This document shows positions 1 to 64,000 of a stretch of 64,000 nucleotides of DNA, piece by piece. Source of the DNA: a virus. The stretch's first letter is position 1. Each line of letters starts with the position of its first letter. Made by a program: the position numbers and the translations under genes. The stretch is from positions 1 to 64,000 of IMG/VR virus record IMGVR_UViG_3300042876_000282. One strand, given 5' to 3'. The notes beneath the pieces were generated by a model that saw only the letters and a program-made list of their open reading frames with translations, was not told where the DNA came from and ran no database searches.

Positions 1-978
1 GCAGCGAACTCGCCCTTCACGCAGATCGTGATCCGCTACTTCTCGCAGGCTTTCACGCGCGATGTCGATTCGGCGACCGATCGAAACTTCGGGATCGTCG
101 TCGACGTCGGCACTCACTCGGGCGTCGACGGGTCGGTGTCGTCGGGTGGTGCGACGCTCACGAGTGCCGCGGGCGGGATCACGGGCTCGAACTACACGGG
201 CGGCACGCTCGTCGTTCACGAGGGCGCGGCGGCCGGCACGTACACGATCAGCGGCACGCCGACGGCGACCGTCGTCACCATCACCGGCACCTTCCCGGCG
301 ACGGCGTCGAACGTCTCGTTCACGTTGCAGCGCGCGACCCCGATCGTCGCGACTGCCGAAGAGATCTACACGAAGATCCAGTACCAGCTGCGACAGAACT
401 CCGACATCGACGCGACCGGCGGAACCGTGACCGGCAAGGTCGCGGACGAACTCTTGGAGTTCGTCGGAGACACGCTCGTATGCGGCGCGAGCATCCCGAC
501 GAATCCCAACGGCGGCGGCTCCGGCGTCATCATCGAGGGCTTCTCGGCGAACGACACGAACCGTCTCACGTTCTACGACAACAGCGGGATCGCGCGCACG
601 TATCCGTTCGTCGCGACGCTCACGTTGAACATCGGCACCGTGCTTCAAGGCGACACCGCCGCGAAGTTTTGGGTCTACTACACGACCCTGCCGGGCGCAT
701 CGAACGACTTCGGCGAGAGCGGTGCGACGCTCGTCGACGACAACGACGGGATCGACATGACCGGGAACATCGCGGGACAGCCTTCGATCTCGCTCACCTA
801 CGACTACGACAACAATTCGCAGGGCGGACGCACGCCGGGCACCGATGCCGACGTTACCGTCGTCGCTATCGGCTTGACGTCGGGGCAGTACGTGCGCGCT
901 ACCGGGACCATCCAGCGCTCGACGAGTAACACGGTGTCGCTCGTCGCCGCGCTCGAACGTAACTACGCCAACCCCTGA
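1..978 (+). CDS. Virion structural protein, 5'-truncated by the window edge
   Basis: Frame open from base 1; G/T/S-rich, beta-strand-like composition; lies upstream of the neck/tail genes. Confidence 0.6.
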   Translation, partial: AANSPFTQIVIRYFSQAFTRDVDSATDRNFGIVVDVGTHSGVDGSVSSGGATLTSAAGGITGSNYTGGTLVVHEGAAAGTYTISGTPTATVVTITGTFPATASNVSFTLQRATPIVATAEEIYTKIQYQLRQNSDIDATGGTVTGKVADELLEFVGDTLVCGASIPTNPNGGGSGVIIEGFSANDTNRLTFYDNSGIARTYPFVATLTLNIGTVLQGDTAAKFWVYYTTLPGASNDFGESGATLVDDNDGIDMTGNIAGQPSISLTYDYDNNSQGGRTPGTDADVTVVAIGLTSGQYVRATGTIQRSTSNTVSLVAALERNYANP

Positions 979-992
979 TCTGAGGTCGAGAC

Positions 993-1511
993 ATGCCGAC
1001 GAACTTCTCTCTCGCGACAAATCTCACACGGAGCGCAATCGACGCCAACTCGGGTGCCGGAGTCAACGCGAACGGTCGCTATCTCTTGTGGGCTTCCGCC
1101 CAACAGAACAATTCGAACGACCTCACCTCGATCCGCGCACACGTCCAGATGTCGGCGATTGTTCCCGACTTCGGCGACGCGCCGCGGAACTACGAGGTCG
1201 AGACTGCGATCGAAGGGAAGTACGACAACGCGTGGGTCCGAATCGCACGGTCGTTCGTGCCGTTCCGCGACACGCGTCGTGCACGCGAGCACGTCATCGT
1301 CATGCAGCCGAACCTCGTCGTCGTCGACGTCGGAGTTCCGGACATCGACGCGGACCTCGACGGGAACGAGTTCAGCGCGAAGTCGTCGCAGGCGGGGAAG
1401 ATGCCGCGCGACTGGCGCGTCGCGATGTACCTCGTCGAGCGCGGCTACGGTACGCCGGGCGCGTTCCAGTCGATCACGTTCTCCGTCGTCGGCGAGATTT
1501 ACAATGTCTGA
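993..1511 (+). CDS. Hypothetical virion-associated protein
   Basis: GAGG RBS, natural composition, tight operon packing. Confidence 0.65.
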   Translation: MPTNFSLATNLTRSAIDANSGAGVNANGRYLLWASAQQNNSNDLTSIRAHVQMSAIVPDFGDAPRNYEVETAIEGKYDNAWVRIARSFVPFRDTRRAREHVIVMQPNLVVVDVGVPDIDADLDGNEFSAKSSQAGKMPRDWRVAMYLVERGYGTPGAFQSITFSVVGEIYNV

Positions 1512-1719
1512 GATCGTCACGCCGAAGCTCGCGGGGTTCTGCCCGTACTGCAACGGAAGCGAACTCGTCGACCATCGTTCGATGGGCGTGCGTGGCACCG
1601 TGCAGCGGTGTGAGCGCTCGTCGTGTGAGCGCTACTCGCTCCGCAAGGCCGGCAAGCAGTATCCGCTCGCGAAGCCGTCCGATCCCGAGTCGACGCCGTC
1701 GACGACCGCGAAGGTCTGA
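1504..1719 (+). CDS. Small zinc-ribbon protein
   Basis: MSEIVTPKLAGFCPYCNG...CERSSC; overlaps the upstream stop. Confidence 0.55.
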   Translation: MSEIVTPKLAGFCPYCNGSELVDHRSMGVRGTVQRCERSSCERYSLRKAGKQYPLAKPSDPESTPSTTAKV

Positions 1720-1722
1720 TCC

Positions 1723-3312
1723 GTGGTCGCCGTCGCCGTCGCCGAAGATTCGCTCCGGGCCGATGCGATGGACGCGTTGACGAACGTGTCCGGCATCGGT
1801 GGCGGTCCGGGCGCGGTCACGGAGCCCGACATCTACTACCAAGGCGTCGGTGCGATCTCGCGCAAGGTGACGGCGGCAGGCTTCTACACGACGACGGGAG
1901 CGAATCGAAACCTCACGGCGACGGGTCGGAAGACGTGGATGGTCAAGGTCGCGGTCACGAACTACGCCGCCTTGAACGCGACGGGTCTCGACGTGCGCGT
2001 CGGTTCGGGAACGGGTGCGTACTACGCATATCGAGTCGCATCGTCGGCAGCGGCAGAACTCTATCCGCCGCGCGGCGGGTTCCTGATCATCCCGATCGAT
2101 CCGAACGTCGCAGCGCATCGAACGAGCACGACCGGATCGCCGAACCTCGCGGCGTGTTCTTACTTCGGATGCGTCGGCAATCTCTCGGCGGCGTCGAAGG
2201 CTGAGAACCTCGTGCTCGACGCGGTCGACATCGGCGTAGGGCTCTACCTCACCGGGGGCACGAGCACGGATCCCGATGGCGCGTTCCCCGACTTCACGAC
2301 CGACGACGAAGGGACCGTAGCCGCTGGGCGATTCGGGTACGTGACGACGCAGAACGGGATCTTGTTCGTCCGCGGTCGGCTGATCATCGGTGCGACATCG
2401 GCGAGCGGTACGCTCACGGCTACCGCTACCGTCTTCACCGATTCGAATCGCGTGCTCGTGTTCCCGGATCACCTCGCGGACGTGGGCTTCTCGGGAATCA
2501 CGGTCGACCTCGGCAACGCATCGAACGTCGTGACGTGGACCGGGATTCAGTTCCTCGGAGCGGGGCGAACGTCGCCGGACACGCGGCCGGTGCTCGAAGT
2601 GTTCGGAACGACCGCGACGTCGCAAAGCGTGTGGACGCGATGCACGTTCGCCGGGTTCCGTTCGATGCTCTTGACGTCGAAGGTGACGCTGCAGGATTGC
2701 GTCGTCCGTTCGACCGAGACGATCACGCACGCCGGAGCAACGATCGACGGGTGCTCGTTCTCTTCGCATCCGACCGCGGCGGGGTCTTCGATGATCACGA
2801 CCGCGAACCCGAGCACGATCACCGATTGCACCTTCGACAATACGGGAGGAACCGGCCACGCAATCGTGATCACGGCCGCTGGCACGTACACGTTCGACGG
2901 CAACCTCTTCGCCGGCTACGGCGCAGACGGGACGACGAGCGCGGCGATCTACAATAACAGCGGCGGGTTGGTCACGTTGAATATCACCGGCGGCGGTTCG
3001 ACGCCGACGGTTCGCAACGGCGCAGGCGCGAGCACGACGATCAACTCGAACGTCTCGGTCACGCTCACGGGCTTGAAGAACCCGAGTGAGGTCCGCGTGT
3101 TCAACGCTGGTACGACGACCGAGCGAAGCGGCACCGGCGCGGAGAACGTCACAAGTGGATCGCATACGTTCTCGCTTCCGAGCGGAACGAGCGTCGATAT
3201 CGTGATTCTCTCGCTCGCGTATCAGAACCTTCGACTTCTCTCGTTCTCGACAACTGCCGACACGACGGTTCCGGTTCAGCAGCAGCTAGATCGGCAGTAC
3301 CTCAACCCATGA
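1723..3312 (+). CDS. Virion protein with probable parallel beta-helix (pectin-lyase-like) region
   Basis: Repeated 'ITDCTFDN', 'IDGCSFS', 'WTRCTFAG' coils; C-terminal QQQLDRQYLNP resembles the ERNYANP end of ORF 1-978. Confidence 0.6.
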   Translation: MVAVAVAEDSLRADAMDALTNVSGIGGGPGAVTEPDIYYQGVGAISRKVTAAGFYTTTGANRNLTATGRKTWMVKVAVTNYAALNATGLDVRVGSGTGAYYAYRVASSAAAELYPPRGGFLIIPIDPNVAAHRTSTTGSPNLAACSYFGCVGNLSAASKAENLVLDAVDIGVGLYLTGGTSTDPDGAFPDFTTDDEGTVAAGRFGYVTTQNGILFVRGRLIIGATSASGTLTATATVFTDSNRVLVFPDHLADVGFSGITVDLGNASNVVTWTGIQFLGAGRTSPDTRPVLEVFGTTATSQSVWTRCTFAGFRSMLLTSKVTLQDCVVRSTETITHAGATIDGCSFSSHPTAAGSSMITTANPSTITDCTFDNTGGTGHAIVITAAGTYTFDGNLFAGYGADGTTSAAIYNNSGGLVTLNITGGGSTPTVRNGAGASTTINSNVSVTLTGLKNPSEVRVFNAGTTTERSGTGAENVTSGSHTFSLPSGTSVDIVILSLAYQNLRLLSFSTTADTTVPVQQQLDRQYLNP

Positions 3313-3971
3313 TCTTCGACGGCTCCAACCATCGGATCATCCTCGAAGCAAGCGACGGCGACACCGTCGAGGCGATCGACGGGATCTATTCGCGCTGGAC
3401 GGATTGGGTCGTCGGCGACGATGGCTCGAAGTACGTCGAGGCGTTCGTCGAGTCGTTCGGTAGCAACGCGATCGGCGGCGGTAAGAAGGCGGGTGCCTAC
3501 GTGTTCCTGAACACCGCCGGCGGGTGGCGGATTCGTCCACGCGAAGCGGCGCACGAGCTAACGATCGTCGGTAACGTCTACCCCGACGTCGAAGGTGTTT
3601 CGATGTTCGCGCCGACGCTCGGTGTCTTCCAGATCCAGATCAACCTCGAACGGTCGAGCCTCACGCAGATCGCCGGCGGTAGCATCGTCACGCAGGTTCA
3701 AGCGGGCATGACGGCGCAGGGCTACACCTCCGCTCGTGCGACACTTCTCGACGAACTCGACGCGAGCGATCCCGACTCGATCGCGGCGGCGGTGCAACTG
3801 ATCCGACGCATCACGGACAACCGGCTCGAAGTCGACATCGATGCGCAAGCGCTCAAGCTCTACGACGACGCCGGGCTTGCGGTCATCCGTTCGTGGCCGC
3901 TCGCGACGAAGGACGGCGAACTCGTGCGCACGGCGGTAGGTGTGCAGACGAAACGCGGGGCGCCTACGTGA
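3309..3971 (+). CDS. Hypothetical structural protein
   Basis: ATGA overlap with the upstream gene; natural composition. Confidence 0.65.
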   Translation: MIFDGSNHRIILEASDGDTVEAIDGIYSRWTDWVVGDDGSKYVEAFVESFGSNAIGGGKKAGAYVFLNTAGGWRIRPREAAHELTIVGNVYPDVEGVSMFAPTLGVFQIQINLERSSLTQIAGGSIVTQVQAGMTAQGYTSARATLLDELDASDPDSIAAAVQLIRRITDNRLEVDIDAQALKLYDDAGLAVIRSWPLATKDGELVRTAVGVQTKRGAPT

Positions 3972-4396
3972 TCACGCATGGGCTCGGATTGCGCTCCGAC
4001 TTGGTAGCGCGCGGGCTGAATCCCGGCGTTGCGTTCGCGTTCGATTCGGTAGGCGCCGGTCGCGTTCGCGCGTACCTATCGATCGGCGGCGTCACGACGT
4101 CGGAGCTTGTCGCGTCGAACGAGATCGCGGCATGGCTCGCGCGTGGCGGCTTCGCGGTCTCGACGCTCGTGCTCGATCCGACGACTGGCATCGTGCGAAG
4201 CGGCGGTGTCGTGGTCGGCGTGCTCTCGGGTCGACCGGCGTTCGATGCGTTCCTCGCGGCCGGCGGTGCTTCGCGCTCGGTCGACGCGGTCGGCGGAGTC
4301 GATTCGACGACCGAGAGAGTCGGCGGAAGTGCGATCGGCATTGAACGGATCGGCGGCGTCGTCGATCCGCGCTATGCTCGCGGCGGTAAGTCGTAG
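3968..4396 (+). CDS. Hypothetical Gly-rich protein with internal 'GG' repeats
   Basis: GTGA overlap start; MITHGLG... Confidence 0.5.
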   Translation: MITHGLGLRSDLVARGLNPGVAFAFDSVGAGRVRAYLSIGGVTTSELVASNEIAAWLARGGFAVSTLVLDPTTGIVRSGGVVVGVLSGRPAFDAFLAAGGASRSVDAVGGVDSTTERVGGSAIGIERIGGVVDPRYARGGKS

Positions 4397-4410
4397 GGTA
4401 GGAGGTCGCG

Positions 4411-4761
4411 GTGGCTCTAGATCCGATCGTTCGCGGGTGCGACTGGCAAGCGACGCTGATCGTCGAACCGACGGCGGGAAGAACTCCCGCCGATGTCTCT
4501 TCGGAACTCGTCGGGGGTTCGGTCGCGGTGCGTCTTCACTCGTCGAGCGAAGAGCTTCTACTCACGGGCACGGCGTCGATCACGTCGACCACCAATCGGA
4601 CGGTGGGCGTGTCGTTCACGGCGGTTCAGACGGGCGGGATCGTCGCGCAACTCGGATGCGTGCTCGACGTGCGGCTGACGACGAGCGGCGGATTGGTTCG
4701 TCCGATCCAAGTGCGTGAGCGGATCGACGTTCGAGACCTCACGGTAGGGGCGCGGACGTGA
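4411..4761 (+). CDS. Hypothetical protein (small beta-sandwich-like)
   Basis: GGAGG RBS; operon packing. Confidence 0.6.
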   Translation: MALDPIVRGCDWQATLIVEPTAGRTPADVSSELVGGSVAVRLHSSSEELLLTGTASITSTTNRTVGVSFTAVQTGGIVAQLGCVLDVRLTTSGGLVRPIQVRERIDVRDLTVGART

Positions 4762-5288
4762 GCTATCGAGGTCGGCTGATTCGTCCGGTGCTCGTGCGCA
4801 TCGCGCGGTACGACACCGGCTCGACCTTGGTCGTCGATCCCGATGGTGACGGGGCGATCGTCGACGGGTACGATCCCGATTTCCGCGAACCGCGAAGGGT
4901 CGACGATGGAACGCAAGCGGGGCGATCGGCTCGTGTAGAACTCGAACCGATCGATCTCCCCGCGCAGGTCGAAGACGATCAATGGGAGACGCTTCGCATG
5001 GTCGCGAGCGGCGACGATCCGATCACCGGGCTCTCGCTCGTCTTCCACTTCGCGGACCTCGAACGACTCGGGTACGTCGACGCGACGACTGGAGACGCGC
5101 TCGTGCCGCGGAAGTCGGATCGACTCGTCGCGATCATCGATCCGGCGTCGCGTGAGGTCATGCAGGCGATGCCGGGCGATGGGTTGTTCTGCACCATGGC
5201 GCAACCTCGCTCGTACGGTCTCGCGGGAAGGCAGCGGAACCTCTTGCTCGCTCGCTTCCAGGAACGATCGAAGTCGCCGGAGGGCTGA
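4758..5288 (+). CDS. Putative head closure/neck protein
   Basis: Position before the neck and terminator genes; GYDPDFREP motif; function inferred from synteny. Confidence 0.5.
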   Translation: MSYRGRLIRPVLVRIARYDTGSTLVVDPDGDGAIVDGYDPDFREPRRVDDGTQAGRSARVELEPIDLPAQVEDDQWETLRMVASGDDPITGLSLVFHFADLERLGYVDATTGDALVPRKSDRLVAIIDPASREVMQAMPGDGLFCTMAQPRSYGLAGRQRNLLLARFQERSKSPEG

Positions 5289-5291
5289 ACG

Positions 5292-5948
5292 GTGCCGATT
5301 CTTCGCGTAGGACAATGGCCCGTAGCGCGGCGCATCCTCGCGACCGCACCGGGTCGAGTTCGACGCGCGCTCGATCTCGCGACGCAACAGGAAGCGCACT
5401 ACATGCGGCGCCTGATCGTCGAAGGGATCCGAGAGCAGGCGCCCGGTGGGAAAGCGTTCCGACCCTTGGCGCCGGGCACGTTGAAGATGCGAGAGCTTCG
5501 GCGCTTCCGAGGGACGAAGGCGTTGATCGTTCGTGGCGATCTCCGCAACTCGATCACGGTGCGCCGCGTGAGCGCGGGAGCTTCGTTCGTCGGCGTGCTG
5601 AAAAGCGCTCGCGCGAAGGATGGTCGATCGCTCGCGAACGTGGCCGAGGTTCACGAGTTCGGGTCGAACCCGATCGTGATCCGAATCACGCCGAAGATGC
5701 GCGCGTTGCTCCACTTGATGAACCGCGAACGCGGTCGCGACTCGCGCGGTCGGTTCACGCGAACGCGGAGCCAATACGGGCAAGCGTCAAAGGGGTTCGT
5801 CATCATTCGGATCCCGGCGCGGCCGTTCATTCGTCCAGTGGCCGAGAAGCATTTCAAGCCCGCAGACGTGCGGCAGCGCTTCCTCGCACGCGTCGGGCTG
5901 AACATGGGCGGGGACTTCGGGCAACTCGGCATCCCGATTCCGCGGTGA
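5292..5948 (+). CDS. Phage virion morphogenesis (neck) protein
   Basis: LAPGTLK, GDLRNSI, AEVHEFG and IPARPF motifs typical of the family. Confidence 0.8.
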   Translation: MPILRVGQWPVARRILATAPGRVRRALDLATQQEAHYMRRLIVEGIREQAPGGKAFRPLAPGTLKMRELRRFRGTKALIVRGDLRNSITVRRVSAGASFVGVLKSARAKDGRSLANVAEVHEFGSNPIVIRITPKMRALLHLMNRERGRDSRGRFTRTRSQYGQASKGFVIIRIPARPFIRPVAEKHFKPADVRQRFLARVGLNMGGDFGQLGIPIPR

Positions 5949-5960
5949 TAGGATCCACGC

Positions 5961-6908
5961 ATGACGCCGATCGTTAGCAGCATCGCCCCGACCATCGGAT
6001 CGACCGGCGGATTCGCCGTGGTCGAGATCGTCGGGTCGAACTTCCGGCAGCCGACGACGGCGGCACCTTCGGGATCTGGAATCACACCGCCGCCGGCACC
6101 TTCGGTGATCGTGAACTTCGGCGTCGTGCCGGCGCGGCTCGTGCGCGTGGCATCGTCGACGCGACTCGTCGTGACGTTGCCCGAGCACGACGAAGGAACG
6201 GTCGACGTCGAGGTCTTGAACGTCGACGACTTCGGCGCGGTGCTCGGGCGCGCAGTCGTCGCCGGCGGATTCGAGTTCCGACGACCGAAGTTCACGGGCG
6301 AGTCGAGGCTGACGACGATCGTTCGCGCGCTGATTCGCTCGCTCAAGCGGTGGATCATGCCGAACGTGGTCTACACGCAGCACGTCGACTTCGACGACGA
6401 TCCGATCGATGCGCTCCGCAAGGTCGCGGAGACCGAACTCCCGATCCTCTTCCTCACCGGACCCACACTTCGCGAGAACCCGTTTCATCGTGAGCAGGTC
6501 GACCCGACCGCGCCGCCGGTGACGTCGGACGTCGACGAAGGCTCGGTCGCGGAGTACCGCATCCCGAAGACGTTCGATCTCGTCTTCGGGGTGACGGTCG
6601 CGATGGACGCGGCGATCCCCACGCTCGAACTACTGAACGCTGCGATCGTGTCCATGAATCGAGCGCAGCGCCTTACCGTCGACCACGGCTCGCCGACGGG
6701 GGTCGTGTCGTACGAACTCGCGATCGAGGGCAACCCCGAAGTGCAGTCGCGCGCGACGCGGTCGAGCGTGTACTCCGCGAGCATGACGATCGCGGTGATC
6801 GGCGTCGACATCGTCGATCTTCCCGGATTCGTCGGCGACATGACGACCACCCTTCGCCCCCTCGTGACGAGCGACCCCTCGCTCTCGTCGGAGGTCGTCT
6901 CGACGTGA
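5961..6908 (+). CDS. IPT/TIG-domain protein, probable tail terminator
   Basis: N-terminal PIVSSIAPTIGSTGG..VEIVGSNF IPT/TIG signature; directly before the sheath gene. Confidence 0.65.
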   Translation: MTPIVSSIAPTIGSTGGFAVVEIVGSNFRQPTTAAPSGSGITPPPAPSVIVNFGVVPARLVRVASSTRLVVTLPEHDEGTVDVEVLNVDDFGAVLGRAVVAGGFEFRRPKFTGESRLTTIVRALIRSLKRWIMPNVVYTQHVDFDDDPIDALRKVAETELPILFLTGPTLRENPFHREQVDPTAPPVTSDVDEGSVAEYRIPKTFDLVFGVTVAMDAAIPTLELLNAAIVSMNRAQRLTVDHGSPTGVVSYELAIEGNPEVQSRATRSSVYSASMTIAVIGVDIVDLPGFVGDMTTTLRPLVTSDPSLSSEVVST

Positions 6909-6948
6909 TCGGCGAGACGGTGCTACCATCGCCCGCATCGGAGGAAAC

Positions 6949-7308
6949 TTGTCGACCAAGCTCGTGAACACGTCCCGAACCGCGCTGACGTTCAACCTGA
7001 CGCGGGAGGTCTCACCGATTCGTCGGGTCTACGCGCGCACGCGTGTCGAGAAGACGGGCGAGGTGCACCTCGAAGATCGTCGACTCGTGATCCCCGATTC
7101 GGTGACGTTGCTTCACGGCGAGTCGCGCGGAGGATTCCACCCTTCGGTGGTGAGGTGTCCCGAGGTCGCGGCGCTGATCGCGGCGAGGAAGCTCCGCGCG
7201 GAGGACGAGATCACGTCGACGGATTCGCCGGCGACGCAGACGACGAACGAAGACGCGGCTTCGCGTCGCAAGGATGCGCCCGGTAAGGGCGATCGGAGGC
7301 AGGCATGA
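6949..7308 (+). CDS. Hypothetical protein
   Basis: GGAGG RBS before a TTG start. Confidence 0.55.
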   Translation: MSTKLVNTSRTALTFNLTREVSPIRRVYARTRVEKTGEVHLEDRRLVIPDSVTLLHGESRGGFHPSVVRCPEVAALIAARKLRAEDEITSTDSPATQTTNEDAASRRKDAPGKGDRRQA

Positions 7309-9539
7309 CGCAGGCAGCGGGCAGCGGCGCGAGTCGCGTGATCATCGAAGAGGAAGAGCCCCGGATCCGAGCGATTCCCGGCGTCCCGACCGCGATCTTC
7401 GGAGCGGTCGGTGTCGCGGAACGCGGACCGATCGGAGTCGCAACTGCGCTCACCTCGTTCGAGGACTTCGATCGGATCTTCGGGCGCGACACCGCGAACG
7501 CAGATCTGCCGCACATCGCGCGCGGGTTCTTCGAGGAGGGCGGGCAACTCATGTACGCGGTGCGAACCGTGCACTACACGAACCCCGCGAGCGCTGCGAC
7601 GAAGACGAGCGCGGCCGCAACGCTGGACGTGAACACCGGCGCGACTGCCCCGACCGCGGGAACCGTGCTCGGGGCGAACGTCGGCCCGTTCGACCTCGAA
7701 CCGGGCGACACGCTCGTCGTCGACATCGACGCCGGTGGTCCGGCGACCGCGACGTTCAGCGCGACCGCGGCGTCGCGCGATTCCGGGTCGGGTCCGTTCG
7801 CGCTCTCGAACGGGCAGACGTTGACGGTCTCCGTCAACGGCGGCGCGGTGCAGACGATCGCGTTCCTCACGTCGGAGTTCGTCGCCATCGGTGCGGCGAC
7901 TCGTGCGGAGGTCGCGGCGGTGATCAACGCGAAGATCGCGGGCGCGAGCGCGAGCGACACGGGCTCGGCCGTTCGGCTCACGAGCGACCGTCGCGGTACG
8001 GGCTCGGGGATCAACGTCACGGGCGGGACCGCGAACGGCGCGCTCGGCTTCACGACCGGGAACACGGCTGGCGGCGGCAACGTCTCGAACGTCGACGCGG
8101 TGACGGTGGCCGAGGTCAAGACCATCGTCGAGGCGGCGGTCGCGGGGTGCACGGTCTCGGACGTCGGCGGCGCGGTGCGCGTGACGTCGAACACGACCGG
8201 CGTTTCGTCGTCGGTTCTCGTGCAGGCGTCGAGCACGGCGGACGACGAACTCGGGCTGGACAACGCCACGCACACCGGCTCGACCGGCGCGGCGGTCGCG
8301 ACGCTTCGCTTCGATGGGCGCTATGATGGCGCCTACGCGAACCGGCTCACGTTCCGAGTGTCGGATGCGTCGAGCGGCGTCGCGTCGGAGTTCGATCTCC
8401 AAGTGCTCGACGACGGGCGCGTGGTGCAGACGTTCCCGAATCTCACCATGGACGAGACCGCGGATCGGTACGTCGAGACGGTGGTCAACGATTCGGTGAT
8501 CGGATCGCCGATCGTCATCGCGACCGACCTCGCGATCTCGGGTTCGGCGACCGATCGTCGGCCGGCGAACCAGACGACCGGCGTCATGGCGGGTGGCAAC
8601 GACGGGCTCTCGGGCATCGTCGACGCCGACTACATCGGATCGAGCGTGTCGAAGACCGGGCTCTACGCGCTCGACGCGGTCTCGGATCTCCGCATCCTCT
8701 CGACCTCGGGGCGTGCGACCGCCGCGGTGCACAATGCCGGGATCACCTACTGCGAGGTCTGGCGCAACGGCTCGGTCTTCTACGTGCTCGATTGCCCCTC
8801 GGGTCTCTCCGCGGTGCAGATCGTCGACTACGTCGAGACGACCGCGGGTCTTCTCGAATCGAGCGAGTTCGGTGCGATCTACTGGCCGCGCGTGAAGGTG
8901 CTGAACCCGAACCGCGGCGTCTTCGGGAACGACGAGCAGATCGTGGTTCCTCACTCGGGGATCGTCGCGGGCGTCTACGCGCGGACCGATGCGTCGCAGC
9001 AGGGCGGGGTCTATCAGCCTCCGGCCGGCGTCGAGCGCGGGATCCTTCGCTCGGTGCTCGGCTTCGAGACCGACGAGACGCTGGACGAGCGCAAGCGCGA
9101 CCTCGTCTACCCCAAGCGGATCAACCCGCTCACCACGGATCGCGGACTGCCGCGGTACATCGACGGGACGCGCACGCTCAAGAGCGGCGGGAACTTCCCG
9201 ACGGTGGCGGAGCGGCGCGGCGTGATCTTCATCGAGCAGTCGATCAAGGTCGGGCTGCAGTTCGCGCGTCACTCGAACAATACGCCGGCGCTCCGCCGGC
9301 GTGCGGAGCGCTCGGTCGAGAAGTTCCTCGGCGACCAGATGCGCGTCGGCGCGTTCCGTTCCGACGATCCGGCGACCGCGTTCTTCGTCGACTTCGGCGA
9401 CGGGCTGAACACGGACCCCGTGGTCTTCGCGGGGCAGATGATCGGCCGCATCGGTCTCGCCACGAACAAGCCGAACGACTGGGTGGTCCTTCGGTTCTCG
9501 CAGGACACGCGCGCGCTCGAAGCCGCGCTCAACGGATGA
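7305..9539 (+). CDS. Contractile tail sheath protein
   Basis: VGVAERGPIG, AIYWPRV, PHSGIVAGVYARTD, PPAG and RINPL motifs. Confidence 0.95.
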   Translation: MTQAAGSGASRVIIEEEEPRIRAIPGVPTAIFGAVGVAERGPIGVATALTSFEDFDRIFGRDTANADLPHIARGFFEEGGQLMYAVRTVHYTNPASAATKTSAAATLDVNTGATAPTAGTVLGANVGPFDLEPGDTLVVDIDAGGPATATFSATAASRDSGSGPFALSNGQTLTVSVNGGAVQTIAFLTSEFVAIGAATRAEVAAVINAKIAGASASDTGSAVRLTSDRRGTGSGINVTGGTANGALGFTTGNTAGGGNVSNVDAVTVAEVKTIVEAAVAGCTVSDVGGAVRVTSNTTGVSSSVLVQASSTADDELGLDNATHTGSTGAAVATLRFDGRYDGAYANRLTFRVSDASSGVASEFDLQVLDDGRVVQTFPNLTMDETADRYVETVVNDSVIGSPIVIATDLAISGSATDRRPANQTTGVMAGGNDGLSGIVDADYIGSSVSKTGLYALDAVSDLRILSTSGRATAAVHNAGITYCEVWRNGSVFYVLDCPSGLSAVQIVDYVETTAGLLESSEFGAIYWPRVKVLNPNRGVFGNDEQIVVPHSGIVAGVYARTDASQQGGVYQPPAGVERGILRSVLGFETDETLDERKRDLVYPKRINPLTTDRGLPRYIDGTRTLKSGGNFPTVAERRGVIFIEQSIKVGLQFARHSNNTPALRRRAERSVEKFLGDQMRVGAFRSDDPATAFFVDFGDGLNTDPVVFAGQMIGRIGLATNKPNDWVVLRFSQDTRALEAALNG

Positions 9540-9553
9540 TCGGAGCGTAAGAC

Positions 9554-10030
9554 ATGGCAACCGTAGGCAAGCCGCGCGCGTACCACAACAAGTTCCTCTT
9601 CCGCGTCGAGATCGACGGCGTCACGTACGCCGGCTTCTCGAAGTGCTCCGAACTCTCGAAGGAACTCGCCAAGATCGAGCACTACGAGGGCGGGAGCATG
9701 ATCCCCGACAAGTCGCCGGGACGTGCGACGATCTCGGACGTCACCCTCGAACGGGGAGCGACCGACGATCTCGAACTCTACGCGTGGTTCGAGGAGACCG
9801 CGAAGATCTCGGCCGGCGTCGGTGGTTCCGGTGCCGCGGATCCGGGCTACAAGCGCAACCTCGACATCGTGCAACTCGATCGCGACGGGACGGTCTTGCA
9901 GCGGTGGGCGTGCGTCGGCGCGTGGCCGCAGAAGTTCGTCGCGGGCGATTGGGATTCGTCCAGCGACGAGAAGCTGATCACCTCGGTCACGCTCGTGATC
10001 GACGACTTCGAGCCGAAGATCCGCAAGTGA
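9554..10030 (+). CDS. Tail tube protein (T4 gp19/Afp1-like)
   Basis: FRVEIDG...FSKCSEL...YEGG...PGR...VTLERG...AWP motifs. Confidence 0.92.
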
Positions 10031-10061
10031 TCGGCGCGCGTTCGCGCGCGTGGTAAGTTCT

Positions 10062-10121
10062 CGGGGTGTCGTAGTAGTCGGGTGCTCTTGCTCGGCTACT
10101 ACGACACCCCGGATTCGTTTC
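10062..10121 (+). other. Long stem-loop downstream of the tube gene
   Basis: GGGGTGTCGTAGTAG/CTACTACGACACCCC perfect 15 bp, extendable to about 20 bp with G-U pairs. Confidence 0.8.
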
Positions 10122-10137
10122 GCAGGTAGGGGAAGAC

Positions 10138-10881
10138 ATGGAAGAGAACGGCATCGTATGCCCTTCGGGGCTTCGGATTCAGGTGCGCGGGTTGAAGCTC
10201 CGCGAGTTCAAGTTTCTGAGCGACCGCAAGGCGGTGGCATCGGGCGCAGCGTTCGACGAGGTGCTGACGTCGTGCGTCGACGTGATCGATCCCGGTCCGG
10301 CGTACGCGGCGGGATCGTTCAACTGGAAGACCACGGCGTTGCAGGGTGATCGCTTCTACGCGTTGATGCGCGTTCGGTGCGCGACACACGGCGACTCGTA
10401 CGAGTTCGACGCCAACTGCCCGGCGTGCCGCAAGCGCGTCGCGTGGACGGTCGAGCTTCCCGATCTTCGAGTGCAGCGCTATCCGAAGATCGCGATCGAG
10501 AAGCACGCGGCGCGCGAGCGGTTCTCGACGACGCTCGCGGGGAAGCGGATCGAGTTCACGCTGCTCACGGCGGAAGACGAGAAGCGAGTCGCGAAGCTAC
10601 TGAACGCGGACGACGAAGATCCGTTGATCGCGGGTCTCGCGTATCGGCTTCGCTCGGTCGAAGGTCTCGACCGAGACGAGGTCAAGCCGTGGCTCGAAAC
10701 GCTCGATCTCTCGGATGTCTTCGGGCTCCGCGACGAACTCGACGCGGTGAGCGGCGGCGTGCACACGTCGATCTCGATCGAGTGCAAGCGGTGCGGCGAG
10801 TTCGAGGTCGAGATCCCTTTCGGGGGACCGGGCTACTGGACTCCGAAGACCAAGCGCGCACGAGCGTCTTCGGAGAAGTAG
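10138..10881 (+). CDS. Tail assembly chaperone (gp26-like, zinc-binding)
   Basis: Between tube and tape measure; GDRFYALMRVR, CPAC, CKRCG motifs. Confidence 0.8.
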   Translation: MEENGIVCPSGLRIQVRGLKLREFKFLSDRKAVASGAAFDEVLTSCVDVIDPGPAYAAGSFNWKTTALQGDRFYALMRVRCATHGDSYEFDANCPACRKRVAWTVELPDLRVQRYPKIAIEKHAARERFSTTLAGKRIEFTLLTAEDEKRVAKLLNADDEDPLIAGLAYRLRSVEGLDRDEVKPWLETLDLSDVFGLRDELDAVSGGVHTSISIECKRCGEFEVEIPFGGPGYWTPKTKRARASSEK

Positions 10882-11069
10882 ATCCGGACTTCGTCTCGAA
10901 CACGCTCGCTCGTCTCTGCTACGTGGCGCACGGTGGTTCGGGATACACGTTCACGCGCGCCGACGTGCTCGACATGGACATCGACGAAGCTCGGTTCCTT
11001 GTCGAGAAGCTCGACGCGAATCGCAAGGCCGAAGCCGCCGCGATACGAAACGCAGGGCGGCAGCGGTAG
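10815..11069 (+). CDS. -1 frameshift extension of the tail chaperone (GT-like)
   Basis: In-frame slippery C CCT TTC at 10815-10821; -1 frame open to 11069. Confidence 0.7.
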   Translation, partial: PFRGTGLLDSEDQARTSVFGEVDPDFVSNTLARLCYVAHGGSGYTFTRADVLDMDIDEARFLVEKLDANRKAEAAAIRNAGRQR

Positions 11070-11132
11070 CGGGAGGCGAGCCCGAGCACGGTGCCCCTCG
11101 ACCTTCGCGGTCGGGGGGCGTAGTCTTTCGAC

Positions 11133-13805
11133 GTGGCGCTCAACTCTCTCGGTCTCGGATTCGTCTTCACGGCTCGCGACATGGCGAGCGGGCAGATCGG
11201 CAACCTCGCGCGCAACTTCTCGGGGCTCGATCAAGCCGCGTTGCGGGCGAACGCGAGCTACCAGCGGAACCTCGGCGCGCTCGGCGCGAGTGCTGCGATT
11301 CTCGGAACCGGCGTCGTGACTCTCGCGGGTGCGTATGCAGCGGCGACGCGTGCGGGTACGTTCGAGCAAGAGGTTCAGCGCATCGGTGCGATCGCGCAGT
11401 CGTCGAGCGACCAAGTCGACATGCTCCGCGAAGCTGCGATCGGCGTCGGACTCTCTACGAAGTTCACGCCGGATCAGGCGGTGCAAGGTTTCCAAGCTCT
11501 CGCGTCGTCGGGCTTCAACGCGTCGCAATCGCTGGACATGCTGAACTCGACGCTCGGGTTCGCGGCGGCTGGCAACGTCTCGATCGAGCAATCCGCGCAG
11601 TCGATCGCGGCGGCGGTGAACGTCTTCGGGCTCGCCGGCGATGCGGCGGAAATGGTCGGAGATCAGTTCGTGCGGATCTCGAACGCGACGAACTTGACCG
11701 GCGCGGACATGCAGATCGCGATGTCGAACGTCGGTCGCGGCGCGCAGCTTACGGGGCAGAGCATCGAAGAAATGCTCCCCGCGCTCGGTCTCATGGTCGA
11801 CGCCGGCAAGGACGCCAGCGTCGCGGGCACCGCGGTCTCGTCGGCGTTGCAGTTCATGTCGAACAATGCAGAGGGGATCAAGTCGTCTCTCGGAGTCGAC
11901 GTCGTCGAGACGCTCGCCGATGGCACGCAGCGGTTCCGTCCGTTCATGGAGATCGCATACGAGGCCGGCGAAGCGCTCGCGGGGATCCAGAATCCCGCGG
12001 AGCGCGCAGCGCTCGCGACCGAACTCTTCGGGCGCTTCGGCGTCTCCGCGGTCACCGACGTCTACGGTCGTCTCTCGGGTCGCGGTGTCTCGGATGCGAA
12101 CAATAACGTGCTCCACGGCGCGGAAGCGATGAACTTCCTTCGCACGCAGATGACGGGTGCAGCGGGTGCAGCGGAGGAGTTCTCGAACCGCGTGCTCGAC
12201 ACGTTCGCGGGTCAACAGCAGCAGCTAGCGGCGTCGACCGAGACTCTCGGGATCGTGGTCGGTGAAGCGTTCGCGCCGGTCTTCCGACCGTTGGTCGAGG
12301 GCATCCTCGGAGCGGTGCGGATGATCGCGGAAGGCATCCGTTCGATGCCGGCGGAGTTCCGCACGATGATCGGTCGGTTCGTCGTCGGGATCGGCGTCGT
12401 GCTCACGATCGCGGGCGCGTTCATGGCGATGGGAGCGGCGATCGCGATCGTCGGTCCGTTCATGGCGTCGGCGGCGTCGGCGGCGGCTGGGCTCTTCGTC
12501 GCGTTGCTCCCCTACGCGTTGCTCTTCGTCGGCATCGCCGGCGCGGCGTACATGCTGAAACGTGCGATCGACGAGAACGTCGGCGGCATCGGCGACACGT
12601 TCCGGCAGCTATGGTCGAACGTGTCGCTCGTGTTCCGCGCGATGGGGCAGATCATCGGGCAGGGCTATCTCTCGGGCGAAGTCGCGGAAGAGTTCGGCGC
12701 GGCCGGTGCCGGCGTGCAAGGGTTCATCGAAACCTTCCACGCGCTCTACGTGCGCGCGCAAGAGTTCGGCGCTGGGATCTCCGCCGGGATCGACGCCGCG
12801 GTCGCTGCGATGGGTCCGACGCTCGACGCCGCGGGTGCAGCATTCGATCGTCTCGCGGAGGCGATGGGCTTCGCCGGCGATGCGGTCGACACCGCGGCGA
12901 CGACACCGCTCGAACGATTCGCGACGGTGGGCGCGGCGGTGGGCGCGGTGATCGGCGACGTGCTGACATGGGTTCTCGACTTCGGTCGCGTGCTCATGGA
13001 CATCGGCAGCGGTGCGATCGCGGGCTTCTCGGAAGGCTGGGAAGCGAGCGGCGTGTCGCTCGACGCGGTCGGCGACGCTCTCTCTTCGGTGTGGGACAAG
13101 ATCGTGCTGCTGGGAGAGTCGCTCGGGATCGTGAATAACGGAACGAGTGAGAGCGCGAGCGGGTGGTCGACGTTCGGAGAGATCGTCGGGAACGTGCTCG
13201 GCTTCGTCGGCGGCGGGATCGTCGACTTGGCGGAGACCGCGATCGTGATCTTCGGAGTGATCGTCGACGTCGTGCGCTTCGTGATCAATATCTTCGTGAC
13301 GTTGTGGGAGACCGTGAAGTTCGTGGGGCAGCTAATCGCCGCTATTTTCTTCGGGATTCGTGACGCGTTCATGCTCGTCGTCGACGGCTTGATCGCTGGG
13401 CTCGGCCGCATGGCGATGGCGCTCCCCGAGTCGATCCGGCCCGAGTGGATGAACGGCTTGATTCGCGAAGGCGGTGCCGCGACCGCGCGAATCGAGACGC
13501 GTGCGAACGAAGCCGACAACCGACTCGGCGAACTCGGCTCGTCGCTCTCGCGAAGTGGTGAAGAGACGTACGGTCCGACGCAAGAGCAGGAACGGAACCG
13601 CGCGCGTGAGGCGGAGCTTCAAGCCGAAGCGACCGCGCGCGCGTTGCAGGGGACCGGAGCGCGTCGCGATGCCGCACGGCAACAGACGACGGTGATCCAA
13701 GTCGACGGTCGCGAGATCGCGCGCGCGGTCTCGGAGAGCGGTGCGATCATGTCCGAAGAGTCGTTCACGCCAGCGGCGAACATGTCGATGGCTCCGGGGG
13801 TGTGA
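11133..13805 (+). CDS. Tape measure protein (TP901-type core)
   Basis: 890 aa, Ala/Gly-rich helical; TKFTPDQAVQGFQALASSG; synteny. Confidence 0.93.
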   Translation: MALNSLGLGFVFTARDMASGQIGNLARNFSGLDQAALRANASYQRNLGALGASAAILGTGVVTLAGAYAAATRAGTFEQEVQRIGAIAQSSSDQVDMLREAAIGVGLSTKFTPDQAVQGFQALASSGFNASQSLDMLNSTLGFAAAGNVSIEQSAQSIAAAVNVFGLAGDAAEMVGDQFVRISNATNLTGADMQIAMSNVGRGAQLTGQSIEEMLPALGLMVDAGKDASVAGTAVSSALQFMSNNAEGIKSSLGVDVVETLADGTQRFRPFMEIAYEAGEALAGIQNPAERAALATELFGRFGVSAVTDVYGRLSGRGVSDANNNVLHGAEAMNFLRTQMTGAAGAAEEFSNRVLDTFAGQQQQLAASTETLGIVVGEAFAPVFRPLVEGILGAVRMIAEGIRSMPAEFRTMIGRFVVGIGVVLTIAGAFMAMGAAIAIVGPFMASAASAAAGLFVALLPYALLFVGIAGAAYMLKRAIDENVGGIGDTFRQLWSNVSLVFRAMGQIIGQGYLSGEVAEEFGAAGAGVQGFIETFHALYVRAQEFGAGISAGIDAAVAAMGPTLDAAGAAFDRLAEAMGFAGDAVDTAATTPLERFATVGAAVGAVIGDVLTWVLDFGRVLMDIGSGAIAGFSEGWEASGVSLDAVGDALSSVWDKIVLLGESLGIVNNGTSESASGWSTFGEIVGNVLGFVGGGIVDLAETAIVIFGVIVDVVRFVINIFVTLWETVKFVGQLIAAIFFGIRDAFMLVVDGLIAGLGRMAMALPESIRPEWMNGLIREGGAATARIETRANEADNRLGELGSSLSRSGEETYGPTQEQERNRAREAELQAEATARALQGTGARRDAARQQTTVIQVDGREIARAVSESGAIMSEESFTPAANMSMAPGV

Positions 13806-13806
13806 C

Positions 13807-14346
13807 GTGTCGAAGCTCCAAGCGATTCCGCTCCGCAAGGTCTCGCTCGCGAATCTGCGAACGGGAGAGACGCTCGAAGCGCAGTACAACCCGACCGACT
13901 TCGAGGAAAAGATCTCGGTCAACTGGCAACGGCTCACGGTGCCGGGGATGTCGCACAAGGTTCTGCAATACCAGGGGACCGAGAACCACGGGTTCGCGTT
14001 CGACTTCTACTCGCGCGGGTTCACGAACACGGAAGCGATGGCGATCCGCGACTGGCGGAACTTCCTCGCGTCTCTCTGCTACCCATCGGAAGGTGCGTCG
14101 TCGATTCGCGAAGGCGCTCCCCCGCGAGTGCTCGTCGTGTGGCCGACGTTGCTCTCGATGACGTGCGTCGTCGGCTCGGTCGTGTTCCGGAATCAGTCGT
14201 TCGGAACCGATCTTCGACTCACGCGCATGGTCGCGACCGTCGACTTCGAGGAAATCCGCGACGCTCGGATCACTTCGGAAGAGGTTCGGCTCCGCGGGTC
14301 GCGACGCGCATCGGCGAGCGGCGACGGCGGCGAGACGTCGACGTAG
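13807..14346 (+). CDS. Tail tube initiator (CIS-tube-like)
   Basis: AQYNPTDF...VPG....LQY...PPRVLVVWP motifs; follows tape measure. Confidence 0.75.
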   Translation: MSKLQAIPLRKVSLANLRTGETLEAQYNPTDFEEKISVNWQRLTVPGMSHKVLQYQGTENHGFAFDFYSRGFTNTEAMAIRDWRNFLASLCYPSEGASSIREGAPPRVLVVWPTLLSMTCVVGSVVFRNQSFGTDLRLTRMVATVDFEEIRDARITSEEVRLRGSRRASASGDGGETST

Positions 14347-14355
14347 CTCCCGAGC

Positions 14356-14374
14356 GTGTCTCCGACGAAGACAC
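14356..14374. repeat. 19-bp palindrome, copy 1
   Basis: GTGTCTCCGACGAAGACAC, intergenic. Confidence 0.9.
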
Positions 14375-14421
14375 GCGACGCCGGCTAGGCGCGAGCACGC
14401 GCGCGGGCTAAGATCCCGACC

Positions 14422-14763
14422 ATGCCCCCGCGCCGGTTCTCCCGATACACGTTCTCGACCGCGGTCGCCGATGACGCCGGCGACCTCGTGCTCCACGGCG
14501 GCGACCCGTTCCGGTACCGCAAGTTCGCCGACAACGTCGAGCACGTCGTTCGCGAGGGCGATACGTTGTGGACGCTCGCGGCTCGCTACTTCCGCGGCAT
14601 CGATCGCCCCGCGGGCTTGTGGTGGGTCATCGCGGACTTCCAGCCCGAACCGATCCACGATCCGACGCTCGCGCTCGACGTCGGATCAGTGGTCGTGATC
14701 CCGTCGCTTCGTACAGTGCTCGAAGAGGTGTTCTCGGAGAAGCGTCGAGCGGTGTCGGGATGA
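14422..14763 (+). CDS. LysM-domain baseplate protein
   Basis: HVVREGDTLWTLAARYF...WWVIADF. Confidence 0.85.
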   Translation: MPPRRFSRYTFSTAVADDAGDLVLHGGDPFRYRKFADNVEHVVREGDTLWTLAARYFRGIDRPAGLWWVIADFQPEPIHDPTLALDVGSVVVIPSLRTVLEEVFSEKRRAVSG

Positions 14764-16118
14764 CGACCGCCGATCGTTCGTCTCCGATCTTCTACGTCGC
14801 GGTCGTACCGGATGGCGACGGCGGTGAAGTCGTACGCGTCGATAACTTCGCGGACCGCGTGCTCTCGTTCAAGTATGAAGACGAAGAGCAGAAGGCCGAT
14901 CGCGTCACGCTCACGCTCGACAACTTCGATCTCGCGCTCTACGACGATCCCGCGTTCAAGCACGGTATGCTTCTCGACGTGTCGTGGGGGTATCCCGGTC
15001 GCATGGCGCCGACGCGCCGATGCGTGGTGCAGTCGATCAAGGGTGGTAAGTCGGTCACGGTGACGGCGGTCGCGCAATCGATCTTGATGAACAAGACGAT
15101 CCGCGCGCGCACGTTCTCGAACTCGCGGTACTCCGACGTCGCGCGCACGCTCGCACGAGAAGCCGGGTTCGGTGACGACGCGATCGACGTCGAAGAGACG
15201 CCGGTCGTGCACGAGACGATCACGCAGGCTCGGCTCTCCGATGCCCAACTACTGCGACGGCTCGCGGACAAGGAAGGGTTCGAATACTACGTCGACCACG
15301 AGGGATTCCATTTCCACCGTCGACGAGTCGACCAAGCTCCGACGCGGACGTTCGTCTACTACATCGATCGCGAAGGCGGCGACGTTCTCGACTTCTCTCT
15401 CGACGACGACATAACGAAGCCGAAGGCGCGGCACCGTCGACGCGGGCGCGACCTCACGGAGCGAACCGAGATCGACGAAGAGGCATCGAACGAGACCGAC
15501 ACGAACCGCGCGACGCTCGCGCCGATCGCGGCGCTCCCGTCTCCGCGGACGCCGGCGGCTTCGCCGACCGCGTCTTCGCCGGAGGTCTTCGTGACGTTCG
15601 ATCGAGACACGTCCGCGCCGTCTCTCTCGGGTCGAGCGAGTGCCGACGAACGTGTGGCGTCGGAAGAGACCGCGCCGACCTCCGCGCAGGATGCGACGAC
15701 GGCGAATCGCGAAGCCGTGGGGCAGAACCGACGCACGCGGCAGGCGGCGATCAAGCTCAAGCTCGACGTCGTCGGAGATCCGTACGTGCTCGCGAAGACC
15801 GTGATCGCGGTCGAGGGGCTCGGCTCGCGTCTCTCGGGGCGCTACTACGTCAAGCGCGTAGTCTCGACGCTCGGGAACGATGGAACATACAAGGTCGCGC
15901 TCGAAGTGATCTCCGACGGTCACGGTGGGCACGCTCGACGTTCGCGCGTTGCGAGCGACCTCGAACTTCCCGCGCGCGAGGAAGCGAACACGGGCGCGCA
16001 GAACACCGCGCCGCCGGCCGATCCCGACGCGCTCGAACCCGTGGTCGTGTTCGACCGCGACACGTCCGCGCCGGTGACGACGTTTCGCCCGCGCACGCAA
16101 CGCAGGGGGGGAACGTGA
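14760..16118 (+). CDS. Baseplate hub (late control D/GPD family)
   Basis: LTLDN, TQARLSDAQLLRRLA..EGF, GRYYVKRV motifs; ATGA overlap. Confidence 0.85.
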   Translation: MTTADRSSPIFYVAVVPDGDGGEVVRVDNFADRVLSFKYEDEEQKADRVTLTLDNFDLALYDDPAFKHGMLLDVSWGYPGRMAPTRRCVVQSIKGGKSVTVTAVAQSILMNKTIRARTFSNSRYSDVARTLAREAGFGDDAIDVEETPVVHETITQARLSDAQLLRRLADKEGFEYYVDHEGFHFHRRRVDQAPTRTFVYYIDREGGDVLDFSLDDDITKPKARHRRRGRDLTERTEIDEEASNETDTNRATLAPIAALPSPRTPAASPTASSPEVFVTFDRDTSAPSLSGRASADERVASEETAPTSAQDATTANREAVGQNRRTRQAAIKLKLDVVGDPYVLAKTVIAVEGLGSRLSGRYYVKRVVSTLGNDGTYKVALEVISDGHGGHARRSRVASDLELPAREEANTGAQNTAPPADPDALEPVVVFDRDTSAPVTTFRPRTQRRGGT

Positions 16119-16687
16119 GCGAAGAGCTACCTACGGCGCGCCGTACGCTCTACACGGGGATCGTCACGCGCAACGATGACCCCTTGAAGATCGGTCGCGT
16201 GAAGGTTCGGATCGCGGGCTTGATCGAACCCGAGTCGGGATGGTGCTTCCCGCTGGCATCCGCCGGCGGCGGCGAAGACGGGCTCGGGTTCTACGCGGTG
16301 CCGAAGAGCGGTGCAGAGGTCGGCGTGTGGTTCCTTCAAGGGGACACCGATGTCCCGTTCTACGTGCCGGCTCAATGGGGCGCGCCCGGCGGCGCATCGC
16401 AGGCGCCGACGCCGGTTCGTGACGCGACGCCGGCGGAAGCTCCCGAGATCCGGTGCTTCGAGACTCCGCGGTTCTTGCTCGTCTTCGACGATCGACCGGG
16501 GCGTGAGTCGTTCGAGATTCGCGACAAGCTCTCGGGTGACGGTGTCGCGTACGACGGTGTCCAGCGTGCGCTCCGCGTGAAGGCGACATCGGCGGTCGTC
16601 ATCGAAGCAACGGGCGCGGTGTCGATCGACGGGCTCGCGGTGACGATCGCGGGGCGCCCGGTGATTCCTGGCGCGGGTCCGATCTGA
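16115..16687 (+). CDS. Baseplate spike (gpV/gp5 OB fold)
   Basis: NDDPLKIGRVKV...W...VPKSGAEVGVWFLQGD. Confidence 0.88.
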   Translation: MSEELPTARRTLYTGIVTRNDDPLKIGRVKVRIAGLIEPESGWCFPLASAGGGEDGLGFYAVPKSGAEVGVWFLQGDTDVPFYVPAQWGAPGGASQAPTPVRDATPAEAPEIRCFETPRFLLVFDDRPGRESFEIRDKLSGDGVAYDGVQRALRVKATSAVVIEATGAVSIDGLAVTIAGRPVIPGAGPI

Positions 16688-16699
16688 GGGGGTGCGACG

Positions 16700-17413
16700 A
16701 TGGCGGTAACGATCGATCTCTCCGGTGTCGTGGGCGCGGTCCCGACCGTATGCACGCAGCTACGCGTGACTCTCCCCGGTGGTCTCGCGGTGCAGGGTTC
16801 CGCGCCGTACCTCGGTGCATCACCGCTCGAAGCGTCACGCGCGACGATCTCCGCGGTGACGTCGGCTCTTGCCCCGCTCGGTCCGGTGTTCGCGATCCTC
16901 GACGCGCTTCTCGCGGTCGTGAAGTTCGCGCAGACGGTGCCGAAGGTGGTCACGCGGCCGGACAAGGTCGTCGCGGCGGTGCTCGACGTGGTGAAGAAAT
17001 CCGGTGCGCTCGCGTCGCTCGTGCCGCAACTTTCGGTGCCGTTGATGATCCTCGGTGTGATCGACGTCGTGATCGCTCACCTTGCCGGATTGCGTGACGA
17101 GGTCACGGCGTTGTCGGCGCTGGCGACGAGAGCGGACGAGGTCGCGGCGTTGGCGGAAACGGTTCCGTCGCTCGGGCCGATCTCGGTCGAGGTGCAGTCG
17201 CAGATCACGTCACGCCGCGCGCAGATCGAGTGTGGCATGGGCGACGTGCAGCCGTTGCTCGGGACGATCTCCGCGCTCGCGGAGCTTATCGGGCTTCCGC
17301 CGATCACGGTCTCCGGCGACGCGACCACGGGCACGCTCGACGACCTCGCGACGATGCTCGACGACCTCGTCGAAGCGCTCACGAACCTTCGCGCCACGAT
17401 CCCGGTGCCTTGA
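16700..17413 (+). CDS. Hydrophobic helical protein following the spike
   Basis: GAGGGGG RBS; Leu/Ala/Val-rich. Confidence 0.65.
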   Translation: MAVTIDLSGVVGAVPTVCTQLRVTLPGGLAVQGSAPYLGASPLEASRATISAVTSALAPLGPVFAILDALLAVVKFAQTVPKVVTRPDKVVAAVLDVVKKSGALASLVPQLSVPLMILGVIDVVIAHLAGLRDEVTALSALATRADEVAALAETVPSLGPISVEVQSQITSRRAQIECGMGDVQPLLGTISALAELIGLPPITVSGDATTGTLDDLATMLDDLVEALTNLRATIPVP

Positions 17414-17439
17414 TCGCGACGCGGTGGTAGGATCGCACC

Positions 17440-18468
17440 ATGCCCGGCCCTACGATCTCGATCTCTCCCGCTCCCGGCGCGGTGTCGCGCAGCCAAACGA
17501 TCACGGTCGAGATCACCGATCCGGGTGCCGTGCTCTTCGAACTCATTCGGTGCGCGGTTCCGGCGGTTCAGAACGAATACGCGGTCGCGTTTCAATCCGG
17601 CGCGGCGCCGGCGTTGCAGGTCGGGTCGAACTTCGCGGTCACGACCACGGCGATCGCGAACGGCTATCGCTACGAGATCACGCACGCGGCCGGCGGATGG
17701 CTCGGGGACTTCACGATCAAGGCGGATGCACGAAACGGCACGGACGCGTCGACGTCGACCGTCGCGTACACCGCCGCGGATCCGTACGTTCCGCTCGCAT
17801 TGGTTCCGTTCGCGAATCCGCCGGTCGGAACGATCGCGCCGGATGCGACGATCGAGATCGACATCGAATCGGATAGCTCGTTCTCGTCGCTCTATATTTT
17901 CGCGGTGTACGCGGACGAGTTCGCGCAGCCGGTGAGTGCCGATCTCGCCGTGATCACGGTCTTCGGCGTCGTGCCGTTGCCCCCCTACACGGCGATCCAA
18001 TCGAACCCTACGCCGGAAATTACTCGGATCGTACTCGGCAACTCGAACGGATGGCCGGCGGGTCTCTTTCAGATCTACGTCGCGGCGAGCGTGGACGGCA
18101 ACTCGCAGTTCATCCTACCGGACGCGATCCTCGACGGCGGCGCGTACACCTCGACGGCGCAACCTCCGGGCGTTTCGATCGTCTCTCCGCCGGTGGGCGA
18201 GGCGATCACGGCGTCGACGCCGATCGTCTTCGACGTCGTCGACGACTCGGGCGCGTTCAGGCGAGTGATCGTCGCGGTCTACAACCCGACCACGGGGTTG
18301 ACGGTGATCGTTCACGATGGCGACTCGTTCCTGGGCGGGTTCGCGCTGGCGTCGACGCGGACGATGATCGCGGGCGGATTCCGGTTCGCGGTGGTTCCCG
18401 ACTCGGGATGGACGGCGAGCCCGACGTTGCGAGTCTTCGCGATCGATCGAAGCGGGGAAGAGGTCTGA
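17440..18468 (+). CDS. Hypothetical structural protein with three related Ig-like modules
   Basis: Recurring SP.PG..I..I and 'G.W' patterns. Confidence 0.6.
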   Translation: MPGPTISISPAPGAVSRSQTITVEITDPGAVLFELIRCAVPAVQNEYAVAFQSGAAPALQVGSNFAVTTTAIANGYRYEITHAAGGWLGDFTIKADARNGTDASTSTVAYTAADPYVPLALVPFANPPVGTIAPDATIEIDIESDSSFSSLYIFAVYADEFAQPVSADLAVITVFGVVPLPPYTAIQSNPTPEITRIVLGNSNGWPAGLFQIYVAASVDGNSQFILPDAILDGGAYTSTAQPPGVSIVSPPVGEAITASTPIVFDVVDDSGAFRRVIVAVYNPTTGLTVIVHDGDSFLGGFALASTRTMIAGGFRFAVVPDSGWTASPTLRVFAIDRSGEEV

Positions 18469-18471
18469 ACC

Positions 18472-18987
18472 ATGCCGGCGACGTATTCGTGGCCGCTCTC
18501 GAATCCGCCGGCTTCCGTGGTCGGCGGCGGTGACGTGCCGGCGGCGGTGGCCGGTGTCGACGCGTCGTCGTCGTACGTCACGATCCGCGGCTTGCTTCGT
18601 CCGTTCGTTCGTGACGGTGTCTCCGACTTCGCGAGCGGTACGGGTTCGCGGCTGATCGCGTCGAAGGTCGGGCAGATCGTCGGGACTCGGTGCTCGTCGG
18701 AGACGTTCGAGGGTGAGCTTCCATGGCGACCCGAGTTCGGTTCGCTCGTGCACCTCGTTCGGCATAGCAACGACACCGCGATCACGCGCGAGCTTTCGCG
18801 CGTGTACGCCGAAGACGCGCTTCGTCGGTGGTTCCCGTCGATCCGCGTGCGCGAGGTCGACGTCTTCGGATCGGACGAGACGGGGATCGATGGCTCGTGC
18901 GTGATCCGGATCCACTACGAGCTTCGATCGCGCGCCGGGGTTGTGACGAGCGGGACCGCGGACATCGCGCAGCCGGTCCGGTCGTAG
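18472..18987 (+). CDS. Baseplate wedge/sheath initiator (gp25/GPW)
   Basis: GELPWRPEFGS...ALRRWFPSIRV. Confidence 0.85.
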   Translation: MPATYSWPLSNPPASVVGGGDVPAAVAGVDASSSYVTIRGLLRPFVRDGVSDFASGTGSRLIASKVGQIVGTRCSSETFEGELPWRPEFGSLVHLVRHSNDTAITRELSRVYAEDALRRWFPSIRVREVDVFGSDETGIDGSCVIRIHYELRSRAGVVTSGTADIAQPVRS

Positions 18988-18999
18988 TAGGATCGCGCC

Positions 19000-20517
19000 A
19001 TGGCTCTACTCGGACCGTCGACCGACTACACGGACAAAGACTTCGACGCGCTTCGGCTTCGGCTCCGAAGCCTGATCTCGTCGGTGTTCCCCGAATGGAC
19101 CGACGCGGACACCGCGAACTTCGCGAACCTTCTCGTCGAACTCTTCGCGTTCGTCGGTGACGTGCTCACGAAGTACCAGGACAACCAAGCGGCGGAAGCG
19201 TTCATCGGTCGAGTCACGCAGCGTCGAAACATCCTCGCGTTGTGCAAGCTGATCGGGTTCGTGCCGCGCGGTAACACCGTCTCGACGGTCGACCTCGCGG
19301 TCTCGTGTTCTCCGGCTCCGACTGGAACGCTCACGATTCCCGAACGCACGAAGGCGCGCACGGAGGCGATCGTCGATCCCGTGGTCTTCGAGACACTCTC
19401 CGCGCTCGTGTTTCCTCCGGCGGTCGCGGGACCGCTCTACGTGTCGGCGGAGAACGCGGAGCGGAAGACCGAGACCTTCGGAAGCACGGCGAAGCCGAAT
19501 CAAGAGATCCGGCTGACGTCGACGCCGTTCCTCGACGGCTCGCTCTCGATCGTCGCGGCGAACGGTACCTTCACGCGAGTCGATACCTTCCTCGACTCGG
19601 ATTCGACCGATCGTCACTTCACGGTCGTCGTCGACTCGAACGATCGCGCGACGGTGCGGTTCGGCAACGGGATCAACGGCGTGATCCCTACGGGCACGAT
19701 CTCCGCGACGTACAAGATCGGCGGCGGATCCGCGGGCTACGTCGAGCCCGGCTCGGTGCGGCGAATCGAAGGCGTGTTCGTCGACTCGCTCGGGAACTCG
19801 ATCACGGTCTCGGTGACGAACGCTCTCGCGAGTTCGCGCGCGCTGAACCGGCAGACGGTCGAAGAGATTCGAGTGCTCGCGCCCGAGTCGCTTCGCGCGT
19901 TGACGCGCACGGTCACGCGCGACGACTACGAGATCAACGCGCGACGTGTCGCCGGCGTCGCGCGCGCGCTCATGCTCACGAGCGATCAGGATGCAGGCGT
20001 TTCCGAGAACGCGGGATCGCTCTACATCGTGCCCACTGGCGGCGGCGTGCCGACGCTCGCGCTCAAGGCCGCGGTTCTCGAAATGGTCACCGTGACGTAT
20101 CCGAACACGTTGACGTTCGCGGTGACGGTCGAAGACCCGGTCTATCTCGTCGTGAACGTCGAGGCGATCGTGTGGTTCGCGAGCGGCGCGAACAAGGTCG
20201 CGACGCGCAACGCGATCGAGGCGGCTCTCGTCGACGTCTTCGCGATCGAGGACGTCGAGACCGACGACGAATCCGAGATCGTGATCGACTTCGGCTACAA
20301 CCTCCGCGACGAAGACGGCAACCCGAACGGTGCGATCGCATGGTCGGACGTCTTCAACGTCATTCGTGACGTGTCCGGCGTGCGGAAGGTCGACGCGGGG
20401 TCGAGCGGTCTTCTACTGAACGGCGCGCGGGATGATCTCGCGATCCTTTCGCGGCAGTTTCCGATCCTGGGAACGGTGACGATCCGCGACGGCTCGACGG
20501 GTCTCGTCGTCTCGTGA
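19000..20517 (+). CDS. Baseplate J/gp6-like wedge protein
   Basis: DYTDKDFDAL, PEWTD, VRFGNG..G, RTVTRDDYE. Confidence 0.92.
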   Translation: MALLGPSTDYTDKDFDALRLRLRSLISSVFPEWTDADTANFANLLVELFAFVGDVLTKYQDNQAAEAFIGRVTQRRNILALCKLIGFVPRGNTVSTVDLAVSCSPAPTGTLTIPERTKARTEAIVDPVVFETLSALVFPPAVAGPLYVSAENAERKTETFGSTAKPNQEIRLTSTPFLDGSLSIVAANGTFTRVDTFLDSDSTDRHFTVVVDSNDRATVRFGNGINGVIPTGTISATYKIGGGSAGYVEPGSVRRIEGVFVDSLGNSITVSVTNALASSRALNRQTVEEIRVLAPESLRALTRTVTRDDYEINARRVAGVARALMLTSDQDAGVSENAGSLYIVPTGGGVPTLALKAAVLEMVTVTYPNTLTFAVTVEDPVYLVVNVEAIVWFASGANKVATRNAIEAALVDVFAIEDVETDDESEIVIDFGYNLRDEDGNPNGAIAWSDVFNVIRDVSGVRKVDAGSSGLLLNGARDDLAILSRQFPILGTVTIRDGSTGLVVS

Positions 20518-20528
20518 AGGGGTAGAGC

Positions 20529-21377
20529 ATGGCGAACGTCGTCAACGGCAGCTTCGAGGATCCGGCGATCGGATTGCCCGGCTATGCGGACGGGTGGACC
20601 TCCGGAGTGCTGACGACCGCGGAACGACTCGCGGCGTTCGGCACGAGCAACCCGCGGGACGACTTCGATTCGTTCGAGGCTGAATGGTCGTCGAACGAGA
20701 GCTACCTCTTCGCGTTCGATCCGCTCGTCGACATCGTCGCGCCGCTCTTCGATACGAGCGTGAGCCCCGGCGAGACCTTCGAGGACTACGAAGAGGGGTG
20801 GTCTACGAACGAGGGGTACTCGTTCACGATGGGATCGAGCACGAACGCGGAGTTCGACTCGACGCTCGACGACGTCGAAGACTTCGAGGAAGAGTGGTCG
20901 TCGAACGAGGGGTACTCGTTTGCGATGGGCTCCGCGACCGCTGCGAGCTTCGACGTCGGGGGCACACCGGAAGACGTCGAAGACTTCGAGGAACGATGGT
21001 CGTCGAACCAGTCGTACGCGTTTACGATGGGGTCGACGACGGCGGCGAGCTTCGACACCGGCGGGACGCCGGAAGCGGTCGAAGACTTCGAGGAAACCGC
21101 GGCGTCGATCATCGTCGTCGCGAACCCTGGGACCGTCGACTTCACGGCGACCGCTCACGGCATGGCGAACGGTGAGCGCGTGACGTTCGAGAGTGACGGG
21201 GAGATGCCGCTTGGGCTCTCCGGCGGGGTTGCGTACTACGTGATCACGGCAGCGGCGAACACCTTCCAGGTCTCTCTCACGCTCGCGGGACCGGCTCACG
21301 CGTTCTACACCGGCGCGAACGGCGAGCTTCGCGTGTTGCGCGACCCTTCTCGATTCTGGCTCTCGTTCCTTTCCTGA
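20529..21377 (+). CDS. Acidic repeat protein
   Basis: Four approx. 38-aa repeats EDFEEEWSSNEGYSFxMGS. Confidence 0.7.
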   Translation: MANVVNGSFEDPAIGLPGYADGWTSGVLTTAERLAAFGTSNPRDDFDSFEAEWSSNESYLFAFDPLVDIVAPLFDTSVSPGETFEDYEEGWSTNEGYSFTMGSSTNAEFDSTLDDVEDFEEEWSSNEGYSFAMGSATAASFDVGGTPEDVEDFEERWSSNQSYAFTMGSTTAASFDTGGTPEAVEDFEETAASIIVVANPGTVDFTATAHGMANGERVTFESDGEMPLGLSGGVAYYVITAAANTFQVSLTLAGPAHAFYTGANGELRVLRDPSRFWLSFLS

Positions 21378-21400
21378 CTCCTACGTGCTAGCGTTCGTGC

Positions 21401-21419
21401 GTGTCTTCGTCGGAGACAC
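21401..21419. repeat. 19-bp palindrome, copy 2 (inverted)
   Basis: GTGTCTTCGTCGGAGACAC, intergenic. Confidence 0.9.
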
Positions 21420-21433
21420 GCGCGGAGGAAACG

Positions 21434-22135
21434 ATGGCGGAAGCGGATTGGACCTACCTGAACGACGGGCTCGCGATCGGCAGCGTCGATCGTGGCGTGA
21501 CGGCTGGATTCACACCGCCGTCGGGCGGCGGCTCGTTCGTCTTCGGATTCAACTCGCTCGACGTCTCGATCGGTGCGGTCGGCTTGTTCTGCAACCTCGC
21601 GAGCTTCGCGCCGACCGCGAAGGGTGCGCGGATCACCGGCGCGATGAAGCGCTACCCCGGCGGCGGTACGACGGGCTTCGCGCCGATGCTCTTCGTCGGG
21701 TTGCAGGGACCGAGCGTGAACGACTCCGGCTACATCCTCGGACTCGGTGACGGCGATCCGTCGCGCGTGACGCTCCGCAAGGGCGCGCTCGTCGGAGGTC
21801 TTCCCGATGTCGCGCCGCTCGGTTCCGGAGTGCTCCGCCGCTCGACGACGACGAAGGCGATCGACGAGTGGGTTCACCTCCGCCTGGACATGATCGTCAA
21901 CCTGAACGGCGACGTTCGGCTGCAGGTCTTCGAGAACGACCTCAACGCGAACCCGATCGGCTCCGCGCCGGTGTGGACCGCGATCGCCGGCATGGCGGAG
22001 TTCGTCGACGACGCGCTCGGAGTGAACTCCGGATCGGCGCCGTACACCGCGGGGCGTTGCGGCTTCGGGTTCCGCACGGAAGACGTGACGCGGCGAGCGT
22101 TCTTCGACCACGTCGAGATCTACCGGCAACTCTGA
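21434..22135 (+). CDS. Hypothetical baseplate/fibre protein (possible lectin-like fold)
   Basis: GGAGG RBS; WVHLRLD..GRCGFG..FFDHVE resembles ConA-like domains. Confidence 0.6.
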   Translation: MAEADWTYLNDGLAIGSVDRGVTAGFTPPSGGGSFVFGFNSLDVSIGAVGLFCNLASFAPTAKGARITGAMKRYPGGGTTGFAPMLFVGLQGPSVNDSGYILGLGDGDPSRVTLRKGALVGGLPDVAPLGSGVLRRSTTTKAIDEWVHLRLDMIVNLNGDVRLQVFENDLNANPIGSAPVWTAIAGMAEFVDDALGVNSGSAPYTAGRCGFGFRTEDVTRRAFFDHVEIYRQL

Positions 22136-22144
22136 GGGGGCGGC

Positions 22145-23896
22145 GTGGCCGATCTCGGGACACTCGAACGACGACTAGGAACGCTCTCGGGGCGCATCGC
22201 TCCGACGCGATGGGTCGCGCCCGATGGCTCGTTCGTCTTCGTGCTCGGCTCCGAAGAGCCGGGGCGGACCGGGTTCTTCAATGACGGGGATGCGGCGTAT
22301 CTCGCGCAGTCGATCCCGCTCGGATCGAACGTCGTTCGTCTTCGTGCCCGTGTCGTCGGGCCTACGTCGACGATGCCGGCGGGGTGGACGTGGGAACTCG
22401 GCGGATCGTACGACTTCGGAGCGACGATCTACCTCCCGATCGCGGTCGACGTTGGGCAGGATACGACGCACGACGACCTCGCGATCCCGCTTCGTGGGCT
22501 CGTATCGAACGACGTGTCCATTGGGCTCGCGGTAGACGCTCCCGCCGGCGGACCATTCGACCCGGTCGAACTCACGATCCCGGCGGTCTACATCGATGCA
22601 GTCGTCGACGAAGTCGCGACCGCGCCGTTCGTCGCGAACCGATTCCCGGCGAGCGGTGCAACTGGCATCGCGAGCGCGACTCGGATCCGATTCGACATCA
22701 TCGCGCCCGACGTCGGAGACATCGATCTCACGGCGACGCGTGTCGTCGTCGCGGGGATCGTCGCGTACGACGGTGCGGTCGGCGGATGGCAACTCGGATG
22801 GTCGGGTTCGATCTCGCAGCCGAGCGGCTTCGCGTTCACGCAGCGCTTCGACATCATCCCACCGGCTTCGTTCGAGTCGCTCGAAGTCGTGACGGTGTCG
22901 GTGACGTCTCGCGAGACCGCGACGTTGATCGAAGTCGCGTCGGCGTGGTCGTTCACGATCGCAGACACGACCGCGCCGCGCATGGTGGCGGCGACGTCGC
23001 TCGATACGAGCACGGTGCGCGTCGTCTTCGACGAACCCGTGGTCATCGGTGCCGGCGTGTCGTGGGCGTTGACGCGGCAGACTGCACCGAGCGTCGAGGC
23101 TTCGATCGTCTCGGCGACGATGGTCGACGAGAACACCTACGATCTCCGCACGTCGATCGCGCTCACGCGCGGTGCGACGTACCTCGTCGAAGCGACCGGG
23201 GTCGAAGACGCGTTCGGGAACGTCTCGATCTCGCCCTACAATCGCGCGCCGTTCGTGGCGTTCGAGCCGGAAGCGGATGCGCGACGACGCTTCGATTTGT
23301 GGTGGATGGTCCCGAGGCTGAATCGCGACGAAGACACGACGCGCGATCTCTACAAGTTCCTCGCGATTTTGCAGGAAGTGGTCGACACCTTGCTCGCGGA
23401 CGTCGACCGCTGGCCGGAGATCCTCGACGTCGACACCGCCGCGGACGCGTACCTCGACCAAATGCTGATCGGGCTCGGGAACCCGTTCGCGTTCGACTTG
23501 TCGACGATCGACAAGCGACGGCTGATCCGTGTGCTCGTCACGATGTACCGGCAGAAAGGGACGAAGGTCGGGATCATCAACGCGATCCGGTTCTTCGTCG
23601 GCGTCGAAGTCACGATCACGGCGTTGAACGACGAAGGATGGATCCTCGGCGAAGACGAGCTAGGGATCGACACCTACCTCGCGCCGTCGTCTTCGTTCGC
23701 GCTCTACGCGTTCGAGGTGAACTCGCCGGTGACTCTCACGGACGAGCAACGCTCACAGATCGATTCGATCGTCGACTACCTCAAGCCGGCGCATACTCAC
23801 CACGTCCGAACGAACGAACCGACTCCGCCGGTGGTGATCGACCACGTCGAGCTTGGTCTCTCCGAACTCGGCGACGAGTTCACTCTTCACGCGTAA
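22145..23896 (+). CDS. Tail protein I-like baseplate protein with Ig-like domains
   Basis: YRQKGTKVGI and LKPAHT C-terminal motifs; DTTAPR..VVFDEPV Ig-like domain. Confidence 0.82.
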   Translation: MADLGTLERRLGTLSGRIAPTRWVAPDGSFVFVLGSEEPGRTGFFNDGDAAYLAQSIPLGSNVVRLRARVVGPTSTMPAGWTWELGGSYDFGATIYLPIAVDVGQDTTHDDLAIPLRGLVSNDVSIGLAVDAPAGGPFDPVELTIPAVYIDAVVDEVATAPFVANRFPASGATGIASATRIRFDIIAPDVGDIDLTATRVVVAGIVAYDGAVGGWQLGWSGSISQPSGFAFTQRFDIIPPASFESLEVVTVSVTSRETATLIEVASAWSFTIADTTAPRMVAATSLDTSTVRVVFDEPVVIGAGVSWALTRQTAPSVEASIVSATMVDENTYDLRTSIALTRGATYLVEATGVEDAFGNVSISPYNRAPFVAFEPEADARRRFDLWWMVPRLNRDEDTTRDLYKFLAILQEVVDTLLADVDRWPEILDVDTAADAYLDQMLIGLGNPFAFDLSTIDKRRLIRVLVTMYRQKGTKVGIINAIRFFVGVEVTITALNDEGWILGEDELGIDTYLAPSSSFALYAFEVNSPVTLTDEQRSQIDSIVDYLKPAHTHHVRTNEPTPPVVIDHVELGLSELGDEFTLHA

Positions 23897-23908
23897 GGAG
23901 CACGCATC

Positions 23909-26215
23909 ATGGATCGCAAAGATTTCTACTTTCGGCAGAAGGTCACGGAGGCTGAACTCGATGCAGCGTTCGACGAGACCGAGGAAGCGATCGATCGCGT
24001 GTTCACGGACCTCGGGATCGTCGGAGTCGTCGCCGGACTCGACGTGACGCAACAGGTCTCGCCGAACATGACGGTGCAGGTCTCGGGGCCGGGCGTCGCG
24101 ATCGATCAGAACGGGAGTCGCATCGCGATCGCGAGCACGCAGAACGTCGATCTCTCGGTCGACGAGTCGGCGGTCGCTACGACGGTGATCACGCCGGGCA
24201 ACTCGAAGATCCTTTCGATCTTCGCAGAGTTCGATCGCGCGCTCTCGGATCCCCGCGTCGACGGCAACGCGGTCACGATCTACTACGAGCGCGCGGAGTC
24301 GTTCCGGCTGAACGTCGCGCAGGGCTCGGAAGCGGTGACGCCGGTCGCGCCGGCGCTTCGTGCGGACGAGATCCTACTCGCGGACGTGACGATCACGTAC
24401 GGCACGACGCAGATCACGAACGGCATGATCTCGACCGCGCGCCGCGAAGTCGTGTTCTCGATCTCGGACAACCCGCGATCGATCTCCGCGGAGTCGCTCG
24501 CGGATGCACTCGGGCAACTTCTCGGGTTCTACAACGACCACGCGAGCGCGACGGCGGATCGCCACAACGCGACCGCGATCGACTACTCCGGCGGCGGTGC
24601 GTGGGCCGACGGTTCGACGAATCCCGCGGCTACGGTCGCGGCGCAACTCACGAAGATCATCGCGGACCTCGCGCCGACGACGGCGAGCGCGAGCGGTGCG
24701 CGGAAGATCGGGATCGAGCAACTCGCGGCGACGTGGCAGGACGCGAGCACGGTCGCGGCTGGCACGCTCTACGCGGTGATCAACGGCATCGTCTCGACGC
24801 TCGCGAGCACGACCGCGAGCGGGAGCGGCGCTCGCAAGCTCGGGATCGAAGCGCTCACGGCATGGGCGGACGGTACCTCGAACGGTGCGACCTCGATCTA
24901 TTCGCGGGTCGCTGCGATCGTCACGGGGCTCGCGAGCACGTCGGGCGGTGGGAGCGGTGCGGCGAAGATCGGGATCGATGCGATCGCTTCGTGGGCGGAC
25001 GCGTCGGCGTTCTCCGCGGGCACGTTGCGCGCGACGGTCAACAAGATCGTGGCGGACCTCGCGGCGTCGACTGGCACGGCGAAGGTCGGCGGTGCGGCGG
25101 TGTCGAGCAGCGGTCTCTCGATCGCGGCGGGTACGCTCGCGACGCAGATCACGGCGTTGCTCGGTCTCTCGAACAACGGCTACGCGTTGCAGGTCGCGCG
25201 CATGGAACTCAAGTATGTTCCGACGACGACCCGCTACTACGACGCGATCGCATACGGCAAGGCGACCGCGGTGGTCGTGGGAGCAAGCGGGCTCTTCGCG
25301 TATTCGAAGAACTCGGGCAACGGTGATTGGACCGAAGCGACGATCGGCGGAACTCCGACCCTGAGCGCGATGCGCTACGACTCGACGAACGACCTCTTCG
25401 TCGCGGTCGGTTCGGCGGGTGCGATCTACACCGCTCCGCCGTCGGCGTCGCTCACGTTCACGAGTCGCACGTCGGGCACGGCGAACGCGCTCACGGGGAT
25501 CTTCGTCGGCGGACCGATTCGGCTGATCGCCGGCGGTGCGTCGGGCACGATCACGACCTCGCCCGACGGCGTGACGTGGACCGTCCGCACGTTCGGGTCT
25601 GCGAACTCGGCGGGGGTGCTCGGTGGTTCGGGGTCGCTTGCGGTCGCGAGCGATGCGACGAACGTCCGCACGTCCACCGATGGGATCACTTGGACCGCGC
25701 GATCGTTGACCAGCGGCATGACGACGAACGCGATCCACTACAACGGAACGAACTACATCGTCGGGCAGGGAACGAACCTCACGACGGCGGGTCGGATCCA
25801 CACGTCGCCGGATGGCGTGACGTGGACGCTGCGAGACTCGCCGACGGATTGCGTGCTCTCGTTCGCGAGCAACGGCGCGCTCGTCGTCGCGGGATGCGCG
25901 GACGGGCTGATCAAGTATTCGACCGACTCCGGCGTGACGTGGTCGACCGCGACGGTCCCGACTACCCCCACGCTCTCGCACGTTCGACGCGTCGAGTATG
26001 ACTCGACGCGCGGTGTGTTCTTCGCGTTCGGCGAAGCGGGCGCGGTGCTGAAATCCCTCGACGGGATCAAGTGGGTGCTCGATCGCTACGACTCGAACTC
26101 CGGCGGGATCAACGCGTCGTGCACCGGCGACGGGCAGGTCTTCGCGCTGAACATCAGCGGGTACGGTGCGGCGTGGTACGGCACCGGAGCGACGGTCATC
26201 GGAACCGCAAGCTGA
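23909..26215 (+). CDS. Tail fibre/receptor-binding protein
   Basis: About 43-aa helical repeats, then BNR/Asp-box repeats (TSPDGVTW, STDSGVTW). Confidence 0.82.
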   Translation: MDRKDFYFRQKVTEAELDAAFDETEEAIDRVFTDLGIVGVVAGLDVTQQVSPNMTVQVSGPGVAIDQNGSRIAIASTQNVDLSVDESAVATTVITPGNSKILSIFAEFDRALSDPRVDGNAVTIYYERAESFRLNVAQGSEAVTPVAPALRADEILLADVTITYGTTQITNGMISTARREVVFSISDNPRSISAESLADALGQLLGFYNDHASATADRHNATAIDYSGGGAWADGSTNPAATVAAQLTKIIADLAPTTASASGARKIGIEQLAATWQDASTVAAGTLYAVINGIVSTLASTTASGSGARKLGIEALTAWADGTSNGATSIYSRVAAIVTGLASTSGGGSGAAKIGIDAIASWADASAFSAGTLRATVNKIVADLAASTGTAKVGGAAVSSSGLSIAAGTLATQITALLGLSNNGYALQVARMELKYVPTTTRYYDAIAYGKATAVVVGASGLFAYSKNSGNGDWTEATIGGTPTLSAMRYDSTNDLFVAVGSAGAIYTAPPSASLTFTSRTSGTANALTGIFVGGPIRLIAGGASGTITTSPDGVTWTVRTFGSANSAGVLGGSGSLAVASDATNVRTSTDGITWTARSLTSGMTTNAIHYNGTNYIVGQGTNLTTAGRIHTSPDGVTWTLRDSPTDCVLSFASNGALVVAGCADGLIKYSTDSGVTWSTATVPTTPTLSHVRRVEYDSTRGVFFAFGEAGAVLKSLDGIKWVLDRYDSNSGGINASCTGDGQVFALNISGYGAAWYGTGATVIGTAS

Positions 26216-26234
26216 ACCAACGCGAGGGGGCGAC

Positions 26235-26813
26235 GTGGACGCGAGCACGATCACGAGCACGGCGGCGAGCGCGAACCCTTGGGTTCTCGGGCTTGCGATC
26301 ATCGGTGCGATCTTCGGCGCCGGCGGCTTCGCGGTGCAGATCGTGCTTTGGCTCCGCGCTCGAAGCGAGAAGCACGCGGAGAACGAGGGCAAGCGGATCG
26401 AATCGACGGCGGAGGTCGAGAAGCACGAGATCGACGCCGACCTCACGGTCAACGATCGGCTCTTGAAGCGGATCGAATCGCTCGAACGTCGGATGGATCA
26501 AGAGCGCGACTCGCATCGCGACGAGATCGATCGGATGAAGAGCGATCACGAGTCGACGAAACGCACGCTCGAAGGTCGGAACGACGAGTGCGAGCGGCGA
26601 TACGACGCGCTCGAACGCGAGAACAAAGAACGCGAGAGCCGCGAGAAGGAACTCCGCGACGCGAACCGGCTGATCCTCTACGCGTATCAGAACTTGCGGA
26701 ACGACCTCACCTCGATTCGGAAGCACGTCGACCGCATCGAAGACGAGAACCGAAGGCTTCGCGACGAACTCGAACGACGAACGATCCCGGCTCCGACGCC
26801 GGGCGGAGGGTGA
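26235..26813 (+). CDS. Single-TM coiled-coil protein (lysis-associated)
   Basis: N-terminal hydrophobic helix plus long charged coil, just before the endolysin. Confidence 0.65.
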   Translation: MDASTITSTAASANPWVLGLAIIGAIFGAGGFAVQIVLWLRARSEKHAENEGKRIESTAEVEKHEIDADLTVNDRLLKRIESLERRMDQERDSHRDEIDRMKSDHESTKRTLEGRNDECERRYDALERENKERESREKELRDANRLILYAYQNLRNDLTSIRKHVDRIEDENRRLRDELERRTIPAPTPGGG

Positions 26814-26817
26814 CGGC

Positions 26818-27513
26818 ATGAAGGCGAGCGGGTTGATCGTAGGTGGGCGAGTCGTCGACGTCGTCGCGGACGATGGCGGCAAGATCGAGTGCTTCAACTG
26901 GCACGATCACGGGATGCAGTTCAAGCCCGGCGACGGTGCGCGTCGTCGCGTGATCTCGAAGACGCCGCTCCGCAAGAAGGTCTGGCATTGGACCGGCGGC
27001 GAGGGGACGGCGCGCGCGCTCTTCCGCGTGCTCGACGGTCGCGAACTCGGGATCGAGACCGCGATCGATGCCGACGGCTTGCTCTGGCAGTTCGCCGATC
27101 CGATCGAGGTCGACACCTACGACGCCGGCCCGTGGAATCCGGAGTCGTGGGGGACCGAGATCACGAACTACGGCTTCACGGGACCGGGGCGCTCGTCTCC
27201 GAACCCGAAGCGCGGGATGTACCGCACGACGATGAACGGGCGGTCGCGCGAGTTCGCGCGGTTCTTCCCCGCGCAGATCCGGACCGCGCTCGCGCTGGCG
27301 CGCGCGGTGTCGAAGGCGGTGCCGACGATCGCGCTCGCGGTGCCGGTGGGCACGGATGGGAAGCTCTACCCCAACGTCGCGCCGCGTGACTTCCTGCGAC
27401 GCTTCTCGGGGCACCTCGGGCACTACCACCTCACGGACAACAAAGCCGATCCGGGGCACGATCTTCTCGGCGCGTTCCGTGCCGCGGGCTTCGAGGGCGC
27501 GAAGGTGGGTTGA
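26818..27513 (+). CDS. Endolysin, N-acetylmuramoyl-L-alanine amidase (Amidase_2-like)
   Basis: WHWTGG, DADGLLWQ, NPESWGTEI, GHYH...KADPG motifs. Confidence 0.8.
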   Translation: MKASGLIVGGRVVDVVADDGGKIECFNWHDHGMQFKPGDGARRRVISKTPLRKKVWHWTGGEGTARALFRVLDGRELGIETAIDADGLLWQFADPIEVDTYDAGPWNPESWGTEITNYGFTGPGRSSPNPKRGMYRTTMNGRSREFARFFPAQIRTALALARAVSKAVPTIALAVPVGTDGKLYPNVAPRDFLRRFSGHLGHYHLTDNKADPGHDLLGAFRAAGFEGAKVG

Positions 27514-27544
27514 CGACGACGGTCGCGACGGGCACGATCCGATC

Positions 27545-27934
27545 ATGCCGGATTGGTTGCCTCACGTCGTCGAGCAGGGTTGGTCGTTCGTCGCGGTCGC
27601 GTTGCTCGTGTACCAGATCGGGGTCGCGTCGAAGGCGATCGCGACTCGCTTCGGGTGGCGCGGTCCGGGGTCGTGGTACGACCTCACGCTCCGACTTCAC
27701 CCGCTCGCCGGTGGCGCGCTCTTCGGGCTGATCCCGCTTCCGACGCTCGATGCGATCGACTCGATCGAAGGAACGGCTGCGCGCATCGCGGCGCGGTGCG
27801 GGTGGTTCCTGTTAGCCGGTGCGGTGTGCGGGCAGGTCTACGAGTCGGTGAAGTTCGGGAGCCGATGGCTTCAAGTGCGCGCGGGCATCCGCGCGACGAT
27901 GTCGCCGTCGCAACCTCCGGACGGTGAAGCGTGA
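27545..27934 (+). CDS. Holin-like membrane protein
   Basis: Three hydrophobic segments; follows the endolysin. Confidence 0.55.
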   Translation: MPDWLPHVVEQGWSFVAVALLVYQIGVASKAIATRFGWRGPGSWYDLTLRLHPLAGGALFGLIPLPTLDAIDSIEGTAARIAARCGWFLLAGAVCGQVYESVKFGSRWLQVRAGIRATMSPSQPPDGEA

Positions 27935-28416
27935 AGCGGCTCGGCTTCCTTCGGTACGCGATCACGGCACCGAGCGATCTCGTCGCGGTGCTGATCGTGC
28001 TCTTCGTCCGCGCGGCATGGGGCTCGAAGCTCTCTCGCGAAGGCGGGTGTCTCGTCGTCGACCTCGATCCGAAGTCGTGGCCGATGCGGTCGTGGTACCG
28101 CGGATGGGGTGGCACCACGTTCGGGCACGCGATCATGCTCGCGCCGCTCGACCCCGTTCGACGCGCGGAGGTCTTCCACCACGAACTCGTGCACGTCGAG
28201 CAAATCGAGGCGCACGCGCTCATGGCGCTCGTCTACGCGATCCCGATCGCGGTGACGTGGCATCCGCTGGCGGGGCTCGCGGCGTGGGCGACCTCGTCGT
28301 GGATCTCGTATTGGTCCGCGGGGCTCGTCGCGGTGCTACGCGGCGAGAGCTTCTATCACGGGAACACGAACGAGGAAGCGGCGTACGCGCAGACGCCGGG
28401 CGAGGGGGCACGATGA
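27931..28416 (+). CDS. Membrane HExxH zinc-peptidase-like protein
   Basis: GTTFGHAI...FHHELVHVEQ...NEEAAY. Confidence 0.65.
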   Translation: MKRLGFLRYAITAPSDLVAVLIVLFVRAAWGSKLSREGGCLVVDLDPKSWPMRSWYRGWGGTTFGHAIMLAPLDPVRRAEVFHHELVHVEQIEAHALMALVYAIPIAVTWHPLAGLAAWATSSWISYWSAGLVAVLRGESFYHGNTNEEAAYAQTPGEGAR

Positions 28417-28589
28417 CGAAGAGCGAGAAGGTTCGAGCGGCGGCGGTTCTCGGAGTGCCGCTCGTGCTGGCAGCGCTGGGCGTGGTCTACGCGCCCGACC
28501 TCGACGCGAAGATGCTCACGACCTACGGCTTCGTGCTCGGACTCTTCGAGGGCGCGGTCGTCATGTCGTACGCGACGCGGCGGTCGTGA
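28413..28589 (+). CDS. Small two-TM protein
   Basis: GAGGGGG RBS; ATGA/GTGA overlaps; two hydrophobic helices. Confidence 0.55.
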   Translation: MTKSEKVRAAAVLGVPLVLAALGVVYAPDLDAKMLTTYGFVLGLFEGAVVMSYATRRS

Positions 28590-28948
28590 ACGCGAAGACG
28601 TTCGGGATCGGTGCCGCGGTGCTCGCGCTCGCGATGCTCGTCGGGTTCGCCGGCGGTCGTTCGTGTTCGCCGACGACGCCGCATGTTCCGGACAAGCCGC
28701 TCCCGCCGGCGAGCATCGATGCCGGTGTCGCGGAGGCGCGGATCGATGACGAGCTACGGCGACGGCTCGACGAGATCGAGGGGCGCGTCGGTGAGATCGA
28801 AGCGGAGCAAGCGCGAAGGCGCGCCGGCTTCGCGAACTCGCAACGCGCGGAGCTTGCGCGGGTGCGCGATGGTGGACGGGGGGCGGTGTCGGAATGGCTG
28901 AACGACTTCGATCGATCGCTGCAATCGGGTTCTTCGTCGTCGCCTTGA
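28586..28948 (+). CDS. Putative spanin-like protein (N-terminal TM plus coiled coil)
   Basis: Topology and position in the lysis cassette. Confidence 0.5.
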   Translation: MNAKTFGIGAAVLALAMLVGFAGGRSCSPTTPHVPDKPLPPASIDAGVAEARIDDELRRRLDEIEGRVGEIEAEQARRRAGFANSQRAELARVRDGGRGAVSEWLNDFDRSLQSGSSSSP

Positions 28949-29361
28949 CGGCGGCGTTCGGCGTGCGAGCGCAGGAACCTCGGATCGTGTCTCTCGAACC
29001 GCGCGAGCCCGCGCCGTTCGCGGGGATGCTACTTCCCGACGACGTCGCGATCCGATGGCGGCAAGAGATCGAGCGATTGCGCTTCGAGCTTGATCTCGCG
29101 GCGCAACGCGCGGCGGCGTTGCAGGCGATCCACGCCGACGAGATCTCGGCGCGTGACGCCGCGGCCGCGGAGCGGCTCCGACTCCGCGATGAACTCTGGA
29201 CCGCGCGAGCGGAAGAACTCCGCGCGGCGGCGGCGGACGCTCGACGAGAGCGCGACGCGGCGCGCCGGCGCGCGGGGCCGCGGTGGTGGCAGCGTCCGGG
29301 GCTATGGTTCGCGCTCGGTGCGGGTAGCGCTGGCGCGTTGGCGGTGGTTCTCTCACGGTAG
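28894..29361 (+). CDS. Putative spanin partner (signal peptide, coiled coil, C-terminal TM)
   Basis: Overlaps the previous gene by 55 nt; APFAGMLL motif. Confidence 0.5.
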   Translation: MAERLRSIAAIGFFVVALTAAFGVRAQEPRIVSLEPREPAPFAGMLLPDDVAIRWRQEIERLRFELDLAAQRAAALQAIHADEISARDAAAAERLRLRDELWTARAEELRAAAADARRERDAARRRAGPRWWQRPGLWFALGAGSAGALAVVLSR

Positions 29362-29376
29362 GAAAGCAGGCGGGGC

Positions 29377-29592
29377 ATGGATTCGGTCAAGTTCGAGAAC
29401 TCGTCGCACCTCACGGAAGCGACATACGACGCGGAGCGCTCGAAGCTCCGCGTGACGTTCCGCGGTGGTTCGTCGTACGTCTACGACGGCGTGCCGGCGG
29501 CGGTGTGGGAGGGGTTGATCGCGTCGCCGTCGGCGGGGAAGTTCCTCGCGGCTGAGATCAAGCCGGCGTACGCGTGCGAGCGCGTGTCGTGA
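29377..29592 (+). CDS. KTSC-domain protein
   Basis: SSHL...YD....LRVTFRGG..YVYDGVP...LIASPSAGKF...IK. Confidence 0.9.
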   Translation: MDSVKFENSSHLTEATYDAERSKLRVTFRGGSSYVYDGVPAAVWEGLIASPSAGKFLAAEIKPAYACERVS

Positions 29593-30092
29593 CGACCTCC
29601 GGAGACGTCGAGAAGGCGAGTTCCGGCGATGGGGGCGGGGATGGTAGCGGCGACGACGTCACGCGCCGTCTCGCGGCGGAGGCTGGCGAGGCCGAGGTCG
29701 ATGCCGAAGTCGTGGTCGCGGTGGTCGAGGGCGTCGCGCGGAGGATCTCGGACGTGATCGCGAACCGTGGCGAGACCTCGATCCGCGCGGCGGTGCTCGA
29801 AGCGCTCGAAGGCGAAGCCGGAGCGCTCGCGGTGCTGGCGTCGGCGTACGACGAAGGGCGAGAAGATGCGACGCGTGACGCGTTGATCGGGTCGCGCGTG
29901 CTCGACGCCGCCGACATCGATCCCGGATGGGGTGACGTCGACGGAGTCGGACTTCGGAAGACGATCCAACGCGAGACGAACGCGTGCGAGCGGTGTTCGC
30001 ACGCGACGGTGTGCGTGGTCGCTCGCACGATCCCGCCGGAGTTTCTGATCGTGGTCTCGCGGTGTCTCGCGTTTGCCCCGCGGGCGGAGTAG
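29589..30092 (+). CDS. Hypothetical protein with C-terminal Cys cluster
   Basis: CERCSHATVC...C; GTGA overlap. Confidence 0.55.
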   Translation: MTTSGDVEKASSGDGGGDGSGDDVTRRLAAEAGEAEVDAEVVVAVVEGVARRISDVIANRGETSIRAAVLEALEGEAGALAVLASAYDEGREDATRDALIGSRVLDAADIDPGWGDVDGVGLRKTIQRETNACERCSHATVCVVARTIPPEFLIVVSRCLAFAPRAE

Positions 30093-30101
30093 AATCGACT
30101 C

Positions 30102-30177
30102 CGACGCCGGCTCGAACGCGTCGCGGTCTCACCTCCCCCCTGCTACCGCGACGACCGAGCCGGCGTCACTTTTTCTT
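30102..30177 (+). ncRNA. Candidate sRNA with C-rich anti-Shine-Dalgarno loop
   Basis: TAGAAT -10 at 30090; 12-bp and 9-bp perfect stems; loop CTCACCTCCCCCCTGCT; U-tract after the stem. Confidence 0.6.
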
Positions 30178-30211
30178 GGTCGTCGTCGGCGACGTGGTAG
30201 TACGACCGCCT

Positions 30212-30931
30212 ATGGTTCGATTCGCTCTCGCTCGTGTGCTGACTTCGACGGCTCTTCTCGTGACGCTCTCGATCGGCGCAACCTACGACCGACCCGCGGC
30301 GACGGTGTCTCCGCCGGAGACACGCGCGGCGCCGAAGACGGCTGAACGTGTCGAGCCGGTGCTGGTGGTGCCGGAGATCGCGACGCCGAAGACGCGACCG
30401 ATCCCGGATTGTGCATGGACGCCGGCGGCGAAGGCGTCGCTCGTCGCGATGGTGCGGATCGAGTCGTCGTCGGGGAAGGATGCGGCGGCGATCGCGTGGA
30501 CGATGACGCGACGCTGGCTCGGGCTGGCGCGGTTCCGCGGGCGATCGTTCGCGGACTACATCGTCGACACCTCCGCGCCGCTCCGCGCGCATCGTCGCGG
30601 CGAGTTCGAGTCGCTCACGGGTTATCAGGCGTGTGTGCTGGGAGTGCCACGGCTCGACGAGCGCGGTCGCGACGCGTGTCGGATCTTCGAGGGCGAGCGG
30701 AAAGCCGCGGAGGTGGGCGCGGTGCTCGACGCGTGGGCGGCGGGTGACGTTCCCGATCCGTGCGGGGGCGAGTCGTTCATGTGGTTCGCGCCGTGGTACC
30801 GCTCGACGCAGCGCACGCGAGTCGTCTCGTGCGGTGACACCGCGAACCGCTTCCACACGTTGCCCGAGATCTCGCACGCGACGGTGCTCGAACGCGTGTC
30901 GACGCCGGTCGATCTGCGAACGTGTCGGTAG
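30212..30931 (+). CDS. Cell-wall hydrolase (SleB/Hydrolase_2-like), secreted
   Basis: Signal anchor; LVAMVRIE..AAIAWTMTRR...PDPCGG..WF resembles the family pattern. Confidence 0.55.
   Translation: MVRFALARVLTSTALLVTLSIGATYDRPAATVSPPETRAAPKTAERVEPVLVVPEIATPKTRPIPDCAWTPAAKASLVAMVRIESSSGKDAAAIAWTMTRRWLGLARFRGRSFADYIVDTSAPLRAHRRGEFESLTGYQACVLGVPRLDERGRDACRIFEGERKAAEVGAVLDAWAAGDVPDPCGGESFMWFAPWYRSTQRTRVVSCGDTANRFHTLPEISHATVLERVSTPVDLRTCR
30305..30323. repeat. 19-bp palindrome, copy 3 (perfect 9-1-9)
   Basis: GTGTCTCCGCCGGAGACAC, in CDS. Confidence 0.85.
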
Positions 30932-30976
30932 GTCGTTCCGTTCGGGTGCGGACGGCGGATGATAGGGGGGCCGGCG

Positions 30977-32416
30977 ATGATCACCGTTCGTCTCGACACC
31001 CGAATCCGACTCCCCGCGGGGCTCCCGAAGAGCTTCGTGCGAGACCTCCGCGCAGCGTTCACGCACGCGAACCCGGAGTTCTCGAAGAAACGCGCGATCG
31101 GCTTCGCATCGTACGGCGTGCCATCGCGGATCGTGACGTGCACCGTGAACGCGGACGGCTCGATCACGCTTCCGCGTGGTGGTACGGCGACGCTTCGCAA
31201 GCTCGCGCGCGAGCACGGGATCCAGATCCGATGGATCGACGATCGAGAAGAGCAGCCGGCGGTCGCGTGGCCGAAGCCGAGCGTCGAGCTTCGACCGTAC
31301 CAAGCCGCGGCGCTCGACGCGTGCCTCTTGCGAGAGCAGGGGATCGTCCGCGCTCCGACGGGATCGGGTAAGACTACGATCGCGCTCGCGGTCGCGGCGG
31401 CGTTGCAGCAGCCGGCGCTCGTGATCATGCGGGACTCGAACTTGCTCGATCAGTGGAAGGACCGCGCCGTGCGCGAGCTTGGGCTGCACGCGCGCGAGAT
31501 CGGGATCTTGCGCGGAGGGTCGAAGCTACAGATCGGGCCGCGTCTCACGCTCGCGCTTCAGCAGACCTTGAACTCGGGCGCGTTCCCGCTGGGCAAGGTC
31601 GCGCGCGAGTTCGGTGCGGTGCTCGTCGACGAAGTGCACGGCGTCGCGGCGAAGACGTTTCAGACGGTGATCGACGAGTTCCCGGCGCGGTATCGTCTCG
31701 GGTTCAGCGCGGACGAAACGCGGAAAGACGGGAAAGAGTTTTTGGTCTACGACCAGTTCGGTTCGGTGCTCTACGAAGTCGAGCGCGACGAACTCGAACG
31801 CGACGGCGTGATCGTGCCGGTGCGCGTGCGTCTCGTGCCGACGACGTTCTCCGCGGATTGGTACCGCGACGCGTCGAGCGGAGAGCGCGACTTCAATCGG
31901 TTCCTCGAAGAGTCGACGAACGACGAAGAGCGCAACGCGCAACTCGTCGGGCTCGTGCGCCGACTCGTCTCCGACGGTACGCGACCGATCTTCGTCTTCA
32001 CGCATCGCGTGGAACACGCGCGATGGATCGCGGACGTCGGTCTCTTCGCGGTGGGCGTGCGTGCCGGGCTCATGCTGGGCGGTAAGCCGAACGCGGTCCG
32101 CTTCGCGGAAGATAAGTCGCGACTCGCACGCGGCGACCTCGACGCGGCCGCGGGAACGTACAACGCGATCGGAACCGGAATCGACGTGCCGGCGGTCGCG
32201 GCTGGCGTCATGGCGACGCCGATCGGGAACAACGCGCAGTTCTTCAATCAGGTTCGCGGGCGAATCTGCCGACCCGCGCCGGGCAAGCGCGAGGGCGTGC
32301 TGTTCGTGTTGTGGGATCGAAACGTCTTCCCGGATGCTCCGGCGAAGTTCAAGAAGTGGAACCGCGGCAACGTCGAGATCCTCGACGACGCGGGACGATG
32401 GATCGCGGTCCGTTGA
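30977..32416 (+). CDS. Superfamily 2 helicase (UvsW/XPB-like)
   Basis: LRPYQ, APTGSGKT, DEVH, QVRGRICR. Confidence 0.92.
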   Translation: MITVRLDTRIRLPAGLPKSFVRDLRAAFTHANPEFSKKRAIGFASYGVPSRIVTCTVNADGSITLPRGGTATLRKLAREHGIQIRWIDDREEQPAVAWPKPSVELRPYQAAALDACLLREQGIVRAPTGSGKTTIALAVAAALQQPALVIMRDSNLLDQWKDRAVRELGLHAREIGILRGGSKLQIGPRLTLALQQTLNSGAFPLGKVAREFGAVLVDEVHGVAAKTFQTVIDEFPARYRLGFSADETRKDGKEFLVYDQFGSVLYEVERDELERDGVIVPVRVRLVPTTFSADWYRDASSGERDFNRFLEESTNDEERNAQLVGLVRRLVSDGTRPIFVFTHRVEHARWIADVGLFAVGVRAGLMLGGKPNAVRFAEDKSRLARGDLDAAAGTYNAIGTGIDVPAVAAGVMATPIGNNAQFFNQVRGRICRPAPGKREGVLFVLWDRNVFPDAPAKFKKWNRGNVEILDDAGRWIAVR

Positions 32417-32435
32417 TCGTTCGGAGGTAGCAGGG

Positions 32436-32735
32436 ATGGAACGTCGAAGGAAAGTCACGCGCGAAGGCGCGGAGGTCGAGGTCGGTTCGGAGTTCGTCGC
32501 GCGCGACGGCGACACGCTCACGGTCTCGTATCCCGAGGTCAAGCTCCCGCTCCGCGCGAAGTTCGCGATCGTCGACGTCGGCGGCGTCTCGTACACGCGT
32601 GCGCTCCGCGACGGCGACGACGTCGGAGCGGAGTACGATCGGATCTACTCGTTCCTCCGGCAGCGTGCCGAACGCGACGCGGTCGAGAAGGTGCGGATGT
32701 GGAACGCGGAGTTCGGCGACGGTGGTTCGAAATGA
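32436..32735 (+). CDS. Hypothetical protein
   Basis: GGAGG RBS; operon packing. Confidence 0.6.
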   Translation: MERRRKVTREGAEVEVGSEFVARDGDTLTVSYPEVKLPLRAKFAIVDVGGVSYTRALRDGDDVGAEYDRIYSFLRQRAERDAVEKVRMWNAEFGDGGSK

Positions 32736-33292
32736 AAGTTCGGACCAAGAAACCCGCGGGCTGGACGCCGACACCGCGCGCGGTGCCTTCCACGATGCCG
32801 ACGCCGGCGCGCGTACCATCGCCGAAGGTCGCGGACGCTCCGCGTGCATACCTCGCGGGCTTCCTCGCGGAACGTGCGAAGCCGAGCGGGGTGCGCGAAC
32901 GAAAGAAGACGAGCGCGGAGGTCGCCGAAGCCGACGCGAAGCGTCGCGCGCAGACCGGCGAGTGGGAAGACGCGAAGCCGTCGACGCTCGTCGGTCTCTA
33001 TTCGGTGTGTCATCGGATGGTCTACGGCGTTGCGCCGATCGAGTTCGAGGACAACGCAGAATTCGCGAGTGCGACGCGCGCGGCGTCGGCGTTGCTCACG
33101 TCGCAGTTCGGCGGTGACGCGGTGGAGTTCGCGGCGTTCGTGCGCTGGGCATGGACGCGCGAGAAGAACCGCGCGAAGTGGGCGCGCGACAATGGGCGGG
33201 ACATCAATCGGATGGTGTGGCGCTTCGTGTTCGCGCGCGCGAAGGTGGGGGACTACCGCGTCGACCTCGCGAATCGGGGGAGGCGTGCGTGA
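32732..33292 (+). CDS. Hypothetical protein (possible helicase loader/initiator)
   Basis: ATGA overlap; directly before DnaB. Confidence 0.55.
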   Translation: MKVRTKKPAGWTPTPRAVPSTMPTPARVPSPKVADAPRAYLAGFLAERAKPSGVRERKKTSAEVAEADAKRRAQTGEWEDAKPSTLVGLYSVCHRMVYGVAPIEFEDNAEFASATRAASALLTSQFGGDAVEFAAFVRWAWTREKNRAKWARDNGRDINRMVWRFVFARAKVGDYRVDLANRGRRA

Positions 33293-34731
33293 GCGAATCG
33301 AAGTCGAAGACGAAGGACGAGATCACCTACGACCCGACGAACGAGCGGATCGTGATCGGGATGGCTCTCGCAGATCGGAAGCGACGAGACACGTTGACGC
33401 GTACGATCGCAGCGGACGAGTTCCTCGTGCCGCAACATGCCGCGCTCTGGCGCGCTCTCCGCGTGATGACAGACAAGGGACTCGAACACGATCCCGCGGT
33501 GTTCCTTCGCATCGCGCTCGCGGAGTCTCCCGACCTCGACGCCGACTACACGAGCGGGCTTGAAGCACAAGCGACGATCCCGACCAACCCGGATTGGTAC
33601 GTCGAGACGCTTCGATGGGATGCGACGCGCGCTCGCGTGATCAAGGGGCCAGCACCGGAGCTTATCAAAGACCTCCGCGATCCGAAGGCGACGCCGGAGA
33701 AGGTCGCGAGTGCAGCGCGCGCGGTGCTTCGTGCGATCGAAGGCGGCGGCGGTCGGAGTTTCATTCGACGACCCGACGAACTCGCGCGCTCGTTCTCGGC
33801 GGAGATCGAAGCGCGCAAGGCTTCGGGCAACTTTTGGCCGACGGGCTTCGATGCGATGGACGCGAAGCTCGTCGAAGGCGCGATGCCGAAGCGAACCGCG
33901 GTCGTCGCGGGGCTTCCCGGATCTGGCAAGTCGACGTTCTCCGGAGACTTCGCGATCCGACTCGCGAAGGCCGGTCGTCGGCCGCTCGTCGGATGCTGGG
34001 AAATGGGCGCGGAGTCGACGCTCGACGTCATGGTTTCGGGCTTGCTCGGTCTCGAACTCGAACGCGTGGTCCAGGGCAACCTCACGAGCGACGAAGTCGC
34101 GCGCGTGAACAAGGCGACGCGCTGGATCACGCAGCGGGTCAAGTTCATGGAGAACGCTTTCTTCGGCGACGAGCTACGCCGCGGCGCGGGGAAGCGCTCG
34201 AACGATCGATCGCTCGACGTGCTCGAAGGCTACATCGCTGAGAGCGGATGCGACGTCGGGATTTGGGATCTCTGGGAGCGGTGTCTCGTCGATCTCTCGT
34301 ATGACGGGGTCACGACCGCGCTCTATCGCCAGCAGGAAATGCACGCGCGTTACAATATCTATGGCGTGATCTGCCACCAGCTGAGACTCAAAGACGTCGA
34401 GAAGCGCGCGGACAAGCGACCGACGCGCGAAGCGATCAAGGGCACCGGCGCGTTCGTCGAGGTCGCGGATCAGATCTTCGGCGTCCATCGCGACGCGCAA
34501 TTCAAGGCGGTACCGGACGACTCGCTCGAAATCATTTGCCTGAAACAGCGCAAGGGAAAGGCGAATTGGGCGGCGCGCTTCGAGTGGGATGGTGCTCGCG
34601 CGCAGATCACGGGAGGCGAGGAAGTGCCCTACGATCCGGGGTTGGAGTCGAGCACGCAGTTCGGAGGGGACATCGGCGACGTGAAGATCGAACGCTCGTC
34701 GCGAAAGAAGCCGAGTCGGAGGGACGGATGA
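33289..34731 (+). CDS. dnaB: Replicative DnaB-like helicase
   Basis: TGFDAMD, GLPGSGKS, EM, HQL, KRPT...IKGTG..EVAD, KQRKG. Confidence 0.92.
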   Translation: MSESKSKTKDEITYDPTNERIVIGMALADRKRRDTLTRTIAADEFLVPQHAALWRALRVMTDKGLEHDPAVFLRIALAESPDLDADYTSGLEAQATIPTNPDWYVETLRWDATRARVIKGPAPELIKDLRDPKATPEKVASAARAVLRAIEGGGGRSFIRRPDELARSFSAEIEARKASGNFWPTGFDAMDAKLVEGAMPKRTAVVAGLPGSGKSTFSGDFAIRLAKAGRRPLVGCWEMGAESTLDVMVSGLLGLELERVVQGNLTSDEVARVNKATRWITQRVKFMENAFFGDELRRGAGKRSNDRSLDVLEGYIAESGCDVGIWDLWERCLVDLSYDGVTTALYRQQEMHARYNIYGVICHQLRLKDVEKRADKRPTREAIKGTGAFVEVADQIFGVHRDAQFKAVPDDSLEIICLKQRKGKANWAARFEWDGARAQITGGEEVPYDPGLESSTQFGGDIGDVKIERSSRKKPSRRDG

Positions 34732-34931
34732 GCACGATGGCGGAAGAGCAGCCGACGCGAGCGATCGCGAACGCGGTCGAACGAATCCGTGCCGCGGTTC
34801 GCGCTGCGAAGCCGTTGCTCGAAGACCCGCGCGACGTCGCGGTCTTGGAGTTCCTCGAAGAGACGATCGACGAAGAGGGCGCGATCATCGATCGCGCGTT
34901 GACGGCATGTCGCGCGACGTCGCACGCGTAG
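34728..34931 (+). CDS. Hypothetical protein
   Basis: GGAGG RBS; ATGA overlap. Confidence 0.5.
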   Translation: MSTMAEEQPTRAIANAVERIRAAVRAAKPLLEDPRDVAVLEFLEETIDEEGAIIDRALTACRATSHA

Positions 34932-35866
34932 ACGTGTCGGAGCTACTCCGCGCGCTGGGCATCGAAGCGAAGCGCGACGGGAAGCGATGGGTCGCGAAGT
35001 GTCCGAACCCGGATCACGCGGACCGATCGCCGTCGTGGTCGATCGTCGACACCGGCTCGCACTACTGTTTCGCGTGCGGGTTGCAGGGTGGCCCGTGGGA
35101 ACTCGTCGCGTCGGTGCGGTCGTGTTCGCTCGCGGATGCTGGGAAGTGGATCGCGGCGAACGTCGGACGGCTCGACCTCGACGACGGGCTGCCGACGATT
35201 CGGATCGGAGAGCCGACGCGTGCGGAGTTCGCGCTTCCGTGGGGGGTGCAGATCCCGAGCGTGGACGGGAGCGAATGGTTTCGGCCGGCGCTCGACTACC
35301 TCGATCGACGCGGGGTCACGCGCGCGCAGATCGAACGATGGCGCATCGGGTTCGCGATCTCGGGGCGGTGCGCGATGCGCGTCGTCGTGCCGGTGGTGAC
35401 GCGTCGTCGCTTGCTCTCGTACGTCGCGCGCGCGTTCGTGAACGACGGTCGAGCGCGGTACGACACGCCGCCGCGAGACGAGCCCGGTGTGAATCCCGCG
35501 GCCGCGATCTTCGGCGAACCCGCGTTCGAGCCGCTCGACGCGGAGGGAAGGCGCGGGACGGTGACGGTGACGGAGGGTGTCTTCAAGTCGCTCGCGATGG
35601 AACGCGCAGGCGCGCCGAACCCGTGCGCGATCCTCGGTGCGAAGAACATGGGGCCGGAGAAGATCGCAACGCTCGCGACGTTCCGACGAGTGCTCGTCGC
35701 GACCGATCCGGACTCCGCCGGTGACCGAGCCTTCGACGCGCTCGCGGAATCTCTGGCGAGATACTCCGACGTCCGACGCGTACCGCTCGACCTCGCGCCG
35801 GATGATGCAGACGACGACACGAACCGCGCCGCATGGATTGCAGCGGCGAGACGGAGGGTAAGATGA
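34907..35866 (+). CDS. dnaG: DNA primase (CHC2 zinc finger plus TOPRIM)
   Basis: CP..DH.DRSPS..YCFAC; VTEG; DPDSAG. Confidence 0.9.
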   Translation: MSRDVARVDVSELLRALGIEAKRDGKRWVAKCPNPDHADRSPSWSIVDTGSHYCFACGLQGGPWELVASVRSCSLADAGKWIAANVGRLDLDDGLPTIRIGEPTRAEFALPWGVQIPSVDGSEWFRPALDYLDRRGVTRAQIERWRIGFAISGRCAMRVVVPVVTRRRLLSYVARAFVNDGRARYDTPPRDEPGVNPAAAIFGEPAFEPLDAEGRRGTVTVTEGVFKSLAMERAGAPNPCAILGAKNMGPEKIATLATFRRVLVATDPDSAGDRAFDALAESLARYSDVRRVPLDLAPDDADDDTNRAAWIAAARRRVR

Positions 35867-36255
35867 CGGCTCCGACTGGAAGACCGAAGGGAAGACCGAA
35901 GGGCGCGAAGACCGCGGCTCACGCGTACGCGTTCCGCAAGCTCGCGAAGCTCGCGCCGAACTCCGCGCGCGAGCGACTACGTCGCGCGATCATCGTCACG
36001 GGTGGGAGCTACATCGCGACCGCGGTGGTGATCGGCTACTCGCCGGCGTCGACGAAAGAGATCCAGCGCTGGATCGCGAAGTGGAACCTCGAAGACGAGG
36101 TCCGCGAAGCGAAGCGACGGGGCGCGACTCGGAACCGCGCCGGCAAGCTCACGAACAAGTCGAGCGCGATCCGCAAGACCAACGCGTCGATCGTGCGCGA
36201 CGCGAAGCGCAAGCTCGAAAAGCTCGCGAAAATCCGGGAGCTTTTGCAGACGTGA
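35863..36255 (+). CDS. Basic HTH-like DNA-binding protein
   Basis: GRPKG motif; GGSYIATAVVIG Fis-like HTH. Confidence 0.55.
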   Translation: MTAPTGRPKGRPKGAKTAAHAYAFRKLAKLAPNSARERLRRAIIVTGGSYIATAVVIGYSPASTKEIQRWIAKWNLEDEVREAKRRGATRNRAGKLTNKSSAIRKTNASIVRDAKRKLEKLAKIRELLQT

Positions 36256-36265
36256 CGATTCCCCC

Positions 36266-36330
36266 TTGCACGGTTCCGCGGCTCGTGTATATCTAGGCTC
36301 ACCAACGGGGCTCGCCCCGAGAAAGAGAAG
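36266..36330 (+). promoter_or_regulatory. Early promoter/stem-loop cassette, copy 1
   Basis: TTGCAC-N16-TATATCT; 44 nt identical to 52624-52667. Confidence 0.8.
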
Positions 36331-36337
36331 AACTCCG

Positions 36338-38308
36338 ATGACGAAGAACCTCACGCAGACGATCGCGACCCTGAACCCCGAGCAGCGCGACGTCGTCGAG
36401 CACGTTCGCGGGCCGATCATCGTCGGCGCCGTTGCCGGTGCGGGGAAGACGACCGCGCTCGTCGCGCGCATCGCGAACCTCGTCGAGAACCACGGGGTCG
36501 ACCCGCGGCGGATCCTCGCGGTGACGTTCAGCGCGAAGGCGGCGGGTGAGATGAACGAGCGGCTCCGCGCGATGATCGGCGAGAGCGACGCGCGGGTCGG
36601 TACCTTTCACTCGCTCGCGAATCAGATCGTGCGCGAAGAGAAGCTGGCGCCCGGCTACCGGCTCGACGAGCGCGACCGCTACCGCACGCTGATCAAGGAC
36701 GCGCTCGGCTTCCGCGGCATGAAGTGGGATAGCGCCGACCTCACGACGGTCTCGGCGTACATCGGACGGGCGAAGGCTTCGTGCGCGCTTCCCGGTACGC
36801 CGGAGGCTCTCGCAGTCGCGCGCAAGTTCTACGACGTGAACCCGTGCGGGCAGCGCTCGCCGGAGCTTCTCGCGGAGGCATACGCGCGGACCGAGGTCGC
36901 GCGCCGCGAGACGATGCTGATGACGTTCGACGACATGCTCCTCGACGCGTGGCACGCGCTCGCGACGAACGAGAGCACGCGTGCGCGCTGGGCGTCGCGC
37001 TGGGATTTCGTCATGCAGGACGAGTGTCAAGACGAGAACTTGGTTCAGCGCGAGATCGCTTCGATGCTCGCTCGCGACCATCGGAACTACATGGTGGTCG
37101 GCGACCCCGCACAAGCGATCTACGGCTTCCGCGGCTCCGACCCGAGCGGGCTTCTCGCGTTCGCGTCGACGTGGGGCGCGCGGGTGGTCTACATGCACCG
37201 GAACTACCGCTGCGGCGACGCGATCGCGAGCGCTGCGAACGGCGTGCTCGGTGCGATGGCTCCGACTGCGAAGCTCGACATGTCGATCACGGCGGAGCGC
37301 GGCGTCGCCGGTGACGTGGTCGCGACTCGCTTCGTCGACATGGACGCGGAAGCCGGTGGCGTCGTCGCGGAGATCCTCGCACGCGGTACGGACGGCGCGA
37401 AGTGGTCGAGCATGGCCGCGCTCTACCGCACGAACGCGCAGAGTCGCGCGCTCGAAGAGGCGCTGCTGTCGAACCGGATCCCGTACGTGGTGATCGGCGG
37501 GACCAACTTCTACGACCGGAAGGAAATCAAGGATCTTCTCGGCTACCTCCGGATCGCGAGCGGTCGCGGCGAGTTCGACGACGTGCGCCGGTGCATCAAC
37601 GCCCCGTTCCGCTTCCTCGGAAAAGCCTTCGTCGAGAAGGTGGATTCGATGCACGTCGAGTCGAATACGTGGACCGACACGGTTCGTCGTACCGCGGCGA
37701 CCGGCGGCTTGCAGTCGCGGCAGCGCACGAGCGCGCTCGAATGGTGCACGCTCGTCGACGTGCTCGCGAAGCGCATCGCGGCCGGCGGCGACGATGCGAA
37801 GCCCGCGGCGCTGATCGAAGAGGTGCTCTCGGAGACCGACTTCGTCCGGTGGATCACGCGTGACGAGGGCACCGAGAGCCCCGAGAACTCGCGGGTCTCG
37901 AACATTCGCGAACTCGTTCGAGCGTCGGAGCGCTTCGTCACGGTCGACGATCTTCTCGACTACGTCGACGAGCAGATCGAGGCGAGCAAGCGAGCGAAGG
38001 TCGGGCAGGATGCGAACCGCGTGACCCTCATGTCGATCCATCGCTCGAAGGGGCTCGAATGGTCGACGGTGTTCGTCATCGGCGCGAACGAGAAGATCCT
38101 CCCGCACGCGCGTTGCGAAGACGTCGAGGAAGAGCGGCGGCTCGCGTACGTCGCCTTCACGCGTGCGCGTGACGTTCTCCGCGTCTCGTGCGTGGCGAAC
38201 GCTGCGATCGGCCCGAAGGTCGTCACGCTCTCGCCGTCGCGGTTCGTGGTCGAGGCCGGGCTGCAGGTCGTCAACGCGGCGTGCGCAGCGCTCGAAGCCG
38301 CGGAGTGA
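36338..38308 (+). CDS. uvrD: UvrD/PcrA-like SF1 helicase
   Basis: LNPEQ, AGAGKT, DECQD, VGDPAQAIYGFRG, NYRC, HRSKGLE, EEERRLAYVAFTRA. Confidence 0.95.
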   Translation: MTKNLTQTIATLNPEQRDVVEHVRGPIIVGAVAGAGKTTALVARIANLVENHGVDPRRILAVTFSAKAAGEMNERLRAMIGESDARVGTFHSLANQIVREEKLAPGYRLDERDRYRTLIKDALGFRGMKWDSADLTTVSAYIGRAKASCALPGTPEALAVARKFYDVNPCGQRSPELLAEAYARTEVARRETMLMTFDDMLLDAWHALATNESTRARWASRWDFVMQDECQDENLVQREIASMLARDHRNYMVVGDPAQAIYGFRGSDPSGLLAFASTWGARVVYMHRNYRCGDAIASAANGVLGAMAPTAKLDMSITAERGVAGDVVATRFVDMDAEAGGVVAEILARGTDGAKWSSMAALYRTNAQSRALEEALLSNRIPYVVIGGTNFYDRKEIKDLLGYLRIASGRGEFDDVRRCINAPFRFLGKAFVEKVDSMHVESNTWTDTVRRTAATGGLQSRQRTSALEWCTLVDVLAKRIAAGGDDAKPAALIEEVLSETDFVRWITRDEGTESPENSRVSNIRELVRASERFVTVDDLLDYVDEQIEASKRAKVGQDANRVTLMSIHRSKGLEWSTVFVIGANEKILPHARCEDVEEERRLAYVAFTRARDVLRVSCVANAAIGPKVVTLSPSRFVVEAGLQVVNAACAALEAAE

Positions 38309-38325
38309 AACTCGCGCGGGGGCTC

Positions 38326-38390
38326 TTGCGAAGGTGCTCCCGCGCATCGTAGGTTCTGCACCCCAAACGACACGGGCTAGCCCGAGAAGG
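38326..38390 (+). promoter_or_regulatory. Promoter with variant leader hairpin
   Basis: TTGCGA-N18-TAGGTT; CGGG-CTAG-CCCG-AGAAGG. Confidence 0.55.
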
Positions 38391-38398
38391 ATCACGAC

Positions 38399-38974
38399 AT
38401 GGCGAAGTTCAGGCAAGCACGCTCGACGTTCCTCGCGTACCGCGAAGGGCGAGCGACGTTCGATGATGTCTACCGCGTGGTCGCGGAAGACGTGGCAGCG
38501 ATCGCGGCGTACTTCGGCAAGCGCTGGCGGTGTCGCCTTCACGCTTCCGCCGACATCCGGCAAGAGATCACGATCGCGATCTGGCGCGCGCTCGACGAAT
38601 GGGATCCGACGCGCGGCGTCGAGATCGATGCCTACGTCTACTTCCAGGTCGGGCGCTACGCAGAGAAGCGGCTGGCGAAGGCCGCGGGCTGGCCGCGCAA
38701 GGGACGCCGTCCGCCGGCGCGCGCCGTCACCTACGCGGACACGTACGAGCCCGGCGCGCCGGCTACGCAGGAAGCGACGGTCTCTCTTCGGCTCGCGCTC
38801 GAATCCGATCCGTGGTTCGCGCGTGCCGCGGTGTTCATGGTCGAGACCGACGGGAATCTTCGCGGTGCAGCGCGCAACGCGTCGACGTCGTCGGATGATA
38901 GGTCGTGGGAGTTCGAGCGCGCATACCGCGCGGCGGCTCGCCGGCTCCAAGGTGAAGTGCTCGAAGCGAGGTAA
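38399..38974 (+). CDS. Phage RNA polymerase sigma-factor-like protein
   Basis: DIRQEITIAIWRALDEWDPTRGVEIDAYVY resembles sigma70 region 2. Confidence 0.72.
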   Translation: MAKFRQARSTFLAYREGRATFDDVYRVVAEDVAAIAAYFGKRWRCRLHASADIRQEITIAIWRALDEWDPTRGVEIDAYVYFQVGRYAEKRLAKAAGWPRKGRRPPARAVTYADTYEPGAPATQEATVSLRLALESDPWFARAAVFMVETDGNLRGAARNASTSSDDRSWEFERAYRAAARRLQGEVLEAR

Positions 38975-38977
38975 ATC

Positions 38978-40219
38978 ATGGTCGAGAAGAAGGCAGGGGC
39001 GACGAAGAAGAAGACCGGCAGCGCATCGGCGGACGACGCCGCGATCACGCTCGCCAACGGGCAGCGCGCGAACGAAGCCGCGGTCGATGACGGGCTGGCG
39101 TGCTACGGGCTCGACCCGTCCGGCGATCTCCCCTCGAAGCTCGCGCGGCTCCGCGCGCACCTCGCGGACGAGCTACTCCCGACGATTCCGGTCGACGAGC
39201 ACGTCCGGTGCGAGGTGTGCGGCGAGGTCGGGACCGACGACACGAGCGCGTGTCCGTTCTGCGGCGACGCGGGGGTCGACGAGGATACCCCCGCGGCGGC
39301 TCCCGAAGAGCCCGAGAAGGCGCCCGAGCCGGTTCCCGAGCCCGAGCCCGCGGTGAAGCCCGAGAAGGGCAAGAAGGGCAAGCCCGCGCCGGCGGAGACC
39401 GAGACGAAGACGAAGCCCGAGAAGGGCAAGAAGGGCAAGCCCGCGCCGGTGGACGAGCCCGCGCCGGCGGTGTCTTCGTCGGAGACACCGGGCGAGCCCG
39501 AGGTCTCCGGGGGCGCGATGGTGGCGAGCGCTTCCGAGGTGGCGGAAGGGATGGCGGCGAAGGTCGCGGACCTCGACGCAGCGGTCGCGCGGATCGCCGC
39601 GCTCGCGGCGAACGCGGTCGCGAACTACTACGACCTCGGGATCGAGATCGCGCGGGTGCATCGCGACGAACTCTGGAAGGCGCGCGGGCATGCGTCGTTC
39701 AAGGCGTGGATCGAGACCGAACTCCCGATCGCGCGCTCGACGTGCTACCGGCTGATCGAGGTCGTCGGGCAGTTCGACCGCGACACCTACGCGCGGGTCG
39801 GACTGCACAAGCTCGCGCTGATCGCGGGTGGCGAAGACGACGACGCGCGCGCGACGGCGCTCGAAGCTGCGAAGGCTGGCGCGAGTGCTCGCGACGTTCA
39901 GCGGATCGCGGCGGGTGACGTGGAGCCGGAGACCGAGAAGCCCGCGCGCGCGAAGCCGGAGCGCGAGAAGACCGAGCGTGAGAAGCCGAAGCGCGAGGGC
40001 AAGATCTCGCTGGTGGTGAAGGTCGACGGCGACCCGAAGACGTACGGCTGGAAGAGTGCGAAGAACGGCAAGGCGATCAAGGTGCACGCGCCGGACTCGT
40101 ACGTCGAGATCCCGATCGCCGACGGCGTGGTCCAGCGCATCGGGCTCAAGCTCGACGGCGAGAAGATCATCGGCGCGACGGTGGCGTTCGTGCGCATCGC
40201 GGAGCCCGACGAAGGATGA
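38978..40219 (+). CDS. Zinc-ribbon plus DUF3102-like DNA-binding protein
   Basis: CEVC..CPFC; LG..I......W...G..SFKAWIE..L...RSTCYRLI. Confidence 0.6.
   Translation: MVEKKAGATKKKTGSASADDAAITLANGQRANEAAVDDGLACYGLDPSGDLPSKLARLRAHLADELLPTIPVDEHVRCEVCGEVGTDDTSACPFCGDAGVDEDTPAAAPEEPEKAPEPVPEPEPAVKPEKGKKGKPAPAETETKTKPEKGKKGKPAPVDEPAPAVSSSETPGEPEVSGGAMVASASEVAEGMAAKVADLDAAVARIAALAANAVANYYDLGIEIARVHRDELWKARGHASFKAWIETELPIARSTCYRLIEVVGQFDRDTYARVGLHKLALIAGGEDDDARATALEAAKAGASARDVQRIAAGDVEPETEKPARAKPEREKTEREKPKREGKISLVVKVDGDPKTYGWKSAKNGKAIKVHAPDSYVEIPIADGVVQRIGLKLDGEKIIGATVAFVRIAEPDEG
39470..39488. repeat. 19-bp palindrome, copy 4 (inverted)
   Basis: GTGTCTTCGTCGGAGACAC, in CDS. Confidence 0.9.
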
Positions 40220-40440
40220 TGCGACCCGGTGGGTCGGTCTATCCCCCGGCGGTTCGAGCGGGTCTCGAACGTCGGGGGCTTCCTGTAGACGGCGACGTCG
40301 AGGAAGCGGTCGCGCGCTTGCGTGTGGAGATCGCGAGGTCGCGACGCGGAGAACGCACCGGGCGATTGTGTCTCGTGTGCTTCGAGGTCTCGGACATCGT
40401 CGTCGATAGTTCGTGTCCGTTCTGCGGTGCGGAGTTCTGA
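40216..40440 (+). CDS. Small zinc-ribbon paralogue of the upstream N-terminal domain
   Basis: GL...GL...GD....ARLR...C.VC.EV...CPFCG shared with 38978. Confidence 0.65.
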   Translation: MMRPGGSVYPPAVRAGLERRGLPVDGDVEEAVARLRVEIARSRRGERTGRLCLVCFEVSDIVVDSSCPFCGAEF

Positions 40441-40449
40441 GGGGGTCGC

Positions 40450-42987
40450 ATGGAGATCGTGAGCGGGTGGAGCGACGATCGTTTCGTCTACTTCGTCGAG
40501 CGCATCGGCGAAGACGTGAGGGTTCGTCGCACGCGCGCGAAGTGGTCGGCGTTCTTCGTCGGACTCGACGACGCAGATCGGAAGACGTTGCAGCGCTCGC
40601 GCGAAGTCGAGGGGCTCTCGGTCGAAGGGAAGTACACTCGCGTCGACTTCGCATCGAAGTGGGCACGGCTCGAAGCGGTGCGCCGAATCGGTGAGGTGTT
40701 CCGAGGCGCGAGCATGGCTCGCGATGCCCCCGAACTCGCGATCCTCGAAGCGGACGTCGGCCCGCTGCGACGTGCTCTCACGGACCACGGTACGATCCAG
40801 GTCTCCGCGAACCCGCGCATGGGATGGTTCGATCTCGAAACCGATTCGCGAAAGAGCTTCAACGATGCACGCGACGGCAAGGCGCGGATCTTGTCGTGGG
40901 CGCTCGTCGACGATCGCGGTCGAGAGATCGTCGAGGTGCTCGACGAAGACACCGATGCAGCGGAGCGCGCGCTCGTCGGTCGGTTCTTCGATGCGGTTCG
41001 AGATCTGGACGTGCTTCTCGCGTGGAACGGCGACGGCTTCGACTTCCCGGTGTTGGAGAACCGATCGAACTTCCTCCGCGTGCGTCACGCGAACGGTCGA
41101 CCCCCGATCTGGAATCGGTGGTGTTGGCTCGACGCGATGCAGGTCTTCAAGAAGTACAATCAGGCGCACGACTCCGGCGAAGAGCGCGCATCGTTCAGCT
41201 TGAACGCGATCGCGAACCACGTTCTCGGGGAAGGCAAAGACGCGTTCGATGCGTCGAAGACGTGGGAGGCGTGGGTCGCCGGCGGCGAAGAGCGCGAACG
41301 ACTCGTGCGATACAACCTCCGCGACACGACGCTTCTTCCGCGCATCGAAGCGAAGACCGGATTCGTCGCGCTGCACATGGCGGTCTGCCGTGTCACGCGA
41401 TGCGTTCCGGATTCGGCGTCGCTCGGTGCAGCGCAACAGGGCGACGGGTTCCTGCTACGACTCGGCGCGGAGCGCGGCTACCGCTTCGCGTCGAAGGTGT
41501 TCCGCGATGGTGCGGAGGGCTTCGAGAAGTTCGCGGGCGCGTACGTCATGGAACCGCGCAAGCTCGGCGTGATCGACGGCGTGCATGTCTGCGACTTCGC
41601 GGGGCTGTACCCATCGATCATGCGGTCGTGGAACATGTCACCCGACACGCTCGCGGGTAGGTTCGAGGCGAAGTCGGGCGCGGTGCAGACGTGCAAGCTA
41701 CCGGACCGGGACGTGTACTTCCGGACCGACTTCCGCGGAGTGATCCCGCTCGCGCTCGATCAACTCGTGGCGCAGCGCGCGGAGTACACGAAGCGCGCGG
41801 ATGCAGCGGAGCCGGGTTCGGAAGAATGGGATCGGTTCAAGCGGCTATCGAGCGCGTTCAAGATCGTGGCGAACTCGTTCTACGGGATCGTGGGCTCGCC
41901 GTTCACGCGGTTCTTCGATCGCACGATCGCGGAGGGCGTCACGCAGACCGGCGCGTGGTTGATCAAACACGTTGCTCGCACGAGCGAAGCCGCGGGGCTG
42001 GCGCCGTTCTACGGCGACACGGACTCGGTCTTCGTCGAGGGCGATCGCGAGGTGTTCGCGCGCGTGGTCGCGACGTTGAACGAGGGCTGGCCGGCAACGC
42101 TCGCAGACATGGGGTGCACCGAGTCGCGGATCAAGCTCGAATACGAGAAGTCGTTTCGACGGCTCGTCATGGTGAGCGCGAAGCGCTACGCGGGGAAGTT
42201 CGCGATCTACAAGGGGAAGAACGCGCCCGACGACATGAAGCCCGAGGTCAAGGGCTTGGAGTACAAGCGCGGCGATGCGATCCGACTCGCGCGCGAAATG
42301 CAGGCGGAGGCGATCGCGATGCTCCTACGCCCGGAGATCCCCGACGTCGAAGAGTTTCGAGCGTTCGTCGACGCGTGGCGCTCGCGCGTGCTCGTCGGCG
42401 ATCTCTCGCGTGAAGACCTCGTGCTCTCGCAGTCGGTGAAGGGGCTCGACGAATACGCGGACCGATTCACGACCGCGGAGTGCGGCGCGAAGATCGGGAA
42501 GGGGAAGAGCGCGACGAAGTGCGGGTACGTCTTCCGCGAAGGGACCACGCGCACGAAGCGCGCAGAGACCGAGTGCCCACAATGCGGGACGCCGCGCAAG
42601 GTCTCGACGCTCCCCGCGCACGTTCGGGTCGCGAAGATTCTCGCGGCGCGTGGCGAGGCGATCGTCGAAGGCTCGCGGGTCTCGTACTTCGTCGTGACCC
42701 CCGGTCCCGAGGATGACGCCGGCGGGAACTTGCTCGCGCTCCCCGCGGATGATCCAGGCGCGTTCGAGCGCGTCGACCGCGGCTACTACTGGGATTCTCG
42801 CGTCTACCCCCCGACGCGTCGATTGCTCGACATCGTCTATCCAGGGCGCGATTGGGAAGCGCTGGCGGTGCCGAAGCCGCCGAAGCCGCCGAAGGTCGAA
42901 CCCTCGCCCGATGCACCGAGGAAGGCGACGCGGAAACGGAAGACGACCGCCGATGTTCTTCCGCTCTTCGGTGACGACGTCGGATGA
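40450..42987 (+). CDS. polB: Family B DNA polymerase with proofreading exonuclease
   Basis: FDLET, WNGDGFD, YNLRD; DFAGLYPS, KIVANSFYG, YGDTDS. Confidence 0.97.
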   Translation: MEIVSGWSDDRFVYFVERIGEDVRVRRTRAKWSAFFVGLDDADRKTLQRSREVEGLSVEGKYTRVDFASKWARLEAVRRIGEVFRGASMARDAPELAILEADVGPLRRALTDHGTIQVSANPRMGWFDLETDSRKSFNDARDGKARILSWALVDDRGREIVEVLDEDTDAAERALVGRFFDAVRDLDVLLAWNGDGFDFPVLENRSNFLRVRHANGRPPIWNRWCWLDAMQVFKKYNQAHDSGEERASFSLNAIANHVLGEGKDAFDASKTWEAWVAGGEERERLVRYNLRDTTLLPRIEAKTGFVALHMAVCRVTRCVPDSASLGAAQQGDGFLLRLGAERGYRFASKVFRDGAEGFEKFAGAYVMEPRKLGVIDGVHVCDFAGLYPSIMRSWNMSPDTLAGRFEAKSGAVQTCKLPDRDVYFRTDFRGVIPLALDQLVAQRAEYTKRADAAEPGSEEWDRFKRLSSAFKIVANSFYGIVGSPFTRFFDRTIAEGVTQTGAWLIKHVARTSEAAGLAPFYGDTDSVFVEGDREVFARVVATLNEGWPATLADMGCTESRIKLEYEKSFRRLVMVSAKRYAGKFAIYKGKNAPDDMKPEVKGLEYKRGDAIRLAREMQAEAIAMLLRPEIPDVEEFRAFVDAWRSRVLVGDLSREDLVLSQSVKGLDEYADRFTTAECGAKIGKGKSATKCGYVFREGTTRTKRAETECPQCGTPRKVSTLPAHVRVAKILAARGEAIVEGSRVSYFVVTPGPEDDAGGNLLALPADDPGAFERVDRGYYWDSRVYPPTRRLLDIVYPGRDWEALAVPKPPKPPKVEPSPDAPRKATRKRKTTADVLPLFGDDVG

Positions 42988-43004
42988 TGGGGACGAGGTG
43001 AACG

Positions 43005-43751
43005 ATGGGTAGCGCGCACGATCACGACGAACACGATCCCGACTACGAAGCCGAACGCGGCTACGAAGAGGGGCACGACGCGACTCCGCGCCGGCGACGG
43101 CGGAAGGTCTCGTCGGCGGAAGCCGCGGCAGCGGCGGCGGCGATCATCCCGGATGGTCCGCGACCGCCGGTCGAGACTCGCGCGGCGACGTCCAGCGGGG
43201 CCGAGAAGGGCGGCGACGACGTCGAGACGGGCGAGGGTAGCGGCTCGCCGGTCGCGGGCGCTGGCGAAGCCGTGGGCGGCGCGTGGGGGCGCATCGTCGA
43301 GACCGTCTACGCGCTCAACCCCGAGGACACCTACGCGCGGCTCGTGTCGGACCTCCGACTCGGGACCGACGCGACGAGCTACGGCGCGGTGCTCCCCGCG
43401 CTCGACCGCGCGGAGCGGAACTACTTCGACGCGGTGCGGCTCGCTCGTATGGCGAAGCTCGAAGACGAAGAGGTCACGCGCGCTGCGAACTCCGAACTCG
43501 AAATTCTTCGCACGACCGCGCGCGCAGAACTCGACGCGGAGAAGGCGAGCGGCAAGCGCTCGAAGGCTCCGACGATCCAGGACGTCGAAGACCGGATCCT
43601 CGCCAACTGGCCCGACCGAAGCTCGCGGCTCGCGCGCAAGCGCGCGGCGATGCACGGCGCGCTGCGGTCGGTCGAGGGGCTCGTCGACGCGTGGCGCTCG
43701 CGGTGCTCGACGCTGCGAGTGATCGCGGAGAAAGTTTCGCCGAACCGCTGA
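43005..43751 (+). CDS. Helical protein, UvsY-like recombination mediator candidate
   Basis: Coiled coil with PT..DVE..I and AW.SR..TLR pattern; next to SSB and RecA. Confidence 0.5.
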   Translation: MGSAHDHDEHDPDYEAERGYEEGHDATPRRRRRKVSSAEAAAAAAAIIPDGPRPPVETRAATSSGAEKGGDDVETGEGSGSPVAGAGEAVGGAWGRIVETVYALNPEDTYARLVSDLRLGTDATSYGAVLPALDRAERNYFDAVRLARMAKLEDEEVTRAANSELEILRTTARAELDAEKASGKRSKAPTIQDVEDRILANWPDRSSRLARKRAAMHGALRSVEGLVDAWRSRCSTLRVIAEKVSPNR

Positions 43752-43831
43752 GTTCGGCGGATGATAGAGACGACGACCGGCAAAGCCGAACCGAACGACG
43801 ACACGAAGACGAACACGAACGAGGTAGGTAT

Positions 43832-45205
43832 ATGGGTTTGCTCGATGGGTTCCTGAGTGACACGGGCCGCGGTGGTTCCGCATGGCTCTCGAAGTGGAAG
43901 GACGCGGGGAAGATCGTGGTCTGGCTCCACACGAAGACGAGCCCGGTGAAGGTCTACGCGCATTCATTCATCATCGAAGACGAGATCAAGGACGACGAGA
44001 GCGGGCGGAAGAAGAAGATCCTCCGCTTCCCGAAGTTCGTCGGTCCCGACTCCGCGGAGGTCTACGATAAGCAGTTCTTCCGGAACCGCGACCACGGCGG
44101 ACCGGAGCGCGCGCCGGATCGGGATCCGTTCCTGATCCTCCGCGAGTGGCTCCGCGTGAAGTGCGAAGCCGGCGACCTCGCGCACGACGACGCGGTCTTC
44201 GAGTGGACCGATCACAAGAACTCGGCGATCATCAAGTGGACCGCCGGCGAACTCTCGGGGCTCGTGAAGACGGGGAAGCGCAACTTCAACCACACGCTCG
44301 CGGCGAAGTGCGAGTACATCCTCGCGGTGGTCGACGACGCGCATCCGGACAAGGGCGCGCAGATCGCGCGCGAGTCGAAGCTCCTCGGGGACAAGCTCCG
44401 CGAAGAGATCAAGAATCAGATCGAGAGCGACGGCGACGACGGCAATCCGGAGACGAACCCGTACGCGTTCAAGTGGACGTTCGACGGTGGCGCCGCGGTC
44501 GCGAACATGTATGGGGTGTCGCGCTTCAACCGCGCGAAGCTCACTCCCGAGATCCGCGACGCGCTCGAATCCGATCCGCCGGACATCGCGAAGTACGCGG
44601 AGGTTCACCCCGACGACATGACGAAGATCCGTGCGGCGTTCGAGGCGGCAGCGCAGATCGATCTCCCGCTCGATCAGATCTTCTCGGAGGATCCCGCGGT
44701 GCGTCGCGCGATCATGCGCGGTGACGTCGTGAAGAGCGGCGGGACCGCGGGGCGCCGTGCCCCCGAGCGTGAGCGCGCGAAGTCGCACGACGACGAGCCC
44801 GCACCGGCAGCGCGTACGCGCAAGGTCGAGCGCGCGACCGAGACCGACGACGAGCCCGAGCCCGCGCCGGCGACGCGTACGCGGAAGCGGAAGGAAGAGC
44901 CGAAGCCCGAGCCGAAGCGCATCCCGTGCGACGAGTGCGGGCACATGATGCTCCCGACGGAGTCGAAGTGTCCGAAGTGCGGAGCCGAGTACGAGGTCGA
45001 CGGCGACGCCGCTCCGACTCCCGAGCCGGCGAAGCCCGCGGCGAAGCCGACGACGAAGGCAGCGGCGAAGCCCGCGGACGACGACGACGAGCCCGCGGCG
45101 AAGTCGTGCTGGTCGTGCGGCTCGACGAAGATCAAGAAGAACGCGGACGGTGACGAGGTGTGCGCCAACTGCGGCGTGGACATCGGCGACGATATCCCGT
45201 TCTGA
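43832..45205 (+). CDS. Single-stranded DNA-binding protein (gp32-like) with two zinc ribbons
   Basis: Acidic DDIPF C-terminal tip; position between PolB and RecA; CDEC/CPKC and CWSC/CANC. Confidence 0.7.
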   Translation: MGLLDGFLSDTGRGGSAWLSKWKDAGKIVVWLHTKTSPVKVYAHSFIIEDEIKDDESGRKKKILRFPKFVGPDSAEVYDKQFFRNRDHGGPERAPDRDPFLILREWLRVKCEAGDLAHDDAVFEWTDHKNSAIIKWTAGELSGLVKTGKRNFNHTLAAKCEYILAVVDDAHPDKGAQIARESKLLGDKLREEIKNQIESDGDDGNPETNPYAFKWTFDGGAAVANMYGVSRFNRAKLTPEIRDALESDPPDIAKYAEVHPDDMTKIRAAFEAAAQIDLPLDQIFSEDPAVRRAIMRGDVVKSGGTAGRRAPERERAKSHDDEPAPAARTRKVERATETDDEPEPAPATRTRKRKEEPKPEPKRIPCDECGHMMLPTESKCPKCGAEYEVDGDAAPTPEPAKPAAKPTTKAAAKPADDDDEPAAKSCWSCGSTKIKKNADGDEVCANCGVDIGDDIPF

Positions 45206-45229
45206 ACGCAGCGCGGAAGCGCTCGACCG

Positions 45230-45273
45230 ACCTCGAACGGTTCACGCGGGTTCGATTCCCGCACGAGGTTCCG
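45230..45273 (+). ncRNA. Armless tRNA-like element 1
   Basis: T-arm GCGGG-TTCGATT-CCCGC stacked on ACCTCG/CGAGGT; 9-nt GG linker; ends TCCG. Confidence 0.55.
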
Positions 45274-45297
45274 CACGTCCTAAACACGGAGATCACG

Positions 45298-46431
45298 ATG
45301 GCGAAGACGCGAACGAAGACGACGAAGACGAAGCCCGAGAAGGGCGAGGGGCTCGACCTCGCGAAGCTCCCCGCGCCGGTCGAGAAGCCGCGCGGGATCG
45401 GCGCGTTGCCGAAGGGCTGGCAGACTGCCGACGACGTTCTCGATCGTGTGCGCGCGGTGCCGACTCGGTTCGCCGACTTCAATCGCGGATCGCGAGTCGG
45501 CGGTCTCCCGGTGCGTCGGATTCATACCGTGCACGGGCCGACGCACGGAGGGAAGACGGCGTTCGTCGGTGGGCTCGTCGAGTCGTTCGTGTCGCAGGGG
45601 CATGTCGGCGCGTACGTCGACGCGGAGCACGCGACACCGAACGAGTTCTTCGAGGAACTTTTCCGGAAGCCGCTCCGCGACGTGCCGAACTTCCTCGCGG
45701 ACCGACCGAAGAGCTACGAGGAAACGATCGACAAGGTCGACACGTTCCTGCGATGGGTCGCGGACGAAAAGAAGAGCGCTCCCGACCTCGCGTCGATTCT
45801 CGTCGTCGACTCGATCAACAAGCTCGTGCCGGAGCGCGAACTCGAAAAGCTCCGGAAGGAAGGCGCGGACGCGATCGACAAGGGATGGGGTCGCTATCGC
45901 GCTGCGATGAATCAGGCGTGGCTCGACCACCTCACGCCGATGCTCGCGGCCGCGGATTGCGCGCTCGTCGTGATCGCGCAGGAACGCGACGAGCAAGAGC
46001 AGGGCTTCGGCTATCAGGAAGAGTTCAAGGTCAAGGGCGGCGCGGCGTTGCTCTTCGACGCGTCGATGGTCATGCGCGTGAGCAAGGGCACGGCGATCAA
46101 AGAAGGCGAAGGAAAGGACGCGAAGATCTACGGATTCCGGCATCGGGTTCGGATCTGGAAGTCGAAGGTCGCGCACATGGACGGGCGCTATACCGACATC
46201 GCTTTCCACCTCTCGAACGGCTCGCTCACGCCGGCAGGCTTCGACGTCGCTCGCGACTTGCTCCACGTCGGGCGCGTGGTCGGAGTGATCGAAGCCGCGG
46301 GTTCTTGGCTCTCGTTCGCGAAGCGACGCTGGCAGGGTGAGCAGCGCGCGATCCTCGCGATCGCCGAAGACGAGTCGATCCAGGTCGCGCTCCGTTCCGC
46401 GATCGACAACGTGATCCGGAAGGTGACGTGA
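45298..46431 (+). CDS. recA: RecA/UvsX recombinase
   Basis: GGLP, GPTHGGKT, YVDAEH, VVDSI, KGGAALLFDAS, KSKV. Confidence 0.93.
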   Translation: MAKTRTKTTKTKPEKGEGLDLAKLPAPVEKPRGIGALPKGWQTADDVLDRVRAVPTRFADFNRGSRVGGLPVRRIHTVHGPTHGGKTAFVGGLVESFVSQGHVGAYVDAEHATPNEFFEELFRKPLRDVPNFLADRPKSYEETIDKVDTFLRWVADEKKSAPDLASILVVDSINKLVPERELEKLRKEGADAIDKGWGRYRAAMNQAWLDHLTPMLAAADCALVVIAQERDEQEQGFGYQEEFKVKGGAALLFDASMVMRVSKGTAIKEGEGKDAKIYGFRHRVRIWKSKVAHMDGRYTDIAFHLSNGSLTPAGFDVARDLLHVGRVVGVIEAAGSWLSFAKRRWQGEQRAILAIAEDESIQVALRSAIDNVIRKVT

Positions 46432-46685
46432 TGGCGAAGGGTGCAGGCAAGCGACCGAGTGCACGTCGGCGCGATCGTGCGGACGAGGAACTCGAACGGC
46501 TCCGCGCGATCGACCGCTCGGGGTACGCGGAGATCGTGATCGTCACGGATCTCGACGACGACGAGCCGACGGCGCTGATCGTCAACGGTGTTCCGCACGT
46601 CGAGGTCGAAGGGCGCGACGTGGTCGCGGTGCTCCGCAAGTTCGCCGATCTTCTCGAAGCGTCACGCTCGGAGGTCGTGTCGTGA
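46428..46685 (+). CDS. Hypothetical protein
   Basis: Overlapping start/stop with neighbours. Confidence 0.55.
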   Translation: MMAKGAGKRPSARRRDRADEELERLRAIDRSGYAEIVIVTDLDDDEPTALIVNGVPHVEVEGRDVVAVLRKFADLLEASRSEVVS

Positions 46686-47128
46686 ACGACACCGCTCGAT
46701 TCCACACGAAGACGCGGCTCGTTCAGTCGGGTTGCATCGAATGGACCGGCGCGACGCGCAACGGCTACGGGCATTTCGCGATGCCCGGTGGTCCGGTGTA
46801 CGCGCATCGGTACGCGTTCGAGACCGTGCACGGTCCGATCCCGAAGGGGTTCGATATCTGCCACAAGTGCGACAATCGACGATGCGTCAACGTCGAGCAC
46901 CTCTTCCTCGGTACGCGTGCCGATAACATGGCCGACGCCAAGCGGAAGGGTCGCACGACGGCGGGCGAGAAGCATGGTCGCGCGAAGATCTGCGATGCGG
47001 TGGTTCGGGAGATCCGTTCGCTACGAAAGCAGGGCCAGACGTTTCAAGGCATCGCGGATCGATTCTCGGTTAGCACGGCGACGGTATCGAACATCCTCAC
47101 GGGGAAAAGCTGGGGGCACGTACGATGA
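46682..47128 (+). CDS. HNH homing endonuclease with C-terminal HTH
   Basis: CIEWTG..NGYG..AHR..ICHKCDNRRCVN..HL..GT..DN..D. Confidence 0.92.
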   Translation: MNDTARFHTKTRLVQSGCIEWTGATRNGYGHFAMPGGPVYAHRYAFETVHGPIPKGFDICHKCDNRRCVNVEHLFLGTRADNMADAKRKGRTTAGEKHGRAKICDAVVREIRSLRKQGQTFQGIADRFSVSTATVSNILTGKSWGHVR

Positions 47129-47883
47129 AAGCTCTTTTGTCGAGCGACTGGCACATCGACGCGTCGACTGCCGGCGTCGAACGCTTCGATGAACTCGCGG
47201 CGTACGTCGACACGATCGCGACCGCTGCGACCGCGGAGGGCGTCGACGTCGTGTGCTTCGGTGGCGACGCGTTCGATCCGGGCTCGCTCCACGAATCGAA
47301 GTGGTCGGCATTCATGGTGCGCGCCGCTGCGAAGCTCGCGAGCGCTGCGAAGTACGGCGCGGTCCTGATCCCTGGGAACCATGACGTGCTCGACGTCTCC
47401 GAACCGTGCTCGGTTCTCTCCCCGCTCGCGGCAGCGGTCGAGAGCTTCGACGTCAACGGCGTCGTGCTCGCGGAGCTTCCGCGATGGATCGAGATCCACG
47501 GCAGCGACGGCGGCGTGCTCGCGCTCCCGTACGTGTCGCGCGCGGTCGAGCGGACCGAGGTCTACCGCTCGACGCTGGCGAAGGCGATGGGCGAAGCGCG
47601 CGAAGCGCGCGAGCGTGGCGCGAAGGTGCTCGCGCTCGGGCACTACACGATCCCCGGAATCGATCCCGGTAGCGAGGGCGAGATGGTTCGCGGTCGCGAT
47701 CTTCTCTTCCCGTCGGCGATGCTCCGCGAAGTGCGACCGACGTTGATCACGAACGGGCACTACCACGCGCAGCAGACGCACACCGTCGACGGGCTCCGCG
47801 TCGAGATCATCGGCGCGCCGGTGCGCTTCACGTTCGGCGAACGCGACGACGGTCCGCGCGGCTTCCTACTGGCGGAGGTGTGA
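47125..47883 (+). CDS. sbcD: SbcD/Mre11 phosphoesterase, N-terminal catalytic part
   Basis: SDWH, GGDAFD, PGNHD, GHY, NGHYH motifs. Confidence 0.9.
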   Translation: MKALLSSDWHIDASTAGVERFDELAAYVDTIATAATAEGVDVVCFGGDAFDPGSLHESKWSAFMVRAAAKLASAAKYGAVLIPGNHDVLDVSEPCSVLSPLAAAVESFDVNGVVLAELPRWIEIHGSDGGVLALPYVSRAVERTEVYRSTLAKAMGEAREARERGAKVLALGHYTIPGIDPGSEGEMVRGRDLLFPSAMLREVRPTLITNGHYHAQQTHTVDGLRVEIIGAPVRFTFGERDDGPRGFLLAEV

Positions 47884-48116
47884 TCGTGGGCAAACGACAA
47901 GACATGTTCGAGGTCTTCCGCGCGTTGTGGGAACTCGCGATCGCGGTTCTCAACCTCGGCATCCACGGGTTCGTGATCTGGAATCTCTTCGCGATCGTGA
48001 CGTCGGAGCGTGGAAGCGTGGACGAGCACAACGCGATCCGCGGCGCGGTGTCGTGGATCCTCGTGCTCTCAATCTCGACGTACGCTCGCGTCGCGAAAAT
48101 GGAGAGCAAGCGATGA
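47880..48116 (+). CDS. Small two-TM protein
   Basis: Overlaps both neighbours by 4 nt; two hydrophobic helices. Confidence 0.55.
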   Translation: MIVGKRQDMFEVFRALWELAIAVLNLGIHGFVIWNLFAIVTSERGSVDEHNAIRGAVSWILVLSISTYARVAKMESKR

Positions 48117-48862
48117 AGACCCGCACGCGAAAGCCGAAGGCGGCTCCGCTCTTCGATCGTCCGGACGAGACCGAGCCGTTCGAGTCGTTCCCGCTCATGG
48201 GTACGCATTGTGGCGCGTGCGGCGAACCGCAACGTATGACGCCGGGCGGTGCGTCGTGCGCGAACGGACACGGCGGTGCGGCAGCGCTCGAAGACACTCG
48301 GGCACCGATGCCGGGCTCGACGCCGGCGACACGAACGCACGTCGACTCCGTCGCGGTGATCGCGTCGGCGTACGCGGAAGCGTCGAAGGTGTTCGGGTTC
48401 GCGGTGTCTCCGACGAAGACACGCGCCTACCACGATCCCGAGACACCGAACGCGAAGAGGCCGGCGACCGCGGCTCACTTCGAGGGCGTTCGGCTCTTCG
48501 AGGTTCCGACGACGCCGCTCGTGCAGATCGACCGCTGGCCGATGCCGGCCGGGCTCGACGTACGCGGCGCGCTCGTGAAGCTCTCTCCGGTGATCAAGTC
48601 GAGCGAGCGCGCGGGCTTCGATGCTGCGAGCGCGAAGCGCGAACTTCTCGCCGCTGGCGCGCTCGCGGTCTCACTCGCGCCGAAGGTCGTTCCCGATGGC
48701 ATCGTGACGTCGCGGCGCGATGCTGCGATCCGACGTGCGGCGGCTCCGCACGATGCGATCTCCGCGTGGTTCGAGACCGCCGCGGGGCTCGACGCAGGGC
48801 AACGGGCAGCGGCAACGGATGCCGCGCTCGCGATCTACGACTCCGCGCTCGCGGCGAAGTAG
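48113..48862 (+). CDS. Zinc-finger plus probable SbcD C-terminal (cap/Rad50-binding) domain
   Basis: CGAC..CANGH; VRLFEVP..PLVQI..DVRGALVKL..PHDAISAWF. Confidence 0.55.
   Translation: MKTRTRKPKAAPLFDRPDETEPFESFPLMGTHCGACGEPQRMTPGGASCANGHGGAAALEDTRAPMPGSTPATRTHVDSVAVIASAYAEASKVFGFAVSPTKTRAYHDPETPNAKRPATAAHFEGVRLFEVPTTPLVQIDRWPMPAGLDVRGALVKLSPVIKSSERAGFDAASAKRELLAAGALAVSLAPKVVPDGIVTSRRDAAIRRAAAPHDAISAWFETAAGLDAGQRAAATDAALAIYDSALAAK
48404..48422. repeat. 19-bp palindrome, copy 5
   Basis: GTGTCTCCGACGAAGACAC, in CDS. Confidence 0.9.
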
Positions 48863-48888
48863 GCGAACAAAGCAGGGAAGGTGTAGAC

Positions 48889-49269
48889 ATGGCAAAGAAG
48901 ATGGACCCCAACGTCAAGATCACGAACGCGATTTCGGATGCGCTCTTCGCGGTGGTGCGTGCGAGCAACTCCGATCCCGCCGGGCTCGTGATCTCGAAGG
49001 GCGGTCGCTCCGCTCTTCAACGGATCAAGTCGCTCGCGGACGCGATCACCGTTCCGACCGACGCCGACGTCGAGCGGATCGCGCACGAGCGCAAGCTCGC
49101 GCTCGCCGCGTTCGCGCTCAAGGCGAAGGCGAAGGCCGACCGCGAGAAGGCGAAGGCCAAGCGCGCGAAGAACACCGCGGCCGCTGCGAAGCGCTCCGGC
49201 AAGCGCGGCAAGGCGAAGGCCGCGAAGCGCTCGAAGGCGAAGACCTCCGACGCGAACGCGACTCACTGA
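48889..49269 (+). CDS. Basic Lys/Ala-tailed (histone-like) protein
   Basis: KAKAKA-rich C-terminus; RBS present. Confidence 0.65.
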   Translation: MAKKMDPNVKITNAISDALFAVVRASNSDPAGLVISKGGRSALQRIKSLADAITVPTDADVERIAHERKLALAAFALKAKAKADREKAKAKRAKNTAAAAKRSGKRGKAKAAKRSKAKTSDANATH

Positions 49270-49278
49270 ACGAAGACG

Positions 49279-49324
49279 CCGCGGGATGGTCTTCGGCTGG
49301 GTTCGACTCCCGGCTCGCGGTCCG
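49279..49324 (+). ncRNA. Armless tRNA-like element 2
   Basis: 7-bp stem CCGCGGG/CTCGCGG; T-arm CTGGG-TTCGACT-CCCGG; 11-nt GG linker; ends TCCG. Confidence 0.6.
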
Positions 49325-49347
49325 ATGACGAAGAGCAGGGGAAGCCG

Positions 49348-51300
49348 ATGCGACTAACACGAATCACGTTCGAGGATTGGATGGCGTACGCCGGGGTGCA
49401 GGACGTCGAACTCCCGCCCGGTCCGATCGCGGTCGTCGCGCGCTACGTCGGCGATCCGCGGCGAAGCAATTGGGCAGGGAAGACCGCGCTTCTCGAAGCG
49501 ATCGGATGGGCGCTCCATGGCACGCACCGGAAGCGGCTCGACGACGGGGTCATCCGCAACGGCTGCGAGTCGACCACGGTCCGGCTCGTGTTCGACAACG
49601 GCGTCGCGATCCGCCGAAGCCGCCGGCGCGGCAAGGCGTCAACGCTCGACGTCTCGATCGACAACGGCGCGACGATGCTCGAAGGATCGACCGCGCAGGA
49701 TGCGATCGACCGCTTGCTCCGGCTCACGTCCGCCGACCTCGAAGCGACGTCGTGGTTCAAACAAGGCGACGCCGAAGCGATCGTCGGGCAGACGAGCGGC
49801 AAGCGTCGCGCGGTCGTCGCGCGATGGCTCGAACTCGACGCGTGGGATCGTGCGTTCGCGATGGCGAAGGCGAAGGCGGTGCAGGCTGCGACGAAGGTCG
49901 AGACCGAAGCGCGGGTCGTCGCGGAACTCACGGCGGCAGCGCTCGACGACGCGACCGCGGCAGCGCTCCGCGCCGAACGCGAACGGCTCGAAGGCGAAGC
50001 CGGCGTCTTCAACGCGGAGGCGACGCAGTCGAGCGCGTGGCGTTCGGTGCTCGACGCGGAACGGCAGGCGGAGATCCTCGCGGCGAACGCGCGCGACGCC
50101 GCGAACCGCGCACGCGAAGCACGAGCGGATGTCGCCGGGCTCGACAAGCCCGACGTCGACCTCGACGCGTTGCGACGCTCGCACGCGCAAGCCGAAGACT
50201 TCGTCGGCCGCGCGCGGCAGGATGAACGCGAAGCGCGCGCGCTCGTCGGCGGTGAGTTCGATGGGCGGTGCCCGGTCATGCGGGCGGCTTGTCCGGCCGC
50301 GGACCATGTTCGGGGTGCAGGCGACGCCGCACGCGCGCGACTCGCGGACGCGCGCGCCGCGATCGCGAAGCTCGAAGCGGTCGAGCGCGAGACCCGCGCG
50401 GACCTCGAAGTCGCGACGACGAAGAGCACGCGGCACGCTCGCGCGGTCGAGCGGTACAACGTCGCGCTCGACGCCGCACGCGGGGCGAAGGCACGGCTCG
50501 ACGCGTTCGCGACTCCGTCGCCGGCGGAGGTCGAAGCCGCACGCGCGAAGCTCGAAGCCGCGGAGGCGGCGCGTGCTGAGTACGCGCGGGTGTCGCGTCG
50601 GCTGGGCGAGATCGATGCGACGCTCGACGGCGAACGGAAGCGACGCGCGCGGCTCGACGCCGCGAAGACGAAGGAAGCGGAAGCCGTGGCCGAACACGCG
50701 ATCGCGATGCTCGTCTCGAAGGCGTTCGCTCCGTCGGGCATCCCGGCGCGCATCGCGGCGGAGCAACTTCTCGGGCTCGAAGAGCGGGCGAACGCGTTGC
50801 TCGCGGGCTCGGGGCTCTCGTTCACGTTCGGCTGGGAGCGCGAGCTTCGAGACCTCGCGCCAACCTGCGACGCGTGCGGGTTCACGTTCAAGGGGCAGCG
50901 CGAGAAGACGTGTCCGCGGTGCTCGACGCCGCGCGCGATGAAGCGCACGGACGAGCTAGAGATCCTCGTCGACGACGGCAGCGGCGACCCCGAAGACGTC
51001 GGCGCGAAGTCGGGCGGGGCGAAGGTGCTCGTCGCAGCCGCGATTCGTCTCGCCGGTGGGATGATGCTTCGAGAGCTTCGAGGTTCTCCGGTGTCGTGGG
51101 CGGTGGTCGACGAGCCCTTCGGGTTCCTCGACGCGACGAACCGCGAAGCGCTGGCGCGCACGTTCTCGGCGATGCTCGGGGCGGTCGGACTCGATCAAGC
51201 GTTCGTGGTCTCGCATGACGCCGCGCTGCTGGACTCGCTCCCGTCGCGGCTCGTGATCGTGCGAGACGGCGACGCGTCGCGCTTGGAGATCGAAGCGTGA
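49348..51300 (+). CDS. sbcC: SbcC/Rad50 SMC-type ATPase
   Basis: SNWAGKT, FKQG Q-loop, coiled coils, CPV hook, SGG signature, VVDEP..LD, VVSH. Confidence 0.92.
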   Translation: MRLTRITFEDWMAYAGVQDVELPPGPIAVVARYVGDPRRSNWAGKTALLEAIGWALHGTHRKRLDDGVIRNGCESTTVRLVFDNGVAIRRSRRRGKASTLDVSIDNGATMLEGSTAQDAIDRLLRLTSADLEATSWFKQGDAEAIVGQTSGKRRAVVARWLELDAWDRAFAMAKAKAVQAATKVETEARVVAELTAAALDDATAAALRAERERLEGEAGVFNAEATQSSAWRSVLDAERQAEILAANARDAANRAREARADVAGLDKPDVDLDALRRSHAQAEDFVGRARQDEREARALVGGEFDGRCPVMRAACPAADHVRGAGDAARARLADARAAIAKLEAVERETRADLEVATTKSTRHARAVERYNVALDAARGAKARLDAFATPSPAEVEAARAKLEAAEAARAEYARVSRRLGEIDATLDGERKRRARLDAAKTKEAEAVAEHAIAMLVSKAFAPSGIPARIAAEQLLGLEERANALLAGSGLSFTFGWERELRDLAPTCDACGFTFKGQREKTCPRCSTPRAMKRTDELEILVDDGSGDPEDVGAKSGGAKVLVAAAIRLAGGMMLRELRGSPVSWAVVDEPFGFLDATNREALARTFSAMLGAVGLDQAFVVSHDAALLDSLPSRLVIVRDGDASRLEIEA

Positions 51301-51377
51301 ACGCGAAGACCTATGACCCCGCGAAGCTCTCGATCGAGATCAACGGGCTTCGCTTGAACCGAGAAAGCAGGGACGAC

Positions 51378-51776
51378 ATGGAAAGCAGACGACACGACCT
51401 CGCGCCGCTGGCGACGACCGAGACCTCGAAGCCGGCGACGGCGACGACGAAGAACCGGAAACAGAAACGCGCGGAGCAAGCCGCGCACAATCGCGCGGTG
51501 CGCAAGCTCGGCGGTCCGACGATGGCGGCGGCGGGTGTGCTCTTGAAGCAACGCGCGGTGCTGGCGCGCTTGCTCTCCGCGATGGTGGCGAAGCACGGCG
51601 GCTCGGTGCGGCTCACGGTCGAAGACCTCGACGCCGCGCGCAACGTCGGGCTCGTCGCGGAGAAGAACGCGGAGGGCGAGCCGGTGCTGCTGATCGCGAA
51701 CGGCGACGCGGGCGAGCCGCTCGGGATGTCGGTCGTCGACCTCGTCACCTTGCTCGCCATCGGTGGCAAGGCGTGA
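51378..51776 (+). CDS. Hypothetical protein
   Basis: AGCAGGG RBS; alternative start at 51297. Confidence 0.55.
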   Translation: MESRRHDLAPLATTETSKPATATTKNRKQKRAEQAAHNRAVRKLGGPTMAAAGVLLKQRAVLARLLSAMVAKHGGSVRLTVEDLDAARNVGLVAEKNAEGEPVLLIANGDAGEPLGMSVVDLVTLLAIGGKA

Positions 51777-52561
51777 CGATCTCACGCGCCGAAGCATGGG
51801 CGCTCGCGCCGGTGTCGCGGCGCGTGGTGCTCGGCATCGATCCCGGTGAACGTGCGGGCGCGAGTCTCGTCGTCGTGAACGATGACGGCGGAGTCGATCT
51901 CGTGTGGTCGCACGAGGTCGACACGATGACGCGCGAGGTCGAGACCGTGCTCGCGCACGCGTTCGCGCTCGCGCGCGAAGCGGGGACCAAGGTCGTGATC
52001 GTGGCCGAGGAATGGGGCCGCGGCGGACCGCTCGGTCTCGAACAATGGATGGGGCTCGGGATGCACGTCGGCGCGTGGCGACGCGCGGCTTTCATCGCTC
52101 ACGCCGAAGGTGCGTCGGACGCGTTCGCGAAGTCGTCGGGGTTCGTGCGCGTCGGCATGTCGTCGTGGCGTGCTGCGATGCTCCCCGGTGTCGCGGTCGA
52201 GGCGAAGCGCGCGAAGGGATCGAAGGCGAAGACCGAGGTCTGGAAGCGTGCGGCAACGCGGCGCGTGCTCGAACTCTGGCCGGGGCTCGACCCGCGGAGG
52301 TTCGGCGCGAACGCGGCAGAGTCGGCGCTGATCGCGCTCTTCGCGACGCGTGACGTCGACGCCGGCGAAGCCGCGGCGAAGGCTACGAAGGCGGCGGCGA
52401 AGGCTACGAAGGCGGCGGCGAAGGCGGAGCGCGCGACGAAGTCGAAGACCTCGAAGTCGCGACGCAAGCGCGAGACGTTGCCGGTGCCGAAGCCTGAACC
52501 GCGGGTACGCCGGCGGATGCAGATCGAGCGACTCCCGCTCCCGCCGAAGCTCCCCGAGTAG
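51773..52561 (+). CDS. RuvC-like Holliday junction resolvase
   Basis: VLGIDPG..G, IVAEE, W, K, NAAESALIA; Lys/Ala tail. Confidence 0.75.
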   Translation: MTISRAEAWALAPVSRRVVLGIDPGERAGASLVVVNDDGGVDLVWSHEVDTMTREVETVLAHAFALAREAGTKVVIVAEEWGRGGPLGLEQWMGLGMHVGAWRRAAFIAHAEGASDAFAKSSGFVRVGMSSWRAAMLPGVAVEAKRAKGSKAKTEVWKRAATRRVLELWPGLDPRRFGANAAESALIALFATRDVDAGEAAAKATKAAAKATKAAAKAERATKSKTSKSRRKRETLPVPKPEPRVRRRMQIERLPLPPKLPE

Positions 52562-52574
52562 GGGATTCGACCCG

Positions 52575-52667
52575 CCCCGAAAAAAAAGTTTCGCCGAACG
52601 CTTGACGCGCTCGGGGCGTGGTCGTATATCTAGGCTCACCAACGGGGCTCGCCCCGAGAAAGAGAAG
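52575..52667 (+). promoter_or_regulatory. Early promoter/stem-loop cassette, copy 2
   Basis: A-tract; TTGACG-N17-TATATCT; hairpin plus AGAAAGAGAAG. Confidence 0.8.
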
Positions 52668-52674
52668 CCCGAGA

Positions 52675-52863
52675 ATGACCCGCTCCTACATCCTCACCGT
52701 CGACGGCGACGAAGTCGGACCGACGACCCTCGACGAGTTCGTCGCTGCGAACCCCGATCTCGACGAGTCGATTGTCGCGGACCTCCGCATCATGCGGATC
52801 GGATCGCACTACACCGAGGGCGGCGGAGCCGCTCCCGTGTGGACCCTCACCCGTACCGCGTGA
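52675..52863 (+). CDS. Small hypothetical early protein
   Basis: ATG follows the conserved leader. Confidence 0.6.
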   Translation: MTRSYILTVDGDEVGPTTLDEFVAANPDLDESIVADLRIMRIGSHYTEGGGAAPVWTLTRTA

Positions 52864-52872
52864 GAAGAGCCG

Positions 52873-53319
52873 ATGAGAATCACACCCCGAGGAACGTACT
52901 ACCCCGCGCTGAACGAGACCGCGCTCGCGAACGTGACCGCGATCGGTCGCGGTGTCGCGGGCTCGAAGATCCCGGTGTTCGCGCTTGCTTCGATGCTCGT
53001 CGCGCGATGCACGGATCCGCGACACCGCACGGCGATCGGATCGTTCGGCGACCTCGCGCTCGCGCTCGCGTACTTCGGAGCGCTGAACGCACCGAACGCG
53101 ACCGCGCTCCGCTCGACGTTGTCGCGGCTCACGCCGGCAGCGCTCGACGCGCTCGACGACTTGCTCGCGCTGGCGCCGGGTTCGGCGTTCGTGTCGAACG
53201 TGCTCGACGCTGAACGGATGCAACGCGCGGGGATGCTCTCGGCGCCGTGGTTCTTCGAGGTCGTGGGGACTCGCGTTCGCATCGGTGCGATCGTGACGAC
53301 GCCGACCGCCAACGCGTGA
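52873..53319 (+). CDS. Hypothetical protein
   Basis: Operon packing and composition. Confidence 0.6.
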   Translation: MRITPRGTYYPALNETALANVTAIGRGVAGSKIPVFALASMLVARCTDPRHRTAIGSFGDLALALAYFGALNAPNATALRSTLSRLTPAALDALDDLLALAPGSAFVSNVLDAERMQRAGMLSAPWFFEVVGTRVRIGAIVTTPTANA

Positions 53320-53329
53320 GGGGGCGACG

Positions 53330-53518
53330 ATGGAAGCGATGATCATGCGGTACGAAGCGGTGCTCGAAGCGATGCAGGTCGACGCGCGGAAGTACGTCGG
53401 CGGCTTCGAGGTCGTTCGATTCGGTGAAGACGAGTTCGAGATCCGACGCGGGCTCGCGTCGTGGTCCGGTCTCACGCTGGGCAGCGCGGCCGCGCTCGTC
53501 GCGGGGGGTGTGTCGTGA
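53330..53518 (+). CDS. Hypothetical protein
   Basis: GAGGGGG RBS. Confidence 0.55.
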   Translation: MEAMIMRYEAVLEAMQVDARKYVGGFEVVRFGEDEFEIRRGLASWSGLTLGSAAALVAGGVS

Positions 53519-53997
53519 AGGATGGAACGTGGATGCTACGCGAAGCCGTGATCACGTATCGGCGGACCGAGTTCTCGCTCGACGCACCGAGCGCGCTCGG
53601 TCGCATGGTGCGGTCGTCGATCGATATCTCGCGCATCGCGAGCGAATGGATCGGCTCCGGGATCGTGGAGTCGTTCGTGGTCTTCGGACTCGACGCGAAG
53701 CTCCGGATCGTGGCGGCGTGCATGGTCTCGCGCGGTGGCGAGACTTCGACCTCGATCTCCATGGCGGAGGTCGCGCGCTTCGCGGTGCTCTCCGCGTCGA
53801 CGGGGCTCGTCTTCGCTCACAACCATCCGAGCGGGGATGCTACACCTTCGCCCGATGATATCGAGTTCACGCGCAAGGCTCGCGAGACGTTGCGCGCGCT
53901 CGGGATTCAGCTTCTCGATCACGTCGTCGTGACAGACGATCCGAACCGCGCGGTGTCGTTCATGGATAGGGGGTTGCTCGATGGCTCTACCAAGTAA
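53515..53997 (+). CDS. radC: RadC-like JAB-domain protein
   Basis: ESF....LD, HNHPSGD.TPS.DD, LLDHVVV. Confidence 0.92.
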   Translation: MKDGTWMLREAVITYRRTEFSLDAPSALGRMVRSSIDISRIASEWIGSGIVESFVVFGLDAKLRIVAACMVSRGGETSTSISMAEVARFAVLSASTGLVFAHNHPSGDATPSPDDIEFTRKARETLRALGIQLLDHVVVTDDPNRAVSFMDRGLLDGSTK

Positions 53998-54466
53998 GAA
54001 GAAGCTCAAGGCGAAGCCGAAGAAGACGAAGCCGAAGAAGCGGAAGCCGAGGAAGCGAGCGGCGAAGAGGCATCGTGCGCCGCTCGTCGAGTGCCTTGGA
54101 CGACCGACGTTCTACGGCGCGCGGATGACGGCGAAGGTCTACGTCGACCTCACGCAAGAGCAGGCGACGGTGGTCGTCGCGTTCTGCCGTGCGAAGTGGT
54201 TCGTCGTCAACGCACTCGCTCGCGAGACCGCGCTTGCCGCGGCAGGCATCGAAGGCAATGGCGTTCTCTCGGCGCGGAAGAACGCGGCTCCGAAGATCGC
54301 AGATCCGGTCGGCACGATCTCGCGTCCGATCATGTTCTCCGAAGTGCAACGCAACGCGATCGCGGAGCACGCTGCGAGCGTGGGCATGACGACTTCCGGG
54401 TTCATCCGCTGGGCCTTGCTCGCGTACGTCGGGCGCGCAGATCTCACGGAGGCGGCGCCGACATGA
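53981..54466 (+). CDS. Basic protein with probable ribbon-helix-helix domains
   Basis: IAEHAASVGMTTSGFIRWAL; Lys-rich N-terminus. Confidence 0.6.
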   Translation: MALPSKKKLKAKPKKTKPKKRKPRKRAAKRHRAPLVECLGRPTFYGARMTAKVYVDLTQEQATVVVAFCRAKWFVVNALARETALAAAGIEGNGVLSARKNAAPKIADPVGTISRPIMFSEVQRNAIAEHAASVGMTTSGFIRWALLAYVGRADLTEAAPT

Positions 54467-54933
54467 ACGAGCGAGAGATTCGGATCTACGTGTGCGGTGC
54501 GAGCTACGAAGCCGAGCGTTCCGCGAGAGCGATCGCAGCGCTTCGCGAACGCGGCGCGATGGTGACGCACGACTGGACGACGTCCGCGATCGCGATGCGA
54601 CCGCACGGCGGCGACTCCGGGCTCGACGCGGTCTTGCGCTGGCGAGCAACGCTCGAAGATCTGGCAGCGGTCGACGCCGCGCACGTCGTCCTATGGCTCG
54701 TGCCGGAACGCGGCTCGACGGGTGCAGGCTTCGAGGCCGGCTACGCGTTCGCGCGTGGGGTGACGGTGATCGCGGCCGGCCCGCATACCACGGCGACGAT
54801 CTTCTCCGCGGTCGCGACGACGACCGCGCTCGACGACGAGACCGGAGTCGAGATCGCGGTCCGTGCCGCACGACGCATCGCGAAGCGAACAAGCGATCCG
54901 CGCGCGAGCACGATTCGATTGGTCGAGGAATGA
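54463..54933 (+). CDS. Nucleoside 2-deoxyribosyltransferase-like protein
   Basis: IYVCG, DL.AV..A, STGAGFEAGYA. Confidence 0.8.
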   Translation: MNEREIRIYVCGASYEAERSARAIAALRERGAMVTHDWTTSAIAMRPHGGDSGLDAVLRWRATLEDLAAVDAAHVVLWLVPERGSTGAGFEAGYAFARGVTVIAAGPHTTATIFSAVATTTALDDETGVEIAVRAARRIAKRTSDPRASTIRLVEE

Positions 54934-55145
54934 AGACACGAACGAAGGTCGAGGCGTGTCCCGTATGCAGGATCAAGCCCGTCGCGGAATCGCTCCCGGT
55001 GTGCGCGTCATGCTGGCGCGGAGTTCCGCACGCGGAATCGATCGCGTACTTCGCCGCGGTCGACCGCGCGATCTTCGCCGTCGATCCTGCGAAAGCGATT
55101 CGACAAGCGCGAGCGCGTGTCGCGTTCGTGCTCCGCGGCAGATGA
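54930..55145 (+). CDS. Small zinc-finger protein
   Basis: CPVC...CASCW. Confidence 0.55.
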   Translation: MKTRTKVEACPVCRIKPVAESLPVCASCWRGVPHAESIAYFAAVDRAIFAVDPAKAIRQARARVAFVLRGR

Positions 55146-55159
55146 TAGGACGAGGCACG

Positions 55160-55687
55160 ATGCGAACACGAACGAAGAAAGCCGAACCCATGACGCACGA
55201 ACCCACGAAGCCGGTCGAGCCCGAGACGAAGTCGAAGGCGGCGCGGGTCGATCCCGCTGCACCGTCGCCGGACAAGAACTTGGTCGTGTTCCTCGGCGAA
55301 GCGTTCGCGGTCGAGCGCACGGACTCGCTCAACTGGACGGCGAAGCAACGTCGAGAGATCGATGCGTCGCACCACCTCGCACGCGGCGGCGGCTATCGGT
55401 GGGAGGTCGCCGGCTACTACTCGTCTCCGGGCGCGGCGTTCCGCAAGCTGGCGTCTCTCATGCTCGACACGCCGGCAGCGGTCGACGTGCGCGAGTTCGG
55501 CGATCGTGTCGACGCGCTCTTCGAGAAGTTCACGCCGGCGGTGCTACTCGCCGAACGGTCGAAGGCTCTCGCCGATGCGGCGGAAGAGTTCGACGGCGAC
55601 ACGCGCGCGAAGCTCGAAGCGTCGGCGCGTGCGCTCGCGGTGCGTGCCGGTCTGATCGTGGAAGAGGTGAGCCGTGATCCTGAGTGA
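55160..55687 (+). CDS. Hypothetical protein
   Basis: GAGG RBS; DSLNW...GYYSS pattern. Confidence 0.6.
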   Translation: MRTRTKKAEPMTHEPTKPVEPETKSKAARVDPAAPSPDKNLVVFLGEAFAVERTDSLNWTAKQRREIDASHHLARGGGYRWEVAGYYSSPGAAFRKLASLMLDTPAAVDVREFGDRVDALFEKFTPAVLLAERSKALADAAEEFDGDTRAKLEASARALAVRAGLIVEEVSRDPE

Positions 55688-56666
55688 CATCGACATCAAC
55701 GCGCGCATCGCGGCCGGCGACATCGCGATCGAACCGTTCGACGCTGCGACGCAGCTTCAACCCGCGTCGGTCGACCTCCGGCTCGGTCCCGAAGTCATCA
55801 ACTGGCATCGCCCACACGACGAAGACGACGACGCGATCGACGTCGCGAAGCCGACGCCGGAGCGCATGACGTCGAAGTACACGGCGAAGCCCGACGGGAT
55901 CACCGGCGGTGCGATCCTTCTCCGCTCGGGCGAGTTCATGCTCGGGACCACGATCGAACGTGTGCGGATTCCGCCGACGCTCGCCGCGCGTGTCGAGGGT
56001 CGCTCGTCGATCGGTCGACTCGGGATCGCGGTGCACGTCACGGCGGGGTTCATCGACCCCGGCTTCGAGGGGCAGATCACGCTGGAGATCGTGAACTTCA
56101 ACCCGCGTGCGATCTGGATTCGTCCGGGGATGCGGATCGCGCAACTCGTCTTCCACGAACTCCGCACGCCGGCGACACCCTACCGCGGGAAGTACCAGGG
56201 GCAGACGGGCACGACTGCGAGCCGAGCACATGTCGACTTCGCTCCGCGAACGCACGACGCTCCACACGCGTACGGCGTGCCGCTCTCCGCGCTCCCCGAC
56301 AGGATGCTCGAACACGCTCGCGGAGAGTTCGCTCGACGTGCTCGCGTGGACCTTCCCACGCCGAATCCGTTCGTCGAGTTCGGCTACGCGCTCGACGAAC
56401 CTACGACGCTCGACGAAGCCGAAGCGGTGCGCGAAGCGGAGGCAGCGTTTCGCAAGCTCGAAGAACGCGTCGACGGGCGGCTGATCGAGCAACGCATTCG
56501 CGACGCGTTGGGAGGGTACATCGGCACGTTGCTCACGCACGCGGCGCGTATGGAGATCCAGATCAAGGCGACGCGTGTGTTCCACGAAATCGCGAAGAGC
56601 GCAGGCGTCACGCTCACGCCGCGCGAGATGGCGCTGCTCGCGCAGTACGCGGTCGCGTTGCGATGA
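55674..56666 (+). CDS. dcd: dCTP deaminase with C-terminal extension
   Basis: MILSD, QPASVDLRLG, EGRSSIGRLG, IDPGFEGQITLE, GKYQGQ. Confidence 0.93.
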   Translation: MILSDIDINARIAAGDIAIEPFDAATQLQPASVDLRLGPEVINWHRPHDEDDDAIDVAKPTPERMTSKYTAKPDGITGGAILLRSGEFMLGTTIERVRIPPTLAARVEGRSSIGRLGIAVHVTAGFIDPGFEGQITLEIVNFNPRAIWIRPGMRIAQLVFHELRTPATPYRGKYQGQTGTTASRAHVDFAPRTHDAPHAYGVPLSALPDRMLEHARGEFARRARVDLPTPNPFVEFGYALDEPTTLDEAEAVREAEAAFRKLEERVDGRLIEQRIRDALGGYIGTLLTHAARMEIQIKATRVFHEIAKSAGVTLTPREMALLAQYAVALR

Positions 56667-57091
56667 CGAAGGCTCGCACGCGCCGGCGTTCGTGGTGGAC
56701 CGCGGGCTCGCCGTACCTCGACGGCGACGAGTTCGCGGTCGTCGATCTCACGACGTCGTTCGACCTCGAACGCGACCCGTGTCTCGTCGGCGTCGACCCC
56801 GTCGCGCTTCTCGGGATCGAGCACGCGCACCCTCGCGACTACGAACACGCGATCGCGGAGGTGCTCGTGCGTGGACCGCGCACGTTCGCAGGGCTGGCGG
56901 CGGAGGTCGCGCGCGTGCGCGGCTCCGATGCGTGCTCGACGGCGTTCGAGTTCGCGCTGTGGGCGATGGTCGAAGCCGGCTCGGTGAAGGTCTCGCCGGA
57001 GCCGCCGGCGAAGTTCGCGGCGTGGTACTCGGTCGTGCGACCGAACTTCGCTCGCGCCTACGATCGAACGCTTGAACGGAGGTACGTGTGA
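56663..57091 (+). CDS. Hypothetical protein (possible winged helix)
   Basis: ATGA overlap. Confidence 0.55.
   Translation: MTKARTRRRSWWTAGSPYLDGDEFAVVDLTTSFDLERDPCLVGVDPVALLGIEHAHPRDYEHAIAEVLVRGPRTFAGLAAEVARVRGSDACSTAFEFALWAMVEAGSVKVSPEPPAKFAAWYSVVRPNFARAYDRTLERRYV

Positions 57092-64000: not shown

Follow-up and report, generated by a model that had tools for sequence, protein, structure and literature searches.

An uncultured myovirus from the rhizosphere (soil) carries a large G+C-rich hairpin with a C-rich loop at the point where its late genes meet its replication genes. The account that we favour, and to which we give an even chance of being right, is that of a conserved terminator-type hairpin whose C-run loop may also pair with G-run ribosome-binding sites. 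Transcription would most likely stop at the hairpin and its U5 tract, leaving a stable hairpin of ∼70–75 nt at the 3′ end of an RNA that could accumulate, either as the tail of a long upstream message or as a short transcript begun at a −10-like box. The exposed C-run loop would pair with the G-run/Shine–Dalgarno (SD) ribosome-binding sites widely used by the phage, with a broad dampening effect on translation, exerted in cis or in trans and not directed at the replication genes specifically.

Hardly any regulatory RNAs are known from phages of uncultured soil bacteria. If the loop pairing is true, a structure filed as ‘just a terminator' would double as a translational regulator. Should the hairpin be no more than a terminator, there is nothing unusual in it, yet it still shows where the late and the replication genes are divided in a new group of ∼90–115-kb myoviruses.

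Structure and setting of the hairpin

The DNA belongs to a linear IMG/VR virus record of 87,237 bp (G000), with an estimated completeness of 81%; its first 64 kb, with a G+C content of 66.7%, are referred to here as the window. It was found in two rhizosphere metagenome runs, with no RNA run among the matches listed. The hairpin is identical in two DNA runs that are possibly the source sample itself, which represents neither independent support nor variation. Nearly all genes are carried on the + strand, and the best cultured-phage matches of the tail sheath and the helicase are just 26–30% identical. The hairpin occupies a 119-nt gap between co-directional genes, with the tail/lysis block on one side and the replication block on the other (Table 1).

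Table 1. Coordinates in the window of the hairpin, its parts and the genes around it.
Feature	Position	Strand	Remarks
Tail sheath	7305–9539		Upstream of hairpin
Tail tube	9554–10030		Upstream of hairpin
Tape measure	11133–13805		Upstream of hairpin
Baseplate genes			Upstream of hairpin
Amidase_2, weak match	26818–27513		Upstream of hairpin
Small ORFs			Upstream of hairpin
KTSC gene	29377–29592		E 2e-19
up172 (172 aa, four invariant Cys)	29574–30092	+	Stop TAG 30090–30092; last gene 5′ of hairpin
CTCGCG box	30066–30071	+	18 nt 5′ of TAGAAT, within last up172 codons
TAGAAT (stop TAG + AAT), −10-like hexamer	30090–30095	+	7 nt 5′ of stem base
Outer perfect stem, 12 bp	30103–30114 / 30156–30167	+	5′ arm / 3′ arm
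Inner perfect stem, 9 bp	30119–30127 / 30145–30153	+	5′ arm / 3′ arm
C-rich loop, 17 nt, CTCACCTCCCCCCTGCT (RNA CUCACCUCCCCCCUGCU)	30128–30144	+	
TCACCTCC	30129–30136		Within 17-nt loop
C6 run	30135–30140		Within loop
Tail ACTTTTTCTT (RNA ACUUUUUCUU)	30168–30177	+	U5 begins 2 nt past stem
239-aa gene	30212–30931	+	Signal-peptide-like N-terminus, conserved Cys, no SD; homologs share start Met 30212
SF2 helicase	30959–32416		Downstream of 239-aa gene
GGAGGTAGCAGGG ATG, start region of 99-aa ORF	32423–32438	+	Holds 10-nt complement of 30138–30147
99-aa ORF	32436–32735		Downstream of helicase
DnaB	33151–34731		Downstream of hairpin
Primase			Downstream of hairpin

Neither the up172 protein (G+C by codon position of its gene, 0.76/0.53/0.81) nor the 239-aa protein (GC3 of its gene, 0.83) has a family match in Pfam, PHROG, NCBIfam or PDB sequences, and a search for tRNA or tmRNA gave none. 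Two coding interpretations were rejected. The frame of the 239-aa gene is open through the hairpin, but its G+C by position is 0.80/0.63/0.59 there and the homologs begin at Met 30212; an ORF on the − strand (29659–30132, start GTG inside GGAGGTGA) runs antisense to a gene whose GC3 is high.

The hairpin and its odd loop are real and atypical of the surrounding DNA. An earlier, sequence-only reading had given the letters and positions of the TAGAAT hexamer, the stems, the loop and the tail, and had pointed to an anti-SD TCACCTCC and a C6 run in the loop and to the KTSC gene near by; all of these were confirmed, the loop being exposed in the fold. The minimum free energy (MFE) is −43.8 kcal/mol, against −25.6±3.2 for shuffled sequences (z −5.65; 0 of 200 shuffles equal it). 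The hairpin is the ninth lowest-energy 70-nt window of the 87,237-bp genome (mean −25.1, s.d. 5.6) and shares the top rank of the 173 hairpin-plus-T-rich sites in the whole genome, both strands counted. Two additional pairs in the MFE structure shrink the loop to a 9-nt apical CCUCCCCCC (30132–30140), which is unpaired with a probability of ∼1.0 in three sequence contexts. The loop composition is rare: just 13 of ∼87,220 17-nt windows of the + strand, in five clusters, contain 11 or more C and no more than one G. The genome has three copies of TCACCTCC, two on the + strand and one on the − strand, and a single TAGAAT. Runs of at least five T are rare as well: the + strand of the 87 kb has 16, the one in the tail included, and 12 of them are inside promoter cassettes.

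The stem starts 10 nt after the up172 stop codon and comprises 21 G+C-rich bp, which are followed by U5. A stable G+C-rich hairpin, a U-rich tract and a same-strand gene upstream are features of intrinsic terminators, as are the short distance from the stop codon, the co-directional genes and the location at a module boundary. The 17-nt loop (9 nt with the extra pairs) departs from the short loop of ∼3–8 nt, which is typical of terminators and not a strict criterion; a terminator scan allowing 3–8-nt loops missed the hairpin, and the 65-nt bipartite stem is also unusually large. The same excess of loop size counts against the reading that we favour. The element could be nothing but an intrinsic terminator or 3′-end stabiliser of the tail/lysis transcript, its C-rich loop and the match in a relative described below being incidental or due to slow divergence of an inherited inverted repeat. 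Every terminator feature applies to this alternative, and scanning ∼250,000 windows would yield anti-SD loops by chance; we consider it somewhat unlikely, given what the relative shares.

Conservation in a syntenic relative

An alignment of the helicase led to 16 IMG/VR loci with 31–58% identity, in which the helicase–orf99–DnaB order is conserved. The locus L004 is a distant syntenic relative, with a helicase 58% identical and flanking proteins 35–58% identical. A covariance model of the hairpin matches L004 at 4726–4801 (18.9 bits, E ∼0.01). Since a non-syntenic match in L007, probably a generic terminator, reaches 19.2 bits, the model score alone proves little for L004, and the presence of the element in one relative only, with this score, is a point against the favoured reading. 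L004 is also the only one of the 16 loci with an up172 homolog (4067–4489), ∼240 nt after which the hairpin follows, and the only one with a syntenic hairpin match; likewise, an up172 alignment of six relatives (A4) found L004's contig alone among viral contigs.

Approximately 100 non-coding bases are kept in the L004 element, which forms a 23-bp hairpin (−41.3) with the apical loop UCCCCCUGCU. The hairpins of G000 and L004 have in common a GACGCC.../...GGCGUCACU stem base and nine bases from the 3′ part of the loop, CCCCCUGCU (30136–30144). In the outer helix the first six pairs are identical, and four of the next six are changed on both sides with pairing kept. The sequence-only reading had held that conserved stems with a variable loop would speak against its small RNA; L004 presents the opposite, with loop bases kept and stem pairs changed, except that the CCUCC core is lost, CCGUCC taking its place. 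The U-run is absent from L004 as well, and both absences weigh against the favoured reading.

The likeness extends upstream of the stem, outside the covariance-modelled stretch. Both phages carry CTCGCG, 18 nt with a small G+C hairpin, and TAnnAT-C-nn-CUC, 6–7 nt before the stem; the second box is TAGAAT in G000 and TACCAT, 6 nt 5′ of the stem base, in L004. On both strands of G000 there is a single match to CTCGCG-N17-19-TANNAT, and L004 likewise has one; both lie right before the hairpin, and a rough post hoc estimate of chance gives 1.4e-5. For the joint three-word pattern, L004's contig is the sole other match in 2.9 million viral contigs.

A generic terminator requires no set loop or upstream sequence, yet the two phages share nine bases of the loop, the base of the stem and both boxes, and do not share the U-run, the feature that terminators need. 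Selection on the loop and the boxes argues against a merely generic terminator, and the absence of the U-run and of CCUCC from L004 argues against termination or 16S mimicry as the core function that is conserved. These boxes, the stem base, the loop and the compensated stem, all as seen in the single relative L004, from which the pattern of a kept loop and a covarying stem is drawn, suggest selection on the hairpin for more than termination. Judged from these sequences, the hairpin probably does more than a generic terminator would.

Hairpins recognised by proteins, such as boxB of phage lambda, typically combine a conserved loop and stem base with a stem that varies in its middle. The element could, as a serious though fairly unlikely alternative, be the 5′ leader, attenuator or protein-binding hairpin of a replication transcript started at the CTCGCG-N18-TAnnAT boxes. 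A factor that binds the loop or the stem base, with up172 as the obvious candidate, would decide between a stop at the U-run and read-through to the 239-aa gene, the helicase, DnaB and the primase. Consistent with this are the conservation pattern just described, the fixed spacing of the boxes before the stem in both phages, the location of the element upstream of the helicase–DnaB block in both, and the co-occurrence of up172 and the syntenic hairpin. Against it, up172 has no family match that would indicate a function, and the conserved TAnnAUCnnCUC may just as well serve as a single-stranded linker in the RNA.

Conservation of the loop and the stem base at the head of the replication block would also fit an element that acts as DNA, such as a hairpin recognised at an origin of replication or at a nick site, and the L004 hairpin lies ∼130 nt before GATCAGGATCAG-type repeats. 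We regard this as highly improbable: G000 has no adjoining iterons or A+T-rich stretch, the GC skew at the hairpin shows no turn such as an origin might show, and the T-run is strand-specific and RNA-like.

Closer homologs of the neighbouring proteins exist, with 89% identity for the helicase (P0018 and P0019), 76–82% for the three closest up172 proteins and 66–83% for the 239-aa protein, which is 56% identical in the NCBI record P0006. No match was obtained by blastn of 28400–32400 against phage records, by scanning viral contigs with the helicase, the 172-aa or the 239-aa protein alone, by alignment A1 against viral, metagenome and genome contigs, or by alignment A5 against genome contigs. 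The exact 17-nt loop was found in the viral contigs L002 and L003, both rejected as coding chance matches. In metagenome contigs the three-part pattern occurs in 73 stretches; none coincides with a covariance-model match, and relatives of 11 window proteins are absent from all 73 loci. The strong folders among them (L045, L080, L084, L022 and L055) lie in other contexts or in the opposite orientation and were treated as unrelated. A covariance-model search of the whole records G001–G005 missed even the known L004 site.

Possible loop pairing with ribosome-binding sites and comparison with known RNAs

The ribosome-binding site of the 99-aa ORF had been proposed as a target of the loop. The complement, GGTAGCAGGG, is exact and unique on the + strand (32426–32435), directly 5′ of ATG 32436. 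Three of the ten complementary bases (30145–30147) sit inside the 9-bp stem. When compared with 159 start-region windows, 208 of 2,000 20-mer shuffles and 274 of 2,000 random genomic 20-mers reached a match of 10 nt; as ∼10% of the shuffles do so, the match at 32436 is at chance level. The motif AGCAGGG was present, as reported, at 48871, 49334 and 51366, which is 11, 7 and 5 nt before the starts 48889, 49348 and 51378. It precedes four starts in the replication/recombination block and ranks 14th of 2,044 heptamers for start enrichment, three of its starts having been added by hand. The hexamers with the highest enrichment at starts include AGGGGG, GGGGGG and CGGGGG.

The predicted duplexes of the loop are far stronger with start regions (mean −11.6 kcal/mol) than with random windows (−6.9 kcal/mol), which, like the enriched G-run hexamers, speaks for the favoured reading. 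Of 300 composition-matched loop shuffles, 21% attain the start-region mean and 4.7% the count at −16. Shuffling the loop thus leaves its pairing with starts nearly as good, which counts against the favoured reading; matches at chance level and a loop no better than shuffled C-rich loops are what a plain terminator would give. Complementarity to targets was neither beyond chance at G000 starts nor co-conserved with the loop in the genome of L004. The latter contains no sense-strand GCAGGGGG, and one of its ten sense-strand copies of AGCAGGG precedes a start, that of a gene unrelated to those tagged in G000; the lack of a co-conserved target in L004's genome is a further point against the loop pairing that we favour.

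The sequence-only reading had gone on to propose a late small RNA of 70–75 nt, transcribed from a promoter of its own. Its anti-SD loop would shut off replication or host mRNAs that are led by an SD, leaderless late mRNAs would be spared, and the KTSC protein could be a partner. The conserved position of the −10-like box, the exposed loop, AGCAGGG before four replication/recombination starts and the weak Rfam likeness to the ar14 and CcsR1 loops with CCUCCUCCC speak for such an RNA. The escape of late messages finds no footing in the phage, where an SD duplex of ≤−6 precedes 23 of the 34 starts in the late block and 12 of the 19 in the replication block (random positions, 16%). A replication-specific early-to-late switch is not supported either, since the predicted loop duplexes of several late starts are stronger than that of 32436: the top partners are the late genes at 16115, 28894 and 26818 (−24.3, −22.1 and −20.7 kcal/mol), compared with just −13.4 kcal/mol for 32436. 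With the 10-mer at chance and partly buried in the stem, CCUCC lost in L004 and nothing that connects KTSC to the hairpin, this model is very unlikely. What stands of its loop as a mimic of the 16S rRNA anti-SD is the sequence in G000; the CCUCC core does not extend to L004.

Searches of the window against Rfam gave no family at its gathering score and just weak matches, microRNA-like hairpins included. Two of these were ar14 (16.5 bits, threshold 58.8) and CcsR1 (12.4 bits, threshold 65.3); the ar14 alignment places the C/U-loop hairpin described here against the ar14 hairpin bearing CUCCUCCUCCC. The cuckoo, CcsR1–4 and alpha-r14 small RNAs of Alphaproteobacteria (Rfam RF02344 and RF02791) carry the anti-SD-like loop motif CCUCCUCCC (PMC4615179, PMC8034643), in two to four adjacent hairpins (PMC4615179). 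The CcsR RNAs are processed out of the 3′ UTR of a gene for a small protein, and that protein binds them (PMC4615179, PMC8034643). The apical CCUCCCCCC resembles CCUCCUCCC (8 of 9 bases) and the hairpin, like CcsR, lies behind and co-occurs with a small gene, here the Cys-rich up172; it differs in being one bipartite hairpin, in its phage setting and in not belonging to a DUF1127 locus. The motif itself is CCUCCCCCC in G000 and UCCCCCUGCU in L004, where the CCUCC part is not kept. Membership of the cuckoo family was rejected on the single hairpin in place of two to four, the different motif and an Rfam score far under threshold.

There is also a bolder form of the small-RNA idea, which we judge unlikely. 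A phage minigene would consist of a non-canonical promoter (CTCGCG-N18-TAnnAT), the hairpin and a terminator, and would encode an abundant ∼70-nt RNA directed against ribosome-binding sites, or a decoy, whose exposed loop mimics the 16S 3′ end plus a C-run; it would be inherited with up172 as an RNA–protein pair like CcaF1–CcsR, virus-borne and located at the late/replication switch point.

Precedents for pairing through C-runs come from other bacteria. For the anti-SD motif UCCCCUG in the 3′ UTR of the Staphylococcus aureus icaR mRNA, pairing was demonstrated with gel shifts, a compensatory mutation and cleavage by RNase III (PMC3868564). As in icaR, a C-run followed by UG (UCCCCCCUG here) lies at the 3′ end of an mRNA, from where it may pair with G-run SD regions of the same message or of others; pairing is proven for icaR and predicted here, where the message is long, polycistronic and phage-borne. 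Exposed C-rich loops of S. aureus RNAIII (PMC4615179) and C-rich hairpin loops of mycobacterial 6C (PMC6486639) bind G-rich/SD target regions. The 6C RNA has two such loops, unlike the hairpin studied here, for which Rfam gave no 6C match at E up to 10.

Promoters and putative stop signals around the replication block

The phage has at least 13 sigma-70-like promoter cassettes, composed of TTGACA, TTGCAC or TTGCAA, N16-17 and TATATC or CATAGA, which then continue into a conserved leader GGGCTCGCCC GAGAAAGAGAAGA ... ATG. No cassette-like promoter was detected within 28000–30215, and TAGAAT scores ≤−45 on the cassette matrix. A promoter at TAGAAT, as claimed for the small RNA, has support to the extent that the position of the box is kept in L004; its TAG is the up172 stop, and a cassette-type −35 is missing. 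The same low score and the overlap of the boxes with the end of a coding region in G000 tell against a leader or attenuator started there.

No cassette-type promoter lies between the hairpin and P36266 either, leaving the genes from 30212 to 36255 without a recognised promoter. An efficient terminator would strand these genes, a difficulty for the terminator-type hairpin that we favour and a point for the leader or attenuator.

A terminator-like hairpin with a T-run 16–122 nt before the helicase match was found in 4 of the 16 related loci (L005, L010, L011 and L018), with the apical loops UACCCC, GAAA, AAAC and AACGC, respectively. A predicted stop signal heading the replication block thus recurs in the group, in keeping with the termination that the favoured reading assumes. 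The anti-SD loop does not recur, as would be expected if the hairpin of G000 were a plain terminator. In L018 the terminator is followed by a TTTACT-N17-TATAAT promoter and an SD-ATG. In G000, a weak TTGGTC-N16-TGG-TAGTAC (30176–30203) could yield a leaderless message for the 239-aa gene.

A cysteine-rich protein family beside the main hairpin

The last gene 5′ of the main hairpin, the C-rich-loop structure between the tail/lysis and replication blocks, encodes a 172-aa protein that matched no known family. Among the 16 related loci, this gene occurs only in L004, a distant syntenic relative, and L004 is likewise the only one of them to match the main hairpin at a syntenic position. The family has four invariant cysteines, which lie in its highly conserved C-terminus (RE..C..C.....C.VAR...E.L.V..RC). 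The conserved 3′ coding portion of the gene contains a strong hairpin of its own (−37.3 kcal/mol), followed by GTTTCTGATCGT.

Coordinates of genes, hairpins, repeats and promoter cassettes
Feature	Sequence	Position	Strand
172-aa gene	window	29574-30092	
172-aa family member	L004	4067-4489	
Hairpin within 172-aa gene	window	29965-30040	
Hairpin after tail tube gene	window	10062-10111	
Sigma-70-like cassettes	window	36266, 52602, 61278, 63517	+
Sigma-70-like cassettes	genome, elsewhere	64081, 65948, 66816, 67642, 80101, 84073	+
Sigma-70-like cassettes	genome, elsewhere	76679, 77612, 77950	-
Structure cluster	genome, past window end	80941-81250	
Terminator-like hairpin	L018	1270-1303	
Repeats and palindrome	L004	4900-4970	
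Long hairpin	L045	2162-2233	
Long hairpin	L080	421-492	
Long hairpin	L084	2508-2579	

Hairpins and repeats in related loci and metagenome contigs

An intergenic gap of L018, another distant relative, carries a hairpin of 12 bp (loop UUCCUCCCUU, tail GUUUUC), and both AAGGGGAGGG and CAGGGAGG-N6-ATG lie within 40 nt on its 3′ side. This is a second terminator-like hairpin with an anti-SD loop, adjoining a matching ribosome site. In L004, GATCAGGATCAGATCAGGATCAGATCAGGATCTAGATCTGATCCTGATCAG repeats and a palindrome, which may represent an origin or operator array, lie ∼130 nt 3′ of the L004 hairpin and are followed by a G-rich stretch. Three soil metagenome contigs (L045, L080 and L084) have a long hairpin in common. 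Read on one of the strands, its loop is CUCCUCCCCCUGCUGGU; the hairpin is placed between high-GC3 ORFs oriented the other way.

Promoter cassettes, ribosome-site words and other stable structures

Sigma-70-like promoter cassettes form a family with 13 or more members in the 87,237-bp genome; in each of them, an A7/T7 tract is followed by TTGACA/TTGCAC/TTGCAA, N16–17, TATATC/CATAGA and a conserved leader. This leader comprises the hairpin GGGCTCGCCC and a purine run, GAGAAAGAGAAGA, which takes the place of GGAGG before the ATG. Besides GGAGG, several private ribosome-site words are enriched 5′ of starts (for example, 4411, 10138, 17440 and genome 82089): GGTAGGA (5 starts), TCTGAGG/CTGAGGGGG (4), AAAGGAACC (4–5) and AGCAGGG (4).

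The tail tube gene is separated from the next gene by a near-perfect 22-bp hairpin (−42.2 kcal/mol; tail GATTCGTTTCGC), probably an attenuator or RNA stabiliser behind the sheath and tube genes, which are highly expressed. Past the window end, the genome's most stable structures (−49.7 and −46.2 kcal/mol) form a cluster that also holds CCTTATAC repeats, along with tracts of alternating CGCGTGCGCG.
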